Assembly (NCBI GenBank): GCA_035250975.1 | Contig: DATFEP010000029.1 | Span: 1 to 36,736, forward strand | Origin: Nitrososphaeraceae archaeon | Lineage (GTDB): Archaea; Thermoproteota; Nitrososphaeria; Nitrososphaerales; Nitrososphaeraceae | Length of the DNA stretch: 36,736 nt | Reading direction: 5' to 3' | Shown: piece by piece, positions 1-36,736 of the stretch | Numbering within the stretch: the stretch's first letter is position 1 | Layout of the letters: each line of letters opens with the position of its first letter | Position numbers and translations under genes: made by a program | Notes under the pieces: generated by a model | What the model was told of the DNA's origin: nothing | Databases searched by the model: none | What the model saw: the letters and a program-made list of their open reading frames with translations, nothing else

Positions 1-87
1 TAGGCGGTTGTTGTCCTGCCATCATCGGTCCCATCATCGGTCCCATCATCGGTCCCATCATAGGCGGTTGTTGTCCTGCCATCATCA
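1..87. repeat. Coding tandem repeats: three 12-bp CATCATCGGTCC units within a 60-bp period
   Basis: TAGGCGGTTGTTGTCCTGCCATCATC occurs at 1 and 61. Unit lengths are multiples of 3 and encode (GPMM)n and AGQQPP on the minus strand. Confidence 0.9.
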
Positions 88-319
88 TGCCAGTTTTATT
101 CATCTGTTTCATCATTTTCTGCATCTGGTTTGGGTCCATCATCATATTCTGATTCTGTGTTCCAGTCATGTTACTCATCTGGTCTTTCATAACTGGAGGA
201 TTTGCAAATACTGATTGTATGTCTTTATAACTACCAAGAAAAACTATTGCACTAAATACAGATATGATAAAAAAAAGAATAAAGTATTTGCCATTCTTGT
301 TATTAAAATTGATATTCAT
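1..319 (-). CDS. Met/Gln/Pro-rich secreted or membrane-anchored protein, 3' end outside the window (not in ORF track)
   Basis: Manual translation from ATG at 319: MNINFNNKNGKYFILFFIISVFSAIVFLGSYKDIQSVFANPPVMKDQMSNMTGTQNQNMMMDPNQMQKMMKQMNKTGMMMAGQQPPMMGPMMGPMMGPMMAGQQPP... It is open to the edge, with a hydrophobic N-terminus followed by a VFA cleavage-like site. Confidence 0.8.
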   Translation of the reverse strand, partial: MNINFNNKNGKYFILFFIISVFSAIVFLGSYKDIQSVFANPPVMKDQMSNMTGTQNQNMMMDPNQMQKMMKQMNKTGMMMAGQQPPMMGPMMGPMMGPMMAGQQPP

Positions 320-359
320 TAAATTGACAAAGGCAAGTATAATATAAAAATATGAATAT

Positions 360-722
360 TTATAAATAGATTACAACTTTAAACTGCAAAGGTAGCCACC
401 TAAAGAAATACTTGAGTCTCCAAAGATAGTCGTTCCAGGTGGTAATCCATTATTGCTCATGGTCCTCTTGTTTGCTCTCTCTCCTTTTATTCAAAAATTG
501 GAGAATACTTTGCTTGTCCTTCACTTGATAAAATGCTATGTTATTATTTTCTTCTTCCAAAAACTCTGCAAACTTGATAATGATTTTTACATTGTGTTTC
601 TGGTGACTTTCACTTGTATCTCTTGCTACATGATATCTATGAAAATTTGATATTAATTGTCTATTTGTTTCATTGTTGACATTTGGAATCTTTTGTAATA
701 CTGTTTCAAGCAGAAATGGCAT
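360..722 (-). pseudogene. N-terminal remnant of a tyrosine-recombinase/integrase-like gene
   Basis: ORF 450..722 reads on in frame past TAA(450-452) as WITTWNDYLWRLKYFFRWL, a motif I recall from Nitrososphaerales integrase N-terminal regions. It stops at 360-362 and no catalytic domain follows. Confidence 0.65.
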
Positions 723-974
723 TTCTATTTATGTTTCTAAGTACAGTATTTCCAGTATTTGAACCCTACTAGTCTTCCGATACCAACATAATAGAAACCC
801 TATATGGATATTCCTACTGCTAAAGTACTAAATCTAAAATTCTTATTGATCAATTAACACGTACTAGATACAATAAACCTTATGATCATACAAATTAACC
901 TTTACAATTATCTTTTAATTTATTTGTCCATATTTTCGACACCCAATTTTTTTACCAAATAGGTATAGTTTATA

Positions 975-1133
975 TCAACATTCCTCACTATTTAATGATA
1001 ACTTTTTTGTATCAATAGAAAGATAAGTTTCTAATGCTTGTTCAATTATGTCATCGGTAGATATTTCACGTTTTTTTGCTTCAATCTGGGCCTTTTCCCA
1101 AATATCTTCATCAATATTTATTGTTTGTTTCAT
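975..1133 (-). CDS. Small ribbon-helix-helix (CopG/Arc-like) DNA-binding protein, 52 aa (not in ORF track)
   Basis: MKQTINIDEDIWEKAQIEAKKREISTDDIIEQALETYLSIDTKKLSLNSEEC*. It has an alternating N-terminal strand, a helix, an S-x-x-D-I-I turn and a second helix ending ALETYL. Confidence 0.7.
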   Translation of the reverse strand: MKQTINIDEDIWEKAQIEAKKREISTDDIIEQALETYLSIDTKKLSLNSEEC

Positions 1134-1866
1134 ATTAGTATAATTAGTAATATCTTTCTTTGAATTAATTTCTTTCGTTAAGATTATGTATTAAAAAAGT
1201 AATAGCTATTTGTAATTTGGTAGGAATTATTTGAGAATGGATAATCTTGAGACTCATTAACCTTCATTAGCATCATCATAAAATCTCTTATTTGCGATTA
1301 TTCATTGATATTATTATCCAAATTAGTTCTCAGATAATAACTGTTGACCAATTTCACCGCTCTTTGTCTAAATTGGAATACTTCTTGTATCACTTTGAAT
1401 TGCAATGTGTAAAAGTTTTAGCTCGACGCTGATTACTGAAATAAACTATTAAAGTATTAGTTTTACTGCAGATCGCTTTTACTTGTAATGCATGGTTTCA
1501 ATTCTGCTTTAAAATAATAATGATTGTATGTAAATTTTGAATTTCTTCAATTAAATCAGAGAAATGAGTTGCTTTTCTAAAGTATTTCAACACGGGATGG
1601 AAATTGAAGATTATCTTCTAGTGATGAATATGTTATTTTTGCTTTGATATCAAAACTTTTTTACCATTTCCAGTAGCCCACATGCATTTTCTCACGGTTG
1701 CCTGAGTTCTAATGAATACTGATATCATGAGGACAGAGTATCCAGGAAATTCACAATATTTTAAAATCAATAATAGTGAAACTATGTGGTAATTATATAA
1801 GTATAGGACCTAGTATATTTGCTAAAACTTGCTTATCTATATATGATATTATGTGTCAAACTTTTA

Positions 1867-3051
1867 CTAAAAAAAACGACTTAAAAAATAAATGGCAAAT
1901 ATTACAAATACAGAAGAAGCGCCGATACTTGAAATAATCCTTGTTTTATAGTCATCAAAGAATATTTTATAGGCAGAAATACAAATAAAAAAGTAGGGTA
2001 ATAATATTATAATAACTGAAATACTTGCTAGTTCTTCAAATTTATTTGAAATGATTAATAGTAGAATGGAAATTATCGCGACTATCGTTGTAGCCACTAA
2101 AGGCGTTGCACTAGAAGTTAAATCTTTTAGTATTGGCAATCCCAATTGGTAAGAGATATTTTGGAGTACTCTGCTTGTCCCAGCTATGTAAGCATTGATT
2201 GCAGAGAGCATCGCAATAATGCCAATCATCCCAACCACGATATTGGAGTCCTTTATGATTAATCCATATGCTGTAGCAAGTGGTGCAGGAGAATTTGCAA
2301 GAACATAACTTCCTACTGAACCAATTAGCGAAATATTTAAAAAAATATATACAGATATGGTAATTGCTATAACTATTTTGAGTGATCTATATACTATTTT
2401 TTGTCCTCCTTTTGTCTCATAAGAAAATAATGCAGCTATTTCAAATCCTGTAAAACACCAATAAACTATCACGATTGCCTTTAAAAAATCAAAACTTGAA
2501 GAAGGATAAAAAGGATGGAAATTACTTTCATTTAAAAATGGAAGTAAAAGAGCAGATAATATAATTATAGGTGAAATTTTTGCGATTGTTAATATAATTT
2601 CTGTCTTTCCAGACAAATATAATCCTTTTATATTCATTAGGCAAAATACCGCAATTATACAAATTTCAACCAGTAATATAAGTTCAGTATCATGAATTCC
2701 AAAAGAGAAAATATATTGTCCTATTCCAGATGCTATTGTTGAAATTCCAAATACCGATGATACAGTATATAAAATAACGAGTGAAATAGATATCCTTTTC
2801 CCAAATACTTTTGAAAATAAATGATAAAAAGCTCCTGTTGCTGGATATTTGTACGAAGTCTTTGCAAGAGAATACATAACACATGATGCAGATAATGAAG
2901 CGAATAACCAAGCAATTATGGAACTTGACCCAGCGATCCCTGCAGCTATCCCAGGAACAATAAATATTCCGGAACCTATTGTTCCTCCAAGACCAAAACT
3001 AACGAGATCAAATAGACCTATAGATTTTCTGTATCCTTTTCTACCCACCAT
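1867..3051 (-). CDS. APC-family amino acid permease
   Basis: TM1 GGTIGSGIF, YPATGAFY loop, TM6 FTGFE and about 11-12 hydrophobic segments. Confidence 0.9.
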   Translation of the reverse strand: MVGRKGYRKSIGLFDLVSFGLGGTIGSGIFIVPGIAAGIAGSSSIIAWLFASLSASCVMYSLAKTSYKYPATGAFYHLFSKVFGKRISISLVILYTVSSVFGISTIASGIGQYIFSFGIHDTELILLVEICIIAVFCLMNIKGLYLSGKTEIILTIAKISPIIILSALLLPFLNESNFHPFYPSSSFDFLKAIVIVYWCFTGFEIAALFSYETKGGQKIVYRSLKIVIAITISVYIFLNISLIGSVGSYVLANSPAPLATAYGLIIKDSNIVVGMIGIIAMLSAINAYIAGTSRVLQNISYQLGLPILKDLTSSATPLVATTIVAIISILLLIISNKFEELASISVIIILLPYFFICISAYKIFFDDYKTRIISSIGASSVFVIFAIYFLSRFF

Positions 3052-3468
3052 TCATTAATCTTTATTATCCTACCGATTAATCTTACTGGAGATATTGTGG
3101 ATAGAACAAATTCAACATAACATGAAGATGACAAAAACAATAGTTAGAGTATATTGGTATCCAGACCACCAGCCTCATCTTGTCATAATCATCATCATTA
3201 TTAAAGATGCAACAATATATGTGTCTTGACAAGGTTTATGAATATCTTGACGTATATGAATTGCTGAAAGAATATCGATTTACTATACACATTTGCTAAA
3301 GAGGATAAGACAATATTACAAGTATTAATTGAAATCGCGAATTCAAAAAGAAGATTTTTAATTTAATCTCGTACTATAATTGATGAAAAGATTAAAGTAT
3401 GATCTATGGAAATAAAAAAATATATCTATCCAATTTCATTTTAAAAAATAAATAGATTGGAGAATCCA

Positions 3469-5490
3469 CTAAGATTTGAGCAATGCAGAAACAGCCAGTG
3501 AATTGCCTAATTTGAAATCTATTGTTTGTTTTCCTTGGTTGTATAGAGCTATTACATTTATATCTTCTACGTTTTGATATTCTCCAGTTATAGGATCCTG
3601 TCCATCCATGTCATCGTCAAACTGTACAACAAATAAAGCATTATCTTTACTCAAAGTCTGCATTCTTTCCAACGGAACGGTTACTCCTTCATATTCATCA
3701 CCGTATTTGTCTACATGTAGAAACATAAACTGCAAGTCGGGATTATCTGGTAAATTCAAGGTTGCACGACCATCTTTCAATTCACATGGATAAAAATCTC
3801 CCAAAAGTACAGGAGTTTTTGGCCCTATCTTTCCAGTTAATGGTATCGAACTAGCCTGTGTCAAACATTTAGTTGTCTTGTATTTGATTATCTTTTCTGT
3901 GTGGTAATAGTGACGATCTTTATGATCGCGTTCATCATCATCATAATAACGATAATTACCATCATCATCATAGCGATTAATGTCTCCGATAACAATATCT
4001 TTGAATTTGTCTCCTGCTATCTGAATAATTGTTGGAGCAAAGATTTGCGTTATATCTTTACCCTGTGCAATTTGTGAATTGATAATTTGCGCTGTCTGAC
4101 TAATGGTACTCTGGTTAGCATCTCCAGATGCTATCATTCCCGTAAGGGTTTCTAACGCCTGACTTACTTGTCCTTCTGGTCTGTTCTTTAATTCTAGATT
4201 TAATAGATCTAGAGCTTTAGCTGAATCTGTACCTGCAGGAAGTTGTTCTGATATCTGTCTAGCAACTTGTTGGACTTTACCCTCATCTACCTCTGCTTCT
4301 TGAATAATCTCTTGGTCTACTTTTTGTTCTAGTTCTTCAGCACCTGGAGGAGCTACCTGAGATGCCTCTTGGTCTGCCTGTTGGATTGACGTACCCTCCT
4401 CAACTTTCGCTTTCTGATATATTTCCTGGTCTACTTTTTGTTCTATATCTCCTGCAAATGCTGTTTCACATTTGTTTTCCTGATAATTCCATGCTCGACC
4501 AGAAGTAATACAAGAATAGATATCCTGTCTTTCATTTAGATACTTTTGTAAATCTTCATCTTCTGTTTCACACAACAATGTGTCTTCATTCCATTTTCCG
4601 TGAAAATCATACAAGCATTTACTTTTATCATAATCTTTAATTTGTTCTGCAGTATTTCCTTTATAACGGTCACGGGTACAGATATCGTATAGAATAGTAT
4701 CACGTGGGTCATCACATAGGTAATCTTCATATGCTGTTTTTTCTTCAAGATTCTCTATTTTACAAATATTTTCCCGATCGTTCCATTTTCCACCGTAATT
4801 ATCACATATTGCCTGATCAAACCTTGAAATTTGTGTGCGTTCCTTTTCATACTCTTTGCTTTTATCAGGATCATCTATTTCACATTCGTTGGTATCGTAA
4901 TTCCAAACTCCCCTGTAGGCAACACTACCACATAGGTCTATGTCTACTCTTTGGTCTCTGGTTTTATCCAAATAGTCCTCTAGCTCTTCGTTTATATCAG
5001 TACCTCCAGTGGCTACTTGAGTTGACTTCTGCTCTGCCTCCTGAATTGAGGTACCCTCCTCAACTTTAGATGGGACTGCTGTAAGTTCTGGAATTTCTTT
5101 TTGCTCCGCTGTTGGCTCTGTTACCTCCGCTGTTGGCTCTGTTACCTCCGCTGTTGGCTCTACTATTGTTGGTTCTGTAACTTCGTCTTTCTCTGTTGTT
5201 ACCTCTTGCTCTGTTGTTACCTCTTGCTCTGTAGGTTCTCCAACTTCTTGCTCTGTTGTTACTGCTTCCTCTGTTGGTGAGTCGCCATTTTCAACTTTAG
5301 ATTCTTTATCATTTCCGTGATTGTTATCTTCTCTTGTATTCCCATAATCCAGTTGTCCATTAGAAGATTCTAGAAATGAACCAGAAAGTAATATCAGATC
5401 GGATCCAATATACATCTGTACAGGATAAGCAGTAATCATCGAAATAGTGAGGAAAATTAATAATATTCTATTTAGCGAAATTCTTATCAT
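3469..5490 (-). CDS. Large acidic secreted/surface protein with Glu/Thr/Pro repeats and four Cys-Trp modules
   Basis: 673-aa ORF with a hydrophobic N-terminus, TEQEV/PTAEVTE low-complexity linker and repeated C-x(4-6)-G-x-W-N-x(5)-C. Confidence 0.8.
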   Translation of the reverse strand: MIRISLNRILLIFLTISMITAYPVQMYIGSDLILLSGSFLESSNGQLDYGNTREDNNHGNDKESKVENGDSPTEEAVTTEQEVGEPTEQEVTTEQEVTTEKDEVTEPTIVEPTAEVTEPTAEVTEPTAEQKEIPELTAVPSKVEEGTSIQEAEQKSTQVATGGTDINEELEDYLDKTRDQRVDIDLCGSVAYRGVWNYDTNECEIDDPDKSKEYEKERTQISRFDQAICDNYGGKWNDRENICKIENLEEKTAYEDYLCDDPRDTILYDICTRDRYKGNTAEQIKDYDKSKCLYDFHGKWNEDTLLCETEDEDLQKYLNERQDIYSCITSGRAWNYQENKCETAFAGDIEQKVDQEIYQKAKVEEGTSIQQADQEASQVAPPGAEELEQKVDQEIIQEAEVDEGKVQQVARQISEQLPAGTDSAKALDLLNLELKNRPEGQVSQALETLTGMIASGDANQSTISQTAQIINSQIAQGKDITQIFAPTIIQIAGDKFKDIVIGDINRYDDDGNYRYYDDDERDHKDRHYYHTEKIIKYKTTKCLTQASSIPLTGKIGPKTPVLLGDFYPCELKDGRATLNLPDNPDLQFMFLHVDKYGDEYEGVTVPLERMQTLSKDNALFVVQFDDDMDGQDPITGEYQNVEDINVIALYNQGKQTIDFKLGNSLAVSALLKS
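5104..5272. repeat. In-frame 21-bp and 18-bp tandem repeats
   Basis: CTCCGCTGTTGGCTCTGTTAC is repeated about 2.5 times (EVTEPTA) and CTCTGTTGTTACCTCTTG about 2 times plus degenerate copies (TTEQEV). Confidence 0.85.
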
Positions 5491-6381
5491 GACTGGTTAG
5501 ATTAGTAATAGCAAACTAATATAAAGTAGACGTACAATGCAAATAGTGATTTTCTCTACATTTATTTCATTAAGATAATAAATAATGACCGTTATCATTT
5601 TCATCATCTTTCTGCAAATGATAAAAAATGGTTAAAAAAAGCATGAAGATTAAAGGTAGAGTCAAAAATTATAATATTGTTATATACCACTTTTTAGTCA
5701 ACCAGAATTACATTGAAATTTGTGACCAGCACCTAAACACTATGGAAATATACACTATTGTCGTGAATATGAACCACATTATCTTTAAAATTTGCAGATA
5801 CCTGAATAATAGCATATCAAAATTTTACTTATATAGTAAATTCATAAAATGTTAAACAATCTGCAGTTTTGAATCCAATTTAGGGCTAATTGTAATTCAC
5901 AAATAGCTGCCGAGCTTCTTTAAAATAGTATTAATCAAATTCATCTGAAACTGCAGCCGAGCTTCATCGTAGGGATTACAACTCTAGCAAAATCTGTCTC
6001 ACACAATATAAGGCAAAAATGACCTATTTGTAAAGCCTAAAAATCAATAACATTATCTCAATAACTTTGATATTGGTTAACCAACCACCAATATCTACTG
6101 GACAACCTACATGACTGGCACCAGTTTATCATATAGCGATTGAAACACAACAAACTGCTATCGAAAATCATTATGTAAAGAAGGGAACCTATATTTTTAT
6201 GAATAAATCTTTCTTTTGATGAACAATATTCATGCAGAAAGAATAATTCGAAATGTGTCCAGGACATGTATGCACTTTGATTAAAATATTACTTACGTCA
6301 ACAATGGCAAGATCAAAAATATAATTCGATTCAACAAAATAAGTAAATTAGTATTTACTTAAGTCATTATACGTATACGTT

Positions 6382-6852
6382 TCACATTTGAAGAGATATC
6401 TTTGCTACACCGCTTCTTGTAGTGTCAAAAGGTGGATTAATTCCAGTTCCTAGGACAGTAATAACCATAGTATATTTTCCAGGATTTTCAATCATAATAT
6501 TTTGAACATCACTTCCCATATGTACATGAATATTTTCCATAGAAAATACAGAAGTCCCCTTATCGTCAAACAACTGTAAATTATAATTCACATGTTGAAG
6601 ATTCATATCATTAAATGGATGTTTAAAGTCAATCATAAAAGGAATTTTGGTTCCAGGAGATAAATTAGAATCCCAATTTACTAAAATTGCCACAGCATTA
6701 TTTTCAGTTTTGATTGAAATTGGCTGAGTAGTAGTCGAAGTCTCGTTTTGCGAAAAAGATTGTTGTTGATGTGATGACAAAATAGATACAAGCAAAAATG
6801 CTCCCAATATTATGCTAACAGTATAATGATTAATATTATATCTATTATTCAT
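6382..6852 (-). CDS. Secreted beta-sandwich hypothetical protein of a thaumarchaeal type
   Basis: Signal-like N-terminus, HVNY and HVHMG motifs, and a C-terminal PGKYTMVITV strand. Confidence 0.75.
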   Translation of the reverse strand: MNNRYNINHYTVSIILGAFLLVSILSSHQQQSFSQNETSTTTQPISIKTENNAVAILVNWDSNLSPGTKIPFMIDFKHPFNDMNLQHVNYNLQLFDDKGTSVFSMENIHVHMGSDVQNIMIENPGKYTMVITVLGTGINPPFDTTRSGVAKISLQM

Positions 6853-7595
6853 ATTATTTTATAAAAATTAAAAAATAAAAAGGTTGTGATTCTATCCAAA
6901 AACAAGCTCTGCAATATAAATTTTAAACAGCCATTTTACGCCTAAACTAATCATCATTCGTCTTTTTTTAATTCGTGATAATTTTGAAAACATTCAATAA
7001 AGATTATCATTAGATCTGTTGCATAGTTAGAAATGTTTCATGGTGAAAATTAACATGGCATTTTCTCAATTTTTAGTTCATAATTTATAAAGATTTTGTG
7101 CACGTTTAATTACTCAGTAATCTATTGATCAGGAAGATAGAATACATATATGAGATTCTAAAGTATATTTACAATACTAATGAGGACTTATTACTTGATT
7201 TGTCTTATTAATAGTAATAAAACAAGATTTTTGTAATTTTGTCATCTTTTATTTACAGAATCCATCATATTATTTTAGCACATATTATCTGAGGCCTCCG
7301 ACACGTAGTTTATTATATTGAGATGAATTCTTTTTGTTCAGCTATAGGTATCTTTTAATTATGAAATCTCCAAGGGATGAATAATAGTATGGAGAATGAT
7401 AACGATTTATTCCTAATTTGCTTTAATTACCTAAAAATTACTGAAATTACATATATTGACAATAGGAAATTTAATACAGATAAGCCGATTAATATCAATA
7501 AAATACAAACTTTAACATATTTCTTTCTAATTACCATTCATTGTACAATAAAACTATATTTTATATACATTAAATAATTGTAATGCGTGATTATA

Positions 7596-7910
7596 TTAAA
7601 CTCCACTATTTTCTGACTTTCTAATCTCTATCGTAACTTTGTCTCCTACTCGTAGGCCAGACTCTTCATATTCTCGTATACTTAATTTGAATGTAGGCGC
7701 ATCACCAAAAGCCATGCTACCTCCAAACATCCTAGATAGGTTTTTAGTTAAATCTTCTGGAGACGTAAAAGTCATACCTAAATCTCCGAAAGGCGATTGC
7801 TGTTGCTTCCCTCTTCTAGCAGTTTTAGTATCGCTAAATACAATAAAAACAAAAGGGCCTTTTTCATCTTGAGAAGCCTCAATTTTTGATACTACAAATT
7901 CATTCTTCAT
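7596..7910 (-). CDS. Arcadin-1-like protein
   Basis: 104 aa. The N-terminal VVSKIEASQDEKGPFVFIVF and C-terminal PTFKLSIREYEESGLRVGDKVTIEI resemble Pyrobaculum arcadin-1 as I remember it. The CDS itself is well supported and the family call is less so. Confidence 0.6.
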   Translation of the reverse strand: MKNEFVVSKIEASQDEKGPFVFIVFSDTKTARRGKQQQSPFGDLGMTFTSPEDLTKNLSRMFGGSMAFGDAPTFKLSIREYEESGLRVGDKVTIEIRKSENSGV

Positions 7911-8184
7911 AAATAATATTGTTCGTCTTATATATTATAATGCTTGGTTTCTACACTACCTTATCATTAATGCATTGGAACCTTTTTTTAGCAAGGCTGT
8001 CGACATTTATCCCTCTTGCTCGGTTACATGTTCATCTCAACGTAAGTGACCTAATTTTAGTTTACAATATCAATTTGGAACTCTGAAACTGATATCAATA
8101 TGAATTATTTTTAGATACCATCATACTAGATCTTCTTGTATCCACAAATCTCTCCATTACATAGAAAAATTGCAAAATAGTTAC

Positions 8185-8922
8185 TCATATATTGTAAAAC
8201 TCTATTGATTGTCCATTCTTATAACTCTCCTTATTAAATATCATATCGCAAATCTTTTTTGCAACTTTCTCAGGTTTCATCAAATTGAAATTAGGTTTAG
8301 TAAATCCCTTTTTTATAATATCTTCCATCATCTTTGTATCTACCCCACCAGGACATATGGCCATGATTCTTACATTCTCATCAATAACTTCTTTAGCCAC
8401 ACTTTCGGTCAAACCTATCATACCAAACTTGCTTGCGCAATACGCAGAAAAGTTTGGAAACCCATACTTTCCAGCACCCGAACTAACATTGATAATAGTA
8501 CCAGATTTGTTTTCAAACATACATGGAAGTACTTCCTTGATAAATAGAAAGGTACCTTTTAAATTAGTATCAATAGTTTTATTCCAATCTTCCTCAGTTG
8601 TTTCTATTATACTTTTAAAAAATACTGTGCCAGCATTATTAACAAGAATATTAATTCCTCCAAATTTTTTCAGCGTTGCATCAACAAGAAATTTTACATC
8701 AGAGTGGTTGGTAACATCACATTTTAAACCTAAAATATTTTCTTTTTGGGAAGGAAATCTAAGTTGAAATTCCTTTGTGACGTTTTGTACGCTATCTTGA
8801 TTTCTAGAAGATATGGTTACATTTACTCCTTTTTTTAATAAGAGCAATGCAGTTTCTTTACCGATGCCTCTTGTGCTTCCAGTTATAATTGCCGTATTTT
8901 CGTTTTGTTGTTTTGGCTTCAT
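8185..8922 (-). CDS. Short-chain dehydrogenase/reductase (classical SDR)
   Basis: TGSTRGIG, NNAG, catalytic S in NVSS, YCASK and CPGGVDT. Confidence 0.95.
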   Translation of the reverse strand: MKPKQQNENTAIITGSTRGIGKETALLLLKKGVNVTISSRNQDSVQNVTKEFQLRFPSQKENILGLKCDVTNHSDVKFLVDATLKKFGGINILVNNAGTVFFKSIIETTEEDWNKTIDTNLKGTFLFIKEVLPCMFENKSGTIINVSSGAGKYGFPNFSAYCASKFGMIGLTESVAKEVIDENVRIMAICPGGVDTKMMEDIIKKGFTKPNFNLMKPEKVAKKICDMIFNKESYKNGQSIEFYNI

Positions 8923-9270
8923 AATAATAATATGTTGTTATGTGTACTATTGTATTAATTTTTAAGAATGAAGAATATTAGTCATTCTAATAGAGTATAT
9001 GATTTTATAAAAGAAATAAGCATTTAAATATCCGAAAGTAGTGTAATATTACAACCACTGAATATTCCTTATAGCGTATTTAATTTGCAGTAACATCACA
9101 GAATTGCTAATGCCAATTTCACGAATTCATTGCAACCTATAGGAATATACTCTCCCAATCAGTGGTGTTGGAGAGAATGGAAAAAGATTAGTACAACAGA
9201 CATATCGGTAGCTAGTCAAACTATTTACTATGAAAAATAGTAGGTCGTTTTTTCTTTCTCTCCGTACTAA

Positions 9271-9474
9271 TTATTTTATTTTGAGATTTCCGTTTTCATC
9301 ATATTCCTTGTATACATAAGTATCATTTGACAAGTAATGTAATGCCTTGATCATAGGTATTCCAATAATCATATTCTGGACCAACTTCAACAGTTCGGCC
9401 TCTTTACTTCCTACCTGCTTCCTAGTCATCCCTCCCTCTAGAATAAAGACGATCTCTTTTACATCATCGAACAT
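9271..9474 (-). CDS. Short hypothetical protein, possibly a 3' gene fragment
   Basis: Protein-like composition. The frame stays open for 15 codons upstream of the ATG, up to three consecutive stops. Confidence 0.3.
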   Translation of the reverse strand: MFDDVKEIVFILEGGMTRKQVGSKEAELLKLVQNMIIGIPMIKALHYLSNDTYVYKEYDENGNLKIK

Positions 9475-9792
9475 GTGCGCATATTCTCCCGTCTCAAGTT
9501 TATGTTTCGAAGCTGCATAGTTCTATCATTATTCCAGTTTAGTAAGGGGACATCTATCCATATTATCTAGTCTCCATTCCATCTTTTGTCTGAATACTGT
9601 ATAAATAATGATTTCTTTCGTTATTTTTCATATATCAGATTAATATGTCCATAATGGAGATTTCTGATTTTATAGTGATTATTTTTTTCTGTTAGTTTAC
9701 TAAATCTGCCAAATTATAAAAACTCTAAAACAAATAAAGCGACTAAATATAAAAAACTTTAATTAATTCATCATAATACTAGGGGAGACCAA

Positions 9793-10043
9793 AGATGTGA
9801 AGAGTGTTTTATGTATAATCTAACTCCAATTTAATTCGATTTACTACGGGACCGTTAGGAACAAGCAATACCAGTGAATGAATTAGACCTTGAAGACCTA
9901 TGCACAATACTAGATCTCATTGAAAATGGCCGAGAGGAAACCCAAACATTAAGAGGGATATTACTGTGACTAGTGTCTTTGATATTAACGTAATATTGAA
10001 TTGATTGGCAACCTCGGGTTTAATTAGTCCACCAGAAACCTAA
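9793..10043 (+). pseudogene. Decayed copy of a Cys-containing helical domain related to that in 10627..10893
   Basis: RCEECFMYNLTPI*FDLLRDR*EQAIPVNELDLEDLCTILDLIENGREETQTLRGILL, then in a shifted frame TSVFDINVILN*LATSGLISPPET*. This parallels TFEDCF...IIECLVNSGKI downstream. Confidence 0.5.
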
Positions 10044-10218
10044 AATTTTTTTTTCTAACCTTGATACCCTAGCGACATAGCATTGAATCTGAAGATCATT
10101 TCTAACTAAGTATGTTACTATAGTTTCTTTGGAGCACTATTTCTGAATTTTGAATTAATAAATTTGAAGGTAATGTTCATTCCAATCTTAGAAATATTTT
10201 AAGCGTATGTAATTATAT

Positions 10219-10946
10219 ATGAACAAGGAAAAAGTAGTATTTCTTTCTATATTACTAATAGCCTCAGGCTTGTTAACGTTAGGACCATCAATAAATACAC
10301 AAGCGCAAATTTATGACTTAGATTTAGGTAAAGATCACTATAAAGTATATCCAGATCCAAAAATGAATTCTGATGTAAATGTACAAAAATTAAAGTGTGT
10401 TAATAGTAACATCAATGTAAATGGTATAGATATCACTGAAATACCTCAAAACCCTACTGCCCCAGCAGCAACAAATGCAGGAGGTGCTGAAGGAACAGCA
10501 GAAGCAGCAAATACTCAAAACGATAATGCTAATGGAAACGGAATAAACTTCGACAGAAACCTTGTAAATATATGTGTAAATGTTAATTTGGACGGCCAGA
10601 TAAAACCAAGTGCTCTAGAAGAATAACAAACATTTGAAGACTGCTTTTCAGTTCTAATTGAACCACAAATCTCCCGTCGATTATCCATTGTGCAAGCAAC
10701 ATCAATTGCAGCGTATTTAGATAGTCTCTCTGGTATGGCAAATACTGTTGATGAACCTGAAGATGTACTAGATGCCTTATTTCAGGTACCAGTCATAACG
10801 GTACAAGTGATGAGTGTCATAATAGAATGTCTAGTAAATTCAGGAAAAATTGACCCCCATCAAATGAATCTCTTTTCTGTGGTGATGGAATAGACAATGA
10901 TCATGACGAGCAGACAGATGATGAGGACCCAGATTGTCAAGCATAA
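10219..10946 (+). pseudogene. Secreted Nitrososphaeraceae-type protein broken by a nonsense codon and a frameshift
   Basis: ORFs 10219..10626 and 10690..10893 are in the same frame, separated only by TAA 10624-10626 (readthrough QTFEDCFSVLIEPQI...). A frameshift near the C-run at about 10854-10858 gives CGDGIDNDHDEQTDDEDPDCQA*. Confidence 0.65.
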
Positions 10947-11062
10947 GATGAAAATCCTCTTACTGATCCAGATTAATTAATTAATTAATTTACCATATTC
11001 TAGAGACATTATTAGTACCAGCAATAACATAAGTGGTAGAAGATTTTTTGTCGCTTGATTGA

Positions 11063-11194
11063 TTAGTGTTGTATTTCCTGTTTTTCTAGATATCGACAAA
11101 TATGTTTCTTGTTTTTGTATACTTCCCAATACTCTCCTTTTACCGGATTCCAGAAAATGGGAGTATTGCAACCGTAGCAGCATGTATTGTTCAT
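11063..11194 (-). CDS. Small Cys/His zinc-binding-like protein, 43 aa (not in ORF track)
   Basis: MNNTCCYGCNTPIFWNPVKGEYWEVYKNKKHICRYLEKQEIQH*, with CxxC followed by HxC. Confidence 0.45.
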   Translation of the reverse strand: MNNTCCYGCNTPIFWNPVKGEYWEVYKNKKHICRYLEKQEIQH

Positions 11195-11345
11195 GTTGTT
11201 TCTATCATTATTATTAATAGTATTTCTAATATTTGAAATATTGCTATATAGTATTGATACTATTCATACTTCTATAATTAATAGCATTTCCTATATTTTT
11301 AAATATTAAAACTCTACAAAACATTGTTTTATTCTTTGATAGCAA

Positions 11346-11819
11346 TCATCTGACAATCAATACGGGACAGGAAGCTTTTTCCGAAACATTTCTTGAGACA
11401 CTTCCCAGACCTTTTAAAAATTTTGAAATTCCGCTAATTCCTACGCTACCAATTACAATAAGATCCACTTTATTATTAATTGCATATTCTATTATCTTGT
11501 CAATTGGACTGCCAGTGGTTATTATTATTTCGATAGACAAGACATCGGAACTATATTTCTTTTTTTTATCTTCAAGCTTTTCTCTCATTTCCAATTCCAT
11601 TTCTTTATAAAGAACCGACATATATTCTGAAAAAGTAGTCACCTCACCTGTTTTGGGCGATCTAATTACTCGTGAAAATATTGGGGTAGGCATTTCTGCA
11701 ATGACATATATAATTATTATTTCCGAATCTTTCACCATCTTGGCTATTTCCACGGCTTTGTCAAAAGCCTTTTCGCTCATGACAGAGCCGTCATATGGAA
11801 GAAGAATTTTCTTTAGCAT
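11346..11819 (-). CDS. Universal stress protein (UspA family)
   Basis: KKILLPYDGS start, DLIVIGSVG...LGSVSRNVSEKASCPVLIVR end. Start moved to ATG 11819 because the extra 25 codons in the ORF track cover the AT-rich promoter. Confidence 0.95.
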   Translation of the reverse strand: MLKKILLPYDGSVMSEKAFDKAVEIAKMVKDSEIIIIYVIAEMPTPIFSRVIRSPKTGEVTTFSEYMSVLYKEMELEMREKLEDKKKKYSSDVLSIEIIITTGSPIDKIIEYAINNKVDLIVIGSVGISGISKFLKGLGSVSRNVSEKASCPVLIVR

Positions 11820-12515
11820 AATTTTATAACTCACATATAATAAACATATAAATAAAAAGGTAATGTATAGGATATACTCTGAATAAGAATACATTGACCA
11901 GACATAAATGATCTAGTAAATAATGGGATCTACTTGAAAAATTCAAATCAAGTTTTATCTTGGTCGTATGATTTCAGTTTTTGTTTATGAAAAATACAAT
12001 ATTTGTAATTAAATTCTCTCTGAATAACCTAAATTACCTGACTCAATTTTCTTGCGTCCCATATGGGTAAAGCTATTACCGCATTTTTGATTCGATGATA
12101 TTTAGGGATAGATTTCTTTTCCATGTGAATTCTGTTGTATGGTAGGCTAAAAAGACCCAGATACTATCAATATTATAATTATTAACAAATGCTTTGTTTA
12201 TTGTTCTAATATTATGTCAATTTGACAGATCGATATAATTCTTCCATTACAATTCGCTACCATGATGTAAGGATATTGTTTGTGCCAGTTCTAACAAAAG
12301 ATATCCATAATATGAAAATATGTTACCTTGGGTTGATATTTACTTTCTTTATCGCTAAATTAAATAATAACTAATACTTAATAACTCGCTTGCCACGGTT
12401 CCCGATGTGGATACCATAATAGTTTTTTAAGTAATCAGCTAGTATAGAATAATTATAATAAATATGCATACTTCAATTTTTATCAAAGGTATTTTATCTT
12501 GTATTTATTTTAATT

Positions 12516-12959
12516 CTAACCTTCTTTATCGCTTTCTTTTCCTATTTTTGAAATATGAGGTATGCGTGGAATTAAAACAGCAAAACCCGTTGCAACAACC
12601 GCTACTACATAGTATTCAAATCCTATCGCCATTCCTATAGCGGCCGAAAACCAGATACTTGCAGCTGTAGTCAAATTTGTGATTTTTCCGTCTATTTCGC
12701 CTTTTAGTATCATTCCTGCACCTAAGAATCCTATACCAGATACAATCTGCGCTGCAATTCTCGAAGATGATTGGGGATCAACTACAGAAGATAAATTTGT
12801 AAATATCATTGAACCACAAATAACTAACGCGTTCGTGCTAATTCCAGCAGGTTTTCCTCTAGACTCCCGTTCTGCACCAATAACAAAACCGGCAATTATT
12901 GAAAAAACCAGTCCTATCAAAAATTGAATTTCATTCTCTTTTATTATCCCCTCTAACAA
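12516..12959 (-). CDS. MgtC/SapB family membrane protein
   Basis: IGAERE..GKPAG, SRIAAQIVSGIGFLGAG and LTTAASIW..AAIGMAIG. N-terminal membrane domain only. Confidence 0.93.
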   Translation of the reverse strand: MLEGIIKENEIQFLIGLVFSIIAGFVIGAERESRGKPAGISTNALVICGSMIFTNLSSVVDPQSSSRIAAQIVSGIGFLGAGMILKGEIDGKITNLTTAASIWFSAAIGMAIGFEYYVVAVVATGFAVLIPRIPHISKIGKESDKEG

Positions 12960-13674
12960 TTATTGATAGCAAATAGATGAATTTTTGTATTAATAAAAAC
13001 GTTACTTTCAAAATAAATATTTTTTAATTTTCTAGCCTTTAATGGATAATTGATTATAATTAAAGGGAGTATGTTATATTATTACTGACTCAGTAATGAA
13101 TCATAGTAGATAAAATGAAATTTTCTAAGTTGAAAGAGAAAAAAAAAGACGAACGGTTATAACAAATAAAAATATTAAATAACAAAAAACAAGTAAAATT
13201 TGTGCCATAATACTAAATACATTATTTCTAAAAAATTATTAGGCTATATGCACCAGAAAAAAAATAATCTCATGTACAAAGAATAGTTGTTATGTACTCT
13301 CACTCTAACAATAAGATTTTTTGGGAATTTCGTCGGAGTAAAGATAAATGATTGTATTATGAGATATAAAGGAACTAAAATCATTTGGTAAAGATATTAC
13401 AAATTAAAATCATGTTTATTCTTTATAAAATGAAATTTACTAGCAAAAGATCGCTTTTTCAATCGTACCACTGAAATGATGTTCCATTACAAAGTTGCAT
13501 ATTACATTATAAAAGATTACGAACAATTTCAATCCGGAATATTTAATTGCATGTTAGACATCCAACGACAACATGTTCCTGATTAATAATATATGGTTAC
13601 AGAACTACCAGCGAACTTAAATGATCTAAATGTTTTTTAACCTTAGGATCCTAAAATCAAAATAAAATATACAG

Positions 13675-16458
13675 TTGTACAATAAAAAGGTAGAAACATC
13701 TGGTTTATGGCATACGGTTTCTGATCTGGATGTCATTTCAAAGTTGGGTAGTAGCTCAACAGAAGGTCTATCTGATCAAGAAGTAAAAGAAAGACGAAAA
13801 ATTTATGGTGAAAATATTCTACCTGAAATTAAACATCGTTCAAAAATTCGTATTTTATTTTCCCAATTCAAAAATTTACCAATAATATTTTTATTAATTG
13901 CAACTATTCTTGCATATTCACTGGGAAGGTACCTAGAAGCCATATCAATAATCGTGGTAGTCTTCATAACTGCAGGAATTGGTTTTGTTATGGAAAATAG
14001 TTCTGAAAGGACTATTCGATCATTGGCAAAATTAGGATCACCCAAAGCAAAAGTTCTCAGAAATGGAAAGGAATTCCAAATAAATGCCCATGAATTAGTA
14101 GTTGGAGATATAATTGAATTTGAAGCAGGAGATAGAATTCCAGCAGACTGCAGATTAATAGAATCTTTTGGATTGATTATAGATGAATCACCACTTACAG
14201 GTGAGTCTCATGGTATCCTAAAAGATTCTAGTTTAATTTGTTCCAACGATACTGAATTGGTTGAGAGAAAAAATATCTGTTACATGGGAACTATGACCCA
14301 AGAAGGAAGAGGAAAGGCTATTGTTGTAAATATCGGTAAACAAACAGAAATTGGAAGAATTGGATCGCTTTTAGAAAAGGTAACCGGTGGAAAAACACCA
14401 TTTGAAAAAAAAATTGAACAGCTTGGGAAAAAATTAGTTTTAGTCATTCTTTCCATAACATTATTTTATATAGTAATAGGTTATTTTCAACATTTTCCGA
14501 TAGGATCTTTATTTCTAAGTGGCATAGTTCTAGCTATTGCTGCTATTCCTGAGGGCTTGCCTGCTATCGCTACTATTACGCTAGCATTGGGTGTGAAGAG
14601 GATGGCAAAAAAAAATGCCTTGGTTAGAAAACTTGCAAGTGCAGAAACTTTAGGTTCAATAACAATAATATGTACTGATAAAACTGGTACATTAACCCTA
14701 AACGAACCAACTGTAAAACAAATAATTCTAGGTGACGGTACAATTTTACAAACGACAGGGTCCGGCTTTAACCCTTCTGGGAAAATATACAAGGGTATAA
14801 CTCCACCAAATGAGAAAAACATGAATGATTACTTACAAAAGACCGAAGATAAAAATCAATTACTATTATTCCAAACTATAACATTATGCAATAATTCTGA
14901 ATTATATTTTGATGGCATACATTGGAAAATTAATGGTGATACGACAGAAGGAGCTTTGATAGTTGCTTCAGAAAAGATGGGGTTTAAGAAAAGAGATTTA
15001 GAAAAGGAATATCCTCGAATATGGGAAGAACCGTTTGATTCAAAGACTAGGAGAATGATAACAGTGCATAGAAAAAAAAATAAATTATTAATTTGTATAA
15101 AAGGTGCCCCGGAAGAAGTTTTTCCATTATGCAAAAAAATAATGGAAAAAGACGAAGTAATTGTCCTTGATGAAGAAAAAAAGAAGAAATTAAATGAAAA
15201 AATCACAGATATTACTTTACATGGATATAGAAGCTTATTAATAGCCTTCATGGAGGTTGAATCGGATAGTAGTAAAATTAATTACAGTTACAAATTCATT
15301 ATACAGAACGAAGCGATCTTATTAGGACTAGTAGCATTATATGATTCTGTAAGACCAGGAGTTTTGAATGCTATAGATTTTATTAAAAAATCTAAAATCA
15401 AAATAATGATGATAACAGGAGATCATCCATTGACGGCAAAAGCAATAGCAAAGGAACTGGGAATATGGAATAATGATAACAATGTTCCAGACGAATTTAT
15501 GATGATAACAGGTAAAGAATTAGAAAAGTTATCGGTTGATAAATTGGCAGAAAAAGTTGAAAGAATAAGAGTTTTCGCCAGAACTACTCCAGAATATAAA
15601 TTAAAGATCGTTGAAGCACTACAAAGAAAGGGACACATAGTAGCAATGACTGGGGACGGAATAAATGATTCTCCAGCTTTAAAACAAGCAGACATTGGAA
15701 TAGCAATGGGAGAAAAAGGTACTGATGTTGCGAAAGAGTCTGCGGGGTTGATATTGTTAGATGATAATTTCAATACCATAACCCATGCAATCGAATTAGG
15801 TAGATTAATTTTATTCAATATAAGAAAATTTGCAATGTTTCTATTATCGTGTAATTTAAGTGAGATAATGATAATGTTATTGGGGATAGCACTATCACTA
15901 CCATTCCCCTTACTTCCTCTTCAATTACTATTAATGAATATGGTAACAGATACATTCCCAGCGTTAGCCCTTGCTGCAGAAAAGGGAAACAGAGATGAAT
16001 TGATGTTGCGTCTTCCGTCCAAAAATGAACCGGTAATTTCAAGAAAAGAATGGTATTCCATATTTATTCAATCTCTATTTATGACCATAGGCACAATTGG
16101 AATTTTTCTCTGGGCACTAAATACAGATGAAAAAAGAGATGTTGCACAAACTCTAGTTTTTGCAACCATTGGAATGACACAGATCTTGCATGTATTAAAT
16201 TATTCATCGTTACTTCGGAGATTTGTTGATAATAATCATAGAATAAATAAATATCTAATAGGTGCTATTTTACTCTCTTTTGGTATATTATTCATTGCAG
16301 TTGATGTAGAACCTCTTAATAACATCTTTGAGCTACACAGGTTAAATTTGAATGAATGGCTAATTTCATTATTTGTTTCGTCACTTTCTGTTTTTGGTGC
16401 TAGTTTAACAATTGGTATATTTAATAGTAAAATACATTTCTTAAAACGCCTTAAATAA
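13675..16458 (+). CDS. Cation-translocating P-type ATPase, P2A (SERCA/CtpF-like)
   Basis: TGES, IPEGLP, DKTGTLT, KGAPE, TGDH, TGDGIND, M5 SCNLSE and M6 NMVTDTFPALAL. Confidence 0.95.
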   Translation: MYNKKVETSGLWHTVSDLDVISKLGSSSTEGLSDQEVKERRKIYGENILPEIKHRSKIRILFSQFKNLPIIFLLIATILAYSLGRYLEAISIIVVVFITAGIGFVMENSSERTIRSLAKLGSPKAKVLRNGKEFQINAHELVVGDIIEFEAGDRIPADCRLIESFGLIIDESPLTGESHGILKDSSLICSNDTELVERKNICYMGTMTQEGRGKAIVVNIGKQTEIGRIGSLLEKVTGGKTPFEKKIEQLGKKLVLVILSITLFYIVIGYFQHFPIGSLFLSGIVLAIAAIPEGLPAIATITLALGVKRMAKKNALVRKLASAETLGSITIICTDKTGTLTLNEPTVKQIILGDGTILQTTGSGFNPSGKIYKGITPPNEKNMNDYLQKTEDKNQLLLFQTITLCNNSELYFDGIHWKINGDTTEGALIVASEKMGFKKRDLEKEYPRIWEEPFDSKTRRMITVHRKKNKLLICIKGAPEEVFPLCKKIMEKDEVIVLDEEKKKKLNEKITDITLHGYRSLLIAFMEVESDSSKINYSYKFIIQNEAILLGLVALYDSVRPGVLNAIDFIKKSKIKIMMITGDHPLTAKAIAKELGIWNNDNNVPDEFMMITGKELEKLSVDKLAEKVERIRVFARTTPEYKLKIVEALQRKGHIVAMTGDGINDSPALKQADIGIAMGEKGTDVAKESAGLILLDDNFNTITHAIELGRLILFNIRKFAMFLLSCNLSEIMIMLLGIALSLPFPLLPLQLLLMNMVTDTFPALALAAEKGNRDELMLRLPSKNEPVISRKEWYSIFIQSLFMTIGTIGIFLWALNTDEKRDVAQTLVFATIGMTQILHVLNYSSLLRRFVDNNHRINKYLIGAILLSFGILFIAVDVEPLNNIFELHRLNLNEWLISLFVSSLSVFGASLTIGIFNSKIHFLKRLK

Positions 16459-16688
16459 ACAATTGGAATAAAGCAGATTAAACGAAATTAAACAACTAGT
16501 AGACAAATATAATAAAAAAAGAGATGTAAAATATGGCAAGTGATAAATTATAAAAAGTAACAAATCATAGGCACTTAACTGAATACAATTCTTTGTTTAT
16601 GGATTAATTTATGGATGTCTTAATTTTCTATTTGATTAATAACAAAACTCTCAAAAAAAAGAACAAAATATTTGAAGAATAATAGAGT

Positions 16689-17000
16689 CTATCCATAAAT
16701 CCTTGAGATCATACAAGCATTTCTTCCTAGAAAAGTAAGTGAAATCTTATTTTCAATATGAAATTGAATGTACCCTGATTCCTTCTCTAACCACTCAAGA
16801 AATTTATTAAAAGATTCTCTTTGAACACCTTTAAAGGATTTTTTATAAATCTCGTCAATATCAAAGATCGGGATATTGCCTGTTTTCTTAGAATGATAAT
16901 CTCGAGAACAAAGTTCTCGCAAAAGTTTATCTTCCATCCCTCTAATATCCTTGTAAGAATCTTCAAGATTTGTTTTAGCAATATTTTTCATTGTTTTCAC
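16689..17000 (-). CDS. Hypothetical protein, possible winged helix
   Basis: Starts 7 bp after the CBS gene. It has a helical segment followed by LEKESGYI...ISLTFLGR, similar to a wHTH wing. Confidence 0.6.
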   Translation of the reverse strand: MKTMKNIAKTNLEDSYKDIRGMEDKLLRELCSRDYHSKKTGNIPIFDIDEIYKKSFKGVQRESFNKFLEWLEKESGYIQFHIENKISLTFLGRNACMISRIYG

Positions 17001-17007
17001 CTTTCAT

Positions 17008-17442
17008 CTACAGCCCTTCACCTATAGTAGTAGTAACAGTTCTTTTTCTACCTATCGTTACAAATCTTTCGTCCAAGATTTCTTTTATTATATCAGATCT
17101 AGAACAGATTCCAATAATTCTTCCGTCATTTTCAATAACTGGGAGCATGGAAATGCTATTTTTATCCATGATATCAATTATTTTATCAACTTCTGTGTCT
17201 TGGTTTATCACTAAAGGATTAACTGTCATTATTTCATTTGCGGTAGTAATATTTAGGTCCTTACCAGATTTAATTGCACGTAGCAAATCGATAATGGTTA
17301 TAATTCCAATCACCTTTCCATCATTGTCTATGATAGGCATTCCGTTAACTACACCTAAGACAATTCTTGTAGCTATCTCTATAACAGTTACATTTGCCTT
17401 TGCACAAATTATATCTATCGACATAACATCATAGGCTTTCAT
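17008..17442 (-). CDS. Stand-alone CBS-pair protein
   Basis: AYDVMS, GMPIIDNDGKVIGIITIIDL and MLPVIENDGRIIGICSRSDI. Confidence 0.92.
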   Translation of the reverse strand: MKAYDVMSIDIICAKANVTVIEIATRIVLGVVNGMPIIDNDGKVIGIITIIDLLRAIKSGKDLNITTANEIMTVNPLVINQDTEVDKIIDIMDKNSISMLPVIENDGRIIGICSRSDIIKEILDERFVTIGRKRTVTTTIGEGL

Positions 17443-17598
17443 CCTAAACTCTCAAGTCCCACTTTAACCATGTTGATTTTAGACTGTAATATAGCGATGC
17501 CGATGATTTGGGCGTATATTTTTTGTTTTTTGTCAATTTTATTTTTGATAATTTTATCACAATGCTTATGAATGATAGTAAATATTTCTCCGTAACGA

Positions 17599-17619
17599 AT
17601 ACACTGTATTGCTCTGCAT
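17599..17619. promoter_or_regulatory. Tandem candidate operator boxes
   Basis: ATACAcTGTAT (17599-17609) and TTGCTcTGCAT (17609-17619), centres 10 bp apart, upstream of the minus-strand CBS/wHTH unit. Confidence 0.55.
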
Positions 17620-18089
17620 TAATTTGCCCTATTCAACAAATACTTATTTTCATCTTAATTTGAAAGCTAGTAACTTCCGAGTATAAAAAAATAAATCTTT
17701 GCGATTTAACTTTGATTACAAGGTTCCATTGAATTACAAGGCATTGATTGAAGAAGTCGTTGGAAATCCCAATATATGGACATGAATTCCTCGTTTGTAC
17801 CTAATATGTCAACATATGATAAGGAGTTAGCGGTATGTGTTTCATTGTAACGTTTATGATAGGACAATTCATAAGAAACAAAATATCCACTTATTAGTTC
17901 ATTTATTAGAAAGATATAGGGCTTGTCGCACCTGATGTACTTGAGAAAGACCGAAATACAGAATGATGAAAATAATAACAATAATTAATTGTCTACACAT
18001 GTATAGATGCACAATAATTTAGATAATTTAAGAGAGTTAAAAAACTAAACCTAAGAATTTCTAAACCAGTAAAAAATAATATTTACAAT

Positions 18090-18758
18090 CTATTTCCATC
18101 TGTATTTTGACATTATATCTAACACCTGATTATCAGTTACCTCTGAGAAGTTCTGATAAAATTCTCCTACTGCAAAAAAAATCAATGGCGTACTTAAAAT
18201 AATTGTTTTGTCTACTAATTTGGAAATTAAATTTGCAGTATCTCGTGGTGCCACAGGCACTGCCAGAATTATTTTTTTTGTATTTTGATTTCGTAGCCAT
18301 TTTATGGCAGCAAAGGTAGTTGCACCCGTAGCAATTCCGTCATCAACTAAAATGATAGTATTATTTTTTAGATCATAACTATCATCTCCACGGAATTTAT
18401 TCAATCTTATCTCGATTTCTTTAACTTTATTACTTATTTGTTTTTTTATATATTCTTGAGAAATATCTAACTTTTCAATTATGTCTTCGTTAGGAAAAAA
18501 ACTTCCATCATGAGTCACTGCACCGATAGCAAGCTCAGTGTTATCGGGTGAACCTATTTTTTTTGAAATAATGATGTCTAATTTTACATTTAGAGATGTT
18601 GCTATAATGTCACCCAGGACTATACCTCCTCTAGGAATTGCAAGAACCGTAATTGGGTGATCCTTTTTATCAATAATTTTTTTCAATTCATTAACAAGTA
18701 GAACAGCTGCTGCTTCCCGATTTTCGAATATTTTATTGTTTTGACTGATATCAGTCAT
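18090..18758 (-). CDS. Type I phosphoribosyltransferase family protein (Rv0571c/Rv2030c N-domain-like)
   Basis: FENREAAA, VLAIPRGG, KKIGSPDNTELAIGA, PRPP loop LVDDGIATGAT and FFAVGEFYQNF. Start moved to ATG 18758 because the upstream extension overlaps another gene. Confidence 0.9.
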   Translation of the reverse strand: MTDISQNNKIFENREAAAVLLVNELKKIIDKKDHPITVLAIPRGGIVLGDIIATSLNVKLDIIISKKIGSPDNTELAIGAVTHDGSFFPNEDIIEKLDISQEYIKKQISNKVKEIEIRLNKFRGDDSYDLKNNTIILVDDGIATGATTFAAIKWLRNQNTKKIILAVPVAPRDTANLISKLVDKTIILSTPLIFFAVGEFYQNFSEVTDNQVLDIMSKYRWK

Positions 18759-18837
18759 TATTTTAAAACTCAAATTTAAGCGTAATGTATAATACTTATT
18801 TAAAGAAACGTTATCTTCTATCTGATAAAGAATTTTT

Positions 18838-18993
18838 TTAATATTCCCTTTCTGCCACTTGTTCGTGACAGTACATACATAAACCACAAATTTTACAGGT
18901 TTGTGATATTGTATTTCCACATTTGGGACAAACACTTTCAGGATCGTGAACAGTCACTTCATTAAATTCATGTTGAGAACGGATCCGCGTCAT
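18838..18993 (-). CDS. Small CPxCG-type zinc-finger protein, 51 aa, three CxxC motifs (not in ORF track)
   Basis: MTRIRSQHEFNEVTVHDPESVCPKCGNTISQTCKICGLCMYCHEQVAEREY*. A TATA-like TTATATA lies at 19029-19023. Confidence 0.75.
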   Translation of the reverse strand: MTRIRSQHEFNEVTVHDPESVCPKCGNTISQTCKICGLCMYCHEQVAEREY

Positions 18994-19263
18994 AATTTAG
19001 TGATGTAGTATAACTTAGGCGATATATAACTCTTAAAAAGATTGTTCATTTATGATATCACTCAAAATTTCACATATTAGATCAATTCAAGATATAAATC
19101 GAGTCAAACGTATTTTTATAGAATTTGGTTAGGAGACGTATTAACATTAAAGCATAGAATCATTAAAAGTTCTTAAAAGAAAGATGAGTTAGCAAAAACA
19201 TTATCAATAATCAAATTTCTTAGATATATTAAACTTTTTATCTTTTTATATGAATACTTTTTT

Positions 19264-20796
19264 ATGGACTTGGATCTAAAGAAGAAAAGAGAAGAACATC
19301 TTTTTGCAGGAGGAAAGGAAAAATTAGAAGATCGTCGAAAAAAAGGAAAATTGACTGCGTTTGATAGAATAAATTCTATTTTTGATCACGGTACCTTTAC
19401 AGAAATTGATCCATTTGTAACGCATGAATGCAGTGACTTTGATATGGACAAGAAAAAAATTCTAGGAGATGGCGTAGTTACAGGCTATGGAATGATTGAC
19501 GATAGATTGATGTATGTTTTTTCCCAAGATTTTACAACATTTGGTGGATCCTTAGGATTAGCATATTCAAGAAAGATTTGTAAAATAATGGATCTTGCAT
19601 TGAAACAAGGAGTCCCTGTAATAGGAATAAATGATTCAGGAGGGGCACGAATTCAAGAAGGAGTAGATAGTTTAGCAGGATATGCAAATATTTTTCATAG
19701 AAATGTGAAAACATCTGGAGTAGTTCCTCAAATCTCATTGATAATGGGCCCTTGTGCTGGAGGTGCGGTCTATTCGCCTGCCATAACTGATTTTATTATA
19801 ATGACGAAATCATCATTCATGTTTGTAACGGGACCCGATGTTGTCAAAGAAGTTACAAACGAGAATGTGACCTTTGAAGAGCTGGGAGGATCAGGTGTTC
19901 ATAATGTAAAAAGTGGAGTAGCCCATTTCCTTGCGGAGGGTGAACAAGATTGTTTCAAGATTTTGAGAACTCTTCTGTCTTTTCTACCTTCTAATAATCT
20001 AGAGAATCCACCTAAAATTGACTCTAAAGACGATCCGTCAAGAAGAGTTGAAGAACTTGATTCAATTCTTCCTTCTAGTCCAAATATACCCTACAATATG
20101 GAAACTGTAATTAAAAAAATTGTAGATAACGGGTTTTTCCTAGAGGTGCAAAAACATTGGTCACGCAATATAATAATTGGATTTGCTCGACTTGACGGAA
20201 ATCCTGTTGGAATCGTTGCTAACAATCCAGAAGTTTTAGCTGGCGTTCTGGACATTAATTCATGCGATAAAGGAACTCGTTTTGTACGTTTTTGTGACTG
20301 TTTTAATATTCCTCTTTTAGCTTTAGTAGACGTACCAGGTTTTTTACCGGGGACTGATCAAGAATGGGGAGGCATAATTCGTCATGGTTCTAAACTCTTA
20401 TATGCTTTCTCTGAGGCTACAGTACCCAGATTTACGGTAATTACAAGAAAAGCCTATGGAGGAGCATATTGTGTCATGAATAGTAAACATATAGGTGCAG
20501 ATTATAACTTTGCTTGGCCTACAGCTGAAATAGCAGTGATGGGAGCTGAAGGGGCAAGTAGTATAATATGGAAGAAGGAAATAGCAGAGTCTCAAAATCC
20601 AGTTGATAAAAAATCGGAATTAGTAGAGAAATACAGAATGAAATTTAGTAATCCGTATATAGCTGCCTCAAAAGGATTTTTGGATGATGTCATAGAACCA
20701 AATGAAACAAGATACAGACTAGTATCAGCGTTCAGGGCCATTTATAGAAAAAGGGAGGAAAGATCAAAAAGAAAACATGGCAATATTCCTGTTTAA
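19264..20796 (+). CDS. pccB: Acyl-CoA carboxylase carboxyltransferase subunit (PccB-like)
   Basis: DSGGARIQEG, GPCAGGAVYSPAITDF, DVPGFLPG, RKAYGGAY and C-terminal KHGNIPV. Confidence 0.93.
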   Translation: MDLDLKKKREEHLFAGGKEKLEDRRKKGKLTAFDRINSIFDHGTFTEIDPFVTHECSDFDMDKKKILGDGVVTGYGMIDDRLMYVFSQDFTTFGGSLGLAYSRKICKIMDLALKQGVPVIGINDSGGARIQEGVDSLAGYANIFHRNVKTSGVVPQISLIMGPCAGGAVYSPAITDFIIMTKSSFMFVTGPDVVKEVTNENVTFEELGGSGVHNVKSGVAHFLAEGEQDCFKILRTLLSFLPSNNLENPPKIDSKDDPSRRVEELDSILPSSPNIPYNMETVIKKIVDNGFFLEVQKHWSRNIIIGFARLDGNPVGIVANNPEVLAGVLDINSCDKGTRFVRFCDCFNIPLLALVDVPGFLPGTDQEWGGIIRHGSKLLYAFSEATVPRFTVITRKAYGGAYCVMNSKHIGADYNFAWPTAEIAVMGAEGASSIIWKKEIAESQNPVDKKSELVEKYRMKFSNPYIAASKGFLDDVIEPNETRYRLVSAFRAIYRKREERSKRKHGNIPV

Positions 20797-21051
20797 AATT
20801 TTATGCTCCAAAGATAGTCAATGGCCGTATAATTCCTTTTTTGTTTTCTTAATGTTCAGTAAAGGAAATAATAGATCCAGATATACAGAAAAGTGCAAAA
20901 TGGTAAAATATATGGTAAAGATTATAAATTCTAATAAATACAATAGAAAAAAAGCCTTAATTTATCTAAATTCTTCCATGTTTATCAAATCACAAAAATG
21001 AATTAAACGTTATTAACTATTTTATATTATTTCTTAAAATGTGGTTTCGAC

Positions 21052-22530
21052 ATGGTAAAGATTCTAATAGCAAATAGAGGAGAAATAGCTATCAGGATAG
21101 CTAAAACCTGCAAAAGAATAGGAATAGAACCATACGGTGTTTTTTCAGATGCAGATAAAGAGTCTTTACATATAAAATATTGCGATGATGCAGTTAACCT
21201 AGGAGGTTCTATGCCGAATGAAAATTATCTTTGTATTGATAAAGTGATTGATGCTGCTAAAAAACTAGACTGCGACATGATTCACCCAGGTTATGGATTT
21301 CTTTCAGAAAATCATAATTTTGTCAAGGCATGTAAAGAAGAAGGCATAGTTTTCATAGGACCTTCATTTAAAGCAATGACGCTTTCAGGAGACAAAGTAG
21401 AAGCTAGAAAGATTGCATCAAAATTAGCTGAGACGGTTAAAGGAGAAGAAGTAATGGATGAGGAACAGGCATCTAGAGTAGCAGAAAGAATAGGATATCC
21501 AGTAATCATTAAAGCAGTAGAGGGAGGAGGTGGCAGAGGTCTAAGGATAGCAGGATCTCAAGAAGAGTTAATTGATCTCTTTTTATTGTCCAAAAACGAA
21601 TCAAAAATAAGTTTTGGTTCAGATAGACTGTATCTCGAAAAATATTTAGCAAATCCTAAGCATATAGAAGTTCAAATACTCGCAGACTATAATAACACAG
21701 TTCATCTTGGAGAAAGAGAATGTTCTATTCAAAGAAGATATCAAAAACTGATTGAGGAAACACCCTCTCCTACTTTAACAAAAGAGACTAGAGATGAAAT
21801 GACAGAGACGGCTATAAAGATAATTAATGAAATTGGATATGATAATGCAGGCACGGTAGAATTTCTCTACAAAGAAGGAAGATTTTATTTTATGGAAATT
21901 AATGCTAGAATTCAAGTAGAACACCCCATAACTGAGGAGGTAACAGGAATAGACATTGTTGAACAACAAATTCGCATAGCTACTGGTGATGGACTTACCA
22001 TAAAGCAAGAGGATATAAACCCCAAAGGACATGCTATAGAATGCAGAATTAACGCTGAAAATCCTATAACTTTTGCTCCTTATCCAGGTAAAATTGATCA
22101 ATTTATTCCACCTATGGGAGAGGGTATAAGAGTTGATACAGCATTATATGAAGGATATTCCATTCCTGTGTTCTATGATTCTCTTATTGCTAAATTAGTA
22201 TGTCTTGGCCATTGCAGGGATGAAGCAATAGATAGGATGAAAAAATCTCTACTGTCCTTCAGAATATCAGGAATTCCGTCGACCATTTCTTTTCACATAT
22301 CTGCCATGAACGATAACGATTTTTTAACTGGTAAATATGATACATCATTCATCAACAAAATGAAACACTTTTCACCAAGAAATGGTGAAATAGCTGCTGC
22401 AATATTCTCAATGCTACCTAAGAAAATTCAATTCATAAAAACTCAAGAAATCCGAGATGCTTGGATACAACGAAAATTGGATTTGAATGAGACGAGTTAT
22501 TTAAATGATAACTGGAGATGGTCAACGTAA
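21052..22530 (+). CDS. accC: Biotin carboxylase subunit
   Basis: ANRGEIA, HPGYGFLSEN, GGGGRG, ECSIQRRYQKLIEE and EINARIQVEHP. Confidence 0.93.
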   Translation: MVKILIANRGEIAIRIAKTCKRIGIEPYGVFSDADKESLHIKYCDDAVNLGGSMPNENYLCIDKVIDAAKKLDCDMIHPGYGFLSENHNFVKACKEEGIVFIGPSFKAMTLSGDKVEARKIASKLAETVKGEEVMDEEQASRVAERIGYPVIIKAVEGGGGRGLRIAGSQEELIDLFLLSKNESKISFGSDRLYLEKYLANPKHIEVQILADYNNTVHLGERECSIQRRYQKLIEETPSPTLTKETRDEMTETAIKIINEIGYDNAGTVEFLYKEGRFYFMEINARIQVEHPITEEVTGIDIVEQQIRIATGDGLTIKQEDINPKGHAIECRINAENPITFAPYPGKIDQFIPPMGEGIRVDTALYEGYSIPVFYDSLIAKLVCLGHCRDEAIDRMKKSLLSFRISGIPSTISFHISAMNDNDFLTGKYDTSFINKMKHFSPRNGEIAAAIFSMLPKKIQFIKTQEIRDAWIQRKLDLNETSYLNDNWRWST

Positions 22531-22962
22531 TTGAGGGTAAAAGTTAACGATAATGAATATGATATCGAAATTATCGGTGAAAAGGTTATAGTTAATAATA
22601 TTAATTTTGATTTAAAAAGATATAGAGATAAAATTACATTAGGTAATGATACATTTTATTTGGACTTTGTAGAAGAAACTGAACCTTCATTAATGATAAT
22701 TAATGGAGTAAGTTATGTTGTATCAAAAGATTTTTCAAATTACGGGTTGGAAAAAGAAATACGCGCTCCAATAAATGGAAAAATCACAGATCTATTGGTT
22801 AATAATAATGATCTTATAGAAAAGGATCAAACTATTTTGGTTCTTGAGGCTATGAAAATGGAGAATCAAATAAAATCTCATTTAAAAGGAGTAATTGAGA
22901 AAATATATGTATCCAAGGACCAATTAGTAAAAAAAGGAGATATCCTTGTGAAATTTGGATGA
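22531..22962 (+). CDS. accB: Biotin carboxyl carrier protein
   Basis: EAMKMEN biotinylation motif. Its TTG start directly abuts the biotin carboxylase stop. Confidence 0.9.
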   Translation: MRVKVNDNEYDIEIIGEKVIVNNINFDLKRYRDKITLGNDTFYLDFVEETEPSLMIINGVSYVVSKDFSNYGLEKEIRAPINGKITDLLVNNNDLIEKDQTILVLEAMKMENQIKSHLKGVIEKIYVSKDQLVKKGDILVKFG

Positions 22963-23220
22963 CATATCATTTTACGAGTAAATAATAATGGATGGGTGGA
23001 TAGATAGAGATCTATAGAAATATGTTTTTCATGAGCAAGGGTATGCAAGATTGATCAATTAAAAAATTTAATCAATTTCGATTGTCATCCTTAGTACACT
23101 AAAAATAATCAAGATGATTTGCAAGGAATTTTTTATAGGTTTATAAACACTGTATGTCTATTAAAATTATGTCTTTTAATAAAAATTATTTTTATTACCT
23201 AAAATCTTGGTGCAAAGAAT

Positions 23221-24441
23221 ATGACTGAAAAATGCCAATTAAAGTTATTGATGGTGTCGACGGAATACCCACCAATGAAAGGTGGTGTTGGAAGGTATAC
23301 ATACAATTTGGTAAAAGCAATCCAAGGGATAGGTATCGATACACAAGTTGTCTCAGGAGAAGAAGGTAATGGAAATTACAAAGGGTTATCGCCATATAAC
23401 AAAAATAATTCAGATCTATTATTAAAGATTGTAAATGAATCACAGCCAGATATCGTACATATTCAAATGGAACATGGATTATACGGACTGAATTTTAGAT
23501 CCCTAGTTCCAGGTAAATTAACTACATCGTTAGACTCTTTTTATTCAAAATGTCCCAAACCAATAGTAACAACTTTTCACTCTGCATATGATTTTAAAGA
23601 ATGGGTGAATTTAGATCCCAATTTTCAAAGAACAGGTTATCTTGAAAAAATAAAATGGAAAATAAGAAAATTAAGAAATTATTGGTTCAGATCAATAAAC
23701 TATGAGCCATTTAACAATCTGAACGAGCAAATTTTGAATCATAGTAAGGCAGGAATTGTATTTTCGCACTATTTATGCAATTTCATACCAGGATGTAAAG
23801 TTATTTATCATGGGTCTGAACCAGCGTTTCCTGAAAAGATAACAAAACAGTTTGCTAGAAAAAAATTGCATTTGCCGGAGAATGGCAGAATAGCACTTTC
23901 TTTAGGTTTTTTTACCTTCACTAAGGGATGGGATATTATTAATAAAATAGATATTCCTAAAAACTGGACAATAATTTTAAATCATTCAAGAAATCATTTT
24001 AGTAGGCAGGAATACAACTTAGATTTCAATGAAAGTAGACACAGAGACAGAATAATGAATTTGAATAAGGATTATCTATCAGAGGAAGAGATGTCATTAT
24101 TGCTGTATGCTTCGGATATTGTATTTTTGCCATATAGAGTTAGTTCTGGTTCAGGAGTAATGTTTGATGGATTTGGACACGATTTGCCATTCCTTGCTTC
24201 TAGTCTAGGTTTTTTTAAAGAATTTGAAGACTTACATTTAGGTATGACAATAGAAGGAAAACCAGAAGAATTTACAAAGGGACTAGAGGTCATTGATAGG
24301 AATTATGATATGTATCTATCGAATGTTATAAAGTTTAAAGAAAAATTAAGATGGTGTGATATCGCAACACAACATCTAAATATATATAAAAGCTGTGTTG
24401 AAAGAGAAAAAAATATCAAAAGTGAAATACTAATAAATTAA
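23221..24441 (+). CDS. GT4 (GT-B) glycosyltransferase
   Basis: STEYPPMKGGVGRYT, PDIVHIQMEHGLY, VTTFH and SDIVFLPY...SGSGV. Confidence 0.88.
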   Translation: MTEKCQLKLLMVSTEYPPMKGGVGRYTYNLVKAIQGIGIDTQVVSGEEGNGNYKGLSPYNKNNSDLLLKIVNESQPDIVHIQMEHGLYGLNFRSLVPGKLTTSLDSFYSKCPKPIVTTFHSAYDFKEWVNLDPNFQRTGYLEKIKWKIRKLRNYWFRSINYEPFNNLNEQILNHSKAGIVFSHYLCNFIPGCKVIYHGSEPAFPEKITKQFARKKLHLPENGRIALSLGFFTFTKGWDIINKIDIPKNWTIILNHSRNHFSRQEYNLDFNESRHRDRIMNLNKDYLSEEEMSLLLYASDIVFLPYRVSSGSGVMFDGFGHDLPFLASSLGFFKEFEDLHLGMTIEGKPEEFTKGLEVIDRNYDMYLSNVIKFKEKLRWCDIATQHLNIYKSCVEREKNIKSEILIN

Positions 24442-24682
24442 GAAATAATTATAATTTGAGATACTGAATATGCCAATAATCTGAAATATCGGCTAAAATT
24501 GGAAGAATTAATTACTTTATCTCTTAATATAATTATTTCAGTGAATTTTTTTCTATTCTCAAAACCAATCCAAATAAAGAAAAAACAATATATGAAAACT
24601 AAATCTTATAATTTCAAAAAATACTATAAAATTTAGGAAGAGTTTTTATTGTTAATTTTCATGAATTTAACTAAATCTTCAT

Positions 24683-24693
24683 TTTCAGTGTAA
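24683..24693. promoter_or_regulatory. Candidate operator box
   Basis: TTTCAgTGTAA centred about 28 bp upstream of TTTTAAG (24713-24719). Confidence 0.5.
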
Positions 24694-24765
24694 TGCACAA
24701 TAAACAAAGGTCTTTTAAGTTACTGTATAATCTTTACTATTAGAAAATTGCGCAAATCAGAAAAC

Positions 24766-24894
24766 ATGATCTTAAATATAGGATCAGTTAGGAATCCACT
24801 TTGCACAGATCCACATTGCTATAAACGATCTGGAAATCATACTTGGATTATACCAGGTTATAATCTTGAAATAAATCAAATGAATTTAAAATGA
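24766..24894 (+). CDS. Small Cys/His protein, 42 aa (not in ORF track)
   Basis: MILNIGSVRNPLCTDPHCYKRSGNHTWIIPGYNLEINQMNLK*. The stop overlaps the next start (ATGA), and there is an alternative TTG start at 24748. Confidence 0.5.
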   Translation: MILNIGSVRNPLCTDPHCYKRSGNHTWIIPGYNLEINQMNLK

Positions 24895-25277
24895 TTGAAA
24901 GGAATTTCATGAAACAAATTTGCCTGCAAATGCTCGACAACAATAAAAAAATAGATTTTGTTGGGATAATAGGAAAAAATGGTAAGCTAATTACTGGTAG
25001 AAGTAACAATATGGTTAAAGACCTGACCTTTGATTACAAGATAAGCCAAGAATTACCTCCGGTGCTTGAAATATTTGAATTAATGAAAAATTGTGATTTT
25101 GAAAAGGTTTGGCATGAAGGAGAATTAGCATATTCGACTATCGAGTCATGTAAATTAATATTAGTTATTTTGCCACTTACTAAGAACGGACAAGAATTCA
25201 TTTGTTTTTTGTTAACTAATGGTCAAAATAAAGACAATGTTGAACCTATGATTGAAGAAGTTTTATTTGGGTTATAA
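24891..25277 (+). CDS. Roadblock/profilin-like thaumarchaeal protein (DUF6659-like)
   Basis: C..ML....KIDFVGIIGKNGKLITG pattern followed by GELAYSTIE...LILVILPL strands. Confidence 0.65.
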   Translation: MIERNFMKQICLQMLDNNKKIDFVGIIGKNGKLITGRSNNMVKDLTFDYKISQELPPVLEIFELMKNCDFEKVWHEGELAYSTIESCKLILVILPLTKNGQEFICFLLTNGQNKDNVEPMIEEVLFGL

Positions 25278-25367
25278 CGTAGCATTATTTATTATCTATT
25301 GATAGTTTTGAATAGAACAAAAAACAATGAAATGACTATTTTAAAAAAGATATAAATATTTTTTCTC

Positions 25368-26345
25368 CTACTTTGAACCTGTTATATAGTCTAATAATGT
25401 GTCCAAATCTACGGTAGCTACACAACACACTTTGTCTGCACCTCCATAATACAAAAATAAATTGTTATCAATAATTGCTGTTCCTGTTGGGAATACGACA
25501 TTATTAACGTCACCAAAACGCTCATAACGTTCGAATGGTTCTAAAATAGGCCTGCTAGATCTAGATATTACTTTTGACGGATCATTTAAATCCAATATTA
25601 CTCCACCTGCCCTATAGACCTTTTCCTGATTTACGCCATGATATATCAGTAGCCATCCTTTTTTGGTCTTTATAGGTGCCGGGCCTGCACCAATTTTTAG
25701 ATTTTCCCAATCTTGTTCTGGTTTTATAATCACCTTATGTTCGTTCATTTCGGTCAAAGTAGATCCTTTATATAACCAAATACTTGGTTTATCAGTACCA
25801 TATTCCGGTCCAATAAAATGACTGGGTCTTCGTAAAGAGAGATATACATTTTCTTTTCTTTTAGAACCAGAATTTTTTACCGCAAATTTCTCTGGGAAAA
25901 AGACTATATCTTTATTGTCTTCCACTGGATTGCTAATTATACCCATTTTTGAAAATTCCAAGAAATCTTTAGTAACTGCCAAAGCTGAAGAAACTGTTGG
26001 TCTAAATTTTACGTAGTCAGATAATACGACATAAGTAATAAAAATATCATCGTCGATCATGGTTATCCTTGGATCTTCAATGCCATATTTTTCGTAGTTT
26101 TCAGTAATGTCAATTACAGGATTTTTCCTCCGTTCAAATGTATAACCATCAACGCTTTGTGCGTATCCTATTCTCGAAATATAATAATCATATTCTCCTA
26201 TCGCACGATACAACATATTTACATTCTTTCCGTCATACAGGGTAGAACAATTGAATACTGCTTTAGATTCCCACCAGCTTTCAATTTTAGGAAACAGTAT
26301 AGGATTCTTTGAGTATCTTTGAAATAATCCATTATCTGCAGACAA
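25368..26345 (-). CDS. GH130 (DUF377) glycosidase/glycoside phosphorylase
   Basis: AVFN, LYRA, GIEDPRI, NKDIVFFPEK, KIGAGPAPIKT, WLLIYHGV, NVVFPTG and YYGGAD. Confidence 0.9.
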   Translation of the reverse strand: MSADNGLFQRYSKNPILFPKIESWWESKAVFNCSTLYDGKNVNMLYRAIGEYDYYISRIGYAQSVDGYTFERRKNPVIDITENYEKYGIEDPRITMIDDDIFITYVVLSDYVKFRPTVSSALAVTKDFLEFSKMGIISNPVEDNKDIVFFPEKFAVKNSGSKRKENVYLSLRRPSHFIGPEYGTDKPSIWLYKGSTLTEMNEHKVIIKPEQDWENLKIGAGPAPIKTKKGWLLIYHGVNQEKVYRAGGVILDLNDPSKVISRSSRPILEPFERYERFGDVNNVVFPTGTAIIDNNLFLYYGGADKVCCVATVDLDTLLDYITGSK

Positions 26346-26592
26346 TCGAATTTAGAATGATTTACGGTAAGAATGTTATTAACATTGAGTTAAAGTGTAA
26401 CTGAATTTTGTAACGTAAGAATTAACTATTATTTTGTAATTATTTTGGGAATGTTTTAATCGTAATAAAAATAAAAATACATCTTGTTATTACTGGAGAT
26501 AGCACTAAAATCGATTTTGGTTAGTTGATATTTATTAATAATAAATAAAAAGTTGTAAGATTATCAAATTATTGAATAATATTAATATTATT

Positions 26593-27180
26593 TTACCGGA
26601 TTTTGACTACTTTTAGTTTCACGCCCTTTCTCAGATCCTGAATGATCTTTTCTATTTGTTTAACTTGAACCAGATAATTGCTTTTCATATAATCTAGACC
26701 AGACTTGTGTTTTTGAAAAGAAGGAGCCGCAATTCCATTCTCTGCTATTATAATATCATATCCAGTGAGGAACGCGTCATACACGGAATGTTTAACACAT
26801 ATATCGGTATGAATTCCTGTAAAGATTATTGATTCCACACCTTTTCCTTTGTAAAGTGAATCAAGTACCTTTGCCAAATTAGTTCTATGAAATGCACTGT
26901 AACTATTTTTCAAAATTATATGGTCATTATCTTGTGGTTTTAATTCATTTATAACTTCCGATCCTTTTGTATCTTTCATTGCATGAACTCCCCATATTTG
27001 TAATTCCCTGTCAGATCGAATATGAGAATCATTGCAATACACTATAGGAATATTATGTTGCCTAGCAAAATCAAGCAATAATTTGATGTTAGGTATTATT
27101 GTTTGTACTTTAGAAAATTTTAGTTTTCCATAAACAAAATCATTTAACATATCTAGCACCAAGATTACTATTCTTTTCAA
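26593..27180 (-). CDS. pncA: Isochorismatase-family cysteine hydrolase, probable nicotinamidase
   Basis: DMLNDF, metal ligands DSH and WGVH, catalytic K (KNSYSAF) and C (GIHTDICV). It lies directly downstream of pncB. Confidence 0.8.
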   Translation of the reverse strand: MKRIVILVLDMLNDFVYGKLKFSKVQTIIPNIKLLLDFARQHNIPIVYCNDSHIRSDRELQIWGVHAMKDTKGSEVINELKPQDNDHIILKNSYSAFHRTNLAKVLDSLYKGKGVESIIFTGIHTDICVKHSVYDAFLTGYDIIIAENGIAAPSFQKHKSGLDYMKSNYLVQVKQIEKIIQDLRKGVKLKVVKIR

Positions 27181-27276
27181 AACAAGATATATTACTGGAG
27201 TTGATCTATTTATATGGTTTAATCTATTATTTAATATAGATAACCAATACAGGAAACGTAATAGAAAAAGAAGATG

Positions 27277-28665
27277 TTAGTTGAAAGATTCAATTGAATT
27301 TTTTAATTCCTTACTTAGGTATACTGGAAAGGTCTTTAATTCAGGATCAAGTCTTTTAAATTTTCTAGGTAATATAGACATCTGATATTCGTAATATTTC
27401 TTAATTTCTGGAATTGTAGGAAGATTTATCATTATATTACCATTTTTAATAAATTGTTTCAACAGAGGTATTCCATAAGCAATTTTTTCATATTCAAGAG
27501 CTAAGATATCTTTATAAAATTTGTCGTTTTTAATAATTCTAAAAATTTGTTTGGGTCCTGGAAAAGAGATCTTGTCTAATGATTTCTTCATTTTATATAT
27601 TATTTCATATTTTTGTTTATCCTGATCCGAGTATTTTTTGATAGCAACTAATTTATAAACACCGTTCAAGGCGGGATCGTCTCTAGATGTTACCAATTCA
27701 GTACCTACACCAAAGGAATCAATGGGAATTTTTTTCTTTACCAATTTTTTGATTGTATATTCATTAAGATCTCCACTCACCATTATTTTTGTTCCTTTGT
27801 AACCGGATTTGTCTAGAATTTTCCTAATCTTCCTACACAAATAAAATAAATCTCCACTGTCAATTCGTATACCACCACACTTTACTCGATGTTTGATAAT
27901 TTTTTTTATTGCGTTTATCGAATCATAAGTATCTATTAATAAAAAACTATCCGGAAAGATAGTCACAAACTTTTTGAATGCCTCTATTTCCTCTTCAAAA
28001 CTCATTATATATGAATGTGCCATGGTCCCGGCTGCTGGAATTCCATACCGAAACGAAGCAAGAGTATTTGAGGTGCTTTTACATCCTGCGATATAACTAG
28101 CTCTGCTTGCAAATAATGCTGCATAAGGGCTATGTGCTCTTCGAAACCCGAATTCTATCACAGTTTTGTCCCCAGCTGAATTAACTATTCGTGATGCTTT
28201 TGAAGCAATTAATGTTTGAAAATTCATCATAGAAAGAACATATGTTTCAAATAATTGAGCCTGAATAATAGGAGCTTCGATTCTTAAAAACGGCTCATTT
28301 GGAAAGAGAATTGTACCTTCAGGTACTGCCCATAAGTCTCCAGTAAATTTAAGATTTGCCAAATAATCTAAGAAGTTCTTATCGTTTTTAAATGAATTAT
28401 GAGTTTTAAGAAAATCAATCTGTGTACGAGTAAATTTGAAATTCATGAGGAAAGATACTATTTGTTCCAATCCGCATACTACCAAATAATTTCTGTTATT
28501 TGGAAGTTTTCTAACGTACATTTCAAATTGCCCAATAGTATCATTCATACCTGAATTGAAATATGCTGATGCCATAGTTAATTCATAAAAATCCGTTGCT
28601 AAAGCCATATTATTTTCGTAATTGCATGATGAAATGGTCACGGGATATCTATAATAGGAATCCAC
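27277..28665 (-). CDS. pncB: Nicotinate phosphoribosyltransferase
   Basis: TDFYELTM, EFGFRRAH, GTMAHSY, LIDTYD, IRIDSGD, SGDLNE, FGVGT and GVYKLV. Confidence 0.95.
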   Translation of the reverse strand: MDSYYRYPVTISSCNYENNMALATDFYELTMASAYFNSGMNDTIGQFEMYVRKLPNNRNYLVVCGLEQIVSFLMNFKFTRTQIDFLKTHNSFKNDKNFLDYLANLKFTGDLWAVPEGTILFPNEPFLRIEAPIIQAQLFETYVLSMMNFQTLIASKASRIVNSAGDKTVIEFGFRRAHSPYAALFASRASYIAGCKSTSNTLASFRYGIPAAGTMAHSYIMSFEEEIEAFKKFVTIFPDSFLLIDTYDSINAIKKIIKHRVKCGGIRIDSGDLFYLCRKIRKILDKSGYKGTKIMVSGDLNEYTIKKLVKKKIPIDSFGVGTELVTSRDDPALNGVYKLVAIKKYSDQDKQKYEIIYKMKKSLDKISFPGPKQIFRIIKNDKFYKDILALEYEKIAYGIPLLKQFIKNGNIMINLPTIPEIKKYYEYQMSILPRKFKRLDPELKTFPVYLSKELKNSIESFN

Positions 28666-28764
28666 TAATAAATATAAAATTCTGATAAAAAACTAATCGA
28701 TATTATAAAAAAGAATTCCAAATATATGTGTAAAATTTATTAAATTCAAAATAAAGTTAGATGT

Positions 28765-29877
28765 TCATCGGACATGAAGAATTTTGTCTAATGCTTTAAC
28801 TATATCAGTTTTAGTAACTATTCCGACCAGCTTATTGTTGGAATTAACAACCGGTAATCCACTAATTCCATTTCTTGCCATTATTTTTGCTGCGTCCGCG
28901 AGATCGGTTTTGTCTGATACAGTTATAGGCTCTTTTATCATAACATCTTTTGCTACCAACATCGAGGTGACCCTTGTCGGAAGATATCGCTGTTCAAGAT
29001 ATTTTGAAGATACTTTTTTAGAAAGTATTGAAGGTGATTTGTCACGTCGGAACATAAAACTGACTGGTAATAGGTCGCGAATAGTCACTATACCAAGCGG
29101 TTTATTATTTTCTACTACAATAAGCCTAGATATTTTATGGATATTCATTAATAAAAGTATTATGTGAATATTTTCGTATAGATCGACAGTGTGAACTTTT
29201 TTTGTCATCCAATCTTTTGAAATATATTTATTCATATAATGATATGCATACAACTCTACCAAATCGCTCTTGGTAATTATTCCCTTTTGGATTCCTTCGT
29301 CATCAAGGAGTACCAATGAGCTTATACTATTTTTTAACATTAAAGTCGTACAATTTTTTATTTCTGAATTTTGATTAATGGTAACTAGATTTTTTTTCAT
29401 TACCTCTTTTACCATAATTTCGTAAAGTTTTTTTTCGGTAAAAGAGTCATAAAGATACTTGGAAATGTCCTTTTCAGTAATAATACCAATTGGTCTCTGA
29501 TCTTTAGACACAACTATTCTGCTAATGTTATATCTGATCATAAAATTTCTTGCATCCAAGAGAGTATTATTTGGTTTTAACGAAATTATTTCTCTGCTAA
29601 CATCGTAAGCATCTAGTAAAAAATTGTCGTAATGGAGTGATTTTTTCTTCAAGTAAAGATTCCCCTTAGCTGTAGCGATATACTCCTCGCTTGGTCCAAA
29701 ATATTGTAATAATCCTCGATTTACCAATTCTGCAGTGTATCTTCTAACTTGTTGATGAGAAATATTTAATTCTTGTCGAATTTTTTTCTTTGTTAAAGGT
29801 TCGGTAGCTAATCCTAAGATTTTAATAAAAATTCTTTCTTGTCCACCTAAATTTATCGGTATCTTGATTATTTCATC
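28765..29877 (-). CDS. Winged-helix plus four CBS domain protein, putative adenylate-sensing regulator (start codon unresolved)
   Basis: The frame is open for 50 codons upstream of the called TTG 29727: DEIIKIPINLGGQERIFIKILGLATEPLTKKKIRQELNISHQQVRRYTAE-LVNRGLLQYFGPSEEYIATAKGNLYL. This is an archaeal wHTH pattern and is followed by four CBS repeats. Confidence 0.8.
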   Translation of the reverse strand, partial: DEIIKIPINLGGQERIFIKILGLATEPLTKKKIRQELNISHQQVRRYTAELVNRGLLQYFGPSEEYIATAKGNLYLKKKSLHYDNFLLDAYDVSREIISLKPNNTLLDARNFMIRYNISRIVVSKDQRPIGIITEKDISKYLYDSFTEKKLYEIMVKEVMKKNLVTINQNSEIKNCTTLMLKNSISSLVLLDDEGIQKGIITKSDLVELYAYHYMNKYISKDWMTKKVHTVDLYENIHIILLLMNIHKISRLIVVENNKPLGIVTIRDLLPVSFMFRRDKSPSILSKKVSSKYLEQRYLPTRVTSMLVAKDVMIKEPITVSDKTDLADAAKIMARNGISGLPVVNSNNKLVGIVTKTDIVKALDKILHVR

Positions 29878-29918
29878 TCACTGCATATTGTTAGAAAATT
29901 TATTATAAAAAGAATATG

Positions 29919-29940
29919 GTTCAATGATATTGCAGTGCAA
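29919..29940. promoter_or_regulatory. Tandem candidate operator boxes upstream of the wHTH-CBS gene
   Basis: GTTCAaTGATA (29919-29929) and the perfect TTGCAgTGCAA (29930-29940). The minus-strand TATA is TTTATAA at 29909-29903. Confidence 0.7.
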
Positions 29941-30019
29941 ATTTAAAAAACTCATTAAATATTCTTTACATCTTACCTGAGAAAAATTAAAGATCGGTAA
30001 AAAAATAATGGTAAAAAAT

Positions 30020-30538
30020 TTATTTTACATCTATTTTGACTGATTCTGTTTGCTCTGGCTTGGTGGGTACCTTTTTTGGAATAGAAATGTGTAAAACGCC
30101 ATTTTTCATTTCAGCTTCGATATTTTTAGGTATTATTTCTTCAGGAAGGGGAAGTTCTCTTTGAAATGATTTATACGATCTTTCGTTATAGAGATAATTC
30201 TTTCTTTTCTCTTCAGTTTTTTCAGTTTGCTCTCCAGATACTAGAATCGAATTTTTTGTCGCATTGATTTGGATTTTTTCCTTGGCGATACCCGGGGTTT
30301 CCAGTGTCAATTCATATTTATCTCCTTTGTCTATAAGATCACATAAAGGCATTCTCACTTCTAGTTCTTCATATTTAGGAAATCCAATTGTTGGAAATCT
30401 CCAATCCCAAAGTGAGGGAAATCGTGGTAAAAATGCACTCTCAATATCCCTTCTAAAATTTTCAAAGATATCATCCATTCGAGCAGGGTAACGATTATCT
30501 TTTATTTTCTTTTTCTCTATTGAATTTGGTTTATCCAT
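30020..30538 (-). CDS. Small heat-shock protein (Hsp20/alpha-crystallin)
   Basis: PLCDLIDKGDKYELTLETPGIAKEKI, ERSYKSFQRELPLPEEI and AEMKNGVLHISIPK, with a C-terminal IDV motif. Confidence 0.95.
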   Translation of the reverse strand: MDKPNSIEKKKIKDNRYPARMDDIFENFRRDIESAFLPRFPSLWDWRFPTIGFPKYEELEVRMPLCDLIDKGDKYELTLETPGIAKEKIQINATKNSILVSGEQTEKTEEKRKNYLYNERSYKSFQRELPLPEEIIPKNIEAEMKNGVLHISIPKKVPTKPEQTESVKIDVK

Positions 30539-30575
30539 ATTTGAAAGGAGTAGTCAATTTATTTAATTACTAAGC

Positions 30576-30598
30576 ATTCAGTGTATTGCAATGCAATA
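30576..30598. promoter_or_regulatory. Tandem candidate operator boxes upstream of hsp20
   Basis: ATTCAgTGTAT (30576-30586) and the perfect 15-bp palindrome TATTGCAaTGCAATA (30584-30598). The minus-strand TATA is TTAAATA at 30566-30560. Confidence 0.75.
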
Positions 30599-30860
30599 AA
30601 GTATCACCAGAATTATAACACCAACAAAGATAGATTTTTCGTTCAAATTAATAATACAATGCACTTTATTCATAAATACAATATTATTCTTAACCTTTAT
30701 ACCGTATGCATAAGCAAATGATTTTATTCAATTATATATTTGAGCGAGAACTTATTTGATGTTCTACTTTCTTGTACTTAAAACATGATCATCGGACTTC
30801 GTTCTATTTTACCTATAGATTACTTTTTTTATTATGTTTTTTATTTCCAGTCAACTACTT

Positions 30861-31931
30861 TTAAAATGATAATGTTTTCATAACAATATCCCAAGGAGTC
30901 ACTATTTTATTTCTGTTTTGCAAAATTAAATATGGATGTCTAGGATCCAACAAAAGTTCTGCAGCTTGTCTTACAGTAGTATCATCTTTTACCTCAGAGA
31001 TATTAGAGATAGTAAGATTTTGTTTAATTTTTTTTTGTCCAATGATATCGTAATCAATTTTTTTTCTAGTTTCTAGTGTCTCTATGGGGTCACGTTTATT
31101 TTTCACGACCATTCTTGTAGCAGGAGATAATAGAAATTCAAGGATATTCCTATCATTTATAATACCGACAACTTTCGATCGTTTGTCCATTACCCCTAAG
31201 TTACGAATATTTTTTCTAAACATAACAGATAGAACATTTTGTAGCACATCATCTTGCTTCACTGATATCAAGTCCGAAGCAACGTCTTTTGCTGGCAAAT
31301 TTTTTATTTTTTCAATATCGATATCAAGAATGCTATTACTAGCATCTTTGGTATTTTCATATTTTTTTATTCCGGTAAATAATTTTAAAAAATCTCTAAC
31401 AGTAATCGACGCCACTGCTTTGTGATATTTTGGATTATTATTGTAGACAGTTTCTACTATAGGAATAAAGGCAAATTTTGTTTTTTTAAAGACTTCTAAA
31501 ACATTCCTAATGGTTGAATCTAGCTCTATAATTAGATTTTCAGTTATTTTTTCCATTATCTCAGATGCTTTTCTAACATATAGAGATTCGGGATAGTAGG
31601 ATACAGGTAGGTATGAATTGGGATTGATAATACATTGAATAATTTGTTTACTACCTATCCTACCTAAAACACTTTGAATGGTAATTTGTTGTTCTCCTCT
31701 TTGTGCGATTCCGTTTTGTTCTACTTGTTTTTGCTTTTTAATTTGATTTTCTAAAACCACTATCAGTCCATCTATGTATATCTGCGGACCTATTGCAAGA
31801 AATGTAGCAAGTTGAACTAAATTTGAGTTTAGATAAGTAAACGAAATTGGACGTTTGGTTAGATGAGGAAATGTCTCAATAATGGAACCATCTAAACTAA
31901 AATGGGAGATAGTCATGTGACCAAATTTCAT
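30861..31931 (-). CDS. Multi-CBS domain protein
   Basis: KASEIMEK...FAFIPIV...ITVRDFL, IRNLGVMDKRSKVVGIINDRNIL and IVTPWDIV. It overlaps the upstream CBS gene, and the start may be the MTISH ATG at 31916. Confidence 0.85.
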   Translation of the reverse strand: MKFGHMTISHFSLDGSIIETFPHLTKRPISFTYLNSNLVQLATFLAIGPQIYIDGLIVVLENQIKKQKQVEQNGIAQRGEQQITIQSVLGRIGSKQIIQCIINPNSYLPVSYYPESLYVRKASEIMEKITENLIIELDSTIRNVLEVFKKTKFAFIPIVETVYNNNPKYHKAVASITVRDFLKLFTGIKKYENTKDASNSILDIDIEKIKNLPAKDVASDLISVKQDDVLQNVLSVMFRKNIRNLGVMDKRSKVVGIINDRNILEFLLSPATRMVVKNKRDPIETLETRKKIDYDIIGQKKIKQNLTISNISEVKDDTTVRQAAELLLDPRHPYLILQNRNKIVTPWDIVMKTLSF

Positions 31932-32442
31932 TTAGCTTGTTGATAAACGATTCATCGTAAAGAGGGATTTGATTCTCAATTAAAAGGGGCGATTGATTGA
32001 TTGTCTGAATGAGATATCTAACAATATCAGTAAAGGAAATTATTCCTATTATATGATCGTTTGAATCTAAGATCGGAAGTCTTTTAATATTTTTCAAATT
32101 CATATACTCTAACGCATCTTTTATAGAGTTAGTGGAGTTAATTGTTATTAACGGTTTACTCATTATTTCACCTGCTAGGCTGAATTTTAAAATGGAACCA
32201 GAACCTAAAAATCTGACAATATCCCTTTCAGTAATTATTCCGGCAGTATACAATAGATTATCTTCTTTTCTCTCAAAAGAAATATTTTCAGATTCATTCA
32301 ATAATTGCTCCTCTACAATTATTATACTTCCTATTTTCTTTTCATACATTTTTTGGCAGATATTTTGAATATTTTGATCATCAGATGCTATTTCAACATT
32401 TTTTGCCATAATTGCAGTGACAGAAGTTTGATCCATACTCAT
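31897..32442 (-). CDS. CBS-pair protein
   Basis: KIGSIIIV...GIITERDIV and MSKPLITI...IKRLPILDSNDHIIGIISFTDIV. Confidence 0.92.
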   Translation of the reverse strand: MSMDQTSVTAIMAKNVEIASDDQNIQNICQKMYEKKIGSIIIVEEQLLNESENISFERKEDNLLYTAGIITERDIVRFLGSGSILKFSLAGEIMSKPLITINSTNSIKDALEYMNLKNIKRLPILDSNDHIIGIISFTDIVRYLIQTINQSPLLIENQIPLYDESFINKLNEIWSHDYLPF

Positions 32443-32482
32443 AATAAGACTATCAATAATTCAATATATAAGGTTAGTATGG

Positions 32483-32503
32483 TTTCATTGCATTTAACTG
32501 CAA
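32483..32503. promoter_or_regulatory. Tandem candidate operator boxes upstream of the CBS-CBS unit
   Basis: TTTCAtTGCAT (32483-32493) and TTTAAcTGCAA (32493-32503). The minus-strand TATA is TTATATA at 32471-32465. Confidence 0.65.
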
Positions 32504-32728
32504 TATATTAAATTAGTTATTCCATATTTCTTGTGTTAAGGTTAACAGTAGCATCCTATGAAAAAGAATTTTGGAGAAAAAGAATTTTGGAGTTTAAATG
32601 TTATGTTTTGCTGCTATCTAATAATTTGAAACCAGTTTCATCCATTAACCACATATTGAGAAAAAGGTATACAACAAATCTGTTAAGTACACTATCTTTT
32701 TAAATTGCCAATTAATATCTTGTCATAT

Positions 32729-33334
32729 ATGTCAGATTCTTACCCTTCCCATTATTTACAAAAATCAAAGAAAAAAAAATCCAGATGCATAACCTTTAGG
32801 CTGGAGGCAGGAATAGTTGAAGAATTAACAAAGGAATCTGAACAAAAAGAAATCTCATTAAATGTTTTGGTTAATCAAATCTTGAGAAGATATTCTGAAT
32901 GGGATAGATATGAAAATAAACTAGGGATAATTCCTGTACCAAGAGCAATAATGACAGCATTAATAGAAAAGAGCTTACAAATAGGTAAAGAAGCTGGAAT
33001 AAAAGACCTAGAGACGCACAGAAATCTACTAATTAAAGAGGCTGCAACAGTTGCTTTTGAATCGCTAAGAGAATCAGTATTATTTATGAAAAATCAATTT
33101 AATTTATTTAGTGTTTTATCTATTTTGGAAGAATACATGAAAGTATGTGGAATAAATTCAGAACATAAATTTGATTCAGGAAGACGTCATATCTTTACAC
33201 TTCAACATGATATGGGTGAAAATTGGTCATTGTTTTCAAAAGAACTACTTGAGAAGATTTTTTTTGAATTAGCCCAGTGTAAAGTTAAAATTACTTATAC
33301 TCATAGTACTTTAATAGCAGAGGTTTCATTGTAA
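32729..33334 (+). CDS. Thaumarchaeal RHH-domain protein with C-terminal alpha/beta domain, putative regulator
   Basis: ITFRLEAGIVEELTKESEQKEISLNVLVNQILRRYSEWD is an RHH pattern, and QHDMGENWSLF is a motif I recall from this family. ATG 32729 fits the TATA TTTTAAA at about 32698-32704. Confidence 0.8.
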   Translation: MSDSYPSHYLQKSKKKKSRCITFRLEAGIVEELTKESEQKEISLNVLVNQILRRYSEWDRYENKLGIIPVPRAIMTALIEKSLQIGKEAGIKDLETHRNLLIKEAATVAFESLRESVLFMKNQFNLFSVLSILEEYMKVCGINSEHKFDSGRRHIFTLQHDMGENWSLFSKELLEKIFFELAQCKVKITYTHSTLIAEVSL

Positions 33335-33349
33335 ATTATAAAAAAAATC

Positions 33350-33360
33350 TTGCATTGCAA
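33350..33360. promoter_or_regulatory. Perfect candidate operator box
   Basis: TTGCAtTGCAA centred 18 bp upstream of TTAAATA (33370-33376), before the SnoaL-like gene. Confidence 0.7.
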
Positions 33361-33405
33361 TCCTATTAGTTAAATAGTTTTGATACGAGATTATCTCATT
33401 TCAAG

Positions 33406-33771
33406 ATGAGACAAGACCATATCGATATTGTTAAAAATTTTTTTTCATTAATAGAACAAAGAGATATTGATGGTATAGTCGATTTGTTTGATGAACATTG
33501 CATAGTTTATGAACCATTCAGTAAAGAAAATGGTTTACAAAAAAATAATTTGAAACCATTTTTCGAAGTTCTTGTTAATACTAACAACGATATAACAAGA
33601 AAAGTTAGTTTTCTGGACAAGCATAATAAACTTAATGAGATTGAAACTTTGGTTACTTTTAACAAAGACGGAATGTTACGTGCAAAATTTATTTTCAATA
33701 TAAAACATTATTCAGATGATTTTGGAATAGAATTGAATAAAATCGATACTTTACATATAGACTTCATTTGA
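33406..33771 (+). CDS. NTF2/SnoaL-like protein
   Basis: IVKNFFSLIEQRDIDGIVDLFDEHCIVYEP N-terminal pattern. Confidence 0.8.
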   Translation: MRQDHIDIVKNFFSLIEQRDIDGIVDLFDEHCIVYEPFSKENGLQKNNLKPFFEVLVNTNNDITRKVSFLDKHNKLNEIETLVTFNKDGMLRAKFIFNIKHYSDDFGIELNKIDTLHIDFI

Positions 33772-33855
33772 TGTATACAAGTACTAAACTAAAATGCACT
33801 ATTATGAAATAATTAAATCAGAACGAAAAAAATAAGATAACAAATGAAAAAAAAT

Positions 33856-36015
33856 CTAGGTTTCTTTCATTTGATAAATATATTTTTCTAAATCTTCTTT
33901 TTTGTTAATTGGAAGGGAACAGGTAAAATCTTTACATATGTATACAGATTCCTTGAATTTGTTTATATCATCTATTTTAATTTCTTTTCCCTTGACTATT
34001 CCAAAATCAAGTAATTTACGATAACTTTTGGAATTTGAATTCACCACAAGCAAGATTTTATTTGGAATATATTGTTTTGATATCCACGAGGTTAAGGGGG
34101 TCTTACCTGAAGTATCAGTTGATTCCATTTTATCATTTCTAAGTACTATGATTTCTACTGGTTTTTTAATATAGAAATATGTCGAAATCAATAATTGTCC
34201 GAAACCGAAAGGATTTTGGATGGATGCAAGATAACATGATTTGATAATATCGGTTGCCTTTTCATAATAATCATTATTTTGAGTAATAAAATGTAGTCTC
34301 AAAAGAGCATATGCTGCCATCGAATTTCCGCTAGGAACGGCTAGATCATAAAAGTTCTTTGTCCGTATTATCAACTGTTCATGATCATCAGAGGTAAAGA
34401 AGAAATTCTTATCCTTCCAATCCCAGAAATGAGAGATCATAGAATTTGTATAACCTATTGCTTTTTCAAGGTAAATAGGATCTGAATCACATTCAAAGTA
34501 GTCAATTAAAGCGTTAATGTAATAAGCATAATCATCTATATATCCATTCAATTTCGATTGGCCGTCTTTGAAACTATGTTGTAGTCTATAATCACCGAAT
34601 GCCACCTTCTTTTCAATGAATGAGATTGTCTTTCTTGCGGTATCCAGACAGTCTAAATTATCTGTCACCTTATAGGCAGATACAAAAGAAGATATCATTA
34701 AAGAATTCCATGATACCAATATTTTCTCATCTTTTCCAGGAGGTACTCTATTTTCTCTATATTTAAATAACATACTTAAGGAGTCACCTAGAAGACTCTC
34801 AATTTCACTCAAAGATAATTGATATTTTTTTGATAATGAACTCATTGACTTTGTAACATTTAGAATATTTTTTCCTTCAAAGTTTCCCCCTTGTGATACT
34901 CCAAAGTAGTCACAAAAGATTTCAATTATTTTTTGATCTTTCAAAATCTCTTGAATTTCATTTTTTTTCCAGATGTAGAATTTTCCTTCCTCTCCTTCAG
35001 AATCTGCATCTTGAGAAGAGAAAAATCCACATAGATCATCGCCTTCTTTATATGTCATCTCTCTTAAGACATATCTGCAAGTTTTATCTATCAACTGTTT
35101 ATACTCATCTTTCTTTGTTATTTGATAAAGTTCTGAAAATAATTGTACAAGTAATGCATTATCATATAACATTTTTTCAAAATGAGGTACTAACCATCGT
35201 TGATCAGTAGAATATCTAGAAAAACCCCCTCCAACATGATCGTGAAGACCTCCCAGTGAAATCTTGTTAGCTGTGAATTCTACAAAATTGAGAAATTGAC
35301 TATTTTTAGAATAATCATAATATCTAAGAAGGAATAATAGGTTGGAAGTATTAGGAAATTTAGGAGCCTGACCAAAGCCGCCATGAACCGGATCGGCTAA
35401 TTGAAGTAGGTTTATTGCAGATTCGTCCAGAACAGATTTTTCTATTTCCATATACCTTTCTTTTGTGAGATTCCCCGATGTAGATAAAAGTGAATCCATG
35501 AACTCCTTTGTCGCCCTATCGATATCTTCTTTTTTTTTCCTGTAAGACTGTGATAAAGTTTCTAAAATTGTAGCAAATCCAGGGATGCCATATCTAGAAT
35601 GTTTTGGAAAATATGTGCCAACATAAAATGGTTTTTGACTAGGAGTAAGGAATACGGATAGAGGCCAACCACCATTGCCTGTTGCGAGTTGGCAAACCTT
35701 TTGATATATTTCATCGATGTCTGGACGTTCTTCTCTGTCAACTTTAATATTAATAAAATTAGCATTTAAAATTTTTGCAATTTCTTCATCTTCAAAGGAT
35801 TCATGTGCCATAACATGACACCAATGACAGGCACTATAGCCAACACTAAGAAAAATTGGTTTATCTTCATCTTTTGACTTTTGTAAGGCGCTTTCATTCC
35901 ATGGATACCACTCTACAGGATTATATGCATGTTGTAAAAGATATGGACTAGATTCAGAGATTAGTTTATTCGGCTTAAGATTATCATGTTTTTTGTAAAT
36001 TGAATGATTTTCCAA
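33856..36015 (-). CDS. Thioredoxin-domain protein, YyaL/SSP411 (SPATA20) family
   Basis: [57 protein letters not shown] and [12 protein letters not shown]. Confidence 0.95.
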
Positions 36016-36133
36016 TAAAAATTTTATATGTAATTCATACTTTTAATTGTATTTACAAGAAAAATTATCAAATTGTTATAATCAACGAAAGATTTAAACT
36101 ATCACAATAAGGACACTGAGTCTATTTTACAAA

Positions 36134-36412
36134 TCAAGTAGAATTTCCTAACAAAGTAGTGTTCTTTTTGGCAATTTCGCGTAGTGATGGGGGTATTTCG
36201 CTTTCTGCGCCTTCTACTAGTTCTGCTGGGGGCATACCGTATTTTTCTCTTAAAGTTTCTTGTTGAGCTTTTAATACATTATCTGAAAATTGTGGTCCAA
36301 TATATCCAAATGTTGTCCACAGGATATAGACAACCAATAATGATATCCCCATTACTGCTAAAGGTATTCCATAATCTTTTAATTTATTATGTTTTTCTTC
36401 TGAATTTGGCAA
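36134..36412 (-). CDS. Small single-pass membrane hypothetical protein
   Basis: One hydrophobic segment YGIPLAVMGISLLVVYILW. Start placed at TTG 36412 because the longer N-terminus is low-complexity AT sequence. Confidence 0.7.
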   Translation of the reverse strand: MPNSEEKHNKLKDYGIPLAVMGISLLVVYILWTTFGYIGPQFSDNVLKAQQETLREKYGMPPAELVEGAESEIPPSLREIAKKNTTLLGNST

Positions 36413-36582
36413 TTTTTTTCCGTTAGAAGTCACTTTGAATGAAAATAAAAATAGAAAAAAGGACATATTAACATTATGTAAAAAACTTTAATGTCGAAAG
36501 TAATTCTCTGTTGGTTTTGTTGATCTTCGTGGAATTGAATCTAGAATAGTAGGAAGAAAGTATGGTAATTTAAATTCGATCT

Positions 36583-36736
<154 letters not shown>

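Follow-up and report, generated by a model that had tools for sequence, protein, structure and literature searches.

For ammonia-oxidising archaea, we know of only a few transcription factors whose DNA site or signal has been established. CcpN of Bacillus subtilis, which we take to be the protein of PDB entry 3fv6 (titled YqzB), has two CBS domains and a helix-turn-helix (HTH) different from HTH_45, and it responds to ATP/ADP. HhpR of Pyrococcus yayanosii is described in PMC11705074 as a four-CBS activator whose site lies upstream of a palindrome and the TATA box, and the Sso10a proteins are presented in PMC4941522 as architectural chromatin proteins. A class named for the combination of a winged helix-turn-helix with CBS domains (wHTH-CBS; arCOG00608) ranks, in Table 1 of PMC6563490, with the 20 arCOGs found most often in integrated mobile elements of Thaumarchaeota; the architecture is already catalogued as a class. 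A literature search found no member of arCOG00608 with a tested function.

A gene of this architecture was analysed in a 36,736-nucleotide stretch (contig DATFEP010000029.1), hereafter the window, of a soil-dwelling, ammonia-oxidising member of the Nitrososphaeraceae. The N-terminal module of the protein, a winged helix of the HTH_45/Sso10a type, is joined to four CBS domains. The gene and its parts are:

28765..29871, minus strand: wHTH-CBS gene with four CBS domains, read from ATA, the first table-11 start codon (368 aa); frame open to 29877
29638..29847, minus strand: winged helix-turn-helix domain, HTH_45/Sso10a-like, frame residues 11-80
29719..29757, minus strand: recognition helix, residues 41-53
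28768..29595, minus strand: four tandem CBS domains, MJ1225/AMPK-gamma/Sri-like disc, residues 95-370
28963..29064, minus strand: basic loop between CBS3 and CBS4, residues 272-305, pLDDT below 50

The initial annotation had proposed that the open frame upstream of the listed ORF completes a wHTH, to be checked by a structure model of the extended protein. This was borne out by AlphaFold, where the N-terminal 91 residues, modelled with 30 aligned sequences, folded as a wHTH with a pLDDT of 85.7 (helices 11-23, 30-37, 41-53 and 70-89; strands 57-60 and 65-68) and conformed to the expected order of helix, strand, helix, helix, two-strand wing and long C-terminal helix. Foldseek matched this model to Sso10a (TM 0.73/0.74) and to MarR-family regulators, all with prob 1.00 and E of about 2e-3 to 1e-2, and a profile search of PDB sequences with the wHTH returned Sso10a at E=2.8e-8. 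Pfam placed two wHTH families below threshold in the host protein (HVO_A0261_N, 2.2e-5; HTH_45, 8.8e-5), which by score lies outside HTH_45 (PF14947; 22.9 bits vs a cut-off of 25.5); the ortholog P0005 is above the cut-off with 26.9 bits. A search with the wHTH only gave 32 representatives, and 18 of the 26 scanned with Pfam were proteins of 74-170 aa matching HTH_45 at E<=0.001 (16 of these 18 above the cut-off), while one relative carries a fused Usp domain. Within the recognition helix, all 16 aligned sequences share R45, R46, T48, A49 and E50.

The four CBS repeats read by the initial annotation were likewise recovered, with Pfam CBS (PF00571) assigning four stretches to the family (E=1.6e-55, 185.7 bits vs a cut-off of 24). 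The G-h-h-T-x-x-D motif, which serves in ribose-phosphate binding, is kept in all four repeats of the 16 aligned sequences, with S accepted for T and N for D, its invariant residues being G131/T134/D137, T202/D205, G262/D268 and G352/T355/D358. In structural superposition, the disc fits MJ1225, AMP-bound SSO3205 and AMPK gamma (TM 0.81, 0.78 and about 0.7, respectively). The best solved match in the profile search was 9zni_6 of the SriC-SriD-ribosome complex (1.1e-35, profile positions 94-359 end to end), which makes its four tandem CBS repeats homologs of a Sri chain, and the structural match to Sri chains has a TM of 0.74-0.82 (SriC 0.74).

Such likeness suggests another role, one that we consider improbable, in which the CBS disc would be a Sri/Dri-like hibernation factor whose basic loop docks on the small subunit under energy limitation, the wHTH being accessory or moonlighting. 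By our own mapping, disordered loop 272-305 falls opposite the part of 9zni_6 that, according to PMC13454478, holds the ribosome-binding loop of SriC; the two loops are of about the same length and have net charges of +6 and +5, respectively, as counted from the alignment. The same source reports that SriC homologs diversified in Nitrososphaerales, but it also sets a 'SriC-short' group of this order aside as possibly diverged in function. On structure, MJ1225, SSO3205 and AMPK gamma are just as good matches (TM 0.81 vs 0.74 for SriC), and in a single-sequence search with the CBS module MJ1225 scored slightly better (3.2e-22) than 9zni_6 (3.5e-21). The host genome (94.6% complete) yielded no HPF/RaiA domain and no second match covering all four CBS repeats, which would suit a hibernation factor, but a SriD partner was not identified near the gene, where the neighbouring CBS genes are without a clear Sri match. 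One lineage at 80% identity (L101) has lost the wHTH and retained the CBS part beside the nicotinate phosphoribosyltransferase (NAPRT) gene, so the disc is useful without DNA binding; against an accessory wHTH, no stretch of the N-terminal domain is more conserved than the recognition helix.

Full-length wHTH-CBS orthologs were found in 13 of the 41 genomes searched, all of them among the 25 genomes of the host's genus, and the fusion also occurs in many Nitrososphaeraceae metagenome proteins, which answers the suggestion to look for the same architecture in other genomes. Relatives bear the JGI names 'CBS domain-containing protein/predicted transcriptional regulator'. The wHTH codons are under purifying selection. 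Across the first 50 codons of six sequences of the host's clade, the minimum counts were 11 non-synonymous and 10 synonymous changes (binomial P 0.005 against neutrality), and the recognition helix of six close clade sequences has synonymous changes only. The wHTH frame is intact in 8/8 clade sequences, including one at 78% identity (L103), where pN/pS is 0.34 over 75 codons.

Upstream of the gene, the start region contains the following features:

29878..29886, minus strand: ATG CAG TGA, an in-frame ATG separated from the wHTH-CBS gene by a stop at codon 3
29868..29876, minus strand: out-of-frame mini-ORF ATG AAA TAA, overlapping ATA 29871-29869 and conserved in the clade
29902..29909, minus strand: TATA-like box TTTATAAT, starting 23 nt before ATG 29886 and 38 nt before ATA 29871

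A conventional ORF listing starts the gene at TTG 29727 (320 aa), yet the same frame is open upstream as far as 29877, adding 50 codons for a total of 370, and a scan with all table-11 start codons begins it at ATA 29871 (368 aa). The extra 50 codons encode helices 1-3 of the wHTH, so TTG 29727 (codon 51) falls inside the recognition helix and the listed ORF does start mid-domain, as had been supposed. The interval 28765..29886 first taken as coding is not an open frame, since ATG 29886-29884 is followed by CAG and then by an in-frame TGA (29880-29878). ATG CAG TGA is present in 8/8 sequences of the host's clade, L103 included, and no change is listed at 29878-29880 in contig X3. No ATG, GTG or TTG occurs in frame between 29877 and 29727, that is, before codon 51, a condition common to all eight clade sequences, and ATA 29871, aligned with the ATG start of seven orthologs at 56% identity, is kept in all clade sequences. 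Because there is no such codon before codon 51, yet the wHTH codons are under purifying selection, translation initiation of the gene is probably non-canonical in this clade.

A number of routes to the full-length product were considered. TATA-like words in 582 genes of the host genome peak 32-28 nt before the ATG, and the spacing is -28 for both the hsp20 gene and the two-CBS gene of the locus, but -23 for ATG 29886; read-through from this ATG is thus unlikely, as it lies 5-9 nt nearer to the TATA box than the leaderless peak of the genome. A programmed frameshift from the out-of-frame ATG was rejected since, on manual reading, the required direction of shift differs between the host's clade and genome G017. 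Decoding of TGA as an amino acid was also rejected, for the wHTH-CBS gene itself terminates on TGA where all orthologs end. The database protein P0001, which begins 'MQW', also reads the terminal TGA as W, and its contig, L072, has ATG CAG TGA; the protein is a table-4 gene call and therefore not evidence for such decoding. An RNA-library contig covers 29478-29857 of the gene, the sequencing-run data consisting of assembled contigs only, from which transcript 5' ends are not readable, and a literature search for a Nitrososphaera transcription-start-site study found none.

The missing start codon could also mean that the wHTH is dying in the host's clade, the TGA having killed the start and leaving either a CBS-only product from TTG codon 51 or 76 or no product, an outcome we regard as doubtful. 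Loss of the wHTH does occur, as in L101, and besides the lack of ATG, GTG or TTG before codon 51, pN/pS reaches 0.21-0.65 across the first 50 codons, above the 0.14-0.16 of the remaining codons. These points are countered by the intact frame, by non-synonymous changes below the neutral expectation and by the purely synonymous variation of the recognition helix. In the alignment, the CBS-only proteins P0040 and P0041 begin at TTG codon 76, but this codon is TTA in 2/7 sequences, and selection for an internal TTG start there was rejected on this ground. On the reading that we prefer, the ancestral ATG of the host's clade would meet TGA at codon 3 and lie too near the TATA box for transcription, for which reason translation would probably begin at the near-cognate ATA 29871, possibly after a tiny leaderless AUG-AAA-UAA frame, and such a start would keep the regulator scarce. 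The missing canonical start matters for the annotation of wHTH-CBS genes; the fusion is under-reported in this clade because gene callers truncate the wHTH or read the TGA as tryptophan.

The gene belongs to a small stress-gene cluster whose promoters have one common inverted-repeat motif, and the remaining features of the locus are given below (the repeat sites without strand):

26593-27180: isochorismatase-family gene, after the NAPRT gene
27277..28665, minus strand: NAPRT gene, directly downstream of the wHTH-CBS gene
29930..29940: Box 1, TTGCAGTGCAA, 43 nt upstream of ATG 29886 and 20 nt upstream of the TATA box
30020..30538, minus strand: Hsp20/alpha-crystallin gene, directly upstream of the wHTH-CBS gene on the same strand
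30586..30596: Box 2, TTGCAATGCAA, 47 nt upstream of the hsp20 ATG
31897..32442, minus strand: two-CBS protein (181 aa), overlapping the next CBS gene (30861-31931)
32488..32503: variant site TTGCA-N6-TGCAA, 45 nt upstream of the ATG (32442) of the two-CBS gene
32705..33334, plus strand: 209-aa protein with a weakly supported CopG/ribbon-helix-helix (RHH) N-terminus; candidate box binder
33350..33360: Box 3, TTGCATTGCAA, 45 nt upstream of the ATG of the 121-aa gene
33406..33771, plus strand: 121-aa protein with weak SnoaL/NTF2-like matches, always adjoining the ortholog of the 209-aa gene

The TTGCAnTGCAA boxes noticed in the initial annotation are real. All three exact copies of TTGCANTGCAA in the 2,488,707-base genome lie in the window and within 3.4 kb, for which the chance with three random sites is about 6e-6 by our own estimate, and the boxes are conserved in relatives. 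The genome-wide count itself is not enriched (3 observed vs a Markov expectation of 3.5-5.1). The pair of boxes once ascribed to the gene's own promoter proved to be a single exact box (Box 1), with no second box within 2 mismatches between 29880 and 30580. The four sites stand at nearly fixed distances from the ATG (43, 47, 45 and 45 nt), and when the four promoters were compared in five genomes, 12 of the 20 cells held an exact site, seven a site with one mismatch and one no site; in the N6 site the half-sites are fixed across relatives and the spacer is variable. L103 has an exact box 43 nt before its ATG CAG TGA despite different neighbours (SDR, EF-2), with no hsp20, NAPRT or RHH gene within 5.8 kb.

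Other comparisons bear on which protein binds these sites. The own promoters of the seven 56%-identity orthologs and of the G015 ortholog have no N1 site within one mismatch, and the loci scanned for the N6 spacing (L048-L050) have no N6 site; the recognition helix of these eight orthologs is nearly identical to that of the host protein. To bind a palindrome the wHTH would have to dimerise. The distance from one half-site centre to the other is 6 bp in three sites and 11 bp in the fourth, and a single wHTH dimer, if rigid, is unlikely to accommodate both. Box counts across the genus (0-6 per genome with or without the wHTH-CBS gene) were uninformative, with a mean of 2.6 exact boxes in 13 genomes with the gene vs 2.0 in 12 without; the reversed-pattern control for these counts is poor because the reversed pattern contains CG dinucleotides. 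For 11 of 17 sampled boxes outside the cluster, no ATG-led ORF of at least 60 aa lies within 20-95 nt.

It is possible, though on balance we think it unlikely, that the boxes are instead operators of the 209-aa CopG/RHH-like protein or of another factor, the wHTH-CBS gene being a target. Box 3 starts 16 nt past the stop codon of the 209-aa gene, before the 121-aa gene, the two genes have adjoining orthologs in seven genomes (G000, G016, G019, G017, G012, G015 and G027), and the five genomes compared for the boxes all carry the CopG-like gene inside the cluster or close to it. However, in G015 the gene pair is present with no box, the own leaderless-type promoter of the 209-aa gene has no box, and in L103 the box accompanies the wHTH-CBS gene with no RHH gene nearby. 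In favour of the 209-aa protein, genome G027 has no wHTH-CBS fusion and carries TGCA-N6-TGCA, with one mismatch, in the interval from the 121-aa gene to a separate gene for an ArsR-like wHTH. TGCA is a 4-bp palindrome and would suit the two-fold beta-ribbon of an RHH dimer, and the RHH family is present in 24/24 other genomes of the genus, but assignment of the 209-aa protein to it is weak (CopG_antitoxin E=0.032, Atlas lead 0.94); neither this protein nor the 121-aa protein matches a Pfam family at E<=0.01. The wHTH-CBS protein thus stands as a candidate for the boxes, as was first proposed, but not as the best local one, since the CopG/RHH-like protein fits the comparative data equally well.

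Our overall explanation, whose chances we judge to be evenly balanced, is that the wHTH-CBS protein, started at ATA, is a nucleotide-dependent regulator of the box promoters. It consists of two modules, an HTH_45/Sso10a-type winged helix and a disc of four CBS domains joined by a flexible linker; it would bind DNA, and its activity would depend on an adenosine-type nucleotide held in the disc. The protein may act on the TTGCA/TGCAA repeats 9-20 nt upstream of four neighbouring TATA boxes, the putative targets being the promoters of its own gene, hsp20, the two-CBS operon and the 121-aa gene. A position just upstream of the TATA box is the usual place of archaeal activator sites.

A joint reading goes further and is very improbable as a whole: one gene would yield two products built on a sensor resembling a hibernation factor. 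A scarce full-length regulator, made by AUA initiation or by re-initiation after the leaderless two-codon mini-ORF, would activate hsp20 and the CBS genes via the TTGCA/TGCAA sites upon a fall in adenylate charge, and the CBS disc, by itself or within the protein, would dock on the ribosome in the manner of SriC. If true, soil ammonia-oxidising archaea would have their first defined transcription factor regulon, and ribosome hibernation would be tied directly to transcription. The locus offers a compact testable case, with four promoters bearing conserved inverted repeats at a fixed distance from the start codon, two candidate box binders encoded locally, and a sensor module related to adenylate sensors as well as to the recently described ribosome-hibernation factors.

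Compared with known systems, the host protein has the architecture for which arCOG00608 is named, the agreement being one of name and architecture only; in contrast to the mobile-element listing of that class, the host copy lies beside core metabolic genes and no tRNA gene was found in the window. Sso10a (PDB 1r7j, 1xsx) is the closest solved relative of the N-terminal domain by both profile and fold, sharing the long post-wing helix, but Sso10a proteins are stand-alone proteins of 95 aa whereas the wHTH of the host has a sensor module fused to it. MJ1225, SSO3205 and AMPK gamma have the same four-CBS disc but no DNA-binding domain. The Sri/Dri proteins (PDB 9zni, 9zng, 9znf, 9e6q), as described in PMC13454478, share the four tandem CBS domains and a basic loop at the aligned position; in that description they are without a wHTH and are located in sri operons. 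HhpR, from the account in PMC11705074, is likewise an archaeal four-CBS protein acting as a transcriptional activator, but it has no HTH domain and the upstream site given there is unrelated to the TTGCA/TGCAA boxes. The host protein lies outside the CcpN family, which is defined by an HTH with two CBS domains and full-length homology: it has four CBS domains and an HTH_45 winged helix, and its similarity to 3fv6 is in the CBS part only (E=1.1e-6). By analogy, CcpN is nevertheless what the wHTH-CBS protein probably works like, both joining a DNA-binding HTH to CBS domains for sensing adenine nucleotides, a role that is predicted for those of the host protein.

The gene for a four-CBS protein (28765..29871, minus strand) is listed with a TTG start at 29727 and a product of 320 aa that begins in mid-domain; as the initial annotation had recognized, the open frame reaches further upstream and completes a winged helix-turn-helix (wHTH) domain. 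The frame extends to 29877, which gives 370 codons. The ORF limits proposed in that annotation, 28765..29886, have to be abandoned, as the ATG whose A lies at 29886 continues with CAG and then an in-frame TGA (29880-29878), which interrupts the interval. No ATG, GTG or TTG was found in frame between this TGA and codon 51, and when all table-11 start codons are permitted the ORF starts at ATA 29871. The hidden wHTH domain is real, and because of the in-frame TGA and the lack of these start codons before codon 51 the cause of its being missed is biological, with an artefact of the ORF track excluded.

Pfam analysis of residues 15-78 gave HVO_A0261_N (2.2e-5), HTH_45 (8.8e-5) and then MarR_2 and TrmB, all below cut-offs. 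AlphaFold modeling, which had been proposed as a check, returned a wHTH for the N-terminus (residues 1-91, 30 aligned sequences, pLDDT 85.7; full-length fold, 16 aligned sequences, pLDDT 76.8), with helices at 11-23, 30-37 and 41-53, a two-strand wing at 57-60 and 65-68 and a long helix at 70-89. Foldseek matched this model to Sso10a (TM 0.73/0.74) and MarR-family regulators with prob 1.00, although E was only about 2e-3 to 1e-2, and the wHTH profile matched Sso10a among PDB sequences at 2.8e-8. Conservation within the domain is highest in the recognition helix, where all 16 sequences share R45, R46, T48, A49 and E50. The 95-residue N-terminus also served as query in an exhaustive search that yielded 32 representatives; 26 were scanned with Pfam, and 18 of these are proteins of 74-170 aa with HTH_45 at E<=0.001 (above the HTH_45 cut-off in 16). 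Also among the 26 was P0009, a 225-aa protein in which this wHTH type is joined to a universal stress protein domain, not CBS, that domain being a second sensor partner for this DNA-binding domain.

The same architecture, for which a search of other genomes had been suggested, was recovered as full-length orthologs including the N-terminus in 13 of 41 genomes searched, every one in the same genus; the N-terminus as query found one copy each in 13 of the genus's 25 genomes. A word-based search gave 1135 proteins at E<=1e-20. Among the 120 matches listed, about 60 span at least 92% of the query with 42-93% identity, and the names given are 'CBS domain-containing protein', with or without '/predicted transcriptional regulator', from Nitrososphaeraceae.

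ATG CAG TGA followed by an open wHTH frame is present in all eight sequences of one clade, namely the window's genome (G000), genomes G016 and G019, metagenome contigs L071-L073, locus L103 (78% identity) and a soil DNA contig of sequencing run X3, for which a change is listed at 29877 and none at 29878-29880. In genome G012 the aligned position carries an in-frame ATG, and the TGA is absent. By our own sequence comparison, G017 has one base fewer than G012 from the ATG to a shared A-rich stretch, so its ATG is out of frame; the NCBI start of its protein (P0004) is a TTG near codon 12-13. In the alignment, the ATG start of seven orthologs of 56% identity falls on codon 3 of the window's frame, an ATA. 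The public gene call for L072 (P0001), with its 'MQW...' start and C-terminal tail, was rejected as false: both TGA codons, at codon 3 and at the end of the gene, are read as tryptophan, evidently through the use of table 4 on a short, AT-rich contig.

Over the first 50 codons, six TGA-clade sequences differ by no fewer than 11 non-synonymous and no fewer than 10 synonymous changes, against a neutral expectation of 79% non-synonymous (binomial P=0.005), and in recognition-helix codons 43-53 the changes among the same six are solely synonymous. Compared with L103, pN/pS is 0.58 over 50 codons (P=0.15, not significant) and 0.34 over 75 codons. These codon comparisons indicate that selection still acts on the wHTH in the TGA clade, and it is improbable that no wHTH product is made. 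As to where translation begins, TATA-like hexamers peak 32-28 nt ahead of the ATG in 582 genes of the window's genome, which indicates many leaderless mRNAs, and the TATA position is -28, within this peak, at both the hsp20 gene (30020..30538, minus strand) and the two-CBS gene (31897..32442, minus strand). The TATA word of the wHTH-CBS gene stands at -23 relative to ATG 29886 and at -38 relative to ATA 29871, a geometry that speaks against a start at ATG 29886. Since this spacing is off the genomic peak, the transcript probably starts at the TGA or directly after it, some 5-9 nt downstream from the A of ATG 29886. The first AUG of such a transcript would be out of frame, in a mini-ORF (AUG AAA UAA, 29876-29868) whose stop overlaps the ATA. 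Initiation at the ATA, or re-initiation following the mini-ORF, is a proposition on which we are evenly divided; another non-canonical route, read-through included, seems unlikely. An RNA-library contig covers 29478-29857, which fits a transcript containing the wHTH codons, short of proof.

The exact inverted repeat TTGCANTGCAA has three copies genome-wide, all within the window, and a fourth site has the form TTGCA-N6-TGCAA. Each is placed upstream of a gene, as follows.

Box 1: upstream of the wHTH-CBS gene (minus strand), ending 43 nt before ATG 29886 and 20 nt upstream of the TATA word
Box 2: upstream of hsp20 (minus strand), ending 47 nt before the hsp20 ATG and 19 nt upstream of the TATA word
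N6 site: 32488-32503, ahead of the two-CBS gene (minus strand), ending 45 nt before ATG 32442 and 17 nt upstream of the TATA word
Box 3: upstream of the 121-aa gene (33406..33771, plus strand; weak SnoaL/NTF2-like matches), ending 45 nt before ATG 33406 and 9 nt upstream of the TATA word

When these four promoters were compared in five genomes (G000, G016, G019, G017 and G012), an exact site was found in 12 of 20 cases, a one-mismatch site in seven and none in one (the wHTH-CBS promoter of G012), with the caution that background one-mismatch sites number about 2-4 per 10-12 kb. The spacer of the N6 site varies across G000, G016, G019 and G017 while its half-sites are constant. No exact sites were found in G015 and G027, though related genes are present.

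Further repeats were observed elsewhere. The close relatives G016 and G019 both carry an extra exact box (G016:C3:422444 and G019:C31:30155; L131, L122) that precedes an orthologous gene by 48-51 nt; the encoded N-terminus resembles a signal peptide, and tblastn against the G000 assembly gave no homolog. In G019 (L002), upstream of the wHTH-CBS gene, about 44 bp immediately ahead of the box region are duplicated in direct tandem; G000 and G016 lack this duplication. Contig C81 of G000 has an intergenic one-mismatch box, TTGCAATGCAC (18590-18600), then a TGAACC word, as after box 1; no clear gene was found downstream. In the whole G000 genome TTGCA-N5-TGCAA occurs 12 times, N8 nine times and N11 ten times, against a rough expectation of about five per spacing; such repeats may serve other regulators. 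A second hsp20 paralog (43-46% identity; L028-L037, L040, L041, L043) has, in 12 genomes of the genus, a strongly conserved CACA-N3-TGTG palindrome directly upstream of a AAATAAATA box, independent of the presence of the wHTH-CBS gene.

The wHTH-CBS protein had been put forward as the best local candidate for binding the boxes, including a pair in its own promoter, where a single box is present instead. It is a possible binder, though less likely than not. In addition to that box, L103 has an exact box 43 nt before its ATG CAG TGA despite different neighbours, with no RHH, hsp20 or NAPRT gene within 5.8 kb. However, in spite of a near-identical recognition helix, neither the 56%-identity orthologs nor G015 has an N1 site (TTGCAnTGCAA, up to one mismatch) in its own promoter, half-site centres 6 versus 11 bp apart are awkward for a single rigid dimer, and boxes per genome do not track the gene (mean 2.6 with, 2.0 without). 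A rival candidate, almost as likely, is the 209-aa CopG-like protein (32705..33334, plus strand). Its similarity to the CopG type is weak (E=0.032), an Atlas lead points to RHH_1 clusters (0.94), and its gene is paired with the 121-aa gene in seven genomes.

The hsp20, wHTH-CBS, nicotinate phosphoribosyltransferase (NAPRT; 27277..28665, minus strand) and isochorismatase genes are kept together in G000, G016, G019, G012 and G017. At locus L055 of G027, from another genus, a CopG-like gene, an NTF2-like gene, a separate 143-aa wHTH, a Usp-like ORF and a four-CBS gene are clustered ('ArsR-like' for the wHTH and 'Usp-like' being labels by eye), so that parts fused or adjacent in the window are separate neighbours there. 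Positions 11346-22962 of the window are chromosomal core metabolism, with a Usp gene, MgtC, a P-type ATPase, another two-CBS gene, a phosphoribosyltransferase and three biotin carboxylase/carboxyltransferase subunits; no tRNA gene was found in the rest of the window.

The CBS module has four stretches in Pfam (E=1.6e-55), and G-h-h-T-x-x-D is kept in all four repeats. Structural matches of the CBS disc were SriD (TM 0.82), MJ1225 (0.81), AMP-bound SSO3205 (0.78) and SriC (0.74), together with Dri and AMPK gamma. By sequence profile its top solved relative is 9zni chain 6 (1.1e-35), from a structure described in passages of PMC13454478 as the Methanosarcina ribosome with the hibernation factors SriC and SriD; these passages also mention diversified SriC homologs in Nitrososphaerales, with function possibly diverged. 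In our own mapping, a basic loop modelled with low confidence (272-305) falls on the stretch of 9zni chain 6 to which PMC13454478 assigns the ribosome-binding loop of SriC. No HPF/RaiA domain was found in the window's genome. In L101, a relative of 80% identity, the wHTH is lost, its coding region being a remnant with stop codons. What is retained is a CBS-only gene of 294 aa that begins at the linker and still precedes the NAPRT and isochorismatase genes, with no hsp20 and no boxes in the 5.9 kb examined. Because of the Sri likeness, the aligned basic loop, the HPF/RaiA absence and the CBS-only gene of L101, a role in ribosome hibernation is a live rival to gene regulation, or a second function. 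HTH-CBS combinations are mentioned for Thermococcales in PMC11705074. Apart from the stop codon within its ORF limits and the single box in place of a pair, the initial observation is largely borne out. To read the wHTH-CBS protein as a ligand-sensing regulator, in line with a catalogued class, is reasonable; what is new here is the element conserved across four promoters, the lack of a canonical start codon and the relationship to hibernation factors.

Follow-up and report, generated by a model that had tools for sequence, protein, structure and literature searches.

Several archaeal regulator sites, among them those of Ptr2 and TFB-RF1 and the GvpE UAS, are bound just 5' of BRE/TATA. Phr of Pyrococcus and HSR1 of Archaeoglobus, both helix-turn-helix proteins, instead use sites that overlap the transcription start, and they repress. 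In eukaryotes, the heat-shock element is an array of nGAAn pentamers bound by HSF. A bacterial stress programme with a comparable gene content is the DosR regulon of mycobacterial dormancy, which comprises alpha-crystallin/Hsp20, Usp, CBS-pair proteins, NAPRTase, PRTase and a P-type ATPase. For the phylum to which the ammonia-oxidising archaea belong, and for these archaea themselves, no characterised factor-operator pair was found in the literature searched.

Two further systems are of interest for their DNA-binding proteins. The operator of CopG is described as two copies of the self-palindrome TGCA, each bound by one ribbon-helix-helix (RHH) dimer, with further dimers joining cooperatively; its boxes, with 5 bp between them, form a 13-bp element overlapping the -35 box, and CopG represses (PMC2724298, PMC3413123). 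MsvR, a methanogen regulator, is reported to combine a DNA-binding domain with a V4R domain and to be redox-responsive (PMC3729527).

The element described here was found in a stretch of 36,736 nucleotides from a Nitrososphaeraceae archaeon, referred to as the window. Like the sites of Ptr2, TFB-RF1 and GvpE, it is symmetric and lies at a fixed distance immediately upstream of BRE/TATA, where protein binding is predicted. It differs from them in sequence, in being built of 5-bp units and in often being common to two divergent promoters. With Phr and HSR1 it would share the control of hsp20 through a palindromic site, yet their consensus is unrelated to the TGCA element, and a Phr/HSR1-type operator was rejected, as the element sits at about -61 to -37, upstream of TATA. 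The resemblance to the heat-shock element (at least three contiguous 5-bp units, variable in number, upstream of a small heat-shock TATA) is an analogy only. Each unit here is TGCA and its own inverted repeat, GAA/TTC occurring only as outer flanks; with TGCA units in place of alternating nGAAn, assignment to that class was rejected.

As in the CopG operator, the boxes are self-palindromic TGCA (logo of 61 sites), and one candidate regulator carries a putative RHH domain. In contrast to CopG, neighbouring units are separated by 1 bp, and every second one by 6 bp, in a site that precedes an archaeal TATA. The CopG layout, a 13-bp promoter-overlapping element whose two boxes are separated by 5 bp, does not describe the TGCA arrays. 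The likeness to the DosR regulon is one of gene content, since the window and its relatives hold Hsp20, several Usp, CBS-pair proteins, NAPRTase, PRTase and a P-type ATPase. It is a functional analogy only: DosR, a response regulator of bacteria, reads an unrelated site of 20 bp.

Judged from sequence, the boxes are probably the predicted operator of one sequence-specific transcription factor that controls a conserved Nitrososphaeraceae stress regulon, most likely by activation. No description of the TGCA-repeat motif was found in the literature searched. Ammonia-oxidising archaea drive soil nitrification, and we know of no genetic system for them. The geometry of the element, its recurring targets and two nearby candidate regulators offer a handle on how oxygen, energy or heat stress may be sensed and survived. 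The element also permits sequence-based prediction of target genes in uncultured Nitrososphaeraceae and places many CBS-pair, Usp and SnoaL-like genes in a functional setting.

The palindromic box and its sites in the window

An earlier note on this DNA had singled out the 11-bp palindrome TTGCANTGCAA (TTGCAnTGCAA) as the mark of a candidate archaeal regulon, with three perfect intergenic copies where well under one would be expected. The copies, at 29930, 30586 and 33350, are all intergenic (3/3), and the three matches compare with a mean of 0.04 and a maximum of 1 in 100 dinucleotide shuffles. The relaxed form WTDCANTGHAW, which the note had also listed, is likewise beyond chance (18 matches against 4.98 expected; 0/100 shuffles reach 18). 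With up to two mismatches allowed, 17 of 32 box matches fall in non-coding DNA, which makes up 25% of the window as scored.

The box is real, but it is only a fragment of a larger element. This consists of head-to-tail TGCA-n pentamers, two to four in number, and in its full form is a 25-bp palindrome, GAA-TGCA-n-TGCA-n-TGCA-n-TGCA-TTC. Tandem boxes, previously placed 10-11 bp apart, are spaced by exactly 10 bp and have one base in common (30576/30586, 32483/32493, 29920/29930 and 17599/17609). The following arrays were delimited:

30577..30595, minus strand: hsp20 promoter array, four units TGCA, TGCA, TACA, TGAA
29921..29939, minus strand: wHTH-4xCBS promoter array, two perfect units (box 29930-29940), then degenerate TATC, TTGA
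32484..32502, minus strand: CBS181-CBS356 operon promoter array, units TGCA, TTAA, TGCA, TGAA; PWM 10.3 bits
33351..33359, plus strand: two-unit box (perfect copy 33350-33360) between the RHH gene stop and the SnoaL-like gene
17600..17618, minus strand (fires leftwards): four-unit array inside the palindrome 17597-17621; PWM 21.6 bits
24684..24702, plus strand: array of units TTCA, TGTA, TGCA, AATA; PWM 16.2 bits

The predicted target genes of the first, third and fourth of these are:

30020..30538, minus strand: hsp20, small heat-shock protein, the anchor target
30861..32442, minus strand: two-gene CBS-domain operon, CBS181 (31897-32442) and CBS356 (30861-31931), with a 35-nt overlap
33406..33771, plus strand: gene for a SnoaL/NTF2-like protein of 121 aa

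In the hsp20 array lie a perfect box (30586-30596) and a relaxed one (30576-30586); with a PWM derived from other lineages only, this array is the top match (22.3 bits). A TATA core (30560-30564) and the ATG (30538, 38 nt beyond the array end) follow, and in the alignment the array block is kept in four related loci (L001-L004) while the flanks diverge. The wHTH-4xCBS promoter has TATA at about 29900-29910, and its ATG (29886) comes 34 nt after the array; L001 retains the box, and in L002 it has one mismatch. The array of the CBS181-CBS356 promoter (TATA 32464-32471; ATG 32442, 41 nt from the array end) is near-invariant in the window, L001 and L002.

The SnoaL-like gene has the C at +2, a TATA core at 33372-33376 and its ATG at 33406; the box at 33350 and this TATA are invariant in five genomes (window, L001-L004) with diverged flanks. 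A TGCA-unit site 3' of the RHH gene is present in 18/18 sources, with no mismatch in 10, one in 6 and two in 2. The array at 17600..17618 precedes a TATA core at 17583-17587 and a GTG at 17560, exactly 39 nt from the array end, which starts a 38-aa ORF adjoining CBS144 (17008-17442). The array at 24684..24702, kept in L001 and L002, lies upstream of a 48-aa ORF (24748-24894) and a 128-aa gene (24891-25277), with a TATA-like stretch at 24712-24719.

Read in a register of four pentamers, these six good sites have C at +2 of the promoter-proximal end, and a TATA-like stretch begins +9 to +12 from that end. The box-to-TATA centre distances of 18-21 and 28-31 bp given earlier agree with this placement, except for the proposed Usp gene site at 11874, which dropped out: it holds no box with up to two mismatches and no PWM match of at least 6 bits. 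The Usp start codon is probably the ATG at 11819, not 11894. Neither the box scan nor the PWM scan found a convincing site at the Usp, NAPRTase and PRTase genes of the window.

Occurrence across Nitrososphaeraceae loci

The survey covered 53 hsp20-centred loci and the window, 54 sources with 729,259 bases in all, every locus having been fetched through hsp20. Arrays of at least three units number 95, compared with 2-4 in five Markov controls (about 25-fold), and at least one occurs in 36/54 sources; these raw counts overstate the independent events because several genomes are closely related (e.g. L036/L040/L046 and window/L001/L002). Among the hsp20 upstream regions, 44/53 contain a match to (TGCAN)3 with at most two mismatches, compared with 4.9% of 2120 random segments. 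The element is absent from 9/53 hsp20 loci, including those of Nitrosocosmicus sp. FF01 (L049), a Nitrosopumilaceae MAG (L053) and a similar Thaumarchaeota locus (L050).

That the arrays are non-regulatory, being chance AT-rich palindromes, a dispersed repeat, a restriction or methylation target or an RNA hairpin, is scarcely credible. TGCA is indeed a short self-complementary word, and 29/95 arrays lie mostly within ATG-initiated ORFs of at least 100 aa. Against this reading stand the enrichment over the Markov controls, the fixed position relative to the start codon and the conservation across element-bearing genomes of 26-60% GC, including genomes of 46-60% GC, while flanks diverge. Conserved footprints are seen at array sites in four alignments (A4-A7), and the window has neither an Rfam match nor a tRNA. 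The other 66/95 arrays are outside long ORFs, in 33% of the bases.

The logo of 61 sites makes the palindrome visible, with C at +2 in 53/61 and, at +12 to +16, the TATA core. Between the array end and TATA there are about 9 nt (8-10), and in leaderless genes the start codon follows the array end by 38-41 nt. In these genes, the element covers about -61 to -37 relative to the start codon, directly upstream of the BRE/TATA position. Among 125 array/ORF pairs, the start codon is most often 39 nt from the array end (25/125) and is 38-41 nt away in 50/125 (binomial P ~4e-42). ORF starts are found 28-50 nt away on either side of 22/95 arrays, which indicates divergent use.

A distance to TATA that is fixed within a few bases would also suit an extension of the core promoter recognised by a specialised paralogue of TFB or TBP, and general factors are reported to steer a haloarchaeal heat-shock promoter (PMC2396416). 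The palindrome serves both orientations, however, the number of units varies from 2 to 6, and, at 8-10 nt from TATA, the array falls outside the span usual for BRE. To our knowledge, general factors do not read a symmetric site of 19-25 bp, and this explanation is very improbable.

A sequence-specific factor remains the preferred reading, and the features of a regulon operator are found together in this material, in which all loci are hsp20-centred: over-representation, conservation in orthologous promoters with diverging flanks, a fixed core-promoter position and recurring gene families. The earlier note had named, among the outcomes that would speak against a regulon, equal frequency in coding and unrelated DNA, lack of fixed spacing and lack of conservation in orthologous promoters. 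None of these three was encountered, and the proposal of a regulon with a common box is supported. On a further outcome that it had named, genes that are not co-expressed, the evidence is indirect and comes from marine relatives.

Target families and the likely stress programme

The 124 ORFs behind arrays include 26 Hsp20 (a number set by design, because every locus was fetched through hsp20), 15 CBS, 10 Usp, 6 SnoaL_2, 4 PRTase, 4 Zn-ADH, 4 P-II, 3 cupredoxin and 2 NAPRTase; the SnoaL_2 matches include orthologues of the 33406..33771 product. Stress-type families account for 74 of the 84 array-linked ORFs with a family, versus 48 of 112 among the comparison ORFs, 150 drawn at random from the 509 remaining ORFs of these loci, 112 of them with a family (Fisher P 3e-11, or 1e-7 without Hsp20). 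The random sample itself contains 28 CBS and 7 Usp genes, and many CBS and Usp genes of these islands have no strict array.

An undescribed stress regulon is most likely because the element is fixed upstream of TATA in heat-shock, universal-stress and CBS-domain genes in most of the soil ammonia oxidisers of the Nitrososphaeraceae that were examined. The signal may be low oxygen, energy stress or heat. In marine ammonia oxidisers, hypoxia, the signal that recalls DosR, is reported to induce UspA, HSP20, CBS and PII together with two regulators (bioRxiv 10.1101/2023.02.27.530229), and growth at 32 C to induce HSP20, four UspA and CBS proteins (PMC12974425). This published co-induction comes from the Nitrosopumilaceae side, on which the motif was not seen in this survey.

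Activation or repression

As in an archaeal upstream activating site, the element lies upstream of BRE/TATA and overlaps neither TATA nor the start site. Because it is directly upstream of BRE/TATA, activation rather than repression appears most likely, a judgement made from the position of the site only. Most likely the factor would help to recruit TFB/TBP; binding is probably by two cooperating dimers, spaced by one turn of the helix.

The element might alternatively be the operator of a stress-released repressor that, bound beside BRE/TATA, blocks TFB/TBP until stress occurs. The commonest target is hsp20 (26/124 ORFs, in hsp20-centred loci), and prokaryotic heat-shock regulators such as Phr, HrcA, HspR and CtsR are repressors. 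With only about 9 nt between the array end and TATA, a steric clash with TFB is conceivable. CopG, an RHH protein reading TGCA boxes, represses (PMC2724298), and MsvR, with its V4R domain, is described as a repressor (PMC3729527). The site, however, covers neither TATA nor the start site but is entirely 5' of where BRE lies, and an array set symmetrically between divergent TATA boxes, as in 22/95 cases, fits two-sided recruitment. A site upstream of BRE is an activator position, as a general rule for archaeal regulators. Repression is unlikely, though the most probable of the rival readings.

Candidate regulators

The factor itself, here taken to be an activator, may be one of two proteins encoded in the island:

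32729..33334, plus strand: candidate regulator 1, 201 aa, with a putative N-terminal RHH domain and, C-terminally, an alpha/beta domain whose fold appears sensor-like
28765..29886, minus strand: candidate regulator 2, with four CBS domains preceded by a putative winged-helix N-terminus

The RHH assignment of candidate 1 draws on several comparisons. The window protein matches the CopG_antitoxin profile weakly (E = 0.037), while 31 of its 85 relatives match CopG_antitoxin and 16 match HicB at E <=0.01. An RHH_1 cluster is listed in the Atlas at 0.94. Weak PDB matches are Arc, MazE7 and 2k1o, the last of which we take to be an RHH protein, its entry name reading only 'Putative'. A dimer joined by an antiparallel two-stranded sheet is predicted with a score of 0.71, against 0.00 for the best control, and passed the controls. 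Agreement between runs is 97% of contacts or better, residues 20-25 pair across the copies, and the partner has a pLDDT no lower than 81. The mark of 0.71 is reached by 20/30 solved one-chain pairs and 1/23 single chains; because RHH dimers are already solved, passing it indicates likeness and not binding.

In the model (pLDDT 93.3), the C-terminal domain bears some likeness to the V4R, Bet3 and H-NOX folds, which recalls the build of MsvR. The similarity is weak, with TM of only 0.39-0.46 to the PoxR/MopR/DmpR sensor domains, Bet3/TRAPP and H-NOX. MsvR has an HTH domain and cysteines, whereas candidate 1 has a putative RHH domain and the conserved residues of its family are histidines, one of them near-invariant; Pfam V4R finds no match among the 85 family members.

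A more specific reading can be built on this protein, and it is doubtful, less probable even than repression. It would be a family-specific one-component regulator, an RHH domain joined to a V4R/H-NOX-like sensor with the near-invariant histidine. Reading TGCA arrays as a dimer of dimers upstream of BRE, it would switch on bidirectionally a low-oxygen, NO or energy-stress dormancy programme (Hsp20, Usp, CBS, P-II, NAD salvage) in soil ammonia-oxidising archaea. If true, archaea would have a counterpart, by convergence, to the DosR regulon of mycobacteria, and its operator would be constructed in the manner of a heat-shock element.

Candidate 2 has four clear CBS domains (E = 1.6e-55). Its winged-helix matches, HVO_A0261_N (2.2e-5) and HTH_45 (8.8e-5) among them, all fall below the curated cut-offs. 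Its gene contains an in-frame TGA at codon 3.

The element and its place in the promoter

The palindromic box TTGCANTGCAA occurs three times in the window, at 29930, 30586 and 33350, each time between genes, as the earlier note had claimed. Its estimate of well under one perfect copy by chance agrees with 100 dinucleotide-preserving shuffles (mean 0.04, at most 1 match per shuffle); the source genome has about 30% GC. The relaxed form WTDCANTGHAW gives 18 matches against 4.98 expected, a number that none of the 100 shuffles reaches, and 17 of the 32 boxes with at most two mismatches lie in the non-coding quarter of the window. Tandem boxes had been placed 10-11 bp apart; they have one base in common, which gives a period of 10 bp. 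The box is over-represented but is not the whole element. In the upstream regions of hsp20 it forms two units within a longer run of head-to-tail TGCA-n pentamers (an array), and this run is still present in genomes of 46-60% GC.

Alignment of hsp20 homologues followed by a genome scan yielded 53 loci (L001 to L053), each with flanks of at most 10 kb around an hsp20 gene. Most of them are assigned to Nitrososphaeraceae, Nitrososphaera or Nitrososphaerales. A Nitrosopumilaceae MAG (L053) is also among them, and for L010 and L050 the assignment stops at Thermoproteota and Thaumarchaeota, respectively. The hsp20 of the window is 96% and 95% identical to that of two Nitrososphaeraceae/Nitrososphaerales MAGs. 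With three units and at most one mismatch as the definition, the 729,259 bases of the 53 loci and the window contain 95 arrays, compared with 2-4 in five first-order Markov controls. Three units are found in 56 arrays, four in 36, and five or six in 3. Sixty-six of the 95 lie outside ATG-initiated ORFs of at least 100 aa, that is, in 33% of the bases.

A logo of 61 sites anchored at the promoter-proximal end of the array reads GAA-TGCA-n-TGCA-w-TGCA-c-TGCA-wT-C, a 25-bp palindrome, with a TATA core (AAATA) at +12 to +16 beyond it, counted towards the gene. When ORFs of at least 50 aa are called mechanically from the first ATG, 25 of 125 array/ORF pairs have this codon at exactly 39 nt from the end of the array, and 50 have it at 38-41 nt (binomial P ~4e-42). 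For amo genes, a distance of 23-24 nt between TATA box and ATG has been reported (PMC3379541); the TGCA-repeat element is not among the conserved upstream motifs of amo genes treated there. The spacing of array and ATG is compatible with leaderless transcripts and agrees with this amo distance. The site therefore spans about -61 to -37 and so adjoins the expected BRE on its upstream side. At 22 of the 95 arrays, ORFs start 28-50 nt away on both flanks (16 of them at 36-47 nt), so that a single palindrome serves two divergent promoters.

Conservation

Within the 250 nt upstream of hsp20, 44 of the 53 loci have a match to (TGCAN)3 with at most two mismatches, compared with 4.9% of 2120 random 250-nt segments from the same loci. 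In the clade of the window, the array and TATA box of hsp20 align in five genomes between diverged flanks, and the box at 33350 and its TATA box are invariant in all five. The sites at 24684 and upstream of CBS181, a CBS-domain gene (31897-32442), are conserved in L001 and L002.

The nine hsp20 loci without the element include Nitrocosmicus sp. FF01 (L049), L050 and L053. For the Nitrosopumilaceae-like loci L050 and L053, the TGCA motif was ruled out, as neither contains an array. These two have a different conserved block in common just upstream of hsp20 (L050 ~9730-9793, L053 ~7975-8039), a possible counterpart of the element with a TATA-like TTTYTAAG at its end.

Genes behind the arrays

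Pfam families were assigned to the 124 ORFs that start 10-140 nt from an array.

Families of the 124 ORFs behind arrays (number of ORFs)
Hsp20, 26
CBS, 15
Usp, 10
SnoaL_2, 6
Pribosyltran, 4
Zn-ADH, 4
P-II, 4
Cupredoxin, 3
NAPRTase, 2
other families, 10
no family, 40

The control was a sample of 150 from the 509 other ORFs of at least 100 aa in the same loci. A family was found for 112 of these, and 48 of the 112 are of the listed kinds (28 CBS, 7 Usp, 5 Hsp20, 3 NAPRTase, 2 SnoaL_2, 2 PRTase, 1 ADH); the other 64 are mostly metabolic or housekeeping. The listed kinds thus make up 74 of 84 ORFs with a family behind arrays against 48 of 112 in the control (Fisher P = 3e-11), or 48 of 58 against 43 of 107 when Hsp20 is left out (P = 1e-7), an enrichment drawn from hsp20-centred islands of genomes several of which are closely related, and measured against control ORFs that certainly include true targets with weaker sites or inside operons.

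Co-induction of the same families is reported for marine relatives. In sponge-associated Thaumarchaeota, hypoxia induced UspA and HSP20 together with two CBS genes, a PII protein and two regulators (bioRxiv 10.1101/2023.02.27.530229). In Nitrosopumilus maritimus grown at 32 C, four UspA proteins, two CBS proteins and HSP20 were up (PMC12974425). A role in energy stress is mentioned for an Hsp20 of N. viennensis (PMC13674081).

Further genes of the island in the window (11346-16458 and 26593-28665) encode Usp, MgtC, a type-II P-type cation ATPase, NAPRTase and an isochorismatase/nicotinamidase-like protein. With Hsp20 and the CBS genes, they appear to resemble the mycobacterial DosR regulon in gene content, and the gene set behind the arrays likewise parallels that regulon.

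Sites in the window

A symmetrised PWM was built from 53 distinct sites, those of the window, L001 and L002 being left out.

Four-unit sites in the window
30574-30598, hsp20 promoter, 22.3 bits
17597-17621, leftwards, promoter of the operon of CBS144 (a CBS-domain gene, 17008-17442), 21.6 bits
24681-24705, promoter of the operon of a 128-aa gene, 16.2 bits
32481-32505, CBS181 promoter, 10.3 bits

At a threshold of 14 bits, where 0.13 would be expected, the window has four scoring positions, which represent three distinct sites. Neither of the two-unit sites, 29930 and 33350, reaches 6 bits on this four-unit matrix, yet in each both units are perfect and in the right register. A Usp promoter site at 11874 that had also been proposed is ruled out: it has neither a box with at most two mismatches nor a PWM match.

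At the 17597 site, the TATA core lies at +12 and a GTG exactly at +39 (17560), which opens a 38-aa ORF (17444-17560, - strand) abutting CBS144. Behind the 24684 site come a 48-aa ORF (24748-24894, + strand) and then the 128-aa gene. Each of the two small ORFs may encode a leader peptide or a small protein, or may be just a 5' leader. No array is found at the promoters of NAPRTase and PRTase in the window, though orthologues in other loci have one. Rfam and tRNA scans of the whole window gave no match.

Proposed mode of action

The array is a conserved, over-represented palindrome with a fixed place upstream of the TATA box and with recurrent target genes. It would be the operator of one regulator, which probably activates. 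Sites wholly upstream of the BRE are the position of activators in characterised archaeal systems, and a symmetric site between divergent TATA boxes would suit recruitment on both sides; this placement and symmetry make an activator probable. The element would then work like an archaeal upstream activating site. Two dimers may bind one turn apart, each reading either one 9-bp TGCA-n-TGCA box or alternate units.

That the array is the operator of a repressor is a serious rival to this activator model, which draws on the position of the site. To our knowledge, the known heat-shock regulators are repressors. Among regulators described in the literature, CopG (PMC2724298) and MsvR (PMC3729527) both repress. 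The CopG operator and the heat-shock element of eukaryotes are built in a similar way, though the TGCA-repeat element lacks the spacing or sequence that defines either. A search confined to open-access literature found neither a description of the motif nor a factor-operator pair for ammonia-oxidising archaea.

Candidate regulators

Two proteins encoded in the window were considered as the regulator of the array.

Candidates in the window
32729-33334, + strand, probable ribbon-helix-helix (RHH) protein of 201 aa (candidate 1)
28765-29886, - strand, protein of four CBS domains with a putative N-terminal winged-helix region (wHTH-4xCBS; candidate 2)

Candidate 1 has orthologues in 17 of the 53 loci. 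A TGCA-unit site lies within about 80 nt past its stop codon, ahead of a SnoaL-like gene, in 18 of 18 sources, with no mismatch to two units in 10, one in 6 and two in 2. Self-regulation through the array was rejected, as the upstream regions of the gene itself are without an array in the 18 sources.

Among the 120 relatives listed of 829, all are unnamed or hypothetical except one 'predicted HicB-family nuclease', and the named organisms are Nitrososphaeraceae or Nitrososphaera; at E <=0.001 the wider family numbers 1461 representatives. The N-terminus matches CopG_antitoxin in 31 of 85 relatives and HicB in 16, and a score of 0.94 was obtained for an Atlas cluster of RHH_1 proteins. This N-terminus is probably a ribbon-helix-helix. 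A PDB search with the family profile returned chance matches and sub-significant RHH matches (Arc, MazE7 and 2k1o, the last an entry named only 'Putative' that we take to be an RHH protein). Homodimer prediction passed its controls with a score of 0.71 (best control 0.00), a mark that 20 of 30 solved one-chain pairs attain, as does 1 of 23 single chains; the pass indicates likeness only, because RHH dimers are solved structures. Contacts agree between runs to at least 97%, partner pLDDT is at least 81, and residues 20-25 are predicted to pair as an antiparallel ribbon.

The C-terminal domain is well predicted in a model from 85 sequences (pLDDT 93.3), an earlier one from 17 sequences having been too weak (66.7). 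The natural proteins that the model matches are H-NOX proteins, Bet3/TRAPP subunits and the sensor domains for phenol of PoxR, MopR and DmpR, at a TM of only 0.39-0.46 and all ranking below designed proteins. These V4R/Bet3/H-NOX-like fold matches are weak and give a lead rather than a family assignment. The family has a conserved QHD-G-xWS motif and a near-invariant His160.

The RHH protein CopG binds with one dimer per self-palindromic TGCA box, at two boxes (PMC2724298, PMC3413123). An RHH ribbon is therefore able to read TGCA, which says nothing of candidate 1 itself; its role as the regulator is a tentative proposal.

Candidate 2, somewhat less likely as the regulator than candidate 1, has a putative winged-helix region that scores below the Pfam cut-offs. 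Its gene adjoins hsp20 in about 10 loci, and a box in its own promoter is found in the window clade only. Conserved self-regulation was rejected, the box being missing upstream in L034, L028 and L027 and reduced to a single TGCA unit in L013. About half of the probability falls to a factor encoded elsewhere.

The gene of candidate 2 opens with ATG CAG TGA (29878-29886, - strand), an in-frame stop at codon 3. Past the TGA, the winged-helix region runs on in frame, with no ATG, GTG or TTG before residue 51, where the Atlas entry of the protein begins. The same arrangement is found in L001 (~10656-10664) and L002 (~6869-6877); L004 has GTG TGA (~3590) and L003 an ordinary ATG. The gene might be expressed by read-through, from a non-canonical start (ATA/ATC) or by re-initiation.

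In two Nitrososphaera loci, helix-turn-helix proteins of 54-60 aa are encoded directly behind an array (L040 235-414 and L046 249-410, both - strand); they are possibly a further regulator or target.

Other features of the window

The acetyl/propionyl-CoA carboxylase genes at 19264-22962 (carboxyltransferase, biotin carboxylase and biotin-carrier subunits) match the carbon-fixation cycle of ammonia-oxidising archaea, as expected; the PWM scan found no array upstream of them. Between CBS181 and the RHH gene, a stretch of 16-17 nt is duplicated in tandem (32560-32592). This duplication is missing from L001 and L002, whose rows in the alignment of this intergenic region are gapped over about 20 columns.
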